Source of the DNA: Patescibacteria group bacterium
GTDB taxonomy: Bacteria; Patescibacteriota; Patescibacteriia; UBA1558; GWA2-36-10
Assembly: GCA_028718865.1 (NCBI GenBank)
Contig: JAQUKX010000001.1
Span: 67 to 64,066, forward strand
Direction of reading: 5' to 3'
Length of the DNA: 64,000 nt
In this document: positions 1 to 64,000 of the stretch, piece by piece
Numbering within the stretch: the stretch's first letter is position 1
Layout: every line of letters begins with the position of its first letter
The notes under the pieces: generated by a model
Databases searched by the model: none
Seen by the model: only the letters and a program-made list of their open reading frames with translations
What the model was told of the DNA's origin: nothing
Program-made: the position numbers and the translations under genes

Positions 1-455
1 TTGCGATCCTCTTCATCAGTAAACAAACGACGTTGGTCTATTACCGAGCTATCAATATCAATAAAATCTTCAGTAACAGCAAAAATCAAAGGCCGCTTGG
101 TATTGCCTTCCCAAGCCAAAACTTCCTGGGCAGTAATAGCTGAATAAGCCTTGTCTATATAAGGCAAAGCCAAAATATCATGACGGTCTTTTTCCGTCAT
201 TGTAGTAATGACAATGCCCTGCACCTGTCCGACCGCTCCCCCGCTGGAGCTAGGCACTCTTACTTCCGCTTGTATCATATCCGAACCAAAACTGGCCATC
301 TGATCATAGACCAATTTTTCCATGCTTTCACCAGCCGAAATTATAACTGTCACTGAAGAAATACCTATGACCACACCCAAAATAGTAAGCAGAGTTCTTA
401 ACCTGTTTTTCTTCAAAGCCCCAATAGAAATTTTTAAAACATCATTTACTCGCAT
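1..455 (-). CDS. ABC transporter permease, MacB/FtsX family, second paralog; the 3' end is truncated by the window start
   Basis: Manual minus-strand translation from the ATG at 453-455 gives MRVNDVLKISIGALKKNRLRTLLTILGVVIGISSVTVIISAGE... This matches the N-terminal TM and the MacB periplasmic core of the neighbouring permease. No stop codon occurs before position 1. The supplied ORF track does not contain it because it is truncated. Confidence 0.6.
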   Translation of the reverse strand, partial: MRVNDVLKISIGALKKNRLRTLLTILGVVIGISSVTVIISAGESMEKLVYDQMASFGSDMIQAEVRVPSSSGGAVGQVQGIVITTMTEKDRHDILALPYIDKAYSAITAQEVLAWEGNTKRPLIFAVTEDFIDIDSSVIDQRRLFTDEEDR

Positions 456-460
456 TTTAT

Positions 461-1702
461 TTATTCATAACGCAAGGCGTCTATAGGATCTAACTTGGCT
501 GCTTTTTGCGCCGGATACCAGCCAAAAGCCAAAGCTACCAGCAAAGTAAAGGAAGTGGCTAAAATAATAGAAGATAAAGGAATGATAAATTCCCAGTCAT
601 AGCCCAAAGCTTTGGCTATCACGCTAATTAAAAAAGAAATAAAAATACCGCTAAATATGCCTATTATTCCGCCCAAAGCTGTCAATATCAAAGTCTGGAT
701 AAGAAAATGCCGGCTAATATCCCGACGCCTGGCGCCAACAGCTTTGCGCAAACCAATTTCTCTAGTGCTTTCTGAAACCGACACCAGCATGATATTCATA
801 ATACCAATACCGCCCACCAACAAAGAAATAGCCGCCACTGCCCCCAAAAAATAATTAAGAGCATTGGTAATATCAGTCAAAACATCCAGACCCTGTTCAG
901 CCGAACGCACAGAAAAATCATCATCTTTGGGATCATCAATATTGTGCCGGTCTCTCAAAATCGCCTCTACTTCTGCTACCACCACATCTGCATCGGCTCC
1001 TGGCGCTATTTTGGCGCGGGCAAAACTCAAATAATTGATTCCCAGCATTATTCTCTGGGCAGTGGCTATAGGAATAAAAACCTGATCATCCTGATTTTGA
1101 AAACCGACCATACCCCTTTCTTTCATTACTCCTATTATTCGAAAGGTTTCGTCATTTATCCTTATCCGCTCGCCCAGAGGATTGACATTGCCAAAAAGAT
1201 CAGTAGCCACCAAAGAGCCTATGACCGCTACTCTAGCCAAGCTGCGATCATCTTCTTCAGAAAAAAAATAACCACTGGCTACTTCCGCGCCGGTTTCTAC
1301 TCGAAGATAATTCGGTGAAACGCCCAAAAAACTGCTGTCTCGCGATTTATTTTGCCAGTTCAAAATAGCTACGCCTCGGACATAGCCAGTGGCAGCGATT
1401 ATTTCCGGCACTTGGCTCTCTATGGCTCTGATATCATCATTGACCAAAGTAGTGATGTTTATGCCCATCACTGCAGCCGGCGGACCGCTATCATCGCTAG
1501 CTCCAGGCAAAATACCCAAGAGATCCACCCCTATACCCTCTACCTGCTTAAAAACCAAATTCTGCGCGCCAGCACCGCCAGACATGATAATAATCACTGA
1601 GGAAATGCCAATGATAATGCCCAAAGACGTCAAAAAAGAGCGCATCTTGTGAGCTTTTAGGGTTTTAAAGATTTGAGAATAATAAGACAAATCCAGTAGC
1701 AT
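461..1702 (-). CDS. ABC transporter permease (MacB-like periplasmic core domain plus FtsX C-terminal 4-TM domain)
   Basis: 413 aa. An N-terminal TM is followed by a large extracytoplasmic domain and a C-terminal FtsX-like helix bundle (…LRKAVGARRRDI…). It sits directly downstream of the ABC ATPase. Confidence 0.8.
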   Translation of the reverse strand: MLLDLSYYSQIFKTLKAHKMRSFLTSLGIIIGISSVIIIMSGGAGAQNLVFKQVEGIGVDLLGILPGASDDSGPPAAVMGINITTLVNDDIRAIESQVPEIIAATGYVRGVAILNWQNKSRDSSFLGVSPNYLRVETGAEVASGYFFSEEDDRSLARVAVIGSLVATDLFGNVNPLGERIRINDETFRIIGVMKERGMVGFQNQDDQVFIPIATAQRIMLGINYLSFARAKIAPGADADVVVAEVEAILRDRHNIDDPKDDDFSVRSAEQGLDVLTDITNALNYFLGAVAAISLLVGGIGIMNIMLVSVSESTREIGLRKAVGARRRDISRHFLIQTLILTALGGIIGIFSGIFISFLISVIAKALGYDWEFIIPLSSIILATSFTLLVALAFGWYPAQKAAKLDPIDALRYE

Positions 1703-1703
1703 G

Positions 1704-2414
1704 CTATTTTAAATTTCCATTTAGAGTCTGGGCGTCAATAATGTCTTTGTTGACTTCATCGCTGATAATCTGGCCGTCTTTTATTTTTATAATCCGATGC
1801 GAATAGCGGGCTGTGGCGTTTTCGTGGGTGACCAAAATCACTGTTTTGCCCATCTTGTTGAGTGAATCCAAAATCGCCATGATTTGAATGCCTGACTTGG
1901 AATCAAGATTGCCCGTTGGCTCATCAGCAAAAATAATCTCCGGATTATTGACCAAAGCGCGAGCAATAGCTACCCGTTGTTTTTCACCGCCTGATAGCTG
2001 ATTGGAAAGATAATCACGCCTATGTTCCAGATCAACGCTTTTGATAGCTTTGTCTACGTCTTTGAAATTGACCTTGTCTCGACTATAGAGCAAAGGCAGA
2101 CGGACATTTTCCCAAACACTGGTTTTGGGCAGTAGATTGAAGCTCTGAAAAACAAAACCGACTTTTTTGTTGCGATAAGAAGCCAAAGTATCATCGTCAA
2201 ATTGACTGACGTCTTTGTTGTCGAAATAATAATGCCCACTGCTAATATTATCCAAAAATCCCAAGATGTGCATCAAAGTAGACTTGCCTGATCCCGACGG
2301 TCCCATAATAGCCAAAAACTCGCCTCTTTTTATTTTGAGATTTATTTTATGCAGGACTTTGGTTACTACTTCACCGCTGACAAACTCCTTGTAAACATCT
2401 TTTAGCTCTATCAT
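1704..2414 (-). CDS. ABC transporter ATP-binding protein (MacB/LolD-like)
   Basis: Walker [13 protein letters not shown] signature [15 protein letters not shown], Walker [13 protein letters not shown], and H-loop. Confidence 0.9.
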
Positions 2415-2460
2415 ATGGCTAATGGCTTATGGCTTATGGCTTATGGCTAATGGCCTATAG
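2415..2460 (-). promoter_or_regulatory. Tandem heptamer motif (AGCCATA/AGCCATT, six copies on the mRNA strand) immediately 5' of the ABC ATPase start codon
   Basis: Plus strand reads atggctaatggcttatggcttatggcttatggctaatggcc. The same motif recurs upstream of the rplF, rpsH, rplN and rpsS starts. Confidence 0.4.
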
Positions 2461-2465
2461 TAAAT

Positions 2466-4121
2466 TTAATTTCTAATATAAGTAATGACTTCCTCGCCAG
2501 CTTTGACGCCTGAAATTATCTCTACCAAACCGCCATCGCCTCTTAGTCCCACCACCACCTCTTTTTCTGCTAATTGGCCATTTTCCAAAACTTGAATATA
2601 CCTTTTATCTTCTCGGAAAATCACTGAACGGGAAGGAGCCAAAACGACATTTTCTCGGCTGTCAGTCCTGATTCTTAAATCAGCCGTCATGCCTGGCTTG
2701 ATACGCTCGTCTTCTTTGGCAAAGCTAATAGTAGTGCGGAAATAAACTACGCCTTCACTGCGGGTCGAAGCTGGATCAATAAAAGTGACTATACCGGCGA
2801 ATTTTTCCTGACTGGAAAAAGCATCCAAAATGATTTCTACTTCATCGCCAATTTTGAGCTTGACGATGTCCGACTCTGGAACATCTACTCTGATTTCCAT
2901 CTCACTTAGTCCAATGATGGAAATAAAGCTCTGACCAGCCAAAGCTTGCTCACCTCTACTCAAGTCCGCTTTAGTCACTACGCCATCAACCGGTGATCTT
3001 AAAATTGTCTCGTTATAATCGCTGGAAACCCGCGACAGAGATGCTTCGGCTTGCCTGACTCTGGCCTGGGCAGCTTCAATTTGAAAATCCCGTGGCGGCG
3101 ACTTCTTCAGCTCCAAACGCGCCTCAATCAAGTTCATATTCATCAAAGCCAACTCCAGGCTATTTTGCGCATCACTCAAACTATTTTTATAATGCAAATC
3201 CCGACCGCGGATATCGGCGGCAGCAGCGGTGATAGCACTGCTAGCTGCTCCTACAGCCGAACTCTGAACATTGATGCTTGATTTATAATTTTCTATAGCC
3301 GCCGTAGTGTAAACACCATTGACAATAGTTGCCTGCATTACTTCAAAAGTCCTAGACAAAGTAAAAGCCGTACTGTCAGCTGCCTGACCAAGGGCATCCA
3401 AAGCTGTCAAAATATCAAGCTGACTGCGGGTGTTTTGAGCTCGGTCAAAATCTGTCTTGGCTACTTGATACAAGTTGTTGGTATTTTGATAAGCGCTTTT
3501 AGCCTGACTCAGAGCTGTGATATCACTGACATAGAGATCACGCTGGGCATCAGAGCTCAAAATAGCCTGAGAAACCAAATTCAAAGAGTAATTGACTACA
3601 AAAAGCTTATCAGTCAAAACTGCCAAAGCTTTTTGGCGCAAAGTTTCCATTTCCTGATCACGACTTCTCTGTAAATTGCCAATAGAATCTTGGGCAGCCT
3701 GATAAGAAGTCTGCGCACTGGCTAACTCCTGCTCAGTCACCCTTATATCCTCAGCGCTGGCGCCGGCTAAAAGCTCAGCCAAATTAGCCCGAGCCAAAGA
3801 CACATTGGCCTGGGCATCTGCTACTTGAGAAGCAGCTGCTCCGGCTGATAAGCTGGCCAGCACTTGGCCGGCCTCTACTTGATCGCCGACTTTGACATTT
3901 ACTTCCCGCAAAGTGCCGCTACGGCCAAAGCTAAGATTGATTTCTTCAGCTGCTCGGACTGAACCGCTGATTTCCACAGTTTGGGTCAAATCACCGATTA
4001 TTACTTTTTCCGTCACATAATTACTTTCTTCTTTGGCCAGAAAACGAGACAGACCAAAGCCCAAAATAACCAATAAAATCACTGACCAAATCCAAAACTT
4101 TTTCTTTTTGAAAAATTTCAT
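2466..4121 (-). CDS. HlyD-family periplasmic adaptor (membrane fusion protein) of the MacAB-like efflux system
   Basis: 551 aa. An N-terminal TM is followed by a long Ala/Gln-rich coiled-coil hairpin and then a beta-barrel/lipoyl-like C-terminus (…GMTADLRI…). Confidence 0.8.
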   Translation of the reverse strand: MKFFKKKKFWIWSVILLVILGFGLSRFLAKEESNYVTEKVIIGDLTQTVEISGSVRAAEEINLSFGRSGTLREVNVKVGDQVEAGQVLASLSAGAAASQVADAQANVSLARANLAELLAGASAEDIRVTEQELASAQTSYQAAQDSIGNLQRSRDQEMETLRQKALAVLTDKLFVVNYSLNLVSQAILSSDAQRDLYVSDITALSQAKSAYQNTNNLYQVAKTDFDRAQNTRSQLDILTALDALGQAADSTAFTLSRTFEVMQATIVNGVYTTAAIENYKSSINVQSSAVGAASSAITAAAADIRGRDLHYKNSLSDAQNSLELALMNMNLIEARLELKKSPPRDFQIEAAQARVRQAEASLSRVSSDYNETILRSPVDGVVTKADLSRGEQALAGQSFISIIGLSEMEIRVDVPESDIVKLKIGDEVEIILDAFSSQEKFAGIVTFIDPASTRSEGVVYFRTTISFAKEDERIKPGMTADLRIRTDSRENVVLAPSRSVIFREDKRYIQVLENGQLAEKEVVVGLRGDGGLVEIISGVKAGEEVITYIRN

Positions 4122-4199
4122 AATTATACTTAAACACTGCTAAAAAATATCTTCAATATCCTTATATTATAGCGCAAATCAGCAAAAATTGCCAAACAA

Positions 4200-4223
4200 C
4201 CCAGCCCTTCGCGAAGGGCTGGG
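4200..4223 (-). terminator. Intrinsic terminator downstream of the pilin operon: the perfect 24-bp palindrome CCCAGCCCTTCGCGAAGGGCTGGG followed by a U-rich tract on the minus strand
   Basis: The palindrome is visible at 4200-4223. The minus strand continues UUGUUUGGCAAUUUUUGC. The element lies between the pilin 3' end (4255) and the HlyD start (4121). Confidence 0.55.
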
Positions 4224-4254
4224 TTGGGCTAGGTGTTTTCAAAAAAGTTATTTT

Positions 4255-4785
4255 TTAGCGGACAACACTAATAGGATTTGTTGGAGCAGTGCCATAAGTA
4301 GTGCAGGCACCTACTGTTATTACTCCCGTAGAGCTTCTACTAAAATAATAACCTGTGCCTGTGCCTGCTACCAATGTGCCACCACCAGGATCTGTAGGAA
4401 TTTGACCAAGATAACCTTCATCTACCAAATCTTTCAAGTGTACAGAGGCTGTTGTAGTGGCATAACCTGAATTAGCAAAACCGCAATTATTATCAGCAGC
4501 TGCAAAACCATTTGTAATATGATAAATACCGCCATCGGCAACAGCTGCTCCAGTTGTCAGAGTTGTTGTTGGAGCAGAACCGCCATTGTCAGCCACATAC
4601 AGCGCCCAAGCGCTGGCAATAGAGGTCACATCAGCCCATCTCTGGGCATCATTGGCTTCACCAATACGACGAGCCGGGTTAATGGCCACAAAAGTAGCTC
4701 CTGCCAAAAGGGCAATAATAGCTACAACGATGATAAGTTCTATCAAAGTAAAACCTTTTTTATTAAAAGATTTTTTCATAATCAT
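4255..4785 (-). CDS. Type IV major pilin paralog 1 (class III signal peptide, prepilin-type N-terminal cleavage/methylation domain)
   Basis: MIMKKSFNKK-G|FTLIELIIVVAIIALLAGATFVA has Phe+1 and Glu+5. The C-terminal globular domain contains Cys. Confidence 0.85.
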   Translation of the reverse strand: MIMKKSFNKKGFTLIELIIVVAIIALLAGATFVAINPARRIGEANDAQRWADVTSIASAWALYVADNGGSAPTTTLTTGAAVADGGIYHITNGFAAADNNCGFANSGYATTTASVHLKDLVDEGYLGQIPTDPGGGTLVAGTGTGYYFSRSSTGVITVGACTTYGTAPTNPISVVR

Positions 4786-4811
4786 CTTTATTAATAATTT
4801 AGTTTATATTT

Positions 4812-5300
4812 TTAGCGGGTAACCTGAATAACTACGTTTTCATAACTAACACAAGCGCCTACTTTTATAACTCCATTGGCATCAGCGTATAAATAATAAC
4901 CCGTACTATCCGCTGTAAAACCGCCTAATGGATCAGATGGTATTGCTCCTAAATAACCTTCTGACACTAGAGTGCTCAAATCTAAATAAGCGTCGGTGGT
5001 GGTAGCATGTGGGGTGGCAACTGCGCAATGCGTAGAACCGCTTCCTCCACTAGTTATTTGATAAGTAGTGCCAGGATTAGCTACTGCCGGAGCAGTACCT
5101 CCTTCATCAGCCACATAAAGAGCCCAAGCGCTAGCAATAGAAGTCACATCCGCCCATCTTTGGGCATTATTGGCTTCACCGATACGACGAGCCGGGTTGA
5201 TAGCCACAAAAGTAGCACCTGCCAAGAGGGCAATGATAGCTACCACGATGATAAGCTCTATCAAAGTAAAGCCTTTATTTTTTTTCAAAATTTTTTTCAT
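4812..5300 (-). CDS. Type IV major pilin paralog 2
   Basis: The N-terminal ~60 aa are identical to paralog 1 (KGFTLIELIIVVAIIALLAGATFVAINPARRIGEAN…). The C-terminal half diverges. Confidence 0.85.
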   Translation of the reverse strand: MKKILKKNKGFTLIELIIVVAIIALLAGATFVAINPARRIGEANNAQRWADVTSIASAWALYVADEGGTAPAVANPGTTYQITSGGSGSTHCAVATPHATTTDAYLDLSTLVSEGYLGAIPSDPLGGFTADSTGYYLYADANGVIKVGACVSYENVVIQVTR

Positions 5301-5334
5301 TTTTCTATACTTAATAATTTATCTATAATATATT

Positions 5335-5814
5335 TTAACGCATGACTTCTATAGGACCGCCAGCATAAGCGCTGGTATAGCAAGCGCCTATTCTCAATAC
5401 TCCATCATCCATGCGCAGATAATAGGCAGTGCGCGGACTAGTGGTGGCCGGATCACTAGGTATCTGGCCAATATAGCCGCCACTAATCAAGGAGCTAAGG
5501 TCTAAATATTGAACAGTGCTGGTAGCATCAGTGCCGTCAACACAATGACTAACCGGACTGGGAGTAATTGCTCCTCTGATTTGATAAACAACACCCGAGC
5601 TTAGAGAGGCTGGAAGCTCTCCGTAATTATCAGTCACATAAAGAGCCCAGGCATTGGCTACAGCCGTGATGTCAGTCCATCTTTGGGCATCATTGGCTTC
5701 ACCAATACGCTTGGCTGGGTTGAGAGCCACAAAAGTAGCGCCCGCCAAGAGGGCAATAATGGCTACCACGATTATAAGTTCTATCAAAGTAAAACCCTGT
5801 CTTTGTTTAATCAT
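5335..5814 (-). CDS. Type IV major pilin paralog 3
   Basis: QGFTLIELIIVVAIIALLAGATFVALNPAKRIGEANDAQRW… has a conserved N-terminus and a divergent C-terminus. Confidence 0.85.
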   Translation of the reverse strand: MIKQRQGFTLIELIIVVAIIALLAGATFVALNPAKRIGEANDAQRWTDITAVANAWALYVTDNYGELPASLSSGVVYQIRGAITPSPVSHCVDGTDATSTVQYLDLSSLISGGYIGQIPSDPATTSPRTAYYLRMDDGVLRIGACYTSAYAGGPIEVMR

Positions 5815-5905
5815 AAAATATTAACAATTCCAAATTTATCCAAAATATATATAAATATCAAAAAGATTACAGACTGATTATAGCATATTTTACTTTTAGC
5901 GCCAA

Positions 5906-7681
5906 CTAATTGGGCAAAACAAGCTGAAAATTGAACAAAGCACCATCAGCCGAAACACTATAATTGAGCAACTCATAAGGCTGCTCGGTCAAACGATTCA
6001 AATCTCCAGCCAAAACTCTCCAGTCAGAATCTAGAACCAATAAATCGGCTAATTTCTCCCAAGAAAACACCAGAAACTGGTAACGAAAAGTAGCCAAGAC
6101 CGTGCTCTGGCCAATGACAAAATCATCTTCCTGGGGATTGGCTTGGACTATCTCATAATCCAAAACCAAAGGCGCCAGGCCGTATTTGCTTTTATCCACA
6201 TAGGCGTCCAGATTGCCCAGAACCTGGCTTCTAGCTTCCTGCTCCATCAAATCCATCAGCTCATAATAATCCGCTTGCGGGTCGCTTTTATATCTATTGA
6301 TACTCACATGATGATATTCTCCCAAAATAAAATTGCTCCGGCTATTGTCAGGATTGCTACCCACAGTAAAATTGAATTGACCGGACGTTGGCGCTGGCCT
6401 GACTGGCTGCTCTAGAGATGGCGCTGGCAACTGGACCAAAGGAGATTTGCTTTGGAAAATAGAATAAATATGATCGCGAAAAACCAAAAGCAAAATTGCC
6501 AAAAGCAGCAAAAGCAAAAAGGCAAAATTGCGCCTTCTCAGCAGCCGGCTTTTGGCTTTTGACCAAAAAGAATCCGCCTGCTTCTGATCATCTAGCTCTT
6601 CATCATCAGTCAAAGCCGAACTGCCTTTTGGCTGGTCGGGCTTAATAACAACAAAAGATAGCTCTGGTTTTTGGTAAGCCAAAACCGCCAAACCCAAAGC
6701 ATTGATATATTTGACAGCAGAGATATCCGAGGGCAAATCTCGACTGTCAATCAAACTGGAGCCGACATAAGCCGGCAAAGATAAATTTTCACCAAAGTAC
6801 TTATCCAAGCCTTTCATCTGAGCCAATCCTCCTATCAAAACCACCTGCTCTATCGGCGCCTGATTTTGGCTATTGTAGTAGGCAATAAAAATCTTGAGCT
6901 CGTCAGCCAAAGGCTGTAGCTGCCCTTGGATAACCAGCATGGTCTGACCATCATCTACAGCTGTCAAGCCAATATTTCTTTTTTTGTCTTCAGCTGTTGT
7001 ATAAGAAACCCCCAATCTGTTGACCAAGGCCTGATTAATGGCATTACCACCGATATTGATATTGATGCTTTCTCTGATGCCATTTTTATTAAAAATACTG
7101 GCAATAGTGGTGCGAGCTCCCAAATCCAAAAGCAAAGTAACGCTCTTTTTATAATCCCCGGCCAAGCCGACAAAAGAGCTGACTGCCTCCGGTACAATTG
7201 ACTCTATAGCCAAGCCCAGCTCGGCAAAGACAGCGGAAAAATCAGCCAGCACATCAGCCGGACAGGCAAAAAATAAAACTTCTTTATTGCCGTTTTTAGC
7301 TGGCAAAAATTTCAAAGCAATTTTCAGCTGATCAAAAGCATAGGGAACAAAACTCTCCGCTTGATTGTAAACCGCGCTGACAATTTCTTTTTCTTTGAGA
7401 TTTTTGGGCAGAGAAAAAACCTTGGAGAAAATTTTGGATTGAGGAATAGATATTATCACCTTATTGTATTTTTCCATTGAAGATAAGCTGGCATTTTTGA
7501 GTAATGCCGCCAGTGCTTCTTTGAGCCGTGCTCTGTCCAAAATCCTACCGTCCTCCACTATCTCGGGTGACAGCCGGAAGCGGGAATAAGTTTTGAGCTT
7601 AAAACCATTTTTTTTCTTATCCAAAACCACCGCTTCTATGGAAAAATCAGAAATATCAATGCCGATAATTTCTTTGGCCAT
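5906..7681 (-). CDS. pilM: PilM-like actin-fold pilus assembly ATPase fused to a TM segment and a PilN/PilO-like extracytoplasmic domain
   Basis: The N-terminus MAKEIIGIDISDFSIEAVVL… is a typical PilM/FtsA fold covering ~350 aa. It is followed by a basic stretch, a TM helix (FAFLLLLLLAILLLVF) and a ~200-aa C-terminal domain. Confidence 0.7.
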   Translation of the reverse strand: MAKEIIGIDISDFSIEAVVLDKKKNGFKLKTYSRFRLSPEIVEDGRILDRARLKEALAALLKNASLSSMEKYNKVIISIPQSKIFSKVFSLPKNLKEKEIVSAVYNQAESFVPYAFDQLKIALKFLPAKNGNKEVLFFACPADVLADFSAVFAELGLAIESIVPEAVSSFVGLAGDYKKSVTLLLDLGARTTIASIFNKNGIRESININIGGNAINQALVNRLGVSYTTAEDKKRNIGLTAVDDGQTMLVIQGQLQPLADELKIFIAYYNSQNQAPIEQVVLIGGLAQMKGLDKYFGENLSLPAYVGSSLIDSRDLPSDISAVKYINALGLAVLAYQKPELSFVVIKPDQPKGSSALTDDEELDDQKQADSFWSKAKSRLLRRRNFAFLLLLLLAILLLVFRDHIYSIFQSKSPLVQLPAPSLEQPVRPAPTSGQFNFTVGSNPDNSRSNFILGEYHHVSINRYKSDPQADYYELMDLMEQEARSQVLGNLDAYVDKSKYGLAPLVLDYEIVQANPQEDDFVIGQSTVLATFRYQFLVFSWEKLADLLVLDSDWRVLAGDLNRLTEQPYELLNYSVSADGALFNFQLVLPN

Positions 7682-7702
7682 AATAAATAATAATTTATAT
7701 CT

Positions 7703-8797
7703 TTATTCTACTACAGTTATATTCAAATACATAGAGTAGTCGCCAGCGTATTCGTAAGATCTGATAGAAAGCTCTCGGCTATAGCCTGCTCCTGGATCTT
7801 CCACACCTATGAGAAATCTGGTTTTGCCGGTCTTGTTGATATAAGCCAATTGGCCTGATGTCAGTTTATAAAAATACCAGCCGGCTGATAAAAAAGTGCC
7901 ATTGTGGATAATATGCCACTGACTACCGGAAAAAACCTGAATATAAAAAGTCTTGGTCGGTTGAGCGGTCTTGGGCGGAGCACCGGTAGTATAATCATGC
8001 AAATATAAATAAAGATCCGCTTCCAAGATAACTGCATCATCTGACAAAGCACTGGTATTGATATCAGCATAAGAAAAAGAAGTGACCGCTGGCTCAAAAA
8101 CGGCATTATAGGTTGCCAATAGCGTTGTGGCATCATCAACTGTTCCTTGAGTAGTGTGCACATACCAATCATCACTGCCAGCAGCTATCTGATAATCATA
8201 GATTGGACACTCGCCGCAATCCTCTGGACAAGTCTGGCAATTTTCCTCTCCATTACAGCTGGCATCGCCGCAATAAGCCGACGATACATAATCAGGCAAG
8301 GCTGCGCGAGCAGTGAGCTCTAGAGCTGTGCCATAGCTCTGGCAGGCGCCAAAGACAATCTGTCTATCCCCTTGACGGCTGATATAATAGCCCGAGTCTA
8401 GAGCTGATTCTTTGCTTGGATCAACTGGCAAGCTGGAGAGATAATTTGTTAAAAAATCACCACTGACCACTACGCAAGACAAGTTCTGACCGTCACAGCT
8501 CAAAGTCGCAGCACTGGAACATAATACCCGCTTTTCTCCTTGAGCCAAGTCTTCCAAATCAAAAAACTCCGGCAGCTCGTCATTGTCTAATTGATAAAGC
8601 TCTATAGCTCGAGAAATTCTGGCCAAGTCTTCGACTCTTTTGGCATCTTGGGCTTTGCCAATTTTATCTTCAGAATTGACTGATAAAAAGACTACTAGGG
8701 AAACAATAGCCAAAATCGCGACTGCCAATACCACCTCCATCAGTCCAAAGGCCTGGCGATTTTCAATTATTTTATTTTTCTTGCTATATTTTTTCAT
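7703..8797 (-). CDS. Minor pilin-like protein with a Cys-rich C-terminal region
   Basis: The N-terminus …RQA|FGLMEVVLAVAILAIV is prepilin-like with Glu+5 if cleaved after Ala. The C-terminus contains CGDASCNGEENCQTCPEDCGECP. Confidence 0.5.
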   Translation of the reverse strand: MKKYSKKNKIIENRQAFGLMEVVLAVAILAIVSLVVFLSVNSEDKIGKAQDAKRVEDLARISRAIELYQLDNDELPEFFDLEDLAQGEKRVLCSSAATLSCDGQNLSCVVVSGDFLTNYLSSLPVDPSKESALDSGYYISRQGDRQIVFGACQSYGTALELTARAALPDYVSSAYCGDASCNGEENCQTCPEDCGECPIYDYQIAAGSDDWYVHTTQGTVDDATTLLATYNAVFEPAVTSFSYADINTSALSDDAVILEADLYLYLHDYTTGAPPKTAQPTKTFYIQVFSGSQWHIIHNGTFLSAGWYFYKLTSGQLAYINKTGKTRFLIGVEDPGAGYSRELSIRSYEYAGDYSMYLNITVVE

Positions 8798-8806
8798 ATA
8801 TTTTAT

Positions 8807-9655
8807 TTATAAACATAAATTGGTACAGATAGTACAGCCTTGGCAATATGTTTCACGATTACAACCGACCGGAAAAGTATAACATTGATTGCCCGCGTCA
8901 CTTCCAGTATAATCACAAGTTTCATTTCTAGTAACATAGCCTGAGCAAGTGCTGTTGCAAAAATTGCCGTTCTGTACTATACCGTCTCCGCAAGAGCCGG
9001 CATTTTGTGGTGGATCGCAAACCTCTGGGGCTTGTACTGTACTATCACCGCAAGATCCCTCATAAGGCACGCCTGCCGTACAAGCCATCTCACAGGACTC
9101 ATTGCAGGAAAGAGCGCCTCCCAAAGAACAGCTCCATCCGGACAAGCCGCTGGGGTCAGCTGATCCGTCGCATTCCTCTGTTTGCTCATCCCAAACACCA
9201 TCGCCACAATAGCCGGCCGAACTAGCCGAGGCATAAGCTGATTGATCATTTTTGTAGCTATAGACTGAAATAGGCGTAGAAGAGACATTGATTGTGGCAA
9301 TAACCGAGCTTTGCCAAAAGCCAAGCGAAGAAGTACTGCTGGCTGAAAGCAAAACTTCTTTTAAGCCGGACATTATCTCAGTGGCAATTTCATAATCGCA
9401 GTCTATGCCTATCCCCGCCAAAGAAAAATAACCTGCTTCAGCATAATCCGATGATAAGCGCAGCAGAGCTTCATCCAAACAAGCTGCCAGCTTAGCCTCC
9501 ACCATCGCTCTTTCACTGATCTGATAATCTGCTTGGCTGTCGGAAATATTAATCAAAGAAATAGATACTGCTGCCAGAAGAGTAAGCGCTGTGATCATTA
9601 TCACCATTATCAAAGCAATTGCTCCTTGATTTTTTATTTTTATAAACTCAAGCAT
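8807..9655 (-). CDS. Minor pilin-like protein with Myxococcus-type cysteine-rich repeats (CGDGxxxxxEECD)
   Basis: The N-terminal hydrophobic segment QGAIALIMVIMITALTLLAAV lacks Glu+5. The C-terminus has CGDGVWDEQTEECDG … CGDGIVQNGNFCNSTC, matching the TIGR02232-type repeat from memory. Confidence 0.45.
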   Translation of the reverse strand: MLEFIKIKNQGAIALIMVIMITALTLLAAVSISLINISDSQADYQISERAMVEAKLAACLDEALLRLSSDYAEAGYFSLAGIGIDCDYEIATEIMSGLKEVLLSASSTSSLGFWQSSVIATINVSSTPISVYSYKNDQSAYASASSAGYCGDGVWDEQTEECDGSADPSGLSGWSCSLGGALSCNESCEMACTAGVPYEGSCGDSTVQAPEVCDPPQNAGSCGDGIVQNGNFCNSTCSGYVTRNETCDYTGSDAGNQCYTFPVGCNRETYCQGCTICTNLCL

Positions 9656-9679
9656 AAGTATATTTATTTGTTTATTTTA

Positions 9680-10990
9680 TCAATAATCACCCGCCGATTG
9701 TAAAGCCGCCAGCTCGGCGTTGCTCAAAGCGCGATTGTAAAAACGAACTTCATCAACAATACCGTGAAAAGCTGTAAGAAAATTAATATAAGGACCATCG
9801 GTTATAGTATTGACCAGCTTGATAATGGGAGTTGAAGCACTGAAATTAACCACCACTCCTGTTCCTACTCTATAAGCATAAGCTTTTAATAATTCCTGCT
9901 CATAATCATAAATGCAAGCCAAAAAATAAGTTTGAGCGGCACCTATGACACTGACATTTGAATAAACTTGCTGGTAAGCATTATCATCATAAATGCGGCA
10001 ATAAAAACGCCCATCTTCTCCATCAATAAACATATGATATCCTCTTTGATTGCCTGTATCTGCTTTAAAAATAATAGAATGCTCGGGATCTTCCAAAACC
10101 TCAGGTTTCACCCAAGCGGTCAAAGAAAAAGCATCGCCAAAATTCAAATCATCGGGATTAGTCGGACTGTCAGGAGCGCAATTGGAAGTATTGCCATCAG
10201 CATAAGGAAAGTCAAGAGCATAACTACTGCCGTCAATCAAGCCGGCAATATAATCAGGGCTCGTGATGCCACTGCAATCAGCGTCATTATCACCTGCGCT
10301 ATCTAAAGCAGTCGTTCCCGAGCCTTCTTCAAAGCGCCACCAAGTCACTGGCCCGCGAGACTGGGCAGCCAAAACAGCTACAGTGCTGGTAGCCGCTGAA
10401 ATATCCTTGAGCTCTGACTGACCAGCTACTAGAGAGCCTAAAGCCAAATAACTGTCTATAGAAATGTAATCACTACTGATAGATGAGCCCTCGGCCAGAG
10501 AAAAATCAAGCCCATTGTCCAAAACTGCCAAGCTGGGCGAGCTAAGATAATAAACATTTTGCGCTGGATAATAACTATCATCGCAATTTTTATGATAGCC
10601 ATTTCCCGGCATATCAGGATGACAACTGATTGCCAATCGCCTATCTTTAAGATTGATTTTGACGCCGCCGCCTGTCCCAACGCAAGCTCCGGGCAAATGC
10701 TCATCATCGGCAAAATAAAGCGCTAACAGCGAAGGCGAAGAGGAAAACTCCGAACAATAACCCAAAGTATCCTGCAAGAGTCCGTCGGAATTTTTTATCA
10801 AATAATCCAGAGCTGCCAAAGACAGGCGGCGGCTGGCGGAGGCTTCTGTTTTGGCTGACAGCTTAGCGTAATTATTTCCCAAGACCAAATTCAAATTTAT
10901 CACTGAGGTAAGTAAAATCGCCACAATGGCCAGATAGACCACTGTCTCTACTAAGGTAAAGCCTGATTTTTTTAATTTTATTTTCCTCAT
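9680..10990 (-). CDS. Pseudopilin with a C-terminal LamG-like (concanavalin A-like lectin/glucanase) domain
   Basis: N-terminus KKSG|FTLVETVVYLAIVAILL with Glu+5. The C-terminus …DEVRFYNRALSNAELAALQ is the characteristic Laminin_G_3 terminal motif. Confidence 0.65.
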   Translation of the reverse strand: MRKIKLKKSGFTLVETVVYLAIVAILLTSVINLNLVLGNNYAKLSAKTEASASRRLSLAALDYLIKNSDGLLQDTLGYCSEFSSSPSLLALYFADDEHLPGACVGTGGGVKINLKDRRLAISCHPDMPGNGYHKNCDDSYYPAQNVYYLSSPSLAVLDNGLDFSLAEGSSISSDYISIDSYLALGSLVAGQSELKDISAATSTVAVLAAQSRGPVTWWRFEEGSGTTALDSAGDNDADCSGITSPDYIAGLIDGSSYALDFPYADGNTSNCAPDSPTNPDDLNFGDAFSLTAWVKPEVLEDPEHSIIFKADTGNQRGYHMFIDGEDGRFYCRIYDDNAYQQVYSNVSVIGAAQTYFLACIYDYEQELLKAYAYRVGTGVVVNFSASTPIIKLVNTITDGPYINFLTAFHGIVDEVRFYNRALSNAELAALQSAGDY

Positions 10991-12966
10991 CTATAATCTA
11001 TCTTCAAAGAATAAAGCGTCGGCGTATCAGCATTGCCGTTGCAGGCCGTCAAAGTGGCCTTATATCTAAGATAACGATAACCATTTAAAATATCAGGCGT
11101 GCTGCTGGCATAAGAAGAACCGTTATCGCTAAAAGTATGAGCAACCGGACTGGCAAAAGAGCTGCTGTTGTCCGCTTCCAAGTCTACACTCACTGAACAG
11201 CCCGCAGGCACATCTTGGCTCACCGATATGGCTCGCAACTCCTTATCACTGGCGCCCAGATCAAAAATTGAAGAATAAATATAGCCAGGAGAATTGTAAC
11301 CGGACAGACCCATTTCCTCCTCAGCTCCAACCGCAAAAAAAGTGGACGGCGAGCTTTGATTATTATATTCTGTTTTTATCCAATCAACATTTCTAAGTAT
11401 ATTAGAAACTTTTAATTCATCAATTATACCATCAAAAGCCCTATCCGTAGCATTGGAACGATTGCCTATTCTAACACCAGAGGTAGATGTTATTCCCGAC
11501 AAAGCATTAGTAGCCCCAACCGATCCACTTTGCACTCCGTTGATATAAAAAGTAGTAGTGCCATTGGCCGCCACTGTCACTACCACATGATACCAGGTGC
11601 TGCCATTATAATTGATGCTACCGGAAGCCGAAGTTCTAATCAAAGCGCCGGCGGCGGTAAAACTAACATAAGTGCTCTGACAAAAAAGTACCCAACCAGC
11701 TTGAGCTGAAGAGCCGTTGGACTTATCTATTATTCTGCCTGAACTAGCTCCTCCTAAAGTATCCGGCTTCATCCAAACCGATATGGTCATTCCTGAAGTC
11801 AACAATTGGCTAGAATGATGGGGAATATTGACATAATCATTGGAGCCGTCGTAATCTTGAGCCTTACCTATTCTTCCATTTATTTCCACCGGCTCCCCGC
11901 TTGCTTTTTTAGTACCCTGATTATTGGCATTAGCGCTATTTTTTATAGCCGAAGACGATCCATCGGGTTTATGATAAACCATTATATGATAATCATCCCA
12001 AGTATTATAAACATCCTCCTGACTAGTACTAATATCTCCATTTCCATAAAACATATAAATTATCGTATCAGTATTTCCCGGTAAAGCAGGAATTTTTACC
12101 CAAGCAATCAATTCGCCTGTGGCTGGATTATATCTTTCTATTTCATGAGATAATTGATTTGCTCCTTCTTCATCAGAAGTGAAAATAATATCATAGCCGT
12201 TAGCGCTTTCTACTTTACCGCCGTTGGCTGTGCTTTTCAAATAATCCTCAGTCAAAGAAACAAGCATAGGAAAATCAACGTGCGAAAGATCGCCTGACAC
12301 CTTAGTGTTATCTATAGTTATTGTCCGTCTATAATTATAAGATCCAGGAGAAAAAGATAAATCAAGTTGACTGGGAGTAGAAGTGCTCACATTGCTATAA
12401 ACAGTAGAAAACATATCTGCCTCTGACCAAAAAGCTCTGGCGCCATTGCCTGACCAGTCGCTCTGCCGCCAGCTCTGATAAGACCAGTTGCTCAAATAAG
12501 CGCTTAGCACATAATCGCTTATCCCCGGCCCGGAAACTGTCACTATTACTTTGTAAGTATTGAGATCTAAGCTGCCGCCCTCTGAGACGATATTGCCGCT
12601 TTCATCACGATATACATCTTCTATTTCCACTGTCCGGCTCAAAACTCCCAAACTGTCGCTAGTGCCGGCAAACTGCCAGTTTCCCCCGCTGTCTTTGGAC
12701 GCTCCCAGAGCTCCCTGGCCGGCAGCATCTTCTATGGCCTGCCAGCTATTGTCTCTGATGGCTCTGGCTGCTGAGAGTCCTTCCTGAGCAAATTTGGCTA
12801 CCTGCTGCCGGTCGCCGGCGCCAAAAAAATTGCGGTAAGAATTGGTAGCTACATAAAATACTCCCGCGGTTAAAATAGAAAATATTGCCAAGGCAGCTAT
12901 TACTTCCATCAAAGAAAAACCTTTTTGCCCCAGCTGATTTTTATATTTTAATATTTTAAAACTCAT
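10987..12966 (-). CDS. Large pseudopilin (659 aa) with a C-terminal LamG-like domain
   Basis: N-terminus QKG|FSLMEVIAALAIFSIL. The C-terminus …DELKVSNILRNVDWIKTEYNNQ is the LamG-3 terminal motif. The start overlaps the downstream gene by 4 bp (ATGA coupling). Confidence 0.65.
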   Translation of the reverse strand: MSFKILKYKNQLGQKGFSLMEVIAALAIFSILTAGVFYVATNSYRNFFGAGDRQQVAKFAQEGLSAARAIRDNSWQAIEDAAGQGALGASKDSGGNWQFAGTSDSLGVLSRTVEIEDVYRDESGNIVSEGGSLDLNTYKVIVTVSGPGISDYVLSAYLSNWSYQSWRQSDWSGNGARAFWSEADMFSTVYSNVSTSTPSQLDLSFSPGSYNYRRTITIDNTKVSGDLSHVDFPMLVSLTEDYLKSTANGGKVESANGYDIIFTSDEEGANQLSHEIERYNPATGELIAWVKIPALPGNTDTIIYMFYGNGDISTSQEDVYNTWDDYHIMVYHKPDGSSSAIKNSANANNQGTKKASGEPVEINGRIGKAQDYDGSNDYVNIPHHSSQLLTSGMTISVWMKPDTLGGASSGRIIDKSNGSSAQAGWVLFCQSTYVSFTAAGALIRTSASGSINYNGSTWYHVVVTVAANGTTTFYINGVQSGSVGATNALSGITSTSGVRIGNRSNATDRAFDGIIDELKVSNILRNVDWIKTEYNNQSSPSTFFAVGAEEEMGLSGYNSPGYIYSSIFDLGASDKELRAISVSQDVPAGCSVSVDLEADNSSSFASPVAHTFSDNGSSYASSTPDILNGYRYLRYKATLTACNGNADTPTLYSLKIDYR

Positions 12967-12970
12967 AATT

Positions 12971-14029
12971 TTAATAATCTTTTAGACACCTGACCGACAG
13001 GCCGTAGCTCTTGTCCAAGTTGGCGCTGTTGAAATTAGCGTCGTTTTCATTGTAATAATAAACTGCCTGACTGCCGTCATACTGACTGGAAGTCCAAAAA
13101 AAAGCTTTGCTGCCATTATCGGCAAAAGCGCCGCCGCCACTAGTATTTCTCTGTCCGGCCAAAAGCAGATTGAATCCCGACTGGCCGCCTATAGCCAACT
13201 CATTGCCCGGCAAAGCATAAAGCCCGGCTAAGGCTGCCCATTGAGCGCTAGTGGGCAGATGCCAGCCGGCCGGACAAATGCCTCGGGCTCCTTCGCCAGT
13301 ACCATAAGCCATCAATTCATCCCAGCTATACAAACCGCCATAGATATCGCAATTAGCTTCGCTATTACCATAGCACCATTTTTCTAAAATATCATTATCA
13401 CTAGGATTACTTATAGCGCTTTCTAGCATCTGACCGCTATTGAGATTTTCCGCCAGCCAGCAATTGTCAGCTATTTCCACAGTATTATAAGCCTGACCTT
13501 GACTGTCATAGGCTTTGCTCTGGCCGCAGGTAAAAACATAAGCCAAGCCGCTGGGCAAAACCCGGACGCTTTTTTTCAGGCCAAAATTGCTCTCCAGAGC
13601 AATATCTTCCTCCTCACCGCTAGATAGCCAGCCGCTGCCAAAAGTAAAATAAAATTCCCGCTCCTGATTATCAGCCAAGTAAACGCCGGAATTGCGCTCG
13701 CCAAAATTCAATTGGCGATCAAAAGCACTATCCCTATCATCATAAAAATTGCCTTTGAACAAAATCAAACAATCCCCGTCCGACGAGCAATCGTCGCTCT
13801 GCGACAAAACCTTTATACCCCAGACATCGCCCATGTAGCCGCTGCGGGAATAATTCTGAGCGCGGCTGACAATGTCAGCTACTTCTCTGGCTTTGGCGTC
13901 AATATCATCTTCAAAAACTCGCGAATTCAAAACCGTAAAAGCGCCGGCCAAAATAATCAAAAAAACCGCTACTATCAAAAGCACTTCCACCAAAGTAAAG
14001 GCTCTTTGTTGTTTGCAAAAAAATATCAT
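12971..14029 (-). CDS. Pseudopilin with a Fibrobacter-succinogenes-major-paralogous-type domain (FISUMP, CPxGWHLP…W signature)
   Basis: N-terminus QQRA|FTLVEVLLIVAVFLIIL. The C-terminus contains CPAGWHLPTSAQWAAL, the hallmark of TIGR02145. Confidence 0.55.
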   Translation of the reverse strand: MIFFCKQQRAFTLVEVLLIVAVFLIILAGAFTVLNSRVFEDDIDAKAREVADIVSRAQNYSRSGYMGDVWGIKVLSQSDDCSSDGDCLILFKGNFYDDRDSAFDRQLNFGERNSGVYLADNQEREFYFTFGSGWLSSGEEEDIALESNFGLKKSVRVLPSGLAYVFTCGQSKAYDSQGQAYNTVEIADNCWLAENLNSGQMLESAISNPSDNDILEKWCYGNSEANCDIYGGLYSWDELMAYGTGEGARGICPAGWHLPTSAQWAALAGLYALPGNELAIGGQSGFNLLLAGQRNTSGGGAFADNGSKAFFWTSSQYDGSQAVYYYNENDANFNSANLDKSYGLSVRCLKDY

Positions 14030-15231
14030 TACCTTCCTAGTTCTCCGGTTAAATTATAAATTGGATTAATAATAGACATGGCGGCAAAGGCCACAGACAA
14101 GCCAATAATCACCAAAAGCACCGGCTCCAGCATAGTGGAAAGATTTTTGGTAATTACATCCACTTCATTTTCATAAAAATCCGCCAGATAATCCAAGGTC
14201 TCGCTCAGCTGTCCGGAATTCTCCCCTACTCGCGTCATCCGTGAAACCAGCGAGGGAAAATAAGAGCGGCCGGCCAAGGCATCAGCCAAAGACATGCCTT
14301 TGAGTATTTTGTGATAGACCAAAATCACCTCTCTTTTATAAACTTCGTTGCCAAGAGTCTGGGAAACTATCTGCAGAGCCCTGTCTATGCTGATACCGCT
14401 ATCCAGTAAAGATGCAATAGTGCGGCAAAACAAAGCCAAGTTCATCTGTCTGTCTAACTTGCCCAAAATAGGCAATCTTAAAATAAAGCTATGAATAAAA
14501 TAACGGCTATTTTTAAATTTAAGTAATATTTGCCAAGCTACAAATATTCCAAAAATAACCCCCAAAACCGCCAGCCAATTTTCCGCCATAAAACGGGATA
14601 TAACTATCATCATTCTAGTAGTCAAAGGCAAAGTCACATTGAGAGAATCAAAAAAGCCGATTATTTTGGGCAGAACATAAGCGGAAATCAAAGCTCCCAA
14701 GGCAATCACTGCCAGTAGTACCACTGTCGGATACATAGAGGCGGCCTTGAGCTTGCTTCTCAGTTCATAGGATTTTTTTTGCTGGCTAGCCACTATAGCC
14801 AAATTTTTGGCCAAAGTGCCGCCCTCTTCACCGACCGCTACCATGTTGATAAACATTTTATCAAAATCTTTGGGGTGCTTGGCCAGAGCCGCTGACAGCG
14901 AATGGCCCTTTCTGACATCAACCAAAACTTCATTAAGCCTTTTGTTGAGCACTGACGAAGAATTATCAGCCAGAGTTTCCAAAGCCGCGTCTATGGTCAT
15001 ACCTGCTTTTATCATCACTGACAAATGCTGCGCCAGCATTACTTTTTCCACCAGTCTTACTCGGCCTATTATTATACCGCCAGCCTTTTTTTTCTCACCA
15101 GCCATTTTCAGAGAAATCAGAGTACCGGGCTGCAAAGCCAAACGATTTCTAGCTTCTTTGGCGCTAGCTGCTTCTATGGTTCCTTGGCTGATTTTGCCTT
15201 GGCTGTCGCTTATTTGATAATGAAAAATCAT
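14029..15231 (-). CDS. pilC: Type IV pilus inner-membrane platform protein PilC (GspF family)
   Basis: 400 aa with two GspF repeats and three TM segments; GspF-family motifs are visible. Confidence 0.85.
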   Translation of the reverse strand: MIFHYQISDSQGKISQGTIEAASAKEARNRLALQPGTLISLKMAGEKKKAGGIIIGRVRLVEKVMLAQHLSVMIKAGMTIDAALETLADNSSSVLNKRLNEVLVDVRKGHSLSAALAKHPKDFDKMFINMVAVGEEGGTLAKNLAIVASQQKKSYELRSKLKAASMYPTVVLLAVIALGALISAYVLPKIIGFFDSLNVTLPLTTRMMIVISRFMAENWLAVLGVIFGIFVAWQILLKFKNSRYFIHSFILRLPILGKLDRQMNLALFCRTIASLLDSGISIDRALQIVSQTLGNEVYKREVILVYHKILKGMSLADALAGRSYFPSLVSRMTRVGENSGQLSETLDYLADFYENEVDVITKNLSTMLEPVLLVIIGLSVAFAAMSIINPIYNLTGELGR

Positions 15232-15243
15232 ATTTTATAAAAA

Positions 15244-16968
15244 TTATTGCTTAGTGGCTCTAAATATTTCTTCCAAAGTGGTTTTGCCGGAAATCGCCTT
15301 GTTGAAACCGTCTTCAAACATAGTGGTCATGCCATTTGCCATAGCTTTCTTTTTTATCTGATCAGCATCAGCTCTGGCCATGATTAGTTCTTTGATATCA
15401 TCGCTGATTTCCAAAACCTCAAAAATTCCAATACGGCCGCTGTAACCGCTTTGATTACAGCTATCGCAACCCTTGCCTTTATAGAATCTGATTTCTTTGA
15501 CTCTATCTACATCAAAAAACTTACTCAGATCAACTTCCGAGCTCAAATCACGGATTTCTTTTTCCGCCAACGTATAGCTGACTATGCATTTCATGCAGAT
15601 TTTTCTCAACAGTCTTTGGGCAATAATTACATTGACAGTAGACGAGACCAAAAAAGGCTCTACTTTCATGTCCAAAAGCCGCGGTAAGGCAGTAGCCGCA
15701 TCATTGGTATGGAGAGTGGACAAAACCAAGTGCCCAGTCATAGCCGAATTGACGGCAATGCCGGCTGTTTCCTTGTCTCTGATTTCTCCGACCATGATGA
15801 TGTCTGGATCTTGCCGGAGCAAAGACCGCAGTCCTTCGGCAAAAGTAAGGTTGGTCTTGGGATTGACCTGAATCTGATTGACGCCTTCCAGGTCATACTC
15901 CACTGGATCCTCGATTGTGCAAATATTGACATCGCGGCTATTGAGCAGCTTAATCAAAGCATACAAGCTAGTAGTTTTGCCCGAGCCTGTCGGACCAGTA
16001 GCCAATATCATGCCATAAGGCCGCTTGGCTGCCCGCTGGACTATCTTGAGGTCTTTTTCTACCATGCCCAAATCTTCCAAGCTGAATTGCTGGCCTTTGG
16101 AGGACAAAAGTCGCATGACCACTTTTTCGCCATGGGTAGTGGGTACAGCCGAAACACGGACATCTACTTTTTCCCCTTCCACAGTGGTGATGATTTTTCC
16201 ATCTTGAGCTGCCCGGCTTTCATCAGTCCTAAGATGAGCCAATATTTTTATTCTGGTAACAATCAAATCCAAAACTCCTTTGGGCAGAGACAAAACATCG
16301 TATAATATGCCGTCTATTCTGAATCTGATTTTTATTTCTTTTTCTTCGGGGTCAATATGGACATCGGAAGCATGGTTGCTATAAGCATAGCTAAACAGAT
16401 CGTCCACCAGCTTGACCGCTGACAGGCTCTCGGCCTCACCGCCTTGAGCTTTGATGGCTTGCTTCTGGATGCTGGCAGCATACTCCTGCTCAATTGATTT
16501 GCGGTAAAGGGAAAAATTATTTTCAATATCATAGACCGTGGCATAATAAGGCACGACTTTATCCCCGGCCTTTTTCTCCAGCATTTTTATCATCTGATAG
16601 TCAAAAGGATTGGCCATAGCCACCTTGATGCCTTCTTGATCCCTTTTGAAGACTATCATTTTCTGCTTGCGCGCCACTATTTCCGGCAAGAGATTGAGCA
16701 CCTCCGGCGGGATTTTTTCTTTTTTGAGATCGACGAATTTGACATGGAGATTATTGGCTATCAGCTGGCCGATCTCCTCTGATTTGATCAAATCCTGCTT
16801 GATCAAAAAAGTAGTAAAATCCTTTTTCTTTTCCTGAGCGGTTTTTATGGCCTGATCCAAAACCTCGGGCTTAATCAGTCCTATTTTGCTGATGATTTTA
16901 TAAATTTTGACGTCGCTTATAAGTTCCATAAAATTAACTTTCAATATTATTGGCCGGAATATGGCCAT
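15244..16968 (-). CDS. pilB: Type IV pilus assembly ATPase PilB (GspE family) with N-terminal T2SSE_N domain
   Basis: Walker A ATGPTGSGKTTSLYA, Asp box, Walker B and His box. A tetracysteine motif CMKC…CDSC is present. The true start may be M14 (MELISD) near 16929. Confidence 0.9.
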   Translation of the reverse strand: MAIFRPIILKVNFMELISDVKIYKIISKIGLIKPEVLDQAIKTAQEKKKDFTTFLIKQDLIKSEEIGQLIANNLHVKFVDLKKEKIPPEVLNLLPEIVARKQKMIVFKRDQEGIKVAMANPFDYQMIKMLEKKAGDKVVPYYATVYDIENNFSLYRKSIEQEYAASIQKQAIKAQGGEAESLSAVKLVDDLFSYAYSNHASDVHIDPEEKEIKIRFRIDGILYDVLSLPKGVLDLIVTRIKILAHLRTDESRAAQDGKIITTVEGEKVDVRVSAVPTTHGEKVVMRLLSSKGQQFSLEDLGMVEKDLKIVQRAAKRPYGMILATGPTGSGKTTSLYALIKLLNSRDVNICTIEDPVEYDLEGVNQIQVNPKTNLTFAEGLRSLLRQDPDIIMVGEIRDKETAGIAVNSAMTGHLVLSTLHTNDAATALPRLLDMKVEPFLVSSTVNVIIAQRLLRKICMKCIVSYTLAEKEIRDLSSEVDLSKFFDVDRVKEIRFYKGKGCDSCNQSGYSGRIGIFEVLEISDDIKELIMARADADQIKKKAMANGMTTMFEDGFNKAISGKTTLEEIFRATKQ

Positions 16969-17377
16969 TGCCGTTTCTGGCCTGCTTGCTCATAGTAGTG
17001 GAGTTGAGATAGCGGCTTATTTTCTCCACCAAAGTAGCCAAAGTAATATTATCTTTTACTAGATAATCCACTGCTCCCAAGTCTATGCCTTTTTTGACAT
17101 CATCTTCCTGGCCCAGATTGGACAAGATAATCACCGGTACGGCGGCGGTAGCCGGGTCACTGCGCAGCTCAGTCAAAACCTCAAAGCCGTTTTTCTCCGG
17201 CATTATCATATCCAAAATAATCAAATCTGGATCATTTATACGCGCCTGCTCCAAGCCTTCCTGGCCGTTGGCGGCCAAAAACACTTCATAGCCTCTTTCT
17301 GATAACTCGGCCTGATAGACTTTGCGCAAAAAATTGTCGTCATCTACAAAAAGAATTTTTGGTTTGCCTTCTGCCAT
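16934..17377 (-). CDS. Single-domain response regulator (CheY/PilH-like receiver)
   Basis: KILFVDDDNFLRKVY…ILDMIMPEKNGFEVL…KGIDLGAVDYLVK carries the phospho-acceptor Asp and the conserved Lys. Confidence 0.8.
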   Translation of the reverse strand: MAEGKPKILFVDDDNFLRKVYQAELSERGYEVFLAANGQEGLEQARINDPDLIILDMIMPEKNGFEVLTELRSDPATAAVPVIILSNLGQEDDVKKGIDLGAVDYLVKDNITLATLVEKISRYLNSTTMSKQARNGNGHIPANNIES

Positions 17378-17383
17378 AAAAAT

Positions 17384-18934
17384 CTAAAATAAATTATTAA
17401 TATCTAATACCAGCACTGGCCGGCCTTTGGAAGAAATAGCCGCGCCTTTGAAATATTTCTGCCCTAGCATGACGCTGGGAGTTTTTTTCATCACCAATTC
17501 GCTTTCGGAAATATTGCCATAAACCGGCAAGGCCAATTTTAACTTGCCTCTTTTGACCAGCAAAAGATAACGATAAGAGGCCGGCAAATTTTGTTTCAGA
17601 GCCAAACGATCCAATAGCTTGACTGAGAAAACATGATTGTCGTGCCGAAAAGTCTTGGTTTGAGAAAAATCCTTTTCCTGCTCCAGCTTGACTACCTTAT
17701 CCACATAAGCCAAAGGCAAAGCCAGCCGATAATCTTTGATTCTGATTATAAGAGCCCGAAAAACCGACAAAGGCAGAGGAAAATCCACGACGAATTTGGC
17801 GCCTTTGCCTTTTTCGCTCACTATATCAATACTGCCGCTTAGCTCTTCCACTTTGCTTTTGACCAAATTGAGGCCTATGCCCCGGCCCGAGCTGAAGGTG
17901 AGGCCTATGCCTTTGGAAATACCGGCAACAAAAATCAAATTTTTGATTTCCGCTATGGTCATTTTTTTGGCTTTTACCGGACTGACTATTTTGTTTTTGA
18001 CTGCCAAAGATAATATTTCCTGCCAATCTATGCCTTGGCCATTGTCAGACACACTGATTATCATCCTATCGTCTCTAAGAGCAGTTGACAGCACTATCCG
18101 GCCGTTTAGCTGTCCTTTGGCTATGCCGTGGGCTGCCGCATTTTTGAGCAGCTGTATGACTATTTCCATCAACTCATCAAGTATCGCCTTATCCAAAGAA
18201 AAATCATTGTCTTCAATTACCAACTCTATTTTTTTGCCTTCAGCGTTGGCGATTTCTCTGACCAAATAAGGCAAAGAGGAAAAAACCTGCTTCAAGGGTA
18301 CTATTCTGATTTTCTCCAAATCACGCCGCATATCCCCTAGGATCTTCTCTGCTGCCAAATATTTGGCCAAAAATCCCGTATCACCGCTTTTTTCCGCCAA
18401 AAGCTTGGTTTCCAAAATATTTATCAGCAGATCTTCCAAATAATTTTGGATTTTATCCAGCTTGTAAGTAGGCACGGTAATTTCCGCTACTGACGGCAGG
18501 CTGCTCAAGATGTGTTTTTCTTTGACGGTTTTTTTATCGGCCTTGGTTTTTTTGGCTTTGACGCTCAAGAAATCCGCTAGACGCTGGCTTTGCCCCAGCA
18601 GATTGATTTCTCGATTTTTTTTGTCTATGGATTCAATATTTTGTTTGAGAATATCTAGGGTAGAAAAAAACAATTCCAAGCCTTTTTTGTCCAGCTTGAT
18701 ATCGCCGCTATAAGCGCTGTCAATGATATTTTCCAAAAGATGTAGCAGTTTGACGGTTTTTTTGTAGGCCATGGCCGCGGCCGCGCCCTTCATAGAGTGA
18801 ATCAAGCGAAAAATATTTTCTATCAAATTCTGATTTTGAGGCTTTTTTTCCAGATAAAGCAAAAATGTAGAGAGTTTTTTTAACTGCTCCCGACTGGTAG
18901 AGAGATAAAGGTCTTTGTATTTACTGCTGATCAT
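17384..18934 (-). CDS. CheA-like histidine kinase (HPt, HATPase_c and C-terminal CheW-like domain)
   Basis: The HPt motif is IHSMKGAAAAM. The G1/G2 boxes are VSDNGQGID and GRGIGL. The C-terminal ~130 aa are a CheW-like beta-barrel. Confidence 0.75.
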   Translation of the reverse strand: MISSKYKDLYLSTSREQLKKLSTFLLYLEKKPQNQNLIENIFRLIHSMKGAAAAMAYKKTVKLLHLLENIIDSAYSGDIKLDKKGLELFFSTLDILKQNIESIDKKNREINLLGQSQRLADFLSVKAKKTKADKKTVKEKHILSSLPSVAEITVPTYKLDKIQNYLEDLLINILETKLLAEKSGDTGFLAKYLAAEKILGDMRRDLEKIRIVPLKQVFSSLPYLVREIANAEGKKIELVIEDNDFSLDKAILDELMEIVIQLLKNAAAHGIAKGQLNGRIVLSTALRDDRMIISVSDNGQGIDWQEILSLAVKNKIVSPVKAKKMTIAEIKNLIFVAGISKGIGLTFSSGRGIGLNLVKSKVEELSGSIDIVSEKGKGAKFVVDFPLPLSVFRALIIRIKDYRLALPLAYVDKVVKLEQEKDFSQTKTFRHDNHVFSVKLLDRLALKQNLPASYRYLLLVKRGKLKLALPVYGNISESELVMKKTPSVMLGQKYFKGAAISSKGRPVLVLDINNLF

Positions 18935-19365
18935 AAGCCCAATTGCTCAAAAATTTTCTCCGGCTCCAAAATATAAAATTTTTCCTTATTATGCTTGATA
19001 TAATTTTTAAAAATCTTAGCTTTGGCATCTTTGAAAACCTGACGGATTTTTATTATCTGACCGCCTTCATCAACTGCCAGCGCAAACAATTCTTCTTCTT
19101 TTTTGAAAACTAGATAAAGCTCGGACTGGGTTTTGGTTTTGCCCGACAATAGCTGATGACCAGACAAAACAGTGATCAACTGGCCGTTTTGGTAAGCCAA
19201 GCCAAGCACTATAGGCAGCAAAGCTGGCAAAGGCAATACCCTGTCATAGCGGACAAAAGAAAGAGTTGCTGGCAAAGGCATCAGATACCAAGCTCCGGAA
19301 ATAGCAAAGGAAATATATTTTTTATCTGCTGGCGGCATTCTATTTTCTTTCTCCCAATAAATCAT
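18931..19365 (-). CDS. CheW-like coupling protein
   Basis: 144 aa with the CheW pattern YISFAISGAWYLMPLPATLSFVRY … LAVDEGGQIIKI. The real start is probably M10. Confidence 0.6.
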   Translation of the reverse strand: MIYWEKENRMPPADKKYISFAISGAWYLMPLPATLSFVRYDRVLPLPALLPIVLGLAYQNGQLITVLSGHQLLSGKTKTQSELYLVFKKEEELFALAVDEGGQIIKIRQVFKDAKAKIFKNYIKHNKEKFYILEPEKIFEQLGL

Positions 19366-20494
19366 CCAGAGATTTGACCACTTCTGTCAAAGCAAAAGAA
19401 GAGCGATTGAGTGCCCTAGTTACCACTAACTGGCGATGGACTATGGTAGTAACATCATCGGTTTTTTGCACCATAGCCTTGGCTTCTTTGCTGATGTTTT
19501 TGATCATTGCTGAGATATTTTCCGCTCCGGCCTTACTCTGGCTGCTTTCTTTGTCTATTGTCTTGATGTCTTTGGACAGAACAGAAATATCGCCAAGAAT
19601 ATTATTCAAAAACACCAGAGTTTCTCCCAGCACGCGGATGCTTTTTTCCGTTTCCTTCCACTCATAGACTGACGACTGCCGCGCCTGCTTTATCTGCCTT
19701 TGCATATCCGAAGCCAGAAGATCTACGCCGGCGGCGGCCTGCTTGCTGCTAGCATTGAGCTCGCGGATTTGCGCCACCAAAGAAGAAAATTCCTCACTGA
19801 AGTCTGTTTTATTGGCTTCTATAGAGACATTGAGGCTCAAAAAGCGAGCCAAATCCGCCAAAGCTGACATTTTTTCCGCCAATTCCCTGGTTTTGACTGT
19901 ATAGTTATCAAGAGCTTGGTTTAATTTTTGGTTTTCCGTTGCCAGATTTTTTATCAGCACCAGGCCATCTAGCGCTGCCTGGGAACGCTTGGCTCCTTCA
20001 CTGGCCGACTGATCAATATTACTGCTATAGGCAGCCGAGCTCTGAGTTTTTTTGCTGATTTTTTTCAAAGAAGAAGCCAGAGATACCACGGCGCTATTTC
20101 CTTCTTTTATCCCCCTTTCCTGCTCTTGGCTGCTTAGAAGTAAAAATCCTGACAATTGGCTGCTGCTTTGGCTGATGTCAGACAGGCTTTGGATTGATTT
20201 GAAAAGCTCATCAGTCACTTTGAGAAGTTCAGCAGCTGATTTTTGAATAGGCTTGACAATCACCCGCGCCAGGCGCCGAGCTGCAATCAAGGAAAACATA
20301 AAAACCAGAGCTAGAGAAATCAAAACTCCGAAAATTATCGCCTGCCGCAAGCCAACATCAACGATCAGCGAAGAATCTTTTTCAAAAAAATAAACGGCAA
20401 CAAATAGGCCGCAAAGAGGCAACAAAGAAACCAGAATAAACCAGGAAATAAATTTGAAATAAATTTTGGTTTCAAATAGTTTCACAAAAATCAA
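19340..20494 (-). CDS. Methyl-accepting chemotaxis protein-like transducer (two TMs plus a coiled-coil signalling domain)
   Basis: Two N-terminal TM helices are followed by a Ser/Gln/Ala-rich coiled coil with the MCP signalling-domain character (…EGNSAVVSLASSLKKISKKTQSSAAYSSNIDQSASEGAKRSQAALDG…). Confidence 0.6.
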   Translation of the reverse strand: MIFVKLFETKIYFKFISWFILVSLLPLCGLFVAVYFFEKDSSLIVDVGLRQAIIFGVLISLALVFMFSLIAARRLARVIVKPIQKSAAELLKVTDELFKSIQSLSDISQSSSQLSGFLLLSSQEQERGIKEGNSAVVSLASSLKKISKKTQSSAAYSSNIDQSASEGAKRSQAALDGLVLIKNLATENQKLNQALDNYTVKTRELAEKMSALADLARFLSLNVSIEANKTDFSEEFSSLVAQIRELNASSKQAAAGVDLLASDMQRQIKQARQSSVYEWKETEKSIRVLGETLVFLNNILGDISVLSKDIKTIDKESSQSKAGAENISAMIKNISKEAKAMVQKTDDVTTIVHRQLVVTRALNRSSFALTEVVKSLDDLLGERK

Positions 20495-20579
20495 ATTTTA
20501 TTTTTATTTTAGAATTTATCTATTGTAAATTATAACATATTTCACCTCTAGAAACAAACCCGACGGGTTGATTTTCGGT

Positions 20580-20609
20580 TTGACAAAAACTAATATTTCT
20601 TATTATAAT
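20580..20609 (+). promoter_or_regulatory. Sigma-70-like promoter for the sugar-transferase gene: TTGACA, an 18-nt spacer, then TATAAT
   Basis: TTGACA at 20580-20585 and TATAAT at 20604-20609. The start codon is at 20635. The region is a divergent intergenic with the MCP gene. Confidence 0.4.
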
Positions 20610-20634
20610 ATACAATATTATTAATTAAGCATCG

Positions 20635-21999
20635 ATGAAAAAATTTATTCTGCTTCTGGGCGATATTGTTATACTATACTTGAGCTTGGCTCTTACTCTC
20701 TTGGTTCGCTTCAGACGTTTAGATCAAGAGCTATGGTCCAGTCATCTGGGACCTTTTTCAGTTATATTTGCTCTCTGGATCATGGTTTTTTTCATCAATG
20801 GCTTGTACGAAATAAACAAGCTGGCGCGCGGCTTTAGATTTTTCGGACAACTGCTGCAAAATCTAGCCATCAACGCTCTGCTTTCCTTTTCTTTCTTTTA
20901 TTTTATTTTGGACAAATTCACCAACCTCAAGCCCCAGACTGTTCTTTTGCTCCTACTGCTGATATTTGCCTTGCTCTTTTTGGCTTGGCGGCGGCTGTTC
21001 TTCCAGCTTATCTCCAGTGACAAGCTTGGTAGCAATTTGGCCATTATTGGTATCAATGCCGAATCCCTGGCCTTGGCTCAAGAAATCATCACCAAGCCCC
21101 AGCTGGGCTACAAGCTCAAACTGCTGGTCAATCCCGACAATACTCCTATACCGGAAAAATTCCAAATCGCGGAAATCAGCAAAGATCTAGCTGGCCTAAA
21201 AAATCAACTGATAAAATACAAAATAAATGCTGTGGTAGCGCTCAATAACCCTCTCTACGGCGCCGAAGTAGCCCGCTATCTTTTTGAAAGCATAGACCTC
21301 AAAATCAGCTACTACAATCTGACTGACTTCTATGAAAAAGTCAGTGGCAAAATTCCTCTGGCAGCTTTGGAAAGAAATTGGTTTTTGGAAAACGCCACTC
21401 AGAAAAACAAACGCCTCTTGGCTCTAGCCAAAAGACTGATTGATCTTTTCTTTGCTTTATTTTTTGGCTTCTTGTCTTTAGTGCTTTTGCCTTTTTTGGC
21501 TCTGGCTATCAAGCTGGAATCAAAAGGCCCCTTGATTTATAAGCAAAAAAGAGTGGGGTTGGCTGGTAAGATATTTACTGTTTACAAATTCCGCTCCATG
21601 ACTCAAGACGCCGAAAAACACGGCGCTCAGTGGGCTCAAGAAGGCGACCAGCGCATTACCCGCGTCGGACGCTTTATCCGCAAAACCAGAATTGATGAAA
21701 TCCCTCAATTTGTAAACATCATCAAGGGTAATATGAGCTTTGTTGGTCCTCGTCCAGAAAGACCGGAATTTGTGGAAGAATTAAAAAAAGAAATCCCTTT
21801 TTATAACGAAAGACATTTGATCAAGCCAGGCCTCAGTGGCTGGGCGCAGATCAATTACCCTTATGGCGCCAGCATAAGCGATGCCAAAGAAAAATTGCAG
21901 TACGATTTATTTTATATCAAAAACCAATCCATTGCTCTGGACATTTCCATTATCCTCAAAACCATCAATACTGTTTTCAATAAAAGTTTGGGAAGGTAA
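20635..21999 (+). CDS. Polyprenyl-phosphate sugar phosphotransferase (WbaP/bacterial sugar transferase family), priming enzyme
   Basis: Four or five N-terminal TMs. The C-terminal Bac_transf domain reads …KRVGLAGKIFTVYKFRSM…FVGPRPERPEF…. Confidence 0.85.
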   Translation: MKKFILLLGDIVILYLSLALTLLVRFRRLDQELWSSHLGPFSVIFALWIMVFFINGLYEINKLARGFRFFGQLLQNLAINALLSFSFFYFILDKFTNLKPQTVLLLLLLIFALLFLAWRRLFFQLISSDKLGSNLAIIGINAESLALAQEIITKPQLGYKLKLLVNPDNTPIPEKFQIAEISKDLAGLKNQLIKYKINAVVALNNPLYGAEVARYLFESIDLKISYYNLTDFYEKVSGKIPLAALERNWFLENATQKNKRLLALAKRLIDLFFALFFGFLSLVLLPFLALAIKLESKGPLIYKQKRVGLAGKIFTVYKFRSMTQDAEKHGAQWAQEGDQRITRVGRFIRKTRIDEIPQFVNIIKGNMSFVGPRPERPEFVEELKKEIPFYNERHLIKPGLSGWAQINYPYGASISDAKEKLQYDLFYIKNQSIALDISIILKTINTVFNKSLGR

Positions 22000-22004
22000 T
22001 TTAA

Positions 22005-22214
22005 CTGTCATTACGAGGAATCCTGAGTCTGCCATTCTGGAGCGAGCGTAGCGAGCGATAGAATCCACTTGTCATTCTGGAGCGAGCGTAGCGAGCGATA
22101 GAATCTACCATTATTCCTTCCTCAGAGCATCGAGCGATAGAATCTACCATTGCAACCGCCTTCTTAGATTCTATCAGTCGTCGCTAGCTCCTCCTTCCAC
22201 AATGACAAAACAAA
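22005..22214 (+). repeat. Mosaic intergenic repeat cluster: two copies of the TGTCATTCTGGAGCGAGCGTAGCGAGCGATAGAATCYAC module, one CCATT…CCTCAGAGCATCGAGCGATAGAATCTAC module and one inverted GATAGAATC
   Basis: Direct reading. The same modules recur at seven or more other loci in the window. Confidence 0.8.
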
Positions 22215-22248
22215 AAAACCTTACAACCATAATACTAATCACCAACTA

Positions 22249-23226
22249 ATGCCCCAAAGCCAAAACAACAAAACCATCCTAGTCACCGGCAGTGCCGGCT
22301 TTATTGGTTTCCACACCACTCTAGCTCTTCTAAAGCAAGGCCACACTGTCATTGGTCTGGACAACCTCAACCCCTACTACGACCCCAGTCTCAAAAAAGC
22401 CCGCAACAAAATCCTCAAGAAATACCCTAATTACCACTTTTATCAAGGCGACCTGATTGATTTGCCTTTTATCAAAAAAGTCCTAGTCAAACACAAAATA
22501 GACCAAATCTGCCATCTAGCCGCCCAAGCTGGCGTACGCTACAGCCTGACTCATCCTCACAGCTACATCCAAAGCAACCTAGTCGGCTTTACCCATCTGT
22601 TAGATGAAACCAAAAACCACAAGATCAAGGATTTTATTTATGCCTCCTCCAGCTCAGTTTACGGCCAAAATGAAAAACTGCCTTTTGCTGTCAATGATCC
22701 AGTAGATAGACCTGCTTCTCTTTATGCTGCTAGCAAAAAAGCCAATGAGCTCATTGCTTACACCTATCATCACTTGTACGGCCTCAATTGTACTGGTCTG
22801 CGTTTTTTTACAGTTTATGGTCCTTATGGACGACCGGACATGGCTTTATTTTTGTTTACTCAGGCTATTTTGGCTGATCAAACAATCAAAGTATTTAATC
22901 ACGGCAAAATGCAGAGAGATTTTACCTACATAGATGACATAGTAGCCGGCATCCTAGCCAGCCTTGACCGAGCCTATCCTTACGAAATATTCAATCTAGG
23001 CAATCATCAGCCAGTGGAGCTGGAATATTTCATAGAGCTGATAGAAAAAAATCTAGGCAAAAAAGCCAAAAAGGAATTTCTGCCTTTACAAGCTGGTGAT
23101 GTGAGAGCCACTTATGCTGATATAACCAGTAGCCAACAAAAACTCAATTGGCAACCAACTACTGCTATTGAAACCGGTGTTGCCAAGTTTATCAAATGGT
23201 ATAAGGAGTATTATAAAATAAAATGA
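22249..23226 (+). CDS. NAD-dependent epimerase/dehydratase (UDP-glucuronate 4-epimerase-like)
   Basis: GSAGFIGFH Rossmann motif, YAASK catalytic motif, 325 aa. Confidence 0.85.
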   Translation: MPQSQNNKTILVTGSAGFIGFHTTLALLKQGHTVIGLDNLNPYYDPSLKKARNKILKKYPNYHFYQGDLIDLPFIKKVLVKHKIDQICHLAAQAGVRYSLTHPHSYIQSNLVGFTHLLDETKNHKIKDFIYASSSSVYGQNEKLPFAVNDPVDRPASLYAASKKANELIAYTYHHLYGLNCTGLRFFTVYGPYGRPDMALFLFTQAILADQTIKVFNHGKMQRDFTYIDDIVAGILASLDRAYPYEIFNLGNHQPVELEYFIELIEKNLGKKAKKEFLPLQAGDVRATYADITSSQQKLNWQPTTAIETGVAKFIKWYKEYYKIK

Positions 23227-24500
23227 TAAGCAAAATAAAAAATAAAATTTATTCACTTTTACGCCGTAGTGAAAAATATACCAAGACTGATATGGTTTAT
23301 TTGGCTAGCGGTGGATTTTGGTTGACTTCCGGACAGATCGTATCTAGCGCCGCTGCTTTTCTCTTGGCTATTGCTTTTGCCAATCTTTTACCCAAAGAAA
23401 CTTATGGTGTTTACAAATATGTTTTATCTATAGCCGGCATGCTGGCTATTCCCACTTTGTGGGGCATGGGGACAGCCATTTCCCAAGCAGCCGCCCGAGG
23501 ATATGATAATGTTCTTGCTCCGGCAGTAAAAACCCAGATAAAATGGGGGCTATGGGGCGGACTATTAGGAATAGGCACAGGATTTTATTATTATCTAAAT
23601 AATAATCCTTTACTATCATTGAGCTTCTTCGCTATCTCCATCTTTATTCCTTTTATGGATCCGCTCAACTCTTATACTTCTTTGCTCTTAGGTAAAAAAC
23701 TCTTTAAAAAAGCCAATAAATATGAAATCATTGCTCGGATAAGCGCTACCATTTTAATTATCGCCGCACTTTTACTTACTAAAAATATTATTTTGTTATT
23801 GTTAGTTTATTTCGGCTCTCACACTCTATTGAGATTGATATTTTTTTATCTGACTCTTAAACAAGAATCAGGCAAACAGAAAGAAGATAAAGAAGTTATA
23901 AAATATGGCAAACACCTAAGTCTAGTAAAAGGCATCAATCTAGCAGCTGGTAATATTAGCAATATTTTTCTTTTTCATTTTATCGGCAGCGCCAGTCTGG
24001 CTATTTATTCTTTTGCTATTGCCCCGATGGAACAATTGCGGACTCTGATAAAAATCGCTGATCAGATAATTTTCCCCAAAATCGCCAAAGACAACTGGTC
24101 AATTTACTCTTTCAATTTTTTTATAAAAAAAATCAGCCCATTTATAATTATCTTATCACTAATCTCTTTAACTTATATTTTTATTGCCCCTTTATTTTTT
24201 AAATTATTTTTCCCCCAATATATTGAATCCGTTTTTTATTCTCAGTTATACGCTCTGACTATACCACTTACCGGAATCAATTCTATCCAAGATACAATTC
24301 TCAAAGCAAAAAGAGAAACCAAAAAAATATATTTGGTCAATATAATCAACTCAATCAGCGTATTTATTATCTATTTACCAATGATTTATCTGTGGGGAAT
24401 TTTAGGATTAGTCTGGGCAGTGATTATTGGTAAAATTATTGAATTCATAACTTACTCAGTACTTGTTTTTAGAATAAGCTCTGCTGAAAAAACGGAATAA
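23223..24500 (+). CDS. Polysaccharide biosynthesis protein / Wzx-like oligosaccharide flippase (MOP superfamily)
   Basis: 425 aa with ~12 predicted TM helices. It lies in a glycan locus downstream of the epimerase. Confidence 0.7.
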   Translation: MISKIKNKIYSLLRRSEKYTKTDMVYLASGGFWLTSGQIVSSAAAFLLAIAFANLLPKETYGVYKYVLSIAGMLAIPTLWGMGTAISQAAARGYDNVLAPAVKTQIKWGLWGGLLGIGTGFYYYLNNNPLLSLSFFAISIFIPFMDPLNSYTSLLLGKKLFKKANKYEIIARISATILIIAALLLTKNIILLLLVYFGSHTLLRLIFFYLTLKQESGKQKEDKEVIKYGKHLSLVKGINLAAGNISNIFLFHFIGSASLAIYSFAIAPMEQLRTLIKIADQIIFPKIAKDNWSIYSFNFFIKKISPFIIILSLISLTYIFIAPLFFKLFFPQYIESVFYSQLYALTIPLTGINSIQDTILKAKRETKKIYLVNIINSISVFIIYLPMIYLWGILGLVWAVIIGKIIEFITYSVLVFRISSAEKTE

Positions 24501-25379
24501 ATAATGGGAAAATGGTAAAAAAGTAAAGACCCAAAAAAGAAAAAATTTTTTTCTGCCCACACTAGCAAACTTCCAAGACTCCTGAGCATAGTAAATTGCT
24601 CGTTTTTTTTCGCCCAACAAAAGTAAGCCTACAGCCGCGCCATAAGCTGTACCTGCATACCTATTGGGTGAATTTTTTATAAAAAAATCTCTGGTGTTTT
24701 CAAGTAAATACTCCAAACCCTTTGCTCTTTTTATTGATAGATCGGGATGAAAAGATTTTCTTTTTTTTGTTTCTGAAAGATGATCTGAATGCAAATAAAC
24801 CTTTCCCAAAGATTCGTTAAGGTGGTATATTTTTTTATTTTCAGAAAACAAAAAATAAAAAGAAAAATCAATATTGGGACCCAAAAAATCTAAGCCGCTC
24901 CTAACGCTTGATCTTAAAAAAATTACCGCATCATTTTTGGGGATTTTGCCGGAAAAAAGATCGGCTCTATCGGCAAAACCGCTGTCTCTATGCTGAAAAT
25001 CTAATATCTTCTGCCCATCAAAAAAATCCGTAGGAGCATAAAGCATGTCTATCTCCGGATATTTTTTTAAAATATCACTTGCCTTTTCAAGGGCATGATT
25101 GTATAACTCATCGTCACTATCCCAAATAATAAAATAATCACCCCTCATCACTTCCATACCTTTGTTTCGGGCAACAAAAGCGCCGGAATTTTTTTCTAAT
25201 TGAAAATATTGAATTCTTTGATCTTTTACCCCCAACACCATCTGAGTAGTTCCATCACTAGAACCATCATCTACTATTATCAATTCGAAATTAGTAAAAG
25301 ACTGCCTTAAAATACTATTTATAGTCCTTCTCAACAAATCTTTTCTATTGTAAGTTGCAATAATAATACTAAAAAACAT
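24456..25379 (-). CDS. Glycosyltransferase family 2
   Basis: FSIIIATYNRKDLL…VDDGSSDGT…WDSDDEL (DxD). Confidence 0.85.
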   Translation of the reverse strand: MFFSIIIATYNRKDLLRRTINSILRQSFTNFELIIVDDGSSDGTTQMVLGVKDQRIQYFQLEKNSGAFVARNKGMEVMRGDYFIIWDSDDELYNHALEKASDILKKYPEIDMLYAPTDFFDGQKILDFQHRDSGFADRADLFSGKIPKNDAVIFLRSSVRSGLDFLGPNIDFSFYFLFSENKKIYHLNESLGKVYLHSDHLSETKKRKSFHPDLSIKRAKGLEYLLENTRDFFIKNSPNRYAGTAYGAAVGLLLLGEKKRAIYYAQESWKFASVGRKKFFLFWVFTFLPFSHYLFRFFSRAYSKNKY

Positions 25380-25387
25380 AAATCAAT

Positions 25388-26152
25388 TTATTTTATTCTC
25401 ATTATTTTCGCTTTCAAAAACAAAAATATTTTCCAGATTTTCTCCAAAAAAATTACTTTCTTATTTTTATAAACATAAGTATAATCATCGGTGATTCTTC
25501 CGCCAAATCCCAACTTGAATCTATCAATACCTGCTTTAGCCGGATCTTGCAAATTGACATAAGCCAAATCCACTCCTCCAAAGCCATGCTCCGAGGCAAA
25601 AAGACATATTTCCCAAATAATGCGGCGGGAAGCGGCGCTGATTATTTTTATTATTTCTTTATCTGATTTATTTTTGCGCAAAGAGCTGAAATTCTTAATA
25701 CGCAGAACACTTTTAGCCTTGTAAACCGCCGAGCAAGCCAACACTTCGCCTTTAAAAGAGGCTCCAAAAAAAATAAACTCTTTGAAATTCCCTATCCTGT
25801 CTGGCAAACGGCCTTGAGATATTTCATGTTTTTTATAGACAATATAGCAATCCTTAAAAAAATTTTCACCAAACTTAGTTTGAAAAAAAGACAAGTCTTT
25901 ATTTTTATAAGTCCTGTTTACTTCATTTCTGGTCGTATCATTAAAATTTTTAAAAATCCTATCTTTATCTGGAAAAATATCAATTATACTTGTTTTCTTT
26001 TTTCTCAACTCAAAATCTTTTTTATCGCTTATTTCCCTGTCTGTAATAATAGCAATATAATCATACTTGTTTTTTAGCTCCTGCAAATCACCAAAAGGCT
26101 CTAAGATAAAAAAAACTTTTTTGATAAAAAAATTATTTTTTTCCACTATCAT
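25388..26152 (-). CDS. FemAB-like / GNAT-fold acyltransferase (putative peptidyl or aminoacyl transferase acting on the glycan)
   Basis: The C-terminal half resembles the FemAB family (…EHGFGGVDLAYVNLQDP…FKLGFGG). The start is placed at an internal Met (MIVEK) to avoid a 155-bp overlap with the upstream methyltransferase. The ORF could extend to 26287. Confidence 0.4.
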   Translation of the reverse strand: MIVEKNNFFIKKVFFILEPFGDLQELKNKYDYIAIITDREISDKKDFELRKKKTSIIDIFPDKDRIFKNFNDTTRNEVNRTYKNKDLSFFQTKFGENFFKDCYIVYKKHEISQGRLPDRIGNFKEFIFFGASFKGEVLACSAVYKAKSVLRIKNFSSLRKNKSDKEIIKIISAASRRIIWEICLFASEHGFGGVDLAYVNLQDPAKAGIDRFKLGFGGRITDDYTYVYKNKKVIFLEKIWKIFLFLKAKIMRIK

Positions 26153-26831
26153 AATTTTTTCTTGGCTGAGTACAGATAAAATAAATTGATTTACTAAAAA
26201 ATGGTAAAATTTTATATACCATATCTTTCCAATTTGATCCTCGCCATGGCTGTAAAGATATTCTATAAATAATTTTGACTTTTTCAAAATATTTTTTCAG
26301 ACCCAACAAACTATCAAACCAGGCCATCCTATAAAGTTTTATCCCCTGATAATCTGCATATCTTCCAGAAAATAGAAAATTAATCCTTTTTATAAAAAAA
26401 ATATTATGGCTATTAAAAATAAATGCCCCGCCTGGTTTTAATACTCTTCTTGCTTCAGAAACGCACTGATATATATCAGGATAAATACAATCTATGCCAT
26501 GAAAAGGAAAAAAAACATAATCAAAAGAATTATCTTCAAATTTTAAATCAGTGGCGTCCATCTCCAGAATTTTGATATTCATTCCTTTGATCTTGGCCGC
26601 TGATTTTTCCACCATTTCAGGCACTATGTCTATAGCCGTAATATCAAATCCTTTTTTATAAAGAGGTAAAAGCGTACGACCAGCGCCGCAGCCCAAAACT
26701 AAAAGTTTTGCTTTTTTATCTTTAAAATACTTCTCTATTAAAAACTCCTCATCGAATCGCCAATAATCCTGTTTATCATAATCAGCGGCCTGCTGGGCAA
26801 AAATTTTTCTATTCTGCTCAATCATCATCAA
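26133..26831 (-). CDS. Class I SAM-dependent methyltransferase
   Basis: Motif I LVLGCGAGR and methyltransferase-11-like motifs. Confidence 0.75.
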   Translation of the reverse strand: MMMIEQNRKIFAQQAADYDKQDYWRFDEEFLIEKYFKDKKAKLLVLGCGAGRTLLPLYKKGFDITAIDIVPEMVEKSAAKIKGMNIKILEMDATDLKFEDNSFDYVFFPFHGIDCIYPDIYQCVSEARRVLKPGGAFIFNSHNIFFIKRINFLFSGRYADYQGIKLYRMAWFDSLLGLKKYFEKVKIIYRISLQPWRGSNWKDMVYKILPFFSKSIYFICTQPRKNYDSGKK

Positions 26832-26848
26832 AAAAATTAATTATAAAA

Positions 26849-27550
26849 TTATTTTAAATACCCTTTTATTTTCCAAGGAATCTTTTTCAACATCAACCTA
26901 AACTTAAAATTACTGATATTTTTATTTATAATAATCCGCGGCAAATTATATTTATCAATATTTTTATTATCCAATATTACTCCATTACCACCAAAAGCAA
27001 ACTGATAATAACGAGCTGTCATTTTCCTGACTTCTTCATTACTATCTGCTTTGGGATACGCAAAAAAATCTCCTTTTTCTCCAAAAATACCTTGGATTAA
27101 TTCTTTCGACAGTTTAAGATTCTTTTCCAAATCAACTTCGCCCAAAGAGGTCATTTTTTTATGATCCAAGCCATGACTGGCAAAATTTACCAAACCACTG
27201 GCCTGCATTTCTTTTATTTTTTCCAAATCCATTATTTCTAGCTCCCTATCTGGAATGAATATTTTTTTACCTATTAAATTTGGCGGTATAAAAACAGTTA
27301 TTGGCACTTTCAATTCTTTTATAACCGGCAAAACATTAAAATAATTATCTGCCAACCCATCATCGAAAGTAACTATTGCTATTTTATTTTTATTAAAATC
27401 TGGATGACTAAGATAATCTTTTAATTGCTCTAGCCTAATTATTTTAAAACTAGATTTAATCCAAGATAGCTGTTTATAAAAAACGCTTTTACTTACAGAG
27501 TAAAAATAATCCGAATCATCTACTGAATGATAATTAAAAATGGCAATCAT
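26849..27550 (-). CDS. Polysaccharide deacetylase (NodB homology domain)
   Basis: IVTFDDGLADNYFNVLPVIKELKVPITVF is the TFDDG motif. Confidence 0.75.
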   Translation of the reverse strand: MIAIFNYHSVDDSDYFYSVSKSVFYKQLSWIKSSFKIIRLEQLKDYLSHPDFNKNKIAIVTFDDGLADNYFNVLPVIKELKVPITVFIPPNLIGKKIFIPDRELEIMDLEKIKEMQASGLVNFASHGLDHKKMTSLGEVDLEKNLKLSKELIQGIFGEKGDFFAYPKADSNEEVRKMTARYYQFAFGGNGVILDNKNIDKYNLPRIIINKNISNFKFRLMLKKIPWKIKGYLK

Positions 27551-28296
27551 CTTTTTTTACAAACAGCAATTAAGCGTCGGCTTTTATCAGTTGAGCATTG
27601 GTTGAAAAATCGTGGCCAAATTTTATTATTATAATATTTTCTCAAAATTTTCAAATCCCAATATCTATTATCCAAAAATTTATAAAAAACCTTAAATATA
27701 TGAAATCCTGTCTTGTCCTGTCCAAGCATTTTTTCTACTACAAAAAAATTATCAACCGTGGATTTGAGTGATTCAGCCGAAAAATGTTGATAATGCTTGC
27801 TCTCTGGCGTTGGCTCACCATTAAATAAAGACGGAACAGTAATGATCAATTGGCCATCTTTTTTCAAAACCCGATTCAACTCCCCTAAAACATTATCAAT
27901 GTTATCAGGAATGATATGCTCTAGAGTCTCTATCAAATACACAAAATCATAAGTTTCACTTTCAAAGGGTAATTTTACTAAATCGGCTACGACAAAATTT
28001 ACTTCCGGTAAAAGCAACTTGGCAAAAGACACTGCCTTTTGAGAATAATCAACGCCTGTTACTTTACACTTTTTTGTAGCAACAAGCTCTTTGCAAAATC
28101 TTCCATCACCACAACCAGCGTCCATTACATTAAGATCGCTTCTGGAATCGGCATCTAAAAATGATTGGCAAATTGATAAATATCCGAAATATAGACGCCC
28201 ATCATCCGTATCCTTTTCTTTAAACCAATGATAAGGACCTATGTTGTAATCATTTTCTTGCTCCCATTGTTTATCTGTGAGATTCAACATATACAA
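27547..28296 (-). CDS. Class I SAM-dependent methyltransferase
   Basis: VMDAGCGDGRF motif I and LKKDGQLIITVP motif. Confidence 0.75.
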   Translation of the reverse strand: MYMLNLTDKQWEQENDYNIGPYHWFKEKDTDDGRLYFGYLSICQSFLDADSRSDLNVMDAGCGDGRFCKELVATKKCKVTGVDYSQKAVSFAKLLLPEVNFVVADLVKLPFESETYDFVYLIETLEHIIPDNIDNVLGELNRVLKKDGQLIITVPSLFNGEPTPESKHYQHFSAESLKSTVDNFFVVEKMLGQDKTGFHIFKVFYKFLDNRYWDLKILRKYYNNKIWPRFFNQCSTDKSRRLIAVCKKR

Positions 28297-28299
28297 AAA

Positions 28300-29451
28300 T
28301 TATATTTTTACAAAATTAATTATATTGTTTACTCTGCTTCCCCAACTATACTCTTTTACTTTACAATAAGCTCCAGCAGCTAATTTTTCGCTTGAATTCT
28401 GATTATTGTACAAGTATAATATTTTTTCCGCTAAATTACTAGGATTATCCGGCTGGCAAAATAAACAATTTTCTTCATCTAGTATTTCTTTAATTGCCGG
28501 CAAATCAGAAGCTATTATCGGTCTATAGCTAGCCATATACTCAAACATCTTTAGAGGTGACATATAATAAGCATAATGCTGACTATAGGGGAAAGGCATA
28601 AGCAAAATATCAAAAGCTTTTTGATAAATAGGCAAATCAATAATACTCACTTTGGTAAGTAGTTTAATCTGATCAACCACCCCTTCTTCTTTGGCTAAAT
28701 TTTCATAAAAATCAATATCTGCTTGACTACCGCCTACTGCCCAAAAATAAATCTCTTGTTTTTTATCTTGCAAAATTCTTATAGCTTTAATTATGTCAGT
28801 TATTCCCTTATCTTCTCCCATGGTCTTAAAACTTCCAGTATAAGCGACTATTTTCAGATCTTGCCTAATCCCTAGTTTTTTTCTGGCTTCGTCTTTGCTC
28901 ATTTCAATATCAAATATTTTCAAATCTACTCCATCATGGGCTACCAAAATTTTCCCGGACGAAAAACCATTTTTAATAAATATATTTTTTAAATAATTTG
29001 TGGTTGTAACAATATAATCCGATTTTTTAGCCAAAAATTTAAAAAACCAAGTTTTGTTAATAGGCCAAGAATGACACTCATAAACGGTTTTATGCCCTCT
29101 AAGAGAAAATAGAAAAACAATTTCTGCACCTCTGCTAAAAACAAGATTGTCTTTCGGCAATCTAACAAAAAACAACCTGATTAAATAAAATAAATTTTGC
29201 AAATAAACCGCAAATTTACCAAATATGCTGTTATAATTTATAAAATCAAAACTTTTCAGGTATTTTATTTTAAAATTTTTGTCTAAACCATAAAAAGAAA
29301 AAAGGTCTTCTTTTATTTCATTTTTTCTAGTCGGCACTATTAGCTCTACCTCATGTCCGGCTCGGGCAAATTCCTCGCACATTTTAGCTATCTGGTAGCC
29401 ATGAGCTTTTTCCGTGGGAATCCTGATATTTGTTATATAGCTTATTTTCAT
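28300..29451 (-). CDS. Glycosyltransferase family 4 (GT-B)
   Basis: 383 aa with an N-terminal GT4 acceptor domain and a C-terminal Glycos_transf_1-like domain. Confidence 0.7.
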   Translation of the reverse strand: MKISYITNIRIPTEKAHGYQIAKMCEEFARAGHEVELIVPTRKNEIKEDLFSFYGLDKNFKIKYLKSFDFINYNSIFGKFAVYLQNLFYLIRLFFVRLPKDNLVFSRGAEIVFLFSLRGHKTVYECHSWPINKTWFFKFLAKKSDYIVTTTNYLKNIFIKNGFSSGKILVAHDGVDLKIFDIEMSKDEARKKLGIRQDLKIVAYTGSFKTMGEDKGITDIIKAIRILQDKKQEIYFWAVGGSQADIDFYENLAKEEGVVDQIKLLTKVSIIDLPIYQKAFDILLMPFPYSQHYAYYMSPLKMFEYMASYRPIIASDLPAIKEILDEENCLFCQPDNPSNLAEKILYLYNNQNSSEKLAAGAYCKVKEYSWGSRVNNIINFVKI

Positions 29452-29457
29452 GGATTT

Positions 29458-31299
29458 TTATTTAAATAGCTTATACCAAATCTGAAAAGTAATCAATGAC
29501 CAAATAGTATTGAGAGCATATTCTTTTTTCTCCATATGATTATCCAAAATTAGCTTTATTTCATCAAAATCAAAAAAATCTCTAGTGTCGGGATTATAAT
29601 CTGGCGACAATATTTCATAAGCCGTTTCTTTTAATCCTGTTCTAAGCCATTTGGCAGCTGGAGAAAACCAACCGGTCTTAGGCTTATTATATAAATAATC
29701 AGGTAAATATTCCCTTACTGCCTCCTTAAAAATCCTTTTACCTTGCTCTTTAGTGCCCAACTTATACTTAGCGGGAATAGAAAAAGCCAAATCTACCAAC
29801 TCTTTATCCAAAAAAGGTACTCTTTGCTCCAGCGCAAAAGCCATTGACAGTTTATCAGATTTGGCAAAAGATTCATCAGTCAGCCAGGTGCTAAGATCTA
29901 CTCTCATCAAATAGTCAGCATAATTCTTAAAAGGTCGCCCAAAATGCCTCTGGTTTATAATCTCCCTGCTTTTAGACAAATTATTGATATCTGCTTTCAA
30001 AAATCTTTTTACCATTTCCTCTTTTTGAGCACTAAACTGCCAAAACAAATCCAAACCACTTTGAGCATTGAGTTTCTTATACTCCTTTTCCTTATTCAAG
30101 CTTCTAGCCAAAGATTCCGCTAGCTTATTTTCTCTTATTATTTTTGGCAACTTTTGCCAGCTATCCACTAAGTTATAAAAATAATATCTCTGATAACCGC
30201 CGAATAATTCATCGCCGCCATCACCACCTAAAACAACGTCAACCTGCTTTTTAGCCTCTTTGGATAAAAGATAAGTGGCTACTTGCGTATGGTTGGACAC
30301 GAGTTCATCCATTTGATAAACCACTTTTTCTATATTTTCCGCCACATCCTTGGCCGAAACCAATAATTCATAATGCTCTGTCTGATAATATTGGCTATTC
30401 TTCCTAGCCAGCTGGCTATCTGCATTGAATTTTTCCTCTTCTAGATCAATATCAAATTTGACAGTAAAAGTTTTTATTTTATGACTCACTATTTTAGACA
30501 TTGAGCCCAAAATAGCAGTAGAGTCAACTCCACCACTTAGAAACAAGCCCAAAGGCCTGTCAGATATCAATTGTCTTTTGACTGCTGCATCAAATTTCTC
30601 TCTAATTGTTTTTTTGGCTTGATCATAAGAATAATTGGCTATCTCCGGTAATTGATAATAATTTTTGATAAATAATTTTCCTTTTTCCAAAATCAAATAA
30701 TTTCCAGCGGACAATTTCTTTATATGCTTAAACATTGTCAAAGGAGCGCTGATATACAAAAATCTAAAATAAAGATTAAGAGCGTCAAAATCCAAATCCT
30801 TTTCTATTTTATGCTCCAAAATTGCTTTTATTTCTGAAGAGAAAATAAATTTGCCATTTTTAAAATAATAAAAAAACGGCTTTATTCCAAAATGATCACG
30901 AGCGGCAAAAAGCTTATTTCTTTTTTTATCCCAAATAGCCAAAGCAAAAATGCCATTAAATTTTTGCAAACAGCTTTCGCCATAAGCAATATAAGCGTTT
31001 AAAATAACCTCCGTATCTGTATTGGAAAAAAAATTATAACCCTTGTCTAAAAGGTCTTTTTTTATTTCCTGAAAATTATAAAGCTCGCCATTATAGGTAA
31101 TAATATAATTGCCATCTTTACTTATCATAGGTTGATGCCCGGAAGAGGACAAATCTATTATGGATAATCTATTGTGCCCCAAAGATATCCCTTTATCTAT
31201 GAAAACACCCTGGTCATCAGGACCGCGATATTTGATTTTTTCATTCATCCGCTCTATCAATCCTTGGTCGGCAAAATTAAATCCGTTTACTCCGCACAT
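29458..31299 (-). CDS. asnB: Asparagine synthase (glutamine-hydrolysing) family amidotransferase
   Basis: N-terminal nucleophile MCGVNGF, the GATase-2 domain, and SGGVDSS PP-loop synthetase domain. Confidence 0.9.
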   Translation of the reverse strand: MCGVNGFNFADQGLIERMNEKIKYRGPDDQGVFIDKGISLGHNRLSIIDLSSSGHQPMISKDGNYIITYNGELYNFQEIKKDLLDKGYNFFSNTDTEVILNAYIAYGESCLQKFNGIFALAIWDKKRNKLFAARDHFGIKPFFYYFKNGKFIFSSEIKAILEHKIEKDLDFDALNLYFRFLYISAPLTMFKHIKKLSAGNYLILEKGKLFIKNYYQLPEIANYSYDQAKKTIREKFDAAVKRQLISDRPLGLFLSGGVDSTAILGSMSKIVSHKIKTFTVKFDIDLEEEKFNADSQLARKNSQYYQTEHYELLVSAKDVAENIEKVVYQMDELVSNHTQVATYLLSKEAKKQVDVVLGGDGGDELFGGYQRYYFYNLVDSWQKLPKIIRENKLAESLARSLNKEKEYKKLNAQSGLDLFWQFSAQKEEMVKRFLKADINNLSKSREIINQRHFGRPFKNYADYLMRVDLSTWLTDESFAKSDKLSMAFALEQRVPFLDKELVDLAFSIPAKYKLGTKEQGKRIFKEAVREYLPDYLYNKPKTGWFSPAAKWLRTGLKETAYEILSPDYNPDTRDFFDFDEIKLILDNHMEKKEYALNTIWSLITFQIWYKLFK

Positions 31300-31923
31300 T
31301 TATTTTTTCTTTAAAATAAAAAAATGATGGTAAGGGGACTCAAAAGCAATATTGTCTTTTACTAGCTCCAGACCAGCTTTTTGGATATGCTTTTTTATTC
31401 TTTTAAGCGGATAATTTTTTTTTCCTATTTCCCAATAATGCTCCCCTCTGAACTGATGAGCAATGGGTTTTTTATCAAACTTGTATTGCCATTTTTTGTA
31501 GCCAATTTTTGGAAGAAAAATTTTAAAGGAAAAATGACGCCCCCAATGCGGCAAGCTTAACAGTATATATTTTTTACTTACTCTTTTAAGTTCCGCTATA
31601 GCCTGATCAAAATCTTCAAAGGGTAAATGCTCTAGTACTTCAAAAGCACAGACCAAATCAAAACTATTATCAGCCAACGGTAATTTTCTTACATCTCCCA
31701 AAATATCCGGCGATAAATCTTCAGCTATATCTACGTTTTTATAATTTATCGTAGTGTTGTTTTTCAAATAGCTAGCCAAAACTTTATCGCCTACACCTAT
31801 TTCCAAAACTTCAGCCGGCTGCAAAGCTAGAATTTCTTTGATCTGATACCAATAGCTACTCCATCTATCCAAAGTAACATAAGAAGAAAAATTATAATGC
31901 TCTTTATCTACTTGCTTATTCAT
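31300..31923 (-). CDS. Class I SAM-dependent methyltransferase
   Basis: VLEIGVGD motif I and FDLVCAFEVLEHL. Confidence 0.7.
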   Translation of the reverse strand: MNKQVDKEHYNFSSYVTLDRWSSYWYQIKEILALQPAEVLEIGVGDKVLASYLKNNTTINYKNVDIAEDLSPDILGDVRKLPLADNSFDLVCAFEVLEHLPFEDFDQAIAELKRVSKKYILLSLPHWGRHFSFKIFLPKIGYKKWQYKFDKKPIAHQFRGEHYWEIGKKNYPLKRIKKHIQKAGLELVKDNIAFESPYHHFFILKKK

Positions 31924-32996
31924 TTATATTCTTTTAATATTTTTTCCACCAAAATTCCTATTTCATGGTTATTGGCCACTAGCTCCCTCAATTTCTTCCC
32001 CAATAATCTTCTTTCTTTTTTATCTTTGTTGATAAGAAAAATAATTTTGTCAGCCAGTCCCATTATATCATCTTTTTCATAACCCAGATAATCTTTATAA
32101 TCCGACAAAACATCATTTTTAACTGCATCATTATTTGACAAAACCAAGGTGCCACAAGCCATTGCCTCTAAAGACACTTTGTCCAAACCCCCTTCTTGGC
32201 ACATATGGACCAACAAATTTGCTCCTCTGAAATATTTTACCACTTGATCATTACTCACCGGCCCGACAAAAGAAACAATGTCTGACAATCCTTTTTCTCT
32301 GGCCATTGTTTTTATTTGCTCAAAATAATTTTCATCTGCCGTCATAACTGGGCCGCCGACAATATTAACAAAAATTTTCTTATTTATTTTTCTTTGCTTG
32401 ATTATTACCAAAGCTTCTATTAATTGTTCATATTTTTTTATCGGCGATATTCTGCCAACTGTCAAAATATTAAAAACATCATTGTCTTCAACTTGCTTGT
32501 CTTTTGGACTGAATTTTTCCGTATCTATGCCATGACCCATTACTTTTAATTTTTTGCTTTGCAAACGAAAACTACTATCTGAAGCGCTAAAAATAATATC
32601 CGTCAATTTTTCCGCTAGCTTCAAACTATTATTTATATTTTTATGGGTATACCACAAGCCGATTTTTTTGTGCATAATTTTCCAAAACCAAGCTCCCAAA
32701 ATCACATAAACCTGATTCATATGCACAAAAACATTTTCGTATTCTTTTCTGTATTGCCAGATGTATTTATAAAACCTAAAAATATATTTTATCCTTGATA
32801 CTCCGCTTTCTTTGCCCAGAGACAAAACTCGGACATTGTCCGGCAAATCATAATCTCCTTTATAAAGACAAATAACTATCACTTGCGAACAATGCTTGGC
32901 AAATTCTTTGAGCCAATAATGGAAAAATCCCAGTATTGGATCGTCTTTATCAACTTTTTGAGTCAAGATCAAAAGTTTCATAAAATACTTTGCCAA
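31920..32996 (-). CDS. Glycosyltransferase family 4
   Basis: C-terminal GT1/GT4 domain (…EGGLDKVSLEAMACGTLVLS…). Confidence 0.7.
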   Translation of the reverse strand: MAKYFMKLLILTQKVDKDDPILGFFHYWLKEFAKHCSQVIVICLYKGDYDLPDNVRVLSLGKESGVSRIKYIFRFYKYIWQYRKEYENVFVHMNQVYVILGAWFWKIMHKKIGLWYTHKNINNSLKLAEKLTDIIFSASDSSFRLQSKKLKVMGHGIDTEKFSPKDKQVEDNDVFNILTVGRISPIKKYEQLIEALVIIKQRKINKKIFVNIVGGPVMTADENYFEQIKTMAREKGLSDIVSFVGPVSNDQVVKYFRGANLLVHMCQEGGLDKVSLEAMACGTLVLSNNDAVKNDVLSDYKDYLGYEKDDIMGLADKIIFLINKDKKERRLLGKKLRELVANNHEIGILVEKILKEYK

Positions 32997-34057
32997 TTAT
33001 TTATAGTTGCTTCTCTTAGCTCCTCTCGGCTAGCAATCTTTTGGACAAAAAATTGAGTATTAGCCCCTAGCTTAGCAATCAGAACTCTATCTTTGACTAC
33101 TCTTTCCATAGCTTGAGTCAAAAGATCTAGGTTTCCTACTGGCACTATCAAGGCGTTTTTTTCATTTTCCGTTAGATAGCCGGCACAGCCCACATCCGTC
33201 ATTATCACCGGTAAACCAGCTACTACTGCTTCCGCTACAGCCACCCCATAACCCTCACTATCGGAACTAAGCAAAAAACAATCAGCTGTCTGATAAAATC
33301 CGGCCAAATTCTCCTGCCACAGAGCAAATTCAATTCTATCTTTGACTCTCAATTTTACAGCCAATTCCATCAGTTCCTGTCTTTGCGGTCCATCGCCCAC
33401 TATTACTAATTTTACTTTTTCCTCTTTGGGCAATTTAGCCAAAGCTTGAATTTGTAAAGCAATATTTTTGACTGGCACTAGCCGAGAAACAGTTAAAAAA
33501 ATAAAATGACCAGGATATTTTTGTTTTAAATCAATCTCAATTTTTTCTTTAACTATTCTTTCTCTATCCACAAAAACCGGCAAAACATAAATTTTATTTT
33601 TGTCTATTTTATAATCCTCTGTCAATTGGTGGGCTAGACGATGACTGACTGTCCTTATTTTATCCGCCTGCTTGATTGCCCGCTTAAATAAATATCTACG
33701 TAAAAAATTATTTTTTTCAAAGCCGTGTACCTGAATTTCCAATTTCAAGCCAAAACGCTTAGCAATCATGCCTCCCAAACAAGCCAAATAGGCCGTATCC
33801 TGAACTGTTAGTAAATCAAATTTTTCTTTTTTTAATATTTTGTTTAAAAAATTATAGATATTTTTCCAAGCCAAAAACTTATTGGCTCCGCTTATTCCTA
33901 TTGATCTTACTTTGGAGGCCAGTTGAGTTTCATTATTTTTTCCTGGCACTACTATCAAATATTTTTCCAATCTTTCCCCAACAAAAATAGCTCGCTTAGC
34001 TACTGCCGAGCCAGCATCAAGAATTCTATTGTCTAGTCCTAAAGATAAAACTTTCAT
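32978..34057 (-). CDS. Glycosyltransferase family 4
   Basis: …SEGYGVAVAEAVVAGLPVIMTDVGCA… is the E-x7-E GT4 motif. Confidence 0.8.
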   Translation of the reverse strand: MKVLSLGLDNRILDAGSAVAKRAIFVGERLEKYLIVVPGKNNETQLASKVRSIGISGANKFLAWKNIYNFLNKILKKEKFDLLTVQDTAYLACLGGMIAKRFGLKLEIQVHGFEKNNFLRRYLFKRAIKQADKIRTVSHRLAHQLTEDYKIDKNKIYVLPVFVDRERIVKEKIEIDLKQKYPGHFIFLTVSRLVPVKNIALQIQALAKLPKEEKVKLVIVGDGPQRQELMELAVKLRVKDRIEFALWQENLAGFYQTADCFLLSSDSEGYGVAVAEAVVAGLPVIMTDVGCAGYLTENEKNALIVPVGNLDLLTQAMERVVKDRVLIAKLGANTQFFVQKIASREELREATINNWQSIL

Positions 34058-35169
34058 AATTGGGAAAATATTTTTATAGTATCCAGCCCCGCTTTTTGAT
34101 AATCATAATCATAATTAAGGCTGCTAATTGTTTTTTGATAATCATCATAATTATTCTTATCCAAAAGATATTCTATTTTCTCGCTCATTTCTCTGATATT
34201 TTTGGGATCAAAAGTGATGATTTTATCTACCAGCCAATCAAAACCAATTTCTTGAGAGCTGATAAAAGGAATCTGACTGTCTAGACATTCCAACATAGTG
34301 TTGGGACTAATATCCGTCAGACTAGGAAAAACAACCAAATAAGCACTAGCCAGTCTTTGCCTGAGATCTAAGCGCGACAGCTTGCCTTCTAGGCGAATGT
34401 TTTTTATAGCCAGTCGGCTGATTATTTCCTCTATTTTTTCTTGCAAAGGCCCCTCACCTATCAAAACCAGCTGATAATCTTTATCTTTTATATTAGTAAA
34501 TGCTGCTATCAAATTTATAATATTATTTTTATTGATAAAACGACCAGCGAAAATAATTTCTTTGTTGGGCTCTTCTTTTTTGACAATGGCATTAATAATA
34601 GATGGCGGATTGGGTACCACAAAAAGTCTCTTGGAGTCTAGCTGATAGAACTTGGCAAATATTTCTTTTTGAAAATTAGTGGTAAAGATAATACCTTGAG
34701 CTCTACGCAAAACCCATTTGATTATTTTGAGTCTTATTTTTTGTTTTTTATAAATCCCCTTTTCATAAAACTCCCGCAAAGTCAGCATCTCCTGACTCTC
34801 ATCTAGATACTTTTCCCAAAGAAAATCACCACCCGTTCTGATAAATAGCGTCTTTTTGTAAAAACGACAAAATAAAACAGCTGGCAGTCCAGCGCTCAAA
34901 TAATCAAAAGCATATATTATATCCGCGTCTTTGGCTGTTTTAACCAAAGCTTTATAATACCTGAAATAATTCAAAATTTTATTACTCCGCTTGATTCTAA
35001 AAAGCGGATAAGTAAGCCCTTTATCAAAATCATATTTATCTTTATCAGAATAAGTCAAAACACTGACTCGGTGGCCAAGTTTGATAAATTCTTGAGCAAT
35101 GTTGGGAGCATAAGTAGCTGGCCCACCTAGCTCAGGAATAAATATACCTGTAGCAATAATTATTTTCAT
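34054..35169 (-). CDS. Glycosyltransferase (GT-B, GT4-like)
   Basis: 371 aa. Its start overlaps the next gene's end. GT-B-like organisation. Confidence 0.6.
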   Translation of the reverse strand: MKIIIATGIFIPELGGPATYAPNIAQEFIKLGHRVSVLTYSDKDKYDFDKGLTYPLFRIKRSNKILNYFRYYKALVKTAKDADIIYAFDYLSAGLPAVLFCRFYKKTLFIRTGGDFLWEKYLDESQEMLTLREFYEKGIYKKQKIRLKIIKWVLRRAQGIIFTTNFQKEIFAKFYQLDSKRLFVVPNPPSIINAIVKKEEPNKEIIFAGRFINKNNIINLIAAFTNIKDKDYQLVLIGEGPLQEKIEEIISRLAIKNIRLEGKLSRLDLRQRLASAYLVVFPSLTDISPNTMLECLDSQIPFISSQEIGFDWLVDKIITFDPKNIREMSEKIEYLLDKNNYDDYQKTISSLNYDYDYQKAGLDTIKIFSQL

Positions 35170-35184
35170 ATTTTATATAATTTT

Positions 35185-35432
35185 ATCATTCCTTTTGTCA
35201 TTCTGGAGCGAGCGTAGCGAGCGATAGAATCTACCATTGTCCTTACCTCAAAGCATCGAGCGATAGAATCCTTCTGTCATTCCCGATTTTTTATGTCATT
35301 CCCGCGAAAGCGGGAATCTACTTTGAGATGAGTAAGAGCTAGATTCCGGCTCGGGGGCCGGAATGACAAGAAAAAAACCTGTCATTCCCGTCCCCGCCTT
35401 CGCGGGGATAAACTCCAGCGGGAATCTACGCC
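35185..35432 (+). repeat. Mosaic repeat cluster containing perfect hairpins: ATTCCCGC-GAAA-GCGGGAAT, ATTCCGGC-TCGGGG-GCCGGAAT and CCCCGC-CTTC-GCGGGG
   Basis: Direct reading. The cluster lies between two minus-strand glycosyltransferase genes and shares modules with the clusters at 46740-47355. Confidence 0.8.
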
Positions 35433-36529
35433 CTCTCATACAACTCCCTAACTTGATCAATTATTGGCTGCCAATCATATTTCCGAACACTGACACTAGC
35501 TCTGGCTGACAATTGTTTTCTCAACTCCTCATCTTTGAGTAATTTAACTATCGCCTCTGTTATTTGCTCAGAATTCTTTGCTTCCACCAAGAGCCCATTT
35601 TCATTGTCCTGTATTACATCGGGAATACCACCCACTCTGGTGCCTATTACCGGCGCTCCACAAGCTTGAGCTTCTATAAACACTATCCCCAATCCTTCAG
35701 CCAAAGACGGGCAAATAAATACTTCAGCGCTGGCCAACTGTTCTAGAGCTTCTTGATGAGGCAAGGCACCTTTTAACTCTACGCTTCCAGCTATATTCAA
35801 CTCTTTGATCAGATCTTCTATTTCCTTTCTTTTGTCCCCTTCTCCTACCAAAACCAATTTAGCTTCCGGTACTTGTGAAATTACTCCTGGCCAAGCCTTG
35901 ACCAAATAATCCAGTCCTTTTTCCCAAGACAAGCGCGCCAGACAAACCACCTTGTTTTTTTCCTGAATTATGCCTTGAGGCACTTTGGAAAAATCAACAC
36001 CGTTGGGTATCAGCTGAATTTTTTCATCCGCTACTCCCAATCGTCTAGCTCTGTCGGCCAAAAAACTACTAATAGCAGTAATCCTATCCGGGCTTTTGTG
36101 AATACTTTTCCAAAAAAACCGAATAAGAAACTTTTTTTGTTTCTTGGGATCATCTAGATCACCACTTTGCAAAGTCAATATTCGCTTGGCTTTTTTATAA
36201 AAATATTTACTAAAAACCAAAGCAATGCCAGCATAACTTTCCATAATGGCATGAATTATCTTTGGTTTTATTTTTATAATCGGCCGATTAGCCAAAAGCG
36301 GAAACAAGGCCTTGTCTATCTGTTTATGGCCTATGCCTACGCGGATTATTTTAAAATTTTTCCGCTCTTCTTCTTTGGGCAAATTTTTATCTAATCTGGC
36401 TGTCACCAAGCTAATCTCATAAACATCTCCTAATCTTTCTACTAGCTCCTTGACCATTTGTTCGGCGCCAGAAATAAAAGGATCATAGAAAGCCGACAAA
36501 ACAACGATTTTAGTTTTGCTTACTGGCAT
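35426..36529 (-). CDS. Glycosyltransferase family 4
   Basis: …AEGLGIVFIEAQACGAPVIGTRVGGIPDVI…. Confidence 0.8.
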   Translation of the reverse strand: MPVSKTKIVVLSAFYDPFISGAEQMVKELVERLGDVYEISLVTARLDKNLPKEEERKNFKIIRVGIGHKQIDKALFPLLANRPIIKIKPKIIHAIMESYAGIALVFSKYFYKKAKRILTLQSGDLDDPKKQKKFLIRFFWKSIHKSPDRITAISSFLADRARRLGVADEKIQLIPNGVDFSKVPQGIIQEKNKVVCLARLSWEKGLDYLVKAWPGVISQVPEAKLVLVGEGDKRKEIEDLIKELNIAGSVELKGALPHQEALEQLASAEVFICPSLAEGLGIVFIEAQACGAPVIGTRVGGIPDVIQDNENGLLVEAKNSEQITEAIVKLLKDEELRKQLSARASVSVRKYDWQPIIDQVRELYERA

Positions 36530-37496
36530 AATATTGATAGACTTTTTTTAGATTCTCATCTAGATTATCTTCTATTTTTTCACCCAGTAGTTTTTCCATT
36601 TTACTGACATCTGGACTGCGATATTTGATTTCATAGCCGCGCTCAGGCAAAAACTCCGGCTTGAGATCTTTTCCCCCTATTTTGATAATTTTTTGCGCCA
36701 GTTCCAAGATAGTAGTCTGCCGACCCAAGCCTATATTTATCACCTGGCCGTTGGCCTGATCGCTTAGTAGCGCTTTGACAGCCAAACGGACATTGTCTTT
36801 GACATAGATAAAGTCCCTAGTTTGATACCCTGTGCCAAAAATTATCGGTGGCTGGTTCTGTAAAACTTTTTGGATAAAAATGCCAATGACAAAGCCATAG
36901 TCGGAAGATTCTTGTCTTTCTCCAAAGACATTAAAAAATCGCAAGGAGCAAGTCGGTATGCCATATTGATCATTGTAAACTTTCATCATCTTCTCGCCCA
37001 TCAGTTTGACCAAGGCGTACAAGCTGGTGCTATGGGTCTGATAAGCCAGCTCTTTGCCGTTGTCTTCAGTTAGCGGCATTTCATTGAGAGTGCCGTAGGC
37101 TTCTGAGGAAGAAGCAAAAACCACTTTTTTGATAGCGAACTCTTTGGCCAGAGACAAAATATTTTTAATGCCGACTATGTCATCTAAGACCAAAAGCGGT
37201 TGTTCCATCACCCGTTTTACTCCCAAAACTGCCGCATAGTGAAAAATATAATCAAATTTGTATTTGGCAAAAATCTGATGCAATTCCTCAAAATTATTAA
37301 CATCGCCTTTGATAAATTCAAAGTTGCCAGTAGCTTTGGCTTGCGCCAAATTTTCTTCTTTACCAGTAGAGAGATTGTCTAGAGCCACCACCCTGGCGCC
37401 TTCAGCCAAAAGCTCATCGCAAAGGTGCGAACCGATAAACCCTGCTCCGCCTGTGACCAAAATACTAGCATTTTTCAATTTGTCCATTTTTTCCAT
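36510..37496 (-). CDS. NAD-dependent epimerase/dehydratase (UDP-sugar 4-epimerase/4,6-dehydratase family)
   Basis: VTGGAGFIGSHLCDELL and YALVK (YxxxK). The start is placed at the internal Met MEKMDKL. The ORF continues upstream to 37559. Confidence 0.85.
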   Translation of the reverse strand: MEKMDKLKNASILVTGGAGFIGSHLCDELLAEGARVVALDNLSTGKEENLAQAKATGNFEFIKGDVNNFEELHQIFAKYKFDYIFHYAAVLGVKRVMEQPLLVLDDIVGIKNILSLAKEFAIKKVVFASSSEAYGTLNEMPLTEDNGKELAYQTHSTSLYALVKLMGEKMMKVYNDQYGIPTCSLRFFNVFGERQESSDYGFVIGIFIQKVLQNQPPIIFGTGYQTRDFIYVKDNVRLAVKALLSDQANGQVINIGLGRQTTILELAQKIIKIGGKDLKPEFLPERGYEIKYRSPDVSKMEKLLGEKIEDNLDENLKKVYQYYASKQN

Positions 37497-37694
37497 ATTT
37501 TTATGTATTTTATAGCTATAAAACATAATAACAATACAATAAAAAGGCAGAAAAATCAACTAAACAAACATTGAATCCGCCTAGGGAAAAATAAGCAAAA
37601 TATCTTGCTTTTAATTGTTTTATTCTATAAAATTATAACAACAATAAAATAATAAATCAATTATTAAATAAGCCAAAATTAGCTAAAAAATAAA

Positions 37695-38882
37695 ATGAAA
37701 AAAGAGTTAAAAGGCAAAAAAATCCTCTATCTTATTACCCAGAGCAAATGGGGCGGCGCCCAGAAATATGTCATTGACCTGGCTCGTCATTTTAGCCAAA
37801 AAAATGAAGTCCATATTGCCTATGGTGAAAGCCGCCAGCTTGACCCTTATTTTGCCCAAGAATGCCAAAAGCTAAAAGTCAAAACTATCCCCCTGCCTTA
37901 CCTTTGCCGCAACATAGATCTGGGCAAGGATTATCTAGCAATGATTGATTTGAGCAAGCTCTTTGGCAAAGAAAGTTATGATTTGATTCATCTCAACAGC
38001 TCCAAAGCCGGCCTGCTGGGCAGTCTGGCCGCCAAATACTATGGTCTCAATTTGCTAAACGCCAAACTGCGCCTGATCTATACTGCTCACGGCTTTGTCT
38101 TCAATGAACCGCTTTCCAAATTCAGAAAAAAAATCTACAAGCTATCGGAAACTTTTTCTACAACTATTCAGCATTTGATTATCGCCGTCTCCGATGCTGA
38201 CCGCCAAAGCGCCATTGAAAATAAAATAACTCATCCCGCCAAAATTTTTACTGTCCACAATGGCTTGGATTTTTCCCAATATGATTTTTATCCAACTGAC
38301 CAAGCCCGACAAAAACTTGGTCTGGAAAAAGATCAAATATACTTCGGTACTATCGCCAGCTTCTACCTTACCAAAGGCCATACTTATCTGCTAGATGCTG
38401 TCAAAGAGCTACGCACTACAAACTGGCCGCTGTTTGACAAATCCGCCTGGGTATTTATCGGCGACGGGCCGGAAAAAGAAAATATCAGCCAAAAAATAAA
38501 AGCCGCGGATTTGCAAGACAAGATAAAAGTTTTTGACCCTTCGCCGGAAGGTGACCACAAATACCTCAAAGCTTTTGATTATTTTATCCTGCCTTCAGTC
38601 AAAGAAGGTTTGCCTTATACTATTTTGGAAGCCGGACTGGCTCAAGTGCCTGTTGTTGCTACCCGAGTCGGTGGCCTGCCAGAGATAATCACTGACAAAA
38701 AAAACGGCCTACTGGCCACTGCTGCCAATCCCCTTTCTCTGGCTGACAAGATAAAAAAAATCAGCGCTGATCAAAAAATGTCGTCAGCTCTGGCTCAGGC
38801 AAATTATCAAAACATCAAAAGCAACTTTTCTCTAGACAAAACCCTATCTCAGACCGAAGAGCTTTATCTGAAGCTGTTTTAA
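37695..38882 (+). CDS. Glycosyltransferase family 4
   Basis: …KEGLPYTILEAGLAQVPVVATRVGGLPEII…. Confidence 0.8.
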   Translation: MKKELKGKKILYLITQSKWGGAQKYVIDLARHFSQKNEVHIAYGESRQLDPYFAQECQKLKVKTIPLPYLCRNIDLGKDYLAMIDLSKLFGKESYDLIHLNSSKAGLLGSLAAKYYGLNLLNAKLRLIYTAHGFVFNEPLSKFRKKIYKLSETFSTTIQHLIIAVSDADRQSAIENKITHPAKIFTVHNGLDFSQYDFYPTDQARQKLGLEKDQIYFGTIASFYLTKGHTYLLDAVKELRTTNWPLFDKSAWVFIGDGPEKENISQKIKAADLQDKIKVFDPSPEGDHKYLKAFDYFILPSVKEGLPYTILEAGLAQVPVVATRVGGLPEIITDKKNGLLATAANPLSLADKIKKISADQKMSSALAQANYQNIKSNFSLDKTLSQTEELYLKLF

Positions 38883-38959
38883 TTAAGCAAGGTCACAACC
38901 AACGACCAAAAATAAGTAAAATTAAGAAGAAAAACCGCCCAGAGGGCGACAAAAAAGCG

Positions 38960-39250
38960 ATGAACAAACAATACTTTGTTTATATTTTAGCTAGCTATAA
39001 ACACGGAACCTTGTATACAGGAATAATAAGTGATTTAAGTAAACGAATATTACAGCATAAAGAAAAATTCTATCCTCAATCTTTTACTGCTAAATACAAT
39101 ATAAATAAACTGGTTTATTATGAAATACATGAAGATCCTTATGAGGCAATATCCAGAGAAAAACAAATTAAAAACTTATTACGGATTAAAAAAATAAAAT
39201 TAATTGAAGAAAAAAATCCTAACTGGCAAGATCTACATAATGAGCTATAA
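38960..39250 (+). CDS. GIY-YIG nuclease family protein (stand-alone 96-aa domain)
   Basis: YFVYILASYKHGTLYTGIISDLSKRILQHKE matches the GIY-YIG catalytic motifs (GIY…YTG…R…QH…E). Confidence 0.75.
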   Translation: MNKQYFVYILASYKHGTLYTGIISDLSKRILQHKEKFYPQSFTAKYNINKLVYYEIHEDPYEAISREKQIKNLLRIKKIKLIEEKNPNWQDLHNEL

Positions 39251-39306
39251 GCCTGTCCTTCTGGAGCGAGCGTAGCGAGCGATAGAACCTACCATTATTC
39301 CTTATT
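39251..39306 (+). repeat. Single copy of the TGTCCTTCTGGAGCGAGCGTAGCGAGCGATAGAACCTACCATT repeat module
   Basis: Direct reading. It abuts the GIY-YIG stop codon. Confidence 0.7.
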
Positions 39307-39344
39307 AAATCAAAAACCAGCCCATATCGGCCGGTTTTTTTAGT

Positions 39345-41528
39345 TTAACTCCCTTCTTTCAACTCCTCCAAATGCCTGACATAATCCCCTAAAGTATCAA
39401 TCCAATCCGGATGTTCTATAAGCAAATCACTTACATAATCAATCGCTCTTTGATAATCGCCCCGAAACTCATAAATAGAAGCCAGGGAAATATGCGCCCG
39501 GATATTCAAAGGATCCAAGGGTATAGCTCTGTTTAGTAAAATCGCTTCTGCCGACTCTTCCTGATCAGCCATAAAATAATACTGCCCCAAACGCCGATAA
39601 TCCTCGGAACTAAGCGGCCCGAGCCTGGCCTCCATCTCGGCAATATAATAATTCATCTTGTCTATGTTCTTTATTCGCGCGCTGATATTGATGACATTAA
39701 AATAATCTTCCTGCCTGTTTTGAGTCAGAGACAAAATCTTTTCCAAATACTCCAAACTTTTGCCAAAATCATTTTTCAAAAAATAACTCTGTCCTAGAAG
39801 ATTATAAATTTCCACTCGCATTGGATAAAGATCAGCCACTTCTTCTAGGATGTCTATGGACTCCTGGATATAAAAGGTATTAAACCTGGCATAGGCCTGA
39901 TAGGTCTGTACCAAAAAGAAACGAGTCCTAAGCTCTCTGGGATCTTTGGCTAGTATATCTTTGAGCCGTTTTTCAGTTTCTTCAAAAATCTCATTTTGAA
40001 ACTGCAAGTCAAAATCCGGATGCTCCAATACCTGCAGAGTGTATCTGGCCAGCTGATGGGCAATTTCTACATTGCCGTAAGTATTCATATCCAAAGATTG
40101 GCGATAATAACCCAAGGTTTTGACTGGATCCACATTGTAATTTTTTATAGCCTCAATTCCCAAAATACTGGCTCGAGCCGGCCGGATAATAACGCTATAA
40201 GTGGTCAAAACCGCCAAAACCATCATCAAGCTCAAAACAATATAATAATTTTTGGCCAAAAAATTTGGCCAGCGGCAATTGTCGCTGTTGGCTGACGGCC
40301 AGAGAAAATAAGCAAAAGCCAAAAAGGGTATTAGCAAAACCCAACTGTTTAAAGTATCAAAAGCAAACAAATTGCTAACCAAATAAGCTGTCAGTAATCC
40401 TAAGCTCAAGGCCGCCAAGCCGTATTCTTCTTTGCGCCTTTTCCAAATCAAAACTCCGGCTGTCAAAAATACTCCCAAATAAGCTGCTAGCCCCAAAAAT
40501 CCCGACGACCCCAAATAGTCAAAAATAAAGCTATGTGCCCTATCAAACCACTGCTCAGTAATATCAGGGTTAAAATGCTTGTTTATGCCATAACTGATAT
40601 TTTCCGGGCCATAGCCCAAAATCGGTCTATCTTGAGCTGCCTGCCAAGTCACTTCCCAAGTAAGCAGACGATTGTTGGCACTGGAATCTTCTCGAGAAAT
40701 TGTAGTCAAGCGATTTAAAAAGAAAATATTGGAAACCAGCGGACTGTCTTTTTGCCAAAAAGCCAAACCACCCAGTACCAAAATTAAAACACTGGCTGTA
40801 TAAAAAATCTGTTTGAATTTTTTGCTGGCCTGAAAGCTATAAACCAAGGCTGCCAAAAATCCCCCTGCCAGTAGCCCCAAAATACTGCCGCGGGAAGCAT
40901 TGGCCAAAAGCACTATCAAAAATAAAGCAGCCGAGGCCAGATAAAACATCTGCCATTTTCTCTGTCTATCCCAATAGTACAAAATCAAAGCCAGAAAAAT
41001 ATTGATCATCAAATAAGAACCCAGAAAAACCGTATTGCCTACGGTGCTGGCATTGTTGAAAAAATCCGCTCTCACCCCCCAGCGATAAAATAAAGTAAAC
41101 AAAGCTATCAAATTAGCTGCTATCAAGCCCGCTCGCCAAAACCAAAGCCAAGCGCTCTTTTCTTTCAGGATCATCAACAGCGTCCAAAAATACAAAGTCA
41201 AAAACAAAAAATGGGACAAGCCGTCCATGCGCTCATAGTTGCCCCAAAAGCTATTGTAAAAATTGACGCCAAATATTGAGGCCAAGGCCTGCACTAGGAC
41301 AAAAACCAGCCAAGCTCCAAATATATAATTCTTTTTTCTTATTCCTTCTTGTGCTCGCAAACCCCAAGCCAGTGCCAGCAAAAAAACTATCAAGACCAAG
41401 GCTCTAAAAACAAAATTCTTAAAACCAATGTAGGGAAAAATAAAACTGGAACTCACCAGTAACGGCGTAAACAAAATCAAACACAACCCCACCTTAGCCA
41501 ACCACTGTTCTTTATTTACTATTTTCAT
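39345..41528 (-). CDS. Polytopic membrane protein, O-antigen ligase/polymerase-like (Wzy_C-type) with C-terminal TPR repeats
   Basis: About 12 TM helices cover the N-terminal 430 aa, including a large loop. The C-terminal 300 aa are TPR (…ISLASIYEFRGDYQRAIDY…). Confidence 0.5.
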   Translation of the reverse strand: MKIVNKEQWLAKVGLCLILFTPLLVSSSFIFPYIGFKNFVFRALVLIVFLLALAWGLRAQEGIRKKNYIFGAWLVFVLVQALASIFGVNFYNSFWGNYERMDGLSHFLFLTLYFWTLLMILKEKSAWLWFWRAGLIAANLIALFTLFYRWGVRADFFNNASTVGNTVFLGSYLMINIFLALILYYWDRQRKWQMFYLASAALFLIVLLANASRGSILGLLAGGFLAALVYSFQASKKFKQIFYTASVLILVLGGLAFWQKDSPLVSNIFFLNRLTTISREDSSANNRLLTWEVTWQAAQDRPILGYGPENISYGINKHFNPDITEQWFDRAHSFIFDYLGSSGFLGLAAYLGVFLTAGVLIWKRRKEEYGLAALSLGLLTAYLVSNLFAFDTLNSWVLLIPFLAFAYFLWPSANSDNCRWPNFLAKNYYIVLSLMMVLAVLTTYSVIIRPARASILGIEAIKNYNVDPVKTLGYYRQSLDMNTYGNVEIAHQLARYTLQVLEHPDFDLQFQNEIFEETEKRLKDILAKDPRELRTRFFLVQTYQAYARFNTFYIQESIDILEEVADLYPMRVEIYNLLGQSYFLKNDFGKSLEYLEKILSLTQNRQEDYFNVINISARIKNIDKMNYYIAEMEARLGPLSSEDYRRLGQYYFMADQEESAEAILLNRAIPLDPLNIRAHISLASIYEFRGDYQRAIDYVSDLLIEHPDWIDTLGDYVRHLEELKEGS

Positions 41529-41584
41529 AACTTAATTTATTTTACTTGTCATTGCCGAGCGAGGCGGGCGTATGCTCATCCACT

Positions 41585-41710
41585 TGTCATTCTGGAGCGA
41601 GCGTAGCGAGCGATAGAATCCACCATTGTCATTCTGGAGCGAGCGTAGCGAGCGATAGAATCCACCATTGTCATTCTGGAGCGAGCGTAGCGAGCGATAG
41701 AACCTACCAT
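41585..41710 (+). repeat. Three contiguous copies of the 42-bp unit TGTCATTCTGGAGCGAGCGTAGCGAGCGATAGAATCCACCAT, preceded by a related degenerate copy at 41546-41584
   Basis: Direct reading. There are no spacers, so it is not CRISPR. It produces the spurious ORF 41546..41791. Confidence 0.9.
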
Positions 41711-41740
41711 TGCCCTTACCTCAAAGCACAAACAAAACCC

Positions 41741-42511
41741 CTACTCCAAATCCAAAAGCATCTGCAAACGATCTATTTCCTGTTGCTCTAGACTGCCCAC
41801 TACCTTTTCATACTCCCGCCACATTTCCACTGCCCTTGAATAATCCTGCTTAGTTCTTTCCAGATAATAAGCATATTCTTTATAAATATTCCTTCTGGTA
41901 GCCGAATTTTTGATGCCTGTCTGATAAATATCATCAGCCTTGAGCGGATCATTGGAATAACTGACATACAGACTAGCCAGTCGTGTATAAGTCTGCTCCT
42001 CATTAGGATAAAGCTCCAGCGCTCTATAGAGATGTTTAGCTGACTCCTGATATTGCCCCATCATTACATAAAGCGTGGATAAACTAATTATAGTTTTATA
42101 ATCTTCCGGCCATTTTTCCAGCAAGCGGAAATAATGCTCCTCAGCCAGAGCATTTTGCCCCAGCAAATAATAATTATAAGCGATCATATAATAATCCTCT
42201 TTGAGATCAGTAAACTGGGGCTGGGAAGGCTCATTGCTCTCTATTGCTGCCTCTGACTTGGCGATTTCCGCCATGACCATAGCCTTGAAATCTTCCGGCG
42301 GCTCTACTGCCCCTACCTCTATTCTCTCTGGATTATTTTCGAAATATTTTTGAGCATCAGCTGAGTCAAAAAACGCCTCTTGTTGGCTGTCTTGAGCTCT
42401 CTGATAGCTGTTATAAGCCCAAATTATGCCAATAGCGAGTATAATGGCCAAAACCAACAACCAAATGCCTTTTGGTCTGTTTTTTGCCTGATTTATTTCA
42501 TTACTTTCCAT
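41741..42511 (-). CDS. TPR-repeat protein with N-terminal membrane anchor
   Basis: N-terminal TM (IWLLVLAIILAIGIIWA) and multiple TPR-like helices. Confidence 0.6.
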   Translation of the reverse strand: MESNEINQAKNRPKGIWLLVLAIILAIGIIWAYNSYQRAQDSQQEAFFDSADAQKYFENNPERIEVGAVEPPEDFKAMVMAEIAKSEAAIESNEPSQPQFTDLKEDYYMIAYNYYLLGQNALAEEHYFRLLEKWPEDYKTIISLSTLYVMMGQYQESAKHLYRALELYPNEEQTYTRLASLYVSYSNDPLKADDIYQTGIKNSATRRNIYKEYAYYLERTKQDYSRAVEMWREYEKVVGSLEQQEIDRLQMLLDLE

Positions 42512-42572
42512 ATTTTTTACTTCAATAATTTCTTAATTTCACTGCTACAATATATCAAAAATAACACCATTA

Positions 42573-42775
42573 GGCAATGTCATTAAGCCTGTCATTCTGG
42601 AGGGAGTCGGGCGTATGCCCGACGACCGATAGAATCCACCATCTGTCATTCTGGAGCGAACGCAGTGAGCGATAGAATCTACTTGTCATTCTGGAGCGAA
42701 CGCAGTGAGCGATAGAATCCACCATTGTCTCTGCCTCAAAGTATCGAGTAATAAAACCCGTCTGTCATCCCGCCC
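42573..42775 (+). repeat. Mosaic repeat cluster: B-type module with the GTCGGGC-GTAT-GCCCGAC hairpin plus two TGTCATTCTGGAGCGAACGCAGTGAGCGATAGAATC modules and a CCATTGTCTCTGCCTCAAAG module
   Basis: Direct reading. Confidence 0.8.
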
Positions 42776-42786
42776 CAAAAACAAAG

Positions 42787-42810
42787 CCCAGCCTCTCGCG
42801 AGAGGCTGGG
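42787..42810 (-). terminator. Intrinsic terminator of the surface-protein gene: the palindrome CCCAGCCTCTCGCGAGAGGCTGGG followed by a U-rich tract on the minus strand
   Basis: Near-identical to the terminator at 4200-4223. The minus strand continues CUUUGUUUUUGG. Confidence 0.55.
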
Positions 42811-42860
42811 TACTTTGTCTTCCTTAACTAAGTCAGGAAATACCTTACTAGCTCAAACTA

Positions 42861-45800
42861 TTACAGAGTAACTGCAATTGTTTGGGTGTCGGTTGGTAAG
42901 TTCTTGACATAAGTGGAATCTAGCCAGTCTGAAGATGTTCCGTCTGCCAAGTGAGGCACAGCAGAACGATCAGACCAGATAAAGCCAGTTTCGTAAAGGC
43001 TGATTAGAGTATAAGTAGTAGAAGTACCAGCTGTAGCTGCGGCTGCTGAAGCATTGATATAAGTACTCAATTGCTTATAACCTGATCCATCTAAGCCAAT
43101 ACCTGCCTTCAATTCATAGGTCTGGCTAGCGCCAGCAGCAATAGTCTGCTCCTGGGTAGTAGTGACAGTAATCAAGCTACCGCTTGGTGTCCAGCTGACA
43201 TTTGACTCGTTCAAAGCTGAGGAGTCTCCCTGTTTGTACAACTTGACGCTATTGGCATCAATAGTCACGCCAATTGAGGAAGCTGTAGTAAAGGAAATTT
43301 GTCTCCAGCTTAGAGGAGCTACGGCATCAGCCGTGACGGTAAAGCGGGAAATAGTCTGAGTGCCTCCAGCCAAAATAGTGGTAGGCAAAGCGGCCAAGGT
43401 AATAGTTGGCTTAGTAGCTCTCACTATCATGGAATTACCATTAACGGGACCTCCCGTGTAAGTATATCCTGTCACACCAGATGACTCGCCCTGGGCACTA
43501 AAGACAGTGGCACTGCCAGTAGAAGCCACTAGGTCTAATCTAGCTGAATTACCTGATACTCCGCCTTGGTTGGCAATAGTGGTCAAGTCAGCTTTGACGG
43601 TTAATACCGCTGTGCTGTCTTTAGCCACATACATACCTAGATTGTAGAACTGAGCTACTCCACTTCCGTCCAAGTATCCATAAGCAGTGGCCGTACCGGT
43701 CTTAGTTGGGTATTCTAGTACTACTCTAGAAATTGTGGCTGCTACACCACTAGCACCGGTAATCTGCAAAGTGTTGATGAAATGCGCTTCGTTTGTAGCG
43801 CTAAATTCAACAGCATTGAGAGTAACGGCTGGCAATCCAGCTACCACAATAGTAGCATCTGGTCGGCTGCCAGCAGCATTAGCTGTAACAGCTCCAGCAG
43901 CAATTGCCATGGTCTGCAAAGTATCTCCGGCGGCAACCTGATTAGTGTTGGTCACTTTAGAAGTACCCTCACCAGCTACTACCAAAGTAATAACAGCTGA
44001 TGGTAGTCCTGATTTGACATCTGCATAGACATCCACCACTTTACTCTGACCAGCATTGAGCGACAGCTTATTGCCGACATTGAAGGTAGTAGTGCCTGAA
44101 GTAGGCATAGTCACGCGGGTAGCCAATTCAGTAGTACCCTGCATCAATTTGACATTGGATACTTCGCCAGAAGTAGCTCCGCTTAGGTAAATGACATTGA
44201 CGTCAATACCTTCAGTAGCACCAGCGCTCACAGTAAATGCGCCAATTCTGGCATTGAGAGCTGGCGAAGTTACATTTTGGTTACCATAAGCAGCAAACTT
44301 AGCCATAGACAATGCTGATTCAGTAACAGTCAAGGTATTACCTTCTGCTCCAGGCACAGTGACTGTCTGCAAGGAAACTTGTCCTTGAGCGTCATTGCCA
44401 GCACTGATTTCTACTTTTACCAATCCACTGGTAATGTCTACACCAGTAGCTGTCTTGATATCCGCATAGATATCCAGCATTTTGGCTGTACCAGCTGGCA
44501 CAATCAAGCTAGAGCCAAAAGTAAAGTTGACATCGGTATCTTCAGTCAAGTTCCTAGTAGAACCAACTTGTACACCATCAAAATAAACTTTACCGTTTTG
44601 TAAACCGCCATTAAGAGCAATAGAAGTAGTGGCTTTTACATTCAAGCTCCTAACTCTTACATCCTCACCAGAAGCCTCTACCTTAAAGGTAGCCAATTTT
44701 ACATTGGTGGCCTTAGCTGCTACTTGTCCGCTAGGAGAAGTATTGTCTCTGACTATGGACAAAGTACCAGCTTGGATTTCAAATTGTCCAGAAGCAGTCA
44801 AAGCTGACCATGAAGTGCTGCCAGAAGTAAATGACTGGGTAAACACTCCATAACCCATGTCTTTGACTATGATGTCAGAAGCATCTCGGACATCAAATTT
44901 AAATGTTCGAGTAGATCCTTTGACAATGTCAATTACCATGGACAAGGTGCGAGTATTGCCTTTGGCAATAGCATAAGGAGAATTGGACAAGTCAAAGAAA
45001 ACCTCTCCGTCCGCATTCATAGTAGCTGTGCCAATAGTAACACCGGCTACTTGCAAGCGGAAATTATCCACATCACCTACGCCAATACTGCCGATTTTGG
45101 TCAAACGCAATCCATGTAAGTGAAGATCCTGATCAGTAGCAGTTAAGCTGATTTTGAAAGCTTCAAAATCTTTTTCATCGGAATTAACCTCAACTGTTCC
45201 AGTTGGGATCATAGTACCGGTGATAACTGCATAGCCAAGATCAGTTGCTTGAGCAGTGCTCATCACATTACCGACCAAAGGATAAGAGCCGGATAGTGAA
45301 GAAGCATTGCTTACTACTTCAGTCAAGTTAAAACCAATGGTCTTACTGGCTGAAGTTGGAACTTCCAAATCAGCTTTTAGCCAGACAGTTCTGGTAGCTC
45401 CAGCTGGAATGGTGATAATACCACTAGCTGAAGTGTCATTGAAGGTCAAAATCTTGGAAGATAGCGAACCTCCTTCTACCAATCTTTCACTGCCATAATA
45501 CAAATAGGCATTGCGAATGTCGCTGTCAGCGGAAATGCCTGTTCTCTCAAATTTCATTTGAGTGACCCTGACACTGCCAGCTGAAGAAGCAGTCAAGTTC
45601 ACTGCCAAAAATGGCACTAAAGCTTGAGCAGTGTTACTATCATCAGAAATGATAGTGGCTGACACTGGGTTGTTGGCTGACATAGATAGAGTCAAGCCAC
45701 CAGCTGGTGTAACCGGAGTAGAGCCTTCGGCCGGCATAAATCCGGACAAAGCTACTTCCTCACCAGTGATGGATGATCCCATGCTCCAGCCGGAAACATT

Positions 45801-46418
45801 GGGCACGCTGATGACATTGCTGTATTTGAAGCCATTGACTTCAAAAGCATCGGCATCGGCAAATGGCCTTACCTGGCTGCTGCTGGAGACATAGTAAATG
45901 TCTGAACCAACCTGCAACAAGGTTCCGATTGGGTGGGTGCTTCCCAAATCAGATCCAGCTACATAGCTGGATGAGAAATAGCCCGGAATTACATCCATTA
46001 CTCTGGAAGCCCAGTTGGCTCCATAGAGATTTGAGGCTACTTCAGCTGTAGGAATCCAGCGGATGACTCCGCCCGGCTCCACAGCGTAAACGCGAGCTGT
46101 ATTCTCGTGGGTAATCAATTTGGTACCAGCACGATAGGTGACAGCTCCGCCGTCTGGATACATATCCAGCTCGGCTACGCTTACTCTGACTACGTCATTG
46201 AAGTTCTCATACCAAGTGAAATAAGTCTTGGCATCAGGAAAGACATATTTCCTTCCATCAGAACCAATGTAGTAGACAGCTGCATCCTTAGCGCCTTGTA
46301 GAGCAAGCAAAGATCCTGCTCCATAGCTACCAGCTGCATCTACTTTTAGTCCTCCAAGGGACCATAGGACAGTGGTAAGCATCAAAGCGAAAACAAGAAA
46401 TCTTTTTGTTAAATTCAT
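42861..46418 (-). CDS. Large secreted surface protein (1185 aa), a putative S-layer or adhesin with Thr/Ser/Ala/Gly-rich beta-repeat architecture
   Basis: Signal peptide MNLTKRFLVFALMLTTVLWSLGGLKVDAAG. There is no C-terminal TM or sorting motif. Low-complexity beta-rich repeats occur throughout. Confidence 0.65.
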   Translation of the reverse strand: MNLTKRFLVFALMLTTVLWSLGGLKVDAAGSYGAGSLLALQGAKDAAVYYIGSDGRKYVFPDAKTYFTWYENFNDVVRVSVAELDMYPDGGAVTYRAGTKLITHENTARVYAVEPGGVIRWIPTAEVASNLYGANWASRVMDVIPGYFSSSYVAGSDLGSTHPIGTLLQVGSDIYYVSSSSQVRPFADADAFEVNGFKYSNVISVPNVSGWSMGSSITGEEVALSGFMPAEGSTPVTPAGGLTLSMSANNPVSATIISDDSNTAQALVPFLAVNLTASSAGSVRVTQMKFERTGISADSDIRNAYLYYGSERLVEGGSLSSKILTFNDTSASGIITIPAGATRTVWLKADLEVPTSASKTIGFNLTEVVSNASSLSGSYPLVGNVMSTAQATDLGYAVITGTMIPTGTVEVNSDEKDFEAFKISLTATDQDLHLHGLRLTKIGSIGVGDVDNFRLQVAGVTIGTATMNADGEVFFDLSNSPYAIAKGNTRTLSMVIDIVKGSTRTFKFDVRDASDIIVKDMGYGVFTQSFTSGSTSWSALTASGQFEIQAGTLSIVRDNTSPSGQVAAKATNVKLATFKVEASGEDVRVRSLNVKATTSIALNGGLQNGKVYFDGVQVGSTRNLTEDTDVNFTFGSSLIVPAGTAKMLDIYADIKTATGVDITSGLVKVEISAGNDAQGQVSLQTVTVPGAEGNTLTVTESALSMAKFAAYGNQNVTSPALNARIGAFTVSAGATEGIDVNVIYLSGATSGEVSNVKLMQGTTELATRVTMPTSGTTTFNVGNKLSLNAGQSKVVDVYADVKSGLPSAVITLVVAGEGTSKVTNTNQVAAGDTLQTMAIAAGAVTANAAGSRPDATIVVAGLPAVTLNAVEFSATNEAHFINTLQITGASGVAATISRVVLEYPTKTGTATAYGYLDGSGVAQFYNLGMYVAKDSTAVLTVKADLTTIANQGGVSGNSARLDLVASTGSATVFSAQGESSGVTGYTYTGGPVNGNSMIVRATKPTITLAALPTTILAGGTQTISRFTVTADAVAPLSWRQISFTTASSIGVTIDANSVKLYKQGDSSALNESNVSWTPSGSLITVTTTQEQTIAAGASQTYELKAGIGLDGSGYKQLSTYINASAAAATAGTSTTYTLISLYETGFIWSDRSAVPHLADGTSSDWLDSTYVKNLPTDTQTIAVTL

Positions 46419-46739
46419 TTTGTCTTCTTTTGTTAACTTGTTCGCTAAACCATGTTTTTCCTTCTATTTTATGGACATCTGCTTGCCTCGGGCAAGCTGA
46501 CTAAAACCATCGCGCCAGGTCCCTCGGAAAAATCCGAGCCGACCTTTCAGGCCCCTGGACCGACAGGCCCAAAAAACGAGGGGGAAAAGCAAAATGTTTA
46601 GGAACATTAATTAGATCCCGCAAGCAAAGCACCGCTTTCTGCCTTCTTAAGTAAAGCTTTGGCGGCGACCTTGTCCTTTTTGGACAAAATCTTACGGGGA
46701 TAACCCCTAAATCGCGCGCGATTAAGCGATAAGTTAGGG
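46419..46739 (-). promoter_or_regulatory. Long GC-rich structured 5' leader/promoter region of the surface-protein gene, with several hairpins and the 14-bp perfect palindrome AATCGCGCGCGATT (46710-46723)
   Basis: Visible hairpins are GCTTGCC-TCG-GGCAAGC, GGTCCCTCGG-AAAAAT-CCGAGCCGACC and GGGG-ATAA-CCCC. The region is markedly more GC-rich than its surroundings and contains no credible ORF. Confidence 0.4.
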
Positions 46740-46960
46740 ATATTAGCTTTTGTCATTCTGGAGCGAGCGTAGCGACCATCTGTCATTCTGGAGCGAGCGT
46801 AGCGAGCGATAGAATCTACCATTGTCTCTGCCTCAAAGCACCGAGCGATAGAATCTACAGACCGTTCCTTTCAGTCATTCCCGTCCCCGCCTTCGCGGGG
46901 ATAAACTCCAGCGGGAATCTACTTTGAGATAAAGAGAATCGATAGAATCCACTTGTCATC
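46740..46960 (+). repeat. Mosaic repeat cluster (A, E, C and D modules)
   Basis: Direct reading. It produces the spurious ORF 46607..46822. Confidence 0.8.
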
Positions 46961-47084
46961 AGACAAATCCAGACAAAAACTCATACCCTCAACCTAACGC
47001 TTCTGGCGTGACTAGCGCCAATCGCGTCTGTTAAGAGGTTTGTATTATAAATTATTAAATAACTATTATCATTGCGATGCCAAT

Positions 47085-47355
47085 CGTAGCGACCACCTGT
47101 CATTCTGGAGCGAGCGTAGCGAGCGATAGAATCTACCATTGTCTCTGCCTCAAAGCACCGAGCGATAGAATCTACCATTGTCTCTGCCTCAAAGCACCGA
47201 GCGATAGAATCTACAGACCATTCCTTTCAGTCATTCCCGTCCCCGCCTTCGCGGGGATAAACTCCAGCGACCTTCTTTTCAGTCATTCCCGCGAAAGCGG
47301 GAATCTACTTTGAGATAAAGAGAATCGATAGAATCTACCATTGTCTCTGCCTCAA
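47085..47355 (+). repeat. Mosaic repeat cluster: an A module, two copies of a 45-bp E-type unit (CGAGCGATAGAATCTACCATTGTCTCTGCCTCAAAGCAC...), then C and D modules and a terminal E module
   Basis: Direct reading. It produces the spurious ORFs 46981..47178 and 47077..47313. Confidence 0.85.
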
Positions 47356-47370
47356 ATATAACCCACTCTC

Positions 47371-48708
47371 TTATTCCGGCAATTTAGCCGGCACACTAGA
47401 AGCCGACACTTGCCCTACCTCCGCGCTCAAATCATCAATAATATTAGGATCTATAGTATCGTGGCTTTGAATGGCTTTTCTTAACTCTTCCAAAATTGCA
47501 TCTGCCTTGTCATAACTTTCTTTGATCTGATAAATCTTTTCAAAAGCATCTCGCAAAAATCCTTCTTCCATCAGCTCTTTTGCTTCTTGCAAAATCCGAA
47601 CTTCTTCCGCTGATTCTTTGATGCCTTGGACATCCTTGATTCTCTCGCCGATATTATTGAGCTGTATTGGCTCTTTTTCCAAAACAACTGGCTGAGTGCT
47701 GGAAGCAGCTTCACTGGATACTACTTCAGCTCTTTGCTTCATCTCGTCTATCTTAGAGCCAGCATCAGCGATTTCCGATTCTACTATTTCCCTGACCAAT
47801 TTGTTCAATTTCTCCAAATCACTATTGCCCAAGCCCATTTTCTTTATCATTTCTGCCGTACTGGTCTCATTGATTATCTGCCTAGCGATCTCATTGGTGT
47901 CAGGCTGATTATCGGCTGATTGTCCGGCAACCAGAGCTGCCAGAAGCGCTTCTTCTTGTATTTTTATAGCCAGACCGACTGCCGAACGCTTGACTCCCTC
48001 ACTCACTTCTCTAGCTCCAGATAAAGTCAGTTGTATTTCCGGATTATTGACTGCCTGAATCGCCTTGGCTTTGGCATCTAAAGAAGATGACACTTGTTTG
48101 CTGGATTGAGCTATTTTTTTGATAAGCTCTACCGCTTCTACGGGAGATTTTTGCTCTTTGACAATCTGTAGCGAACTATCTACCGCTGTGACATCTCTTT
48201 CTAAGTGCCTAACCGCTTCTCTGATGGCTTTTTCTTTTCTTTCGCTTTTCTGCTCGCTGTTGTTTTCTGTCTGTAGAATTTTGTCTATCTCACTCAATCT
48301 TTCATTGACATGTTTGAAATAAATTTCTGCTTCCTGACTGGAGCTGCGAGCCAGAGAAAGCTCTACCTTTTCCATAGAGCGCTTGACCGGCCAAAGCGGC
48401 TGTCCGGGCACTGATGCCTGCGCTCCCAGTCGCAATCCAAAGCCCAAGCTCAAAACCAAAAATACTGCCACCACCCGAGTAAAGGAAAATGACAGTCTGC
48501 TCAAAAATGACGTAAAAAATAAATCAGCCTTTTGGGAAAAAGGAGTTTCTGCTTGGCGCATCAGCTTGCTTTGGGAAGCAATCTCTGACAGCAGCTCATA
48601 TTTTGTTTTGGCTGCCCAGTTTTTATCCGGCTGAAGCTCCGGCATATTTTTCAACTGGGAAATTTTTCTAGTCAAACTCATTTTGAGTTGTTTATTGCTT
48701 TTGATCAA
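47371..48708 (-). CDS. Putative anti-sigma factor / membrane protein with an extracytoplasmic coiled-coil domain (DUF5667-like)
   Basis: It overlaps the ECF sigma gene by 17 bp. A single TM (VVAVFLVLSLGFGL) sits ~90 aa from the N-terminus, followed by a long Glu/Lys-rich coiled coil. Confidence 0.5.
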   Translation of the reverse strand: MIKSNKQLKMSLTRKISQLKNMPELQPDKNWAAKTKYELLSEIASQSKLMRQAETPFSQKADLFFTSFLSRLSFSFTRVVAVFLVLSLGFGLRLGAQASVPGQPLWPVKRSMEKVELSLARSSSQEAEIYFKHVNERLSEIDKILQTENNSEQKSERKEKAIREAVRHLERDVTAVDSSLQIVKEQKSPVEAVELIKKIAQSSKQVSSSLDAKAKAIQAVNNPEIQLTLSGAREVSEGVKRSAVGLAIKIQEEALLAALVAGQSADNQPDTNEIARQIINETSTAEMIKKMGLGNSDLEKLNKLVREIVESEIADAGSKIDEMKQRAEVVSSEAASSTQPVVLEKEPIQLNNIGERIKDVQGIKESAEEVRILQEAKELMEEGFLRDAFEKIYQIKESYDKADAILEELRKAIQSHDTIDPNIIDDLSAEVGQVSASSVPAKLPE

Positions 48709-49249
48709 TTAAGCTCTTGAGTTTATTAAGGGCTCTATGGAGAGTAACGCTGATATTATTTTTTTCTTTTTGCATAATATCGGCTATCTCCTCTATACTC
48801 AATCCTTCCAAATAGCGCAGGAGCAACACTTCTTGATAGTCCGGATTGAGTTGTTTTATTTTTTCCAAAAGAACCTGACTGTCTATTTTTTTATCCAGAG
48901 CCGCGCCCTGGTCAGTGGCAGTAGCATCTTCTTTTTCCTCTATATATTCTAGCGGCAATTCCTGATTATTGTTTTGGCGGTAGTGATCAACTACGGAGTT
49001 ATAAGCTATTCTGAAGATAAAGGCCTGAAAGCTTTTGATTTCCTTTTTGTCTACCAAATGCTGCCAGGTTTTTAGAAAAATCTCCTGCGTCAAATCCTCA
49101 GCTACTTGCTTATCCGATACTTTTATTAAGACAAAACGGTAAATGTTATCTACATATTTATCATAAAAAAATGCAAAGGCATCAGAGTCGCCGGCTTTGA
49201 GCTTTAGAAAAGCTATTTTTTCTTTTAAACTACTTTTTACACTCTTCAT
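48692..49249 (-). CDS. RNA polymerase sigma-70 factor, ECF subfamily
   Basis: Region 2 is …FYDKYVDNIYRFVLIKV…EDLTQEIFLKTW…. Region 4 HTH is LLLRYLEGLSIEEIADIM. Confidence 0.85.
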   Translation of the reverse strand: MKSVKSSLKEKIAFLKLKAGDSDAFAFFYDKYVDNIYRFVLIKVSDKQVAEDLTQEIFLKTWQHLVDKKEIKSFQAFIFRIAYNSVVDHYRQNNNQELPLEYIEEKEDATATDQGAALDKKIDSQVLLEKIKQLNPDYQEVLLLRYLEGLSIEEIADIMQKEKNNISVTLHRALNKLKSLIDQKQ

Positions 49250-49429
49250 AAATACAGACGGGAAATTGCCTAAAATATTACACTTTTACGAGCTAAATTA
49301 CAATTGACTATTTATTGGCTAACCTTAAATAAATAAAAAAACGTGATTACGCTTTTGTTTTAACCCCTGATTACAAAGTCAGCAAATTATAACATTTTCA
49401 TTCATGAATGTAAAGAAAAAGCTTATTGT

Positions 49430-49575
49430 TTTCTGTCATTCTGGAGGGAGTCGGGCACGTGCCCGACGACCGATAGAATCTACTTGTCATTCTGGAGCGA
49501 ACGCAGTGAGCGATAGAATCCACCATTGTCCCTACCTCAAAGCATCAAGCGATAGAATCCCTTTGTAATTCCCTC
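49430..49575 (+). repeat. Mosaic repeat cluster (B-type module with the GTCGGGC-ACGT-GCCCGAC hairpin, an A-variant and an E module)
   Basis: Direct reading. Confidence 0.8.
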
Positions 49576-49640
49576 TTTATTTGCTTAAAGGTGTAGAATA
49601 GTCTATACTTAAATCTTATTTTATAAATAAAAAACAAAAA

Positions 49641-49931
49641 ATGGAAAATATAATCAGAGTATCAGTATCAGAAGCCGCTCGGCTTTTTGGCGTATCTAGC
49701 AAAACCATCCGTCAAGCCATCAAAGACCAAAAGCTAAAATATATAGTGGTATCTGGCCGCTATAAAATAAACTTTTCTTCTTTGCTAAGCTGGTCGCAAA
49801 ACTCAAGCCGCCGCCGTAATCTCCTAAAAAATCAAGGCCTAGGGCAATATGTAGATAAGTGGGAGATAAAAAATAAAAAATATAGTCCTGATATCCGGCT
49901 AGCTGCTAAAAATAAGCAGCTGCCAAAATAG
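49641..49931 (+). CDS. Small helix-turn-helix DNA-binding protein (excisionase/MerR-like HTH_17)
   Basis: VSEAARLFGVSSKTIRQAIKDQKL is the HTH. 96 aa. Confidence 0.5.
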   Translation: MENIIRVSVSEAARLFGVSSKTIRQAIKDQKLKYIVVSGRYKINFSSLLSWSQNSSRRRNLLKNQGLGQYVDKWEIKNKKYSPDIRLAAKNKQLPK

Positions 49932-49935
49932 AAAA

Positions 49936-51039
49936 TTACAAAGCTACTTCCAAATCCATTTCCGTATTATTGCGCAAAATCTTGATAATCACTTTGTCGC
50001 CCGGACGATAATTTTGCAGTAATGCGGTCAGAGACCGGCTAGGCGCAATCAAATCATTATTGACTGCCAAGACCACGTCCCCTGCTCTTATTCCAGCTCG
50101 AGCCCCCGGCAAATTGGCTTCCACTGATCTAAGCTGGGGACGGAAAATCAAATTGCCTTTTCTGTCATCAAAACTACTGTTGTTTTCCATGTCCACGTAA
50201 CGCAAGCCTAATTTCGGCCTATCAATATCATTGAGCAAATTGCGCACTGCTTGGCGCAAATAAGGCGCCGGAATCAAGGCTGTTTTTTGATTGGGCAGAC
50301 GATAAACTACGCCCACAAGATAGCCATCAAGGTTGAAATAAGGAGCTGCCAAAGCATCAGCTGACTGGCCGCTAAAATAAGCTATCTGCAAATAATAATC
50401 TAATTTGTCCGAGTACAAATATCTATCCGGATAATAATTCTTGTTTTGCAGAAAAGCCAAATCCAATGAATGTTCCAAACTGTTAGCCAAATCTCGCCAG
50501 CCAAAAATCTTTTCTCCAGCATAAACATTATCGCTAAGCTGAAAATTGAGAGGCAACAAAGAATCAGCACCTATTTTGGCAAAAACCGCCCCGCTAAAAT
50601 CATCTTTTTTTATCTGTTCTATGGCATGAATCTTGCCATTTAAGGCTATTCTTTCTGTGCCGTCTTTGATGACCTGATCACTGCTCAATAGCCAGCCATC
50701 GGAAGTAATCACTGAAGCTGACCCTAAAAAATCGTCAGCTGACAAGAGCTCCTGCCCCAATCCGGCCACTGGAGAACTTATTTTGTAGACACCGGCAATG
50801 CTTTTTTGGTTTTTATTGACCAAATGAACCAAGGGCTGATCTACAACTATGCGCACGCTCTCCGGAGCATTGATAAAATTAAAAGAGCCGGACTGATCTG
50901 GAGATAGCAATAATTTGCCCAAAAAAGCACCGCTCAGACCAGCGATAATCGCCACCGCCACTATCAATAAATACATATTCAATGAAAAAGGCGGCTGCTC
51001 ATTGGTCGGTCTCTCAAAATGTGATTTTCTCTCTTCCAT
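49936..51039 (-). CDS. HtrA/DegP-like trypsin-fold protein with C-terminal PDZ domain and N-terminal TM, possibly catalytically inactive
   Basis: PDZ domain: …GARAGIRAGDVVLAVNNDLIAPSRSLTALL…GDKVIIKI…. At the position where HtrA proteases carry TNNHVV and GNSGGP, this protein has SSDQVI and GQSADA. The alignment is by eye. Confidence 0.55.
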   Translation of the reverse strand: MEERKSHFERPTNEQPPFSLNMYLLIVAVAIIAGLSGAFLGKLLLSPDQSGSFNFINAPESVRIVVDQPLVHLVNKNQKSIAGVYKISSPVAGLGQELLSADDFLGSASVITSDGWLLSSDQVIKDGTERIALNGKIHAIEQIKKDDFSGAVFAKIGADSLLPLNFQLSDNVYAGEKIFGWRDLANSLEHSLDLAFLQNKNYYPDRYLYSDKLDYYLQIAYFSGQSADALAAPYFNLDGYLVGVVYRLPNQKTALIPAPYLRQAVRNLLNDIDRPKLGLRYVDMENNSSFDDRKGNLIFRPQLRSVEANLPGARAGIRAGDVVLAVNNDLIAPSRSLTALLQNYRPGDKVIIKILRNNTEMDLEVAL

Positions 51040-51049
51040 AATATTTTAT

Positions 51050-51772
51050 TTAAAAAATAGAGCTAACTAATAATACTATAAAGCTAAGCAAAAATAAACC
51101 CAAATACCAGCGAAATAAAGACAAGCGCCCCAAAAGGCTCTCTAGGATAAAAAACATAAAAATTGTCAAAGTCGTACCCAGAACATAGAAGCTAAGTGGC
51201 AGCAAATAAATAGCACTAGCTGCCTGCAAGAGCAAAAAAGACGTAAACAAGGCCGGCAACAAGACCCCGCCTTCCCTCAATTTTATTATTTCTCTAGCCC
51301 AGAAAAAAGCCGCTAAAGAAAAAATCAACAAAGCATTGAAAATGGAAAAATTGAGAAAGAAAACAAAAGAATAAAAAGCAACCGACAAAAACCAAAACGA
51401 TAAATAATAAAAAAACTTGTTGAAAGAAAGATATTCGCGGTTTTCCATCACTCGCCGGCTGTCAAAATGCTTTTTTAAAAACCACCAAAGTACCAGCCAT
51501 AAAAAAGCAAAAATCAAAGCTAGCCAATAACGCAAAGCAACCGAGCTCAAAAGCAGTAGAAATAAAAGCTGGGATAAATAAGCTAAAGACAAGTTTAACC
51601 AAAGATTTTTGAAGCTAAAAAAATAATGCCTGGCAATTATTTGGCCGCTTAGCAAAATTACTATTAAAGAAAAACCTAAAACCCACCAAAAACCGGTCCG
51701 GCTATAGAAAAAAAACCAAAAAGCGGACAAAAGTAATAAGGGATTAATAAAAATTACCAAATATCTAGTCAT
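51050..51772 (-). CDS. Hypothetical polytopic membrane protein
   Basis: 240 aa with six or seven hydrophobic helices, rich in Phe/Leu/Trp. Confidence 0.4.
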   Translation of the reverse strand: MTRYLVIFINPLLLLSAFWFFFYSRTGFWWVLGFSLIVILLSGQIIARHYFFSFKNLWLNLSLAYLSQLLFLLLLSSVALRYWLALIFAFLWLVLWWFLKKHFDSRRVMENREYLSFNKFFYYLSFWFLSVAFYSFVFFLNFSIFNALLIFSLAAFFWAREIIKLREGGVLLPALFTSFLLLQAASAIYLLPLSFYVLGTTLTIFMFFILESLLGRLSLFRWYLGLFLLSFIVLLVSSIF

Positions 51773-51776
51773 TTTT

Positions 51777-52097
51777 TTATTGAAACAAAGATTCGCCTTC
51801 TAGCTTGTGCCAGTCATCAGCACTATCTGACCATTGCCAAAGCTCCAAATAACTGACTGTCTCATCAGGCGAATAAACATAATCCACCTTGACGCCCGAA
51901 CCGGCCCGATTGGAATACATGGTTTTTTTATCCAGTAGCTTGGGCTTGGTGATGAATTTGAGCTTGATCTTGCCCTGCGGACCGACAAACTCCAGAACCT
52001 CAGCTGCGCCTGGATCAAGCTCTTCTTGATACTGGTCAATAATTTTAAAATTATTTTTGACCTGTATTTTTATTTCCTGCCAACGCTCTTTGGTCAT
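51777..52097 (-). CDS. Hypothetical protein
   Basis: A 106-aa ORF in operon context with no recognisable motif. Confidence 0.35.
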   Translation of the reverse strand: MTKERWQEIKIQVKNNFKIIDQYQEELDPGAAEVLEFVGPQGKIKLKFITKPKLLDKKTMYSNRAGSGVKVDYVYSPDETVSYLELWQWSDSADDWHKLEGESLFQ

Positions 52098-52114
52098 GGC
52101 TTTATAATTAATAA

Positions 52115-52594
52115 TTATTTTATCATACGATAATCTAAACCCTTTAAATTTATTATATCACCTTTTTCAATATTGAGCCTGTCAATTGTTCCAGCCACTA
52201 CTTCCAAAACCAGATTAACTGGCACTGGCGAAACATATCTCTCCAGGTCATCTTCGTTTGTACCTTGAGCCGGTGGCTGGATATTTTTGGCAAAGCCTAC
52301 TACCTGATTATCTGCCAGCCATAAAATATCAATAGCAAAATTCATATCTTTCATCCAAAAACTCCTCACTTGATAATCAGGAAAAACAAAGAGCATGGCC
52401 TGATCAGGCGCCAAAGCCGGCCGACCGGATAAGCCTATAGACCATTGCCCAGGATCACTGGCAATGACCAAATCAAAGATCTGACCCTTTATTTCCGCTC
52501 TGGCCTCCGATGGCGACTGCCACTGCAAGCCAAGCCAAAAAAACAATAAAAACAGCAATAAAGCCAGTATTAATATTTTAAGGAATTTTTTCAT
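52115..52594 (-). CDS. DUF192 domain protein (secreted)
   Basis: …GLSGRPALAPDQAMLFVFPDYQVRSFWMKDMNFAIDILWLADNQVV… matches the DUF192 pattern. The start is placed at the internal Met (MKKFLKILILALLL signal-like). Confidence 0.6.
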   Translation of the reverse strand: MKKFLKILILALLLFLLFFWLGLQWQSPSEARAEIKGQIFDLVIASDPGQWSIGLSGRPALAPDQAMLFVFPDYQVRSFWMKDMNFAIDILWLADNQVVGFAKNIQPPAQGTNEDDLERYVSPVPVNLVLEVVAGTIDRLNIEKGDIINLKGLDYRMIK

Positions 52595-53660
52595 GTGGTT
52601 TTCGTAGCTTCCGATTAAGCCAGATATTGAGACCAAGCATAAAAATCAGCAACAATGCCAAGGCGCTGATTTTGGTCTTGGTGGTAAGCAAAAGTGCTGT
52701 CAGGCCAAAGCACAAGCTAATAGCACTCATAAAAAGCACTGAGCGGCGCTGGCCTAGACCAGCTCGCAACAGGCGAAAATGCAGATGCTCGTTGTCCCCT
52801 TGCCAAATCGGCCGGCCCTGCTGCCAGCGCCGCACCATTACCCAGACAATATCCAAAACCGGCAAGCCCATCACCAGCAAAGCAGTAGCGATTTTTGAGC
52901 CAGAAACTATGGCCAATACTGCCAAGGAAAAACCAATAAAAGTACTACCCCCTTCTCCTAAAAAAATATTGGCTGGGTGCCAATTGAGAAGTAAAAATCC
53001 CAAAATAGCCCCCGCCAAAGCCAGAGACAAAACAGAAGTGGTAGAACCAACCACATCCCAGGATAAACTGACAAAAAATATAACCAAAGCAGCAATAGTG
53101 CCTATACTGCCTACTAAGCCGTCTAAGCCGTCTAAAAGCTTGGTGGTATAAGTCATGCCCAAAAGCCAAAAAAAGGTCAAAAACAAAGGAATAAGAGCCG
53201 ATAAAAAGCTACCAGAGGCAAAGATCTTGTCCAAATAAAGCACGCCTCCGTCCGGGTGGGTAATGTAACTGATTTTCAAACCAGAAGCCATGACTATCCC
53301 TACTGCTGATAAGGGTCCCAAAATACTCCACTTAGGGGTCAATTTATATTTGTCGTCCAAAAAACCGCTAAAAATCAAAACTGCTCCCGCCACAAAAAAC
53401 CAAAATATCAACCAAGGGTCAATGCGAGAATCCAGCAAAAAACCTCTTTGCCACATGAAAACAGCAGCCAAAAGTAAAGTCGAATAAATCGCCAAACCGC
53501 CCAGCAAAGGCACGGGCTTTTTGTGTATTTTGATGTTAAAATCCGGCTGGTCAAAAATCTTCAATTTGGCCGCCAGATAAATAACCAACTTGGTAAGTAA
53601 AAATGACAAAACAACACTAAGCAGAAAAATCAAAATCAAATTGGGATAATTGCTAATCAT
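52578..53660 (-). CDS. MraY/WecA-family polyprenyl-phosphate N-acetylhexosamine-1-phosphate transferase
   Basis: 360 aa with 10-11 TMs. …KPVPLLGGLAIY… and …FLDDKYKLTPKWSILGPL… are family motifs. Confidence 0.75.
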   Translation of the reverse strand: MISNYPNLILIFLLSVVLSFLLTKLVIYLAAKLKIFDQPDFNIKIHKKPVPLLGGLAIYSTLLLAAVFMWQRGFLLDSRIDPWLIFWFFVAGAVLIFSGFLDDKYKLTPKWSILGPLSAVGIVMASGLKISYITHPDGGVLYLDKIFASGSFLSALIPLFLTFFWLLGMTYTTKLLDGLDGLVGSIGTIAALVIFFVSLSWDVVGSTTSVLSLALAGAILGFLLLNWHPANIFLGEGGSTFIGFSLAVLAIVSGSKIATALLVMGLPVLDIVWVMVRRWQQGRPIWQGDNEHLHFRLLRAGLGQRRSVLFMSAISLCFGLTALLLTTKTKISALALLLIFMLGLNIWLNRKLRKPHEKIP

Positions 53661-54039
53661 TTTTACTCAAAAAAGAATCCAAAATAGCTGCGGCCGCATG
53701 CTTATCAATGTCTTTTTTTACATTTTGCCGCTGATAAAGGCGGGAACTAAACTGCTCATTGACAGTTTCCACTGGCAAGTCAAAATTGTCTTTGAGCCAA
53801 GCCAAAAAATCAACTGTAATACGATAACGCTCATTTTCCTTGCCAGACAAAGACAAGGGCAGACCCAAAACCAAACGGCTGATGTTATTTTCTTTGATTA
53901 TTTCTTTGATTTGTTTGAGTAAATCTTGACGGCCGCGATTGCCAATCACCTTGTAAGGCAAAGCTAAACTGCCTACCTCGGCCAAAGCCAGACCAATACG
54001 CTTGTCGCCATAATCAATTCCTAAAATATTTTCTCTCAT
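53653..54039 (-). CDS. ruvX: Holliday junction resolvase-like RuvX/YqgF
   Basis: ILGIDYGDKRIGLALAE…RLVLGLPLSLSGKE…. Confidence 0.85.
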   Translation of the reverse strand: MRENILGIDYGDKRIGLALAEVGSLALPYKVIGNRGRQDLLKQIKEIIKENNISRLVLGLPLSLSGKENERYRITVDFLAWLKDNFDLPVETVNEQFSSRLYQRQNVKKDIDKHAAAAILDSFLSKND

Positions 54040-54042
54040 AAG

Positions 54043-54792
54043 TTACTTTTGAGTCAATATCAGACAGCCATTTTCGGTCACTGCTACTGAATGCTCAAAG
54101 TGAGCTGTCAGGCTGCCGTCTCTGGCTTTGATATCCCAATTATTTTCTGCTGTAAGCACTCGATAATCGCCGCCCAAGGTTATCATTGGCTCAATTGCCA
54201 AAACCATTCCGGCAAACATTTTTGCCGTCTTAGAGCGAGTATCATAATTGGGCACAGTTGGATTTTCATGTATAGCTCGACCCACGCCATGCCCGGCTAA
54301 ATCCCTTACTATACCATAGCCAAGCGGCTGGATAAATTTCTCTATAGCTCGGCCTATGTCGCCGATTTCCTTACCTGGTTTTATTTGGGATAGGCCTATA
54401 CTCAAAGCTTTTTTGGCTGCCAGCAAAAGATCCTGAGCAGCTTGGCTGATGTTTCCCACTCCCACAGTCAAAGCCATATCAGTATAAAGACCTTTGTACT
54501 CCAAGCCCAAATCTAGACCAACCAAATCCCCCTCTTGAAAAGGTTTATCACTAGGTATGCCATGCACCACTGTATCATTGACCGAAACGCAAAGGGTACT
54601 GGGAAAGCCCTTATAATTTTTAAAAGCTGGTCGGCCGCCGGCCTGCTTGATACAGCTTTCGGCCAGCTCATCTAACTCTTGGCCGCTGATACCCGGCTCA
54701 ACTCTAGCGGCCAATTTATGCAAAATGGAAGCCAGAATCGCTCCGCCCTCCTGCAAAATCTCTATTTCTTTGGCTGATTTTTTATCCAGCAT
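54043..54792 (-). CDS. map: Type I methionine aminopeptidase
   Basis: Metal-ligand residues in context: …GLYTDMALTVGVG… and HGVGRAIHE. Confidence 0.9.
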   Translation of the reverse strand: MLDKKSAKEIEILQEGGAILASILHKLAARVEPGISGQELDELAESCIKQAGGRPAFKNYKGFPSTLCVSVNDTVVHGIPSDKPFQEGDLVGLDLGLEYKGLYTDMALTVGVGNISQAAQDLLLAAKKALSIGLSQIKPGKEIGDIGRAIEKFIQPLGYGIVRDLAGHGVGRAIHENPTVPNYDTRSKTAKMFAGMVLAIEPMITLGGDYRVLTAENNWDIKARDGSLTAHFEHSVAVTENGCLILTQK

Positions 54793-55429
54793 TTTCTTGC
54801 AAATAACTTACTATATCATGGTTGATAGCGGCTATGCTCTTTTCTCCGTTGAAAAAAACCAATTTGCCTTGCCGGCTGTAGTGTTCTATCAATTGACTGC
54901 TCTGCTCTCTGTATATAGCTAGACGCTTTTTTATAACTTCTTCTTTATCGTCTTCTCGCTGAAATAATTTTGCGCCGCAGACATCACAAAGCTCTCCTTT
55001 GCTTGAAGGCTGATAAACCTGATGAAAGACGTGCCCACTGTCACAAATACGCCGACCGCTAATGCGCCGGACTGCTTCCTGATCGGAAATCTCAATGTTG
55101 AAAACTTTGTCTACCCCACAAGCCAAATCCAAGGCTTCGGCTTGAGCCAAGCTGCGAGGAAAACCATCCAGTAAAAACCCTTTGGAAAAACGCGAGGTTT
55201 TGAGCTCTTCTAAAACCAAAGCAATCACTTGCGGGTCGGGAATAAGCTGGCCTTTGGCCATTTGTTCTTTTATCTGTTGACCCAGAGTGCTGCCTTGTTT
55301 GATAAAATCTTTGAGCACTTGGCTGGCGCTGATAAACTCAATGCCCAAAAAATCAATAATGACTTTGGCTTGAGTGCTTTTGCCCGATCCCTGCGGTCCA
55401 AATAAAACGATTTTTCTGATTTTTTCCAT
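54782..55429 (-). CDS. adk: Adenylate kinase with zinc-binding lid
   Basis: P-loop LFGPQGSGKSTQAK and lid CDSGHVFH…CDVCG. The start is at the internal Met MEKIRKI. Confidence 0.9.
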   Translation of the reverse strand: MEKIRKIVLFGPQGSGKSTQAKVIIDFLGIEFISASQVLKDFIKQGSTLGQQIKEQMAKGQLIPDPQVIALVLEELKTSRFSKGFLLDGFPRSLAQAEALDLACGVDKVFNIEISDQEAVRRISGRRICDSGHVFHQVYQPSSKGELCDVCGAKLFQREDDKEEVIKKRLAIYREQSSQLIEHYSRQGKLVFFNGEKSIAAINHDIVSYLQENAG

Positions 55430-55534
55430 AATTTTTACCAATAAATTATAGCAAATCACCCTCTTAAAATCAAAAGCCCCTTGACATATATATATCTTGG
55501 GGGTTTTGAAAAAAATAAAAATAAAATAACAGCC

Positions 55535-56812
55535 TTAAAATCCTTCGTAATCGCGCATTACCAGCTGGGCGTCTATTTGCTTGACTGTTTCTATAGCTAC
55601 CGAGACTGTAATCAACAAGCTGGTACCGCCTATGCTCATAGTAACTATACCGGTAGCCGGTCCGATGATAAAAGGCAAAACCGCTATCAAGCCTAAGAAG
55701 ATAGCGCCGGCGAAAATAATCCTATTCATGACAAAATTGAGATAGCCGGAAGTGTGGCTGCCCGGCCTGATGCCGGGTACAAAGCCTCCCTGTTTTTGCA
55801 GATTTTCGGCAATCTGATCGGGCTTGAAAATAACCGAAGTGTAAAAATAAGTAAAAAATACCACCATTAAAAAATAAATCGCTCCGTAAAAAATCTGATT
55901 TTGAAAAATATCAATTATCCATTGGGAAGAGCTGGCTATCCAATAAGTGTCGGAGCGTAAGAAAAATTGAGCGACCATGGGCGGGAAAATAATCACGGAA
56001 ATAGCAAAGATAATAGGAATAACTCCCGCTTGATTAACCCGCAAAGGCAAATGAGTACTAACTCCACCAACGCTCTTTTGCCCGACCACATGACGAGCAT
56101 AAGAAACCGGAATATTTCTGGTGCCTTCAGTCATTATCACAATAGCGGCAATGGTTATCAAAGCAATGATGCCAAAAATAAGCAAATTAAGAACCATGGT
56201 ATTATCAAAAGCAATCAAGGTATTTCTAATTGACTGGGGTAGTCCGGAAACAATACCGGCAAAAATGATCAAGGAAACACCGTTGCCTATTTTTTTCTCA
56301 CTGATAAGCTCTCCCAGCCACATCAAAAATATTGTACCAGCCGTGATAATCACTAAGGTAGCGGCCAACTGAAAAGAAGTCATGTCGCCCAAAAGGCGTC
56401 CTTGAGTCTGGCTAGATAATATTCGCAAAAAACCGTAGCCGTTGACAAGAGCCAAAGGCACGGTCAATAATCTGGTATATTGATTTATTTTCTGGCGTCC
56501 ATACTCGCCTTCCTTAGACAAAGCCTCCAGCTTGGGCACTATCATTACCAAAAGCTGAAAAATAATGGAAGCAGTGATGTAAGGACCGACTCCAAGCATT
56601 ACTACTGAAAAATTCTGCATTGCGCCGCCGGAAAAAAGATTGAGCAGTCCCAAAACCTGATTACTCTGAAAATATTCTCTCAAATCCCCGACATTGATGC
56701 CCGGGATAGGGATATGAGCAGCTATTCTAAAAATAATCAAAAGAGCCAAAACATATAAAATGCTGTTTCGGACATCTTTGGCCTTCCAAACTTGCTGTAA
56801 TTTGGCTAACAT
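55535..56812 (-). CDS. secY: Preprotein translocase subunit SecY
   Basis: 425 aa with 10 TMs. It follows L15 in the conserved spc-operon order. Confidence 0.9.
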   Translation of the reverse strand: MLAKLQQVWKAKDVRNSILYVLALLIIFRIAAHIPIPGINVGDLREYFQSNQVLGLLNLFSGGAMQNFSVVMLGVGPYITASIIFQLLVMIVPKLEALSKEGEYGRQKINQYTRLLTVPLALVNGYGFLRILSSQTQGRLLGDMTSFQLAATLVIITAGTIFLMWLGELISEKKIGNGVSLIIFAGIVSGLPQSIRNTLIAFDNTMVLNLLIFGIIALITIAAIVIMTEGTRNIPVSYARHVVGQKSVGGVSTHLPLRVNQAGVIPIIFAISVIIFPPMVAQFFLRSDTYWIASSSQWIIDIFQNQIFYGAIYFLMVVFFTYFYTSVIFKPDQIAENLQKQGGFVPGIRPGSHTSGYLNFVMNRIIFAGAIFLGLIAVLPFIIGPATGIVTMSIGGTSLLITVSVAIETVKQIDAQLVMRDYEGF

Positions 56813-56815
56813 AAT

Positions 56816-57328
56816 TTATTTTTTATTGACAATTTTTTCTTTTTTGTCTTTGGCGTCTTGGCCTTTGGGCTGGCTCTTTTTAAAATTTTTCAATACTGCT
56901 TGGCCGCCGCTGGCTTCTATTTTTTTAACTGCTTCTTTGGAAAAAGCATTGGCTTCTATTATCAAGCCTTTTTTGGCCAACTGACCGGCTGATAACACTT
57001 TTAGTCCGTTTTCAGTTGTTTTTATAAGACCAGCCTTGACTAGCTCTCTGGCATTTATAGTAGCGCCGTCGGCAAATATATTCAAGTTGCCGATATTAAC
57101 CACGGCCATTTGCGAATGCAAAGACTGAAAACCCCTTACTTTGGGAATGCGCAACAAATAACCCTTGATGCTGCGACCAGCTAAACCAGATCGACCGCCA
57201 GAACGAGCTCTTTGCCCCTTCATGCCTCGAGTGGAATAATTACCGCGGCCCGAAGCATTACCTCTACCTCTTCTTTTGGCTTTCTTGATTTTGCCTTTGG
57301 GTTTTGTCAAATTATTCAATGCCAACAT
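56816..57328 (-). CDS. rplO: 50S ribosomal protein L15 with Lys-rich C-terminal extension
   Basis: …RRGRGNASGRGNYSTRGMKGQRARSGG…. Confidence 0.9.
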   Translation of the reverse strand: MLALNNLTKPKGKIKKAKRRGRGNASGRGNYSTRGMKGQRARSGGRSGLAGRSIKGYLLRIPKVRGFQSLHSQMAVVNIGNLNIFADGATINARELVKAGLIKTTENGLKVLSAGQLAKKGLIIEANAFSKEAVKKIEASGGQAVLKNFKKSQPKGQDAKDKKEKIVNKK

Positions 57329-57346
57329 AATTGTAAATATTAAGCT

Positions 57347-57997
57347 TTATTTTTTAGTTGCCGCAAGCGCTTCAGCTGGCTTGTTCTTAATCACTGGCGA
57401 CAAAGGTCGTGATTTGGGTAAAAATGAATTCAAAGCCAATACTGCTGCTTTGGCATTGTTGACTTTGTTGTTGGTACCCAAAATCTTGGCCACTACATCT
57501 CTGATACCAGCCAATTCCAAAACTATACGCAATACTCCGCCGGCTTTGATACCGCTACCTTGTCTGGCAGGCTTGATCATTATTTTGGCCGACTTCAGCT
57601 TGACCGTCACTGCATGGGGAATAGTACCATCAATCACCGGCACTTCAATCAATTCTTTCTTGGCTTTGGATACAGCTTTGGCAATGGCTGCTGATACATC
57701 AGCTCCTTTGGCAATGCCTACTCCCACGCGGCTTTTTTTATCACCGATAATCATACAAGCTCTGAATTTCATACGCTTGCCGCCAGCCATTACTCTGGTG
57801 ACGCGAGCCAAGTCCACTATTTTTTGTTCAAATTCCTCGGCCGGCTTATCTGATCTTTTACGACTAGACTTCCTAAACCCGCCGCGTCCCTTGCGATTTT
57901 CCCGATTATCGGAAGAAAAGCTTCTTGTTCTTGCTTTGGGAACAAATTTTCCCTCCGTGGAACTGGTCTGGTCTTTTGCTGTTTTTTTATCTTCCAT
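57347..57997 (-). CDS. rpsE: 30S ribosomal protein S5 with N-terminal basic extension
   Basis: …IVDLARVTRVMAGGKRMKFRACMIIGDKKSRVGVGIAKGADV…. Confidence 0.9.
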   Translation of the reverse strand: MEDKKTAKDQTSSTEGKFVPKARTRSFSSDNRENRKGRGGFRKSSRKRSDKPAEEFEQKIVDLARVTRVMAGGKRMKFRACMIIGDKKSRVGVGIAKGADVSAAIAKAVSKAKKELIEVPVIDGTIPHAVTVKLKSAKIMIKPARQGSGIKAGGVLRIVLELAGIRDVVAKILGTNNKVNNAKAAVLALNSFLPKSRPLSPVIKNKPAEALAATKK

Positions 57998-58000
57998 ATA

Positions 58001-58357
58001 TTAAAAAATTACTCCTGCTTTTCTCATGCCCTCGGCCAAGGCTTTTACCCGGCCATGGTATTTATAAGCACCGCGATCAAAAAATATACTGCTGATTTTT
58101 TTATCCAGCAATTTTCTGCCCATTGCTTCGCCGACCAAAGCTGCTTTATCTGTCTTATTGCCCTTGGTTTTTATTTCTTTATCAGAAGCAGCAACAATAG
58201 TGGTCCGCTTATTGTCATCTATGGCTTGCACATAAATATGAGACAAGCTCCTAAATACGGACACACGAGGCTTGCCGGCAATGCCAAACATTTTACTTCT
58301 GGTTCTGACTGCCCGGCGCTGGGCTTTTACCCGTTTAAATTTTTTCTTATCTTTCAT
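58001..58357 (-). CDS. rplR: 50S ribosomal protein L18
   Basis: …PRVSVFRSLSHIYVQAIDD… in conserved position. Confidence 0.85.
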   Translation of the reverse strand: MKDKKKFKRVKAQRRAVRTRSKMFGIAGKPRVSVFRSLSHIYVQAIDDNKRTTIVAASDKEIKTKGNKTDKAALVGEAMGRKLLDKKISSIFFDRGAYKYHGRVKALAEGMRKAGVIF

Positions 58358-58373
58358 ATTTTTGCTTTGCTAA

Positions 58374-58934
58374 TTAAGCCGATTTGACGACTTTGCCGGC
58401 TTTTCTACGGATTTGTTCGTCAATATACTTGATGCCTTTGCCTTTGTAAGGCTCGGGCTTTTTGATGCTTCTTATTTCTGCAGCGGTCTGACCGACTAAT
58501 TGCTTGTCAATACCAAAAATCTTAATATTATTTTTATCCACTTCGGCATTGATGCCCTCGGGCAAGGCATATTCTACTGGATGAGAAAAACCAACATTGA
58601 GAACCAGTTTTTTGCCTTGTAAAGCTGCTTTGAAACCGACACCGTTAATTTCCAGTTCTTTGCTAAAGCCTTGACTAACGCCAACAATAGCATTGTTGAC
58701 CAAAGTGCGCGCCAATCCCCAAAAAGCTCTTTCTTTGACATTTTGCTCATCGGCTACGGCAAAAACCAACTTGCCATCCTCCTGTTTGAGGCTAACACCG
58801 GCCGGCAAAGACAAAGACAACTGGCCTTTGCTGCCTTTAACCCCTACTTTCTGAATTTGACTAGTAGCATCAGTCTCCAATTTGACTTCAATGCCTTGGG
58901 GTACAATTATCGGTTTTTTTCCAACTCTGGACAT
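58374..58934 (-). CDS. rplF: 50S ribosomal protein L6
   Basis: MSRVGKKPIIVPQGIEVKL…. Confidence 0.9.
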   Translation of the reverse strand: MSRVGKKPIIVPQGIEVKLETDATSQIQKVGVKGSKGQLSLSLPAGVSLKQEDGKLVFAVADEQNVKERAFWGLARTLVNNAIVGVSQGFSKELEINGVGFKAALQGKKLVLNVGFSHPVEYALPEGINAEVDKNNIKIFGIDKQLVGQTAAEIRSIKKPEPYKGKGIKYIDEQIRRKAGKVVKSA

Positions 58935-59004
58935 ATGTTTGTTTATGGCTTATGACCGCTTTGCTGTATAAGCACTTATAACTTAATTTATCAATTAATC
59001 TAAT

Positions 59005-59394
59005 TTACCAAATTTCACAGACCAATTCGCCGCCGACTTTTTTCTGCCAAGCCTGCTTGTTGCTAAGCATGCCGGAAGAAGTGGAAATAATAGCCAAACC
59101 ATAGCCATCCAAGACTTTTGGCAATTCTTTTTTAGATACATAAATCCTTTGCCCTGGCTTGGAAATACGCTTAATATGCCTGATGGCCGGACCTTTATCT
59201 GTATATTTCAAGCTGATTTTCAGCTCGGAAAAAACACCGTTATTCACTTTTTCCACCTTATCAACATAAGCCTCTTCTTCCAGAATTTTGGCAATATTAT
59301 ACTTGGCCTTGGAAAAAGGCATCAGTACCTCTGGCTTTTTGACGGCCACGGCGTTTCTAATTCTTGTTAGCATGTCCGCAATAGGATCTGTCAT
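59005..59394 (-). CDS. rpsH: 30S ribosomal protein S8
   Basis: MTDPIADMLTRIRNA…. Confidence 0.9.
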   Translation of the reverse strand: MTDPIADMLTRIRNAVAVKKPEVLMPFSKAKYNIAKILEEEAYVDKVEKVNNGVFSELKISLKYTDKGPAIRHIKRISKPGQRIYVSKKELPKVLDGYGLAIISTSSGMLSNKQAWQKKVGGELVCEIW

Positions 59395-59493
59395 AATTTT
59401 GCTAATGGCTTATAACCTGCTAGCCCTGTCTATTTGGCTCTTAGCTATATAGCCGCTTATAATTTATAAATTTATTATATACTAATTTATCAT

Positions 59494-59679
59494 CTACCAG
59501 CTGGATTTTTTGACTCCGGGAATCTCCCCCTTGTCAGCCAACTCTCGAAAACAAATACGGCACAAATCAAACTTCCGCATATAAGAGCGCTGTTTGCCGC
59601 AACGCCAGCAGCGGCGTACTATCCTGGTAGAATATTTCGGCTTCTTTTTTGATTTTGCTATTTTGGCTTCTGTTGCCAT
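59494..59679 (-). CDS. rpsZ: 30S ribosomal protein S14, zinc-binding type Z (61 aa)
   Basis: [20 protein letters not shown] is the C4 zinc ribbon. Confidence 0.9.
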
Positions 59680-59715
59680 ACTTTTAATCCTTTATAGAAA
59701 ATAATTATTATATGC

Positions 59716-60270
59716 TTATTTTTTGGCTTCTTTTTTGAAAGGAAATCCCAAGGCAGTCAAAAGAGCTAGAGCTTGAGCCTTGTCCTTGGCCGTACTGACT
59801 ACAGTCACTTCCAAGCCATGCGTCTTTTCCACATCAGCCAATCCGATTTCTGGAAAAACAATATGCTCTTTAAAACCAATGGTATAGTTTCCTAATTTAT
59901 CAAAACCTTTCTTGGGATCCAATCCATAAAAATCGCGTAAGCGGGGCAAAGTGATATTTACCAATTTCTCCAAAAAATCATACATCCTTTGGCCGCGCAA
60001 AGTCACTTTACTGCCGACTACCATGCCTTCTCTGATTTTAAAATTGGAAATAGCTTTTCTAGCTTTGGTATTTACCGGCTTCTGACCGCTTATTCTCTCC
60101 AAAATTGAATTGGCCAAATCAACCCACTGCTTGTCTGTCAGTGATTTGCCCAAGCCAATATTTAAGACAACCTTTTCCACTTGGGGGACAGCCATGATAT
60201 TTGACAAACCCAATTCCTCTTTGAGCTTGGCTCGCAATTCCTTTTTGTATTTCTGCGCTAATTTGTTCAT
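59716..60270 (-). CDS. rplE: 50S ribosomal protein L5
   Basis: Conserved spc-operon position. …NIMAVPQVEKVVLNIGLG…. Confidence 0.9.
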   Translation of the reverse strand: MNKLAQKYKKELRAKLKEELGLSNIMAVPQVEKVVLNIGLGKSLTDKQWVDLANSILERISGQKPVNTKARKAISNFKIREGMVVGSKVTLRGQRMYDFLEKLVNITLPRLRDFYGLDPKKGFDKLGNYTIGFKEHIVFPEIGLADVEKTHGLEVTVVSTAKDKAQALALLTALGFPFKKEAKK

Positions 60271-60293
60271 ATTCTTAAAATTATAGTGAAAAA

Positions 60294-60620
60294 CTAATCA
60301 ATCGCCTCTTTACACTTCTTACAAATTCTAGACTTGGCGGTTTTTTTGCCTTCAATCCCTGCTTTAGCTTTGATGCCAATCTTGACTGGCTGAGAGCACT
60401 TGGGACAAAGCAAAAGAACATTGCTAGCAGAAATCGGTCCATTGAATTGCACTCGCTGACCTTTTTCACCGCTTTTTCTGGGACGAATATGCTTATACAT
60501 GATATTTATCCCCTCCACCACCAGCTGATTGCTAGTTGGCAAAATCTGCACTACTTTGCCTGACTTGCCTTTATCTTTACCGACGGCGATTTTTACTTTG
60601 TCGTTAACTTTGATTTTCAT
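60294..60620 (-). CDS. rplX: 50S ribosomal protein L24 carrying a C-terminal CxxC…CxxC zinc-ribbon-like extension
   Basis: The KOW domain is MKIKVNDKVKIAVGKDKGKSGKV. The C-terminus reads …LLCPKCSQPV…RICKKCKEAID. Confidence 0.85.
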   Translation of the reverse strand: MKIKVNDKVKIAVGKDKGKSGKVVQILPTSNQLVVEGINIMYKHIRPRKSGEKGQRVQFNGPISASNVLLLCPKCSQPVKIGIKAKAGIEGKKTAKSRICKKCKEAID

Positions 60621-60627
60621 AATATTA

Positions 60628-60999
60628 TTATAAAACTTCCGGCGCTAAAGAAACTAATTTATTATAACCTTTAGCTCTCAATTCTCTGGCCACTGGACCA
60701 AAAATGCGGGTGGCTTTGATTTCTTTATTATTTTTATCAACAATCACCACGGCATTTTCATCAAAACGAATATAAATACCGTTTGGTCGTCTGATTTCTT
60801 TTCTCTGCCTGACTATCACAGCATGAACCACTTGGCCTTTTTTGATAGCTGTATGAGGCTGAGCTGATTTGACAGCCACAGTGATAATATCGCCCACTCT
60901 GGCGTATCTTTTTTTGTAGCCGCCCAAAACCCTGATGCACTGCACTAGCTTGGCACCAGAATTATCCGCGACTCTTAACATTGACCTGTGTTGTATCAT
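60628..60999 (-). CDS. rplN: 50S ribosomal protein L14
   Basis: [17 protein letters not shown]…. Confidence 0.9.
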
Positions 61000-61032
61000 A
61001 TATTTGCTTATGGCTTATGGCTGGACTGATTT

Positions 61033-61287
61033 TTATTTGTTATTAACCACCTTGATTACCCGCCAGCGCTTGTCTTTGGACAAAGGGCGGCATTCTTGTA
61101 TTACCACAAAATCACCGACTTTGTACTGATTTTTTTCATCGTGGGCTTTGTACTTTTTGGAAGACTTATATCTCTTTTTATACTTAGAGTGAACTTTTAA
61201 GGCAGTCACTTCGACAACGACTGTTTTGTCCATCTTGTCGCTGACCACGGTTCCTTCCAATTTTCTTTTACTTACTTGTTTTTCCAT
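61033..61287 (-). CDS. rpsQ: 30S ribosomal protein S17
   Basis: …[18 protein letters not shown]…VHSKYKKRY…. Confidence 0.85.
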
Positions 61288-61299
61288 TTTATCTATTGA

Positions 61300-61542
61300 T
61301 TATTTTTCTTGTTTGGCGATAGCTTCTTTTTTATCAGAGCCAGCGTTCTCTCTGCCTAGTCTCTGCTGGTTCAAAATAGTGATAATCTTGGCGATGGTTT
61401 TTTTCACCTCTCTCAGCTCGCGGACATCTTTGAGCTGATTATTGGCAATAGAAAACCTAAGCTCGCGGCTTTTGTTTCTCAATTCCGTCAGTTTATCTGT
61501 CAGTTTATCTGCTGATAATTTTCGCAATTCTTTTATCTTCAT
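61300..61542 (-). CDS. rpmC: 50S ribosomal protein L29
   Basis: MKIKELRKLSADKLTDKLTELRNKSRELRF…. Confidence 0.8.
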   Translation of the reverse strand: MKIKELRKLSADKLTDKLTELRNKSRELRFSIANNQLKDVRELREVKKTIAKIITILNQQRLGRENAGSDKKEAIAKQEK

Positions 61543-61565
61543 TGCCTTAAATTAATTTATCATTA

Positions 61566-61982
61566 TTAAACCAAATCTCTGCTTACAAATTTTGTTTTCA
61601 CAGACAATTTATGTCCGGCTAGCTTCAAAGCTTTTTGCGCCATTTCTCGGCTAATGCCTTTCATTTCAAAAAGTACTGTACCCGGTTTGACCACCGCCAC
61701 ATAATGATCGACTGCGCCTTTACCCTTACCCATGGGCATTTCACTGCCTTTGGCGGTAATGGGCTTATCGGGAAAAATACGGATAAAAATGTCGCCGCCT
61801 CTTTCCACATGACCGACTATAGCCCGACGAGCAGACTCAATCTGGCGAGCGCTGATCCAACCGGCCTGCAAACTTTTAAGACCATATTCGCCAAAAGCGA
61901 CTTGGTTCATTCTGCCGGCTTTGCCTTTGATTTGATCGCCGCGCTGCCACTTTCTATGTTTTTCTTTTTTTTGTGCCAACAT
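61566..61982 (-). CDS. rplP: 50S ribosomal protein L16
   Basis: …GWISARQIESARRAIVGHVERGGDIFIRIFPDKPITAK…. Confidence 0.9.
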   Translation of the reverse strand: MLAQKKEKHRKWQRGDQIKGKAGRMNQVAFGEYGLKSLQAGWISARQIESARRAIVGHVERGGDIFIRIFPDKPITAKGSEMPMGKGKGAVDHYVAVVKPGTVLFEMKGISREMAQKALKLAGHKLSVKTKFVSRDLV

Positions 61983-61986
61983 AATA

Positions 61987-62769
61987 TTAACTCTTAGCTT
62001 TTACTTTGCTGGTTTTTACTTCTTTGGCAGGAGCTGTTTGACTGCCTACTGTCTGTTTAGCCAGTCCTTCAGCGGAAAAAAGCTTAGCGGTCTTAGCTGC
62101 CGGAGCTTGTTTTTTCTCTTTATTTTCCTTTTTATCAAAATACTCTCCTTTATAAATCCAGACCTTGATGCCAATAACCCCATAGATAGTCTGGGCATGG
62201 CCGCGACTGTAGTTTATATTTGAGCGCAAAGTCTGTAAGGGGATTTTTCCGTCCACTAGCTTCTCCTCACGAGCAATGTCCGCTCCGTTTAGGCGGCCAG
62301 AAACAATGATTTTGACCCCTTTGGCGCCGGCTTTCATGGTACGATCAATATTCTGCTTCATTACTCGGCGAAAAGGAATACGCTTTTCCAAATCGTTTTT
62401 GATACTTTCTAAAACCACACTAGCTGACAAGAAAGGTACGGAAACTTCGGAAATATTTATTTTTAACTTGGTATCTTTATCCAAAAACTTCTTTTGCAAC
62501 TTGCCTTTTAACTCCTCAATGCCACTGCCTCCTCGGCCGATGATAATACCCGGCTTAGCGGCAACCACGTTGATAGTTATTTCTCCTCTATTTCTTTCTA
62601 TTTCTATCCTATCAACACTGGCATCCTTCAAAGCGCCGGCCAGATATTTGCGTATAGAAATATCCTGCTGCAAAAACTTGGCAAAATCACGAGGACCGGC
62701 ATACCAGCGCGATCTCCATTTTTCGCTCAATCCCAGACGGAATACTATCGGATTTATTTTTTTACCCAT
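61987..62769 (-). CDS. rpsC: 30S ribosomal protein S3 with C-terminal Ala/Lys-rich extension
   Basis: MGKKINPIVFRLG… covers the KH and S3-C domains. Confidence 0.9.
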   Translation of the reverse strand: MGKKINPIVFRLGLSEKWRSRWYAGPRDFAKFLQQDISIRKYLAGALKDASVDRIEIERNRGEITINVVAAKPGIIIGRGGSGIEELKGKLQKKFLDKDTKLKINISEVSVPFLSASVVLESIKNDLEKRIPFRRVMKQNIDRTMKAGAKGVKIIVSGRLNGADIAREEKLVDGKIPLQTLRSNINYSRGHAQTIYGVIGIKVWIYKGEYFDKKENKEKKQAPAAKTAKLFSAEGLAKQTVGSQTAPAKEVKTSKVKAKS

Positions 62770-62774
62770 ATAAT

Positions 62775-63290
62775 TTACTGCTTATTTTTATCAGCGTTTT
62801 TTTTACCAGCTGACTGTTTTGGCTCATCTTTGACTTTGTCTTTTTTGACAGACTTAGATTTGATAGGCTCTTCCTTTTTTTCTTTTGTTATTTTGGTCAA
62901 ATCAACTGTCTCTATCTCTGGAGTCGCTTTTTCTTTTACTGTCGGCTTGACGCCTTCTTTAGCTACCAAAACTATCTCAATATGAGAAGCATGCTTATAG
63001 TAGGGGTGAGCGCGACCAAAAGCAGCTGGACTAAAACGCTTTAAATCTTTGCCCTTATTGACCAAAATGCTTTTGATTTTCAAATCTTGCGCCCCCAATT
63101 CATATTTGTCAGTCATATTGGCTACAGCGCTTTTCAACAACTTCTCAATAATCGGCGATGATTTTTTAAAAATAATCGGCAAGCGGTCCAAAGCATCAAC
63201 AACATCCAGACCACGAATGGCATCAGCTACCAAACGAGCTTTTTTGGGAGAAATTCTCACGTGTTTCAATTTTGCTCTTGATTCAATCAT
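62775..63290 (-). CDS. rplV: 50S ribosomal protein L22 with Lys-rich C-terminal extension
   Basis: …AKLKHVRISPKKARLVADAIRG…. Confidence 0.85.
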   Translation of the reverse strand: MIESRAKLKHVRISPKKARLVADAIRGLDVVDALDRLPIIFKKSSPIIEKLLKSAVANMTDKYELGAQDLKIKSILVNKGKDLKRFSPAAFGRAHPYYKHASHIEIVLVAKEGVKPTVKEKATPEIETVDLTKITKEKKEEPIKSKSVKKDKVKDEPKQSAGKKNADKNKQ

Positions 63291-63310
63291 ATTGATAAAT
63301 TAACTGACAA

Positions 63311-63598
63311 TTATTTGCCGCCTTTGGCCTGATCTTTGGCCATCTTACCGCCATGGGAAATAAACTTCTTGGTAGGAGAGAATTCCCCCAGACGATGCCC
63401 AACCATGTTTTCTACCACATAGACATTGAGATGCTCTTTGCCATTGTGGACACCAAAAGTAAAACCAACCATCTCTGGACTAATAACCGAGGAGCGAGAC
63501 CAGGTTTTTATCACTTTGGCATTTTCTGGTTTTAACCCAGCTATTTTCTTGAGTAGCTTAGGGTCAGTATAAGGGCCTTTTTTTAAACTTCTTGACAT
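63311..63598 (-). CDS. rpsS: 30S ribosomal protein S19
   Basis: [19 protein letters not shown]…[25 protein letters not shown]…. Confidence 0.9.
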
Positions 63599-63642
63599 AA
63601 TTATTGCTTATGGCTTGTTGCTTATGGCTTATTGTTTATAAT

Positions 63643-64000
63643 TTATACTTTTCTTCTAGTCTTTGACGGGCGGCGCTGGATAATAAGACGATTGGAAAAT
63701 TTCTTGTTTTTTCTGGTTTTGATACCGTAGGCCTTTTTACCCTTGAAAGTCTTGGGCTGTTTCATACCAATAGGATTGGAACCTTCGCCACCGCCGTGCG
63801 GGTGATCCACTGGATTCATGGCTTTACCGCGAACTGTCGGCTTGATACCCATGTGACGCTTGCGGCCAGCTTTGCCGATACGAATATTTCTGTGTTCAGA
63901 ATTGGATGGAATGCCGACAGTAGCCAAACAATCTTCTGGTACTAGCCGAATCTCACCACTAGGCATCTTAAGCTGAGCAAAACCATTGGCCAAAGAAGAC
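63643..64000 (-). CDS. rplB: 50S ribosomal protein L2, C-terminal part; the N-terminus lies beyond the window end
   Basis: …[16 protein letters not shown]… is the L2 signature. The open frame continues to position 64000. The Met at 63993 is internal. Confidence 0.85.

Follow-up and report, generated by a model that had tools for sequence, protein, structure and literature searches.

The 12-mer GATAGAATCYAC, recurrent in a 64-kb stretch of DNA from a Patescibacteria MAG (hereafter the window, i.e. the whole stretch that was analysed), is the 3' end of hairpin units which, with a probability that we put at about three in four, belong to the SRM/NTS family and are the targets of an Ssn nuclease encoded in the same window. 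We describe here the anatomy of these units, the homology of the encoded protein and the association of gene and repeat; the biochemistry of the Ssn system is that reported by Chenal et al. (Nat Commun 2025, PMC11893778). According to the proposed mechanism, a unit on the forward (+) strand would fold into a hairpin when single-stranded, and the GIY-YIG nuclease encoded by the ssn-like gene (Table 1) would bind the folded unit and cut a few nucleotides upstream. The arrays of units bracket surface-glycan genes, the gene of an 1185-aa secreted protein and an ECF sigma/DUF5667 pair. If the parallel with N. meningitidis holds, incoming transforming ssDNA carrying such arrays would be cut, and this cutting might limit recombination at the bracketed loci. 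That the 96-aa protein cuts these particular variants, with such an effect on the cell, is what we infer.

Distribution and anatomy of the repeat units

The initial annotation of this DNA counted by eye about 22 copies of the 12-mer in the plus orientation and one inverted copy. An exact count within the window gave 18 copies on the + strand and none on the - strand, against a shuffle expectation of 0.01, while the 9-mer core GATAGAATC occurs 20 times on the + strand and once on the - strand (the latter copy ends at 22175). The earlier figure is borne out once two copies with degenerate tails (35262 and 49551) and two GAACC variants (39281 and 41696) are included. Seven of the 18 exact copies fall within the interval 46740-47355.

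All 18 copies reside in seven or eight intergenic arrays (Table 1), so the observation that they are confined to repeat clusters and absent from coding sequence holds. ORFs of at least 80 aa make up ~93% of the window, and no 12-mer lies inside a credible gene; the sole ORF overlapping any copy (41546-41791, 81 aa) is itself built of repeat units. Outside the arrays the whole window contains no exact copy and only three matches with up to two mismatches, compared with 7.4 expected for the entire window. Within the window, the 12-mer therefore shows no over-representation beyond that of the larger repeat, an outcome that the initial annotation had itself set against an independent signal.

The 12-mer is the 3' end of a hairpin unit of ~40 nt with the structure (T)GTCATTCTGGAG-(variable helix)-CGATAGAATCYAC. 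Read 5' to 3', the 12-mer comprises GAT, from the 3' side of a tandem G.A internal loop; AGAAT, which pairs with ATTCT of the head (T)GTCATTCTGGAG as the 3' arm of the basal stem; a C; and YAC, the 3' flank (YRG in NTS). In the Neisseria system the C after the stem is the base most critical for SsnA binding (Chenal et al., PMC11893778). The suggestion of a strand-specific signal within intergenic hairpin repeats is thus upheld, the 12-mer being one end of an oriented unit. Interspersed with the 12-mer-bearing units are near-exact copies of the Neisseria NTS, GTCATTCCCGCGAAAGCGGGAATCTAC, nearly identical to the NTS consensus CGTCATTCCCGCGMAVGCGGGAATCYRG (taken from PMC11893778). The two kinds of unit have the GTCATTC head and the GAATCYAC tail in common and are interleaved within the same arrays, in which tandem copies of the 12-mer are spaced by 39-42 bp.

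The stem of these units is immediately preceded by a GTC(W)(Y) head and immediately followed by a C and then Y-N-B: this GTC-stem-C layout is present in 14 of 14 A-type units (one with GCC for GTC), in three N-type and in two complete D-type units, and a detector built on this rule returned 21 matches against ~2 expected. The published SRM pattern, HGTCWYN(0-2)YYVSBRHN(0-5)WNVSBRGN(0-2)RNCYNB, matches only two of the ~19 complete units, namely the GTCATTCCCGCGAAAGCGGGAATCTAC copies at 35294-35321 and 47281-47308, and none of the A-type (12-mer-bearing) units.

Folded as DNA, the NTS-like unit and the long NTS-like unit have predicted energies of -9.4 and -14.1 kcal/mol, respectively, and the long A-type unit at 42591-42639, with a perfect inner hairpin, reaches -11.5 kcal/mol (z -2.7). 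The commonest A variant is a weak predicted hairpin (-2.5 kcal/mol as DNA, z +0.8), and it could be stable only through tandem sheared G.A pairs, to which the energy model assigns no stabilisation. Six of the 18 12-mers belong to B units and orphan tails, which are devoid of a 5' partner and fall outside the scope of the Ssn model; for the B unit we found neither a predicted structure nor a counterpart among the other loci. An A-B composite of ~78 nt is common to all eight arrays, the tandem repeat of array 6b has a 39-bp period and 100% identity, and array 7 is a paralogous copy of array 5 (repeat family D14, 92% identity over 51 nt). All copies in the window are intergenic and clustered about surface-related genes, as published for NTS, only 2% of which lie in genes (PMC11893778).

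Table 1. Coordinates of the ssn-like gene and of the repeat arrays in the window
Feature	Position	Strand	Content
ssn-like gene	38960..39250	+	96-aa single-domain GIY-YIG protein, candidate cognate ssDNA endonuclease
Array 1	22005..22207	+	mini hairpin 22007; A 22031-22068, 22071-22108; B 22109-22147
Array 1, inverted degenerate unit	22164-22207	-	
Array 1, 12-mer starts	22057, 22097, 22136	+	
Array 2	35195..35429	+	A 35197-35234; B 35235-35273; truncated head 35276
Array 2, NTS-like units	35295-35321; 35339-35367; 35381-35429	+; -; +	canonical (SRM pattern); inverted; long
Array 2, single 12-mer start	35223	+	
Array 3	39253..39310	+	degenerate A 39255-39292 (...GATAGAACCTAC), then decayed B unit
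Array 4	41547..41730	+	variant unit 41548-41583; B remnant
Array 4, three A-type units	41586-41623, 41628-41665, 41670-41707	+	42-bp period
Array 4, 12-mer starts	41612, 41654	+	
Array 5	42589..42760	+	long A 42591-42639; A 42645-42682, 42685-42722; B remnant
Array 5, 12-mer starts	42628, 42671, 42711	+	
Array 6a	46750..46952	+	truncated head 46752-46779; A 46782-46819; B 46820-46858; long NTS-like 46874-46922; orphan tail 46926-46952
Array 6a, 12-mer starts	46808, 46847, 46941	+	
Array 6b	47085..47356	+	A 47099-47136; identical B units 47137-47175, 47176-47214; truncated long unit 47230-47268; canonical NTS-like 47282-47308; orphan tail 47312-47338; B start
Array 6b, 12-mer starts	47125, 47164, 47203, 47327	+	
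Array 7	49433..49565	+	long A 49435-49483; A 49486-49523; B 49524-49562
Array 7, 12-mer starts	49472, 49512	+	

The GIY-YIG gene and the repeat family in other genomes

The Pfam GIY-YIG domain spans residues 4-77 of the 96-aa protein, which contains no extra domain. Its AF2 model (pLDDT 95.7) has the GIY-YIG fold, the nearest PDB folds being UPF0213, Slx1 and the UvrC N-terminal domain; no NCBIfam model was found for it. The protein shares 51% identity over 86 aa (~90% coverage, E 6e-30 pairwise) with the N. gonorrhoeae ortholog of SsnA, to which it is also linked by tblastn (E 3e-11 against 7.3 Gb). This ortholog, translated from NZ_CP119142.1 and accompanied by 9 flanking NTS, was recognised as such from the NTS on either side of its gene (NTS-gene-NTS) and from residue numbers agreeing with Y6, Y17 and E64. 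As measured on the gonococcal ortholog, the 96-aa protein falls within the published definition of SsnA homologs (blastp E < 1e-10, coverage >=75%; PMC11893778). Its residues Y8, Y19 and E67 align with Y6, Y17 and E64 of SsnA and are invariant in 28 homologs.

A degenerate A-type unit begins 4 nt past the stop codon of the ssn-like gene; the repeat is present on this side only, and that copy is degenerate. In Neisseria, the NTS-ssnA-NTS arrangement has been suggested to be a possible domesticated mobile unit (PMC11893778). The proximity of gene and repeat recurs elsewhere: homologs of the 96-aa protein at three other loci (L011, L022 and L044) are 4-5 nt away from units whose termini are the same, and an SRM-like hairpin was found within 57 nt of all four further homolog genes (one each in L058 and L062, two in L061), which had been fetched independently, via the protein. 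Overall, an element is located at most 47 nt away from seven of 10 GIY-YIG genes, as against 16% of other ORFs.

We identified 53 distinct copies with identical termini, which come from Patescibacteria, Fibrobacter, Clostridia and MAGs labelled Gammaproteobacteria. From copy to copy the inner helix varies, with covariation: in 47 of the 53 the bases of the first variable pair match (CG 27, GC 14, TA 6), compared with a mean of 24 and a maximum of 33 in the shuffle control. The forward strand folds better than the reverse in 52 of the 53 copies, in agreement with the forward-strand-only cleavage of the published Ssn system. Syntenic elements across MAGs have kept their termini, while the inner helix has been altered by compensatory substitutions, a pattern indicating that the element is under selection rather than freshly copied. 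This combination of constant termini and covarying helices fits a protein acting on ssDNA that would read the stem base and the flanks; in NTS it is these parts that are read, the loop and the distal stem being dispensable (PMC11893778). The scan of genome contigs for units allowed an inner gap of 15-30 nt, a range that leaves out the commonest unit of the window (14-nt gap), and a metagenome scan for the commonest A variant recovered one locus only, seen three times. Viral contigs yielded no match. No tRNAs were found in the window.

The above data bear on the initial proposal that the 12-mer is a DUS/USS-like uptake sequence, read by a minor pilin of the type IV pilus and favouring self DNA. 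The word is short and strongly over-represented (18 vs 0.01), Patescibacteria can be naturally competent (PMC10633639), and a large type IV pilus locus is indeed present (4255-14029, at least eight prepilin-type genes). Real DUS, however, are dispersed and strand-symmetric (76 on + and 74 on - in 206 kb of N. gonorrhoeae, ~0.73 per kb), unlike the 12-mer, which is bound to arrays, occurs on one strand, is repeated in tandem at the short intervals given above, and is found neither in the genes that fill most of the window nor, within it, apart from the larger repeat. Moreover, the head-plus-tail pattern is not lineage-specific, and termini common to several phyla (53 loci) cannot mark kin DNA. 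The Pfam matches of the eight prepilin-type ORFs are limited to N_methyl and lectin-like domains; a domain search of these ORFs detected neither ComP_DUS nor any other DNA-receptor domain, which leaves the postulated ComP-type receptor without a recognisable counterpart among the pilins, although a receptor of a novel kind is conceivable. We therefore consider an uptake signal highly improbable. The proposed link to natural transformation survives in altered form: the closest relative, NTS/SsnA, does act on transformation, through cutting of incoming ssDNA and not through promotion of uptake (PMC11893778), i.e. in the sense opposite to DUS.

The units could instead be selfish repeats of the REP/REPIN or MITE type, mobilised by a transposase whose gene lies elsewhere in the genome, with the GIY-YIG gene an unrelated neighbour. 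REP heads have a conserved GTAG/GTGG-like start followed by a palindrome, and the reverse strand of the units begins with GTAG or GTGG and continues as a palindrome. The mosaic arrays, with their recurrent A-B composite, resemble BIMEs, arrays 5 and 7 are paralogous, and convergent pairs of units are common in other genomes. Against this stand the compensatory changes at syntenic sites, the identity of the recurrent neighbour, which is the GIY-YIG gene, and the result of a scan of 54 ORFs of the window, in which no Y1_Tnp/RAYT or other transposase was found. As an explanation of the family we regard such mobility as unlikely; it is compatible with the Ssn explanation, and both may hold.

A role as RNA, in which the units would serve as 3'-end stabilisers, processing sites or terminators of flanking genes, appears quite improbable. 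Many units in other genomes do lie 3-25 nt past a stop codon (19 sense vs 13 antisense), a G.U pair and the G.A pairs are conserved, and of the two strands the forward one folds more stably. In the window, however, most flanking genes run antisense to the units, so that their transcripts would contain the weaker reverse complement; the units are not followed by a T-run, and SsnA shows no binding to NTS in RNA form (PMC11893778). A search of Rfam at gathering thresholds assigned no family to the units. Below threshold there was one weak match, to FtrB, whose consensus contains an NTS-like hairpin that accounts for it.

Orientation of the units

Over 28 kb, ~28 units or half-units are in forward orientation and ~2 in reverse. 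It was noted initially that the orientation does not depend on the direction of flanking genes. This is literally true, since the genes flanking the arrays are directed +/+ at 22 kb, +/- at 39 kb, -/+ at 49.5 kb and -/- elsewhere, but it is a weak test: ~90% of the coding sequence of the window is on the - strand, and the GC skew is negative throughout, which places the window within one replichore. The strand bearing the 12-mer has a negative GC skew, and is thus the C-rich (lagging) strand, opposite to the ribosomal-protein and SecY genes.

Uniform orientation over 28 kb of a single replichore might recall a replication-oriented polar signal, as in the alternative initially offered, i.e. a Chi- or KOPS-like sequence recognised by RecBCD/AddAB or FtsK. 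Chi and KOPS are octamers that are scattered along the chromosome, more frequent on the leading strand and found also inside genes. The 12-mer occurs on the lagging strand, is restricted to the seven or eight arrays between genes and is often tandemly repeated there, and elements with the same termini elsewhere are without polarity; a signal of this type is scarcely credible.

The near-uniform orientation is peculiar to the window and is not a feature of the family. The NTS-type repeats of Neisseria are distributed 12 on + and 8 on -, and the other loci divide 75 vs 68 relative to skew. A family-wide replication polarity was also considered and found unconvincing: the counts are 63 vs 44 at |skew| > 0.05 (p = 0.08), 49 vs 29 at |skew| > 0.08 (p = 0.03, uncorrected and for loci that are not independent) and 9 vs 11 for the units of N. 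gonorrhoeae.

It is conceivable, though doubtful, that the orientation in the window is functional, with co-oriented arrays marking the boundaries of surface cassettes for two-sided cutting. The Ssn-cleavable forward strand would be the leading-strand template and the template strand of most genes, and hence rarely single-stranded in the cell's own chromosome. Co-oriented arrays would delimit cassettes of surface-glycan and surface-protein genes, so that one incoming strand might be cut on either side of each cassette. Such a logic would parallel that of the replication-oriented attC sites of sedentary chromosomal integrons and, if true, would add a new level to the Ssn system, in a bacterium that is ultra-small and naturally competent.

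Significance and relation to known systems

The Ssn/NTS system is a recent discovery, first described in 2025, and Neisseria is so far the only setting in which its biology has been tested. The window places a clear SsnA homolog, together with its repeats, in Patescibacteria, a group dependent on type IV pili and DNA uptake. It also reveals a hairpin subtype missed by the published pattern (ATTCT/AGAAT stem base, tandem G.A loops, identical ends across several phyla) and head-to-tail arrays bracketing cell-surface genes, and it supplies concrete substrates and a protein for probing the breadth of Ssn specificity. In annotation, these repeats explain one type of spurious small ORF and of contig break.

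Several known systems share individual traits with these units. Neisserial dRS3 has an ATTCCC-N8-GGGAAT core palindrome and occurs in mosaic intergenic arrays that mix repeat units and spacer modules. It is, however, only a symmetric 20-mer, whereas the window units are oriented by their flanks and mostly have ATTCT, not ATTCCC, at the stem base. REP/BIME sequences with their RAYT (TnpA-REP), and REPINs, are likewise short extragenic hairpins with a conserved tetranucleotide beside the stem, grouped in mosaic clusters and convergent doublets. By analogy, a further shared trait is a small nuclease that recognises the ssDNA form and has copies beside its own gene. The protein associated with our units is of the GIY-YIG and not the HUH/Y1 type, and the window contains no RAYT. 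The DUS of Neisseria and USS of Pasteurellaceae have in common with the 12-mer a short over-represented word, type IV pili and a link to natural transformation, but they are dispersed, often genic, strand-symmetric and lineage-specific, and promote uptake via a pilin receptor. Integron attC sites offer an analogy only: they too are co-oriented ssDNA-folding sites with conserved ends, variable centres and one reactive strand, and they bracket gene cassettes, whereas in our case an integrase, an R/L box consensus and signs of cassette excision are all lacking.

The closest likeness is to NTS/SRM and SsnA (PMC11893778). Most of the window units differ from NTS/SRM in having a longer stem with the ATTCT/AGAAT base and conserved tandem G.A loops, and they form head-to-tail arrays with orphan half-units, nearly all co-oriented; the host is a Patescibacteria MAG, from a group unmentioned in the published study. 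Shared with NTS/SRM are the GTC(A)(T) head, the imperfect palindrome, the C after the stem and the non-palindromic flanks that orient the unit. Two copies in the window are near-exact NTS, the units are intergenic and near surface-related genes, and a single-domain GIY-YIG gene of ~95 aa adjoins a copy, as in the Neisseria system.

Copy number and structure of the dodecamer units

Exact counting found 18 copies of the dodecamer GATAGAATCYAC in the window, all on the forward strand. The comparison with shuffled sequence proposed in the initial annotation, carried out on the window, gave an expectation of 0.01 (dinucleotide-preserving shuffles). For the 9-mer core GATAGAATC the counts are 20 forward and 1 reverse, and adding degenerate copies to the exact count reproduces the annotation's "about 22 plus one inverted". 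The sites group into arrays between genes, seven or eight in all (at 22.0, 35.2, 39.3, 41.6, 42.6, 46.8/47.1 and 49.5 kb), with 7 of the 18 exact copies at 46740-47355. Their confinement to non-coding repeat clusters, noticed initially, was borne out: no exact copy lies in a credible gene, despite the ~93% of the window covered by ORFs of at least 80 aa, and no enrichment was seen outside the arrays (3 matches at ≤2 mismatches vs 7.4 expected for the whole window).

This distribution bears on the two functions originally suggested for the motif. A DNA-uptake sequence (DUS/USS) should be dispersed, present in genes, strand-symmetric, restricted to a lineage and accompanied by a receptor domain; in 206 kb of N. 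gonorrhoeae the DUS 12-mer occurs 76 times on one strand and 74 on the other (0.73 per kb). The window motif has none of these properties, with no DNA-receptor domain matched by the pilins of the type IV pilus locus, and the DUS-like reading fails. So does the Chi/KOPS alternative, as the copies are not dispersed but stand in tandem arrays, on the wrong strand.

No dodecamer is free-standing; each belongs to a larger unit (see table). The unit types of the arrays have in common a GTCATTC head and a GAATCYAC tail. Array alignment revealed an A-B core of ~78 nt in all eight arrays, ahead of which the number of additional A units varies. Identity within the 39- and 42-bp tandem repeats is 97-100%. 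About 28 units or half-units are forward and 2 reverse (22164-22207 and 35339-35367). In the predicted A-type fold, ATTCTG pairs with TAGAAT (one G.T pair included) as a basal stem, followed by a 2x2 loop with GA facing GA and then an inner helix. The commonest A variant folds weakly under nearest-neighbour parameters and would need its two tandem G.A motifs of the CGAG/CGAG type, a stabilising kind of motif, to be stable.

Repeat units and other features of the window
Feature	Position	Strand	Description
Heptamer tandem repeats, TATGGCT / TTATTGC	2414-2458 and 63601-63639		5.6-6.4 copies; intergenic pair, mutually similar, 61 kb apart
End of type IV pilus locus	4255-5814	-	3 tandem paralogous prepilin genes (176, 162, 159 aa); common 194-nt stretch, 78-88% identity
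Low-GC island	24000-36000		GC 0.31-0.36 vs 0.40-0.45 elsewhere; negative GC skew stronger
ssn gene, 96-aa GIY-YIG	38960-39250	+	A-type unit begins 4 nt past stop codon
1185-aa ORF	42861-46418	-	N-terminal signal peptide; Thr/Ser/Ala/Gly-rich; repeat arrays either side
GC-rich non-coding stretch, 320 nt	46419-46740		Between surface-protein gene start and array 6a
71-aa ORF	46607-46822	-	Extends from repeats into 46419-46740 stretch; terminus ...KILSKKDKVAAKALLKKAESGALLAGSN
A-type unit, ~38-49 nt			(T)GTCATTCTGGAG-inner segment-CGATAGAATCYAC; ends in 12 of the dodecamers
B unit, 39 nt			CATTGTCYYTRCCTCAAAGCAYCGAGCGATAGAATCYAC; ends in 4 of the dodecamers
Orphan tail			Dodecamer preceded by GAGATAAAGAGAATC; 2 of the dodecamers
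NTS-like unit		twice +, one variant -	GTCATTCCCGCGAAAGCGGGAATCTAC; interspersed in dodecamer arrays
Longer NTS-like form			GTCATTCCCGTCCCCGCCTTCGCGGGGATAAACTCCAGCGGGAATCTAC; same arrays

Related hairpins in other genomes

Searching 185,579 species genomes with the pattern GTCATTCTGGAG-N15-30-GATAGAATCYAC identified 53 loci, in records labelled as several groups of Patescibacteria, Saccharibacteria, Fibrobacter, Christensenellaceae/Clostridia and Gammaproteobacteria; the termini are not restricted to one lineage. The 24 terminal bases of the 53 distinct copies are identical by search design, whereas the inner segments vary yet remain paired. The first variable pair (CG 27, GC 14, TA 6) is paired in 47 copies (shuffle mean 24, maximum 33), the fifth likewise in 47. 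The mean folding z-score against inner-segment shuffles is -2.8, and the forward strand folds more stably than its complement in 52 of the 53. At syntenic sites across different MAGs the termini are retained and the helix is altered. Selection by an enzyme that reads the stem base and its flanks would give this pattern, in which the ends are conserved and the inner helix is free.

In these genomes units use both strands, frequently as convergent pairs ~13-17 nt apart. Their direction follows neither the flanking genes (19 sense, 13 antisense, 5 convergent, 1 divergent) nor local GC skew (27 vs 23) in any consistent way.

Association with a GIY-YIG nuclease gene

In Neisseria, the 94-aa single-domain GIY-YIG protein SsnA (cd10448) recognizes the Neisseria Transformation Sequence (NTS), CGTCATTCCCGCGMAVGCGGGAATCYRG, a definition broadened to Ssn-related motifs (SRM) (Chenal et al. 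2025, PMC11893778). Binding and cutting occur on the forward strand only and in ssDNA only, with the cut a few nucleotides 5' to the motif; binding depends most on the C directly after the palindrome, cleavage is sensitive to the three bases preceding it, and cutting survives loop removal or stem extension (PMC11893778). Flanking motifs of their own are typical of ssnA genes. NTS cluster by surface-protein genes and are very rare within genes (2%, vs 34% of DUS), and in N. meningitidis the system reduces transformation by NTS-carrying DNA (PMC11893778).

Both forward GTCATTCCCGCGAAAGCGGGAATCTAC copies in the window match the published SRM pattern (0.1 expected); A-type units give no match. The repeat copy beside the ssn gene is degenerate. 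The protein encoded by this gene has a predicted GIY-YIG fold (AF2, pLDDT 95.7) and is 51% identical over 86 aa (E 6e-30) to an N. gonorrhoeae ssnA ortholog, found by tblastn against PLSDB in NZ_CP119142.1 and NZ_CP119140.1 (labelled plasmids, really 2.17-Mb chromosomes). Nine NTS flank the gonococcal ORF, whose residue numbering reproduces SsnA Y6, Y17 and E64; the equivalent Y8, Y19 and E67 are invariant across 28 homologs. The gonococcal ORF lacks an in-frame ATG start and begins IICTVY.

Homologs of the window protein also lie 4-5 nt from A-type units at three other loci (L011, L022, L044). Four further genes were retrieved via the protein rather than the repeat, from a close Patescibacteria relative sharing glycan-locus synteny (L058), an unrelated contig (L061, two copies) and a Clostridiaceae lineage (L062); all four have a GTC-stem-C hairpin within 57 nt. 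Altogether, 7 of 10 GIY-YIG genes are ≤47 nt from a unit, compared with 16% of other ORFs. A REP/RAYT-like origin or mode of spread is possible; however, ORF domain scans detected no transposase in the window, and the recurrent neighbour of the units is the GIY-YIG gene.

In the Clostridiaceae (BRH_c20a-like) lineage (L062 10001-10288; also L063-L067) the homolog resides inside a type IV/competence-pilus operon (PilB, PilT, PilC, 103-aa ORF, GIY-YIG, pilin, PilD, pilins, ComFB, PilM, PilN), with an SRM-like hairpin 57 nt upstream, a physical link of an Ssn-like gene to DNA-uptake machinery. An independent assembly of the window's organism (L057, Logan SRR22315506, 3600 bp) ends 38 nt past the ssn gene, at the repeat start; these arrays probably account for many contig ends in MAGs of this kind.

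The two SRM-pattern matches, the ssn gene, its homology to SsnA and the gene-repeat association fit the window to the published Ssn description. We consider it probable (about 75%) that the dodecamer units are Ssn/SRM-family hairpins and predicted targets of the window nuclease, on the basis of unit anatomy, protein homology, gene-repeat association and inner-helix covariation. Within the dodecamer, GAT reads as the internal loop's 3' half, AGAAT as the 3' side of the basal stem, C as the binding-critical base and YAC as the 3' flank. B units and orphan tails are unaccounted for by the Ssn model.

Two points weigh against a role at the RNA level: the units lie antisense to the majority of window genes, and NTS in RNA form is not bound by SsnA (PMC11893778). 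The sole weak Rfam match, to the Francisella sRNA FtrB (RF02748; 47267-47383, forward strand, 20.7 bits, E 1.2), is explained by an NTS-like hairpin, AGUCAUUCCCGCGuAGGCGGGAAUCUC, within the FtrB consensus; this "sRNA" may therefore include an SRM.

Orientation, genomic setting and proposed role

Co-orientation is real in the window and is not a family property. In the 206 kb of N. gonorrhoeae, 12 NTS are on the forward and 8 on the reverse strand (9 vs 11 relative to skew), and 143 units in 447 kb of other loci divide 75 vs 68 relative to skew; where skew is strong there is a weak C-rich-strand excess (49 vs 29, p = 0.03, uncorrected and from non-independent loci). The reverse strand carries ~90% of the window's coding sequence and GC skew is negative throughout, so the window lies in a single replichore, its forward strand having lagging-strand composition. 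This strand, the cleavable one in published Ssn, lies on the leading-strand template. That such placement would minimise self-cleavage at replication forks is an attractive idea, drawn from one region and a single unit in the closest relative. The co-orientation could just as well stem from local spread of the A-B composite, since arrays 5 and 7 are paralogous.

The window contains a type IV pilus locus, a surface-glycan locus, an ECF sigma/DUF5667 pair and the spc ribosomal operon with secY. Larger pilin-like proteins of the pilus locus bear Laminin_G_3, DUF2341 and Fib_succ_major domains, and a CheA/CheW/MCP/response-regulator set adjoins PilB. The low-GC island, crowded with glycosyltransferase, methyltransferase and asparagine-synthase genes, probably represents a surface-glycan locus that is variable or came in by horizontal transfer. 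The 1185-aa ORF, without a Pfam match even at E 0.1, probably encodes a large surface protein; the adjacent GC-rich stretch has no Rfam match, and the 71-aa ORF may be a gene remnant. The heptamer repeats have no relation to the hairpin family.

Natural competence has been documented for Patescibacteria in culture (PMC10633639). We propose that the window GIY-YIG protein would cut the A-type and NTS-like units, and that forward-strand ssDNA binding and cleavage, with lower recombination of motif-bearing DNA, may carry over from the published Ssn system. The arrays may thereby restrict or shape how transforming DNA recombines at the bracketed genes (Wzy/TPR glycan genes, the 1185-aa signal-peptide protein, the ECF sigma/DUF5667 pair and sugar-transferase/epimerase genes). 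The initial idea of a signal is retained as a strand-specific one, its family being linked to natural transformation, while its DUS-like and Chi/KOPS-like forms are unsupported. To the published SRM, the window adds an extended hairpin subtype, tandem co-oriented arrays and a Patescibacteria host.
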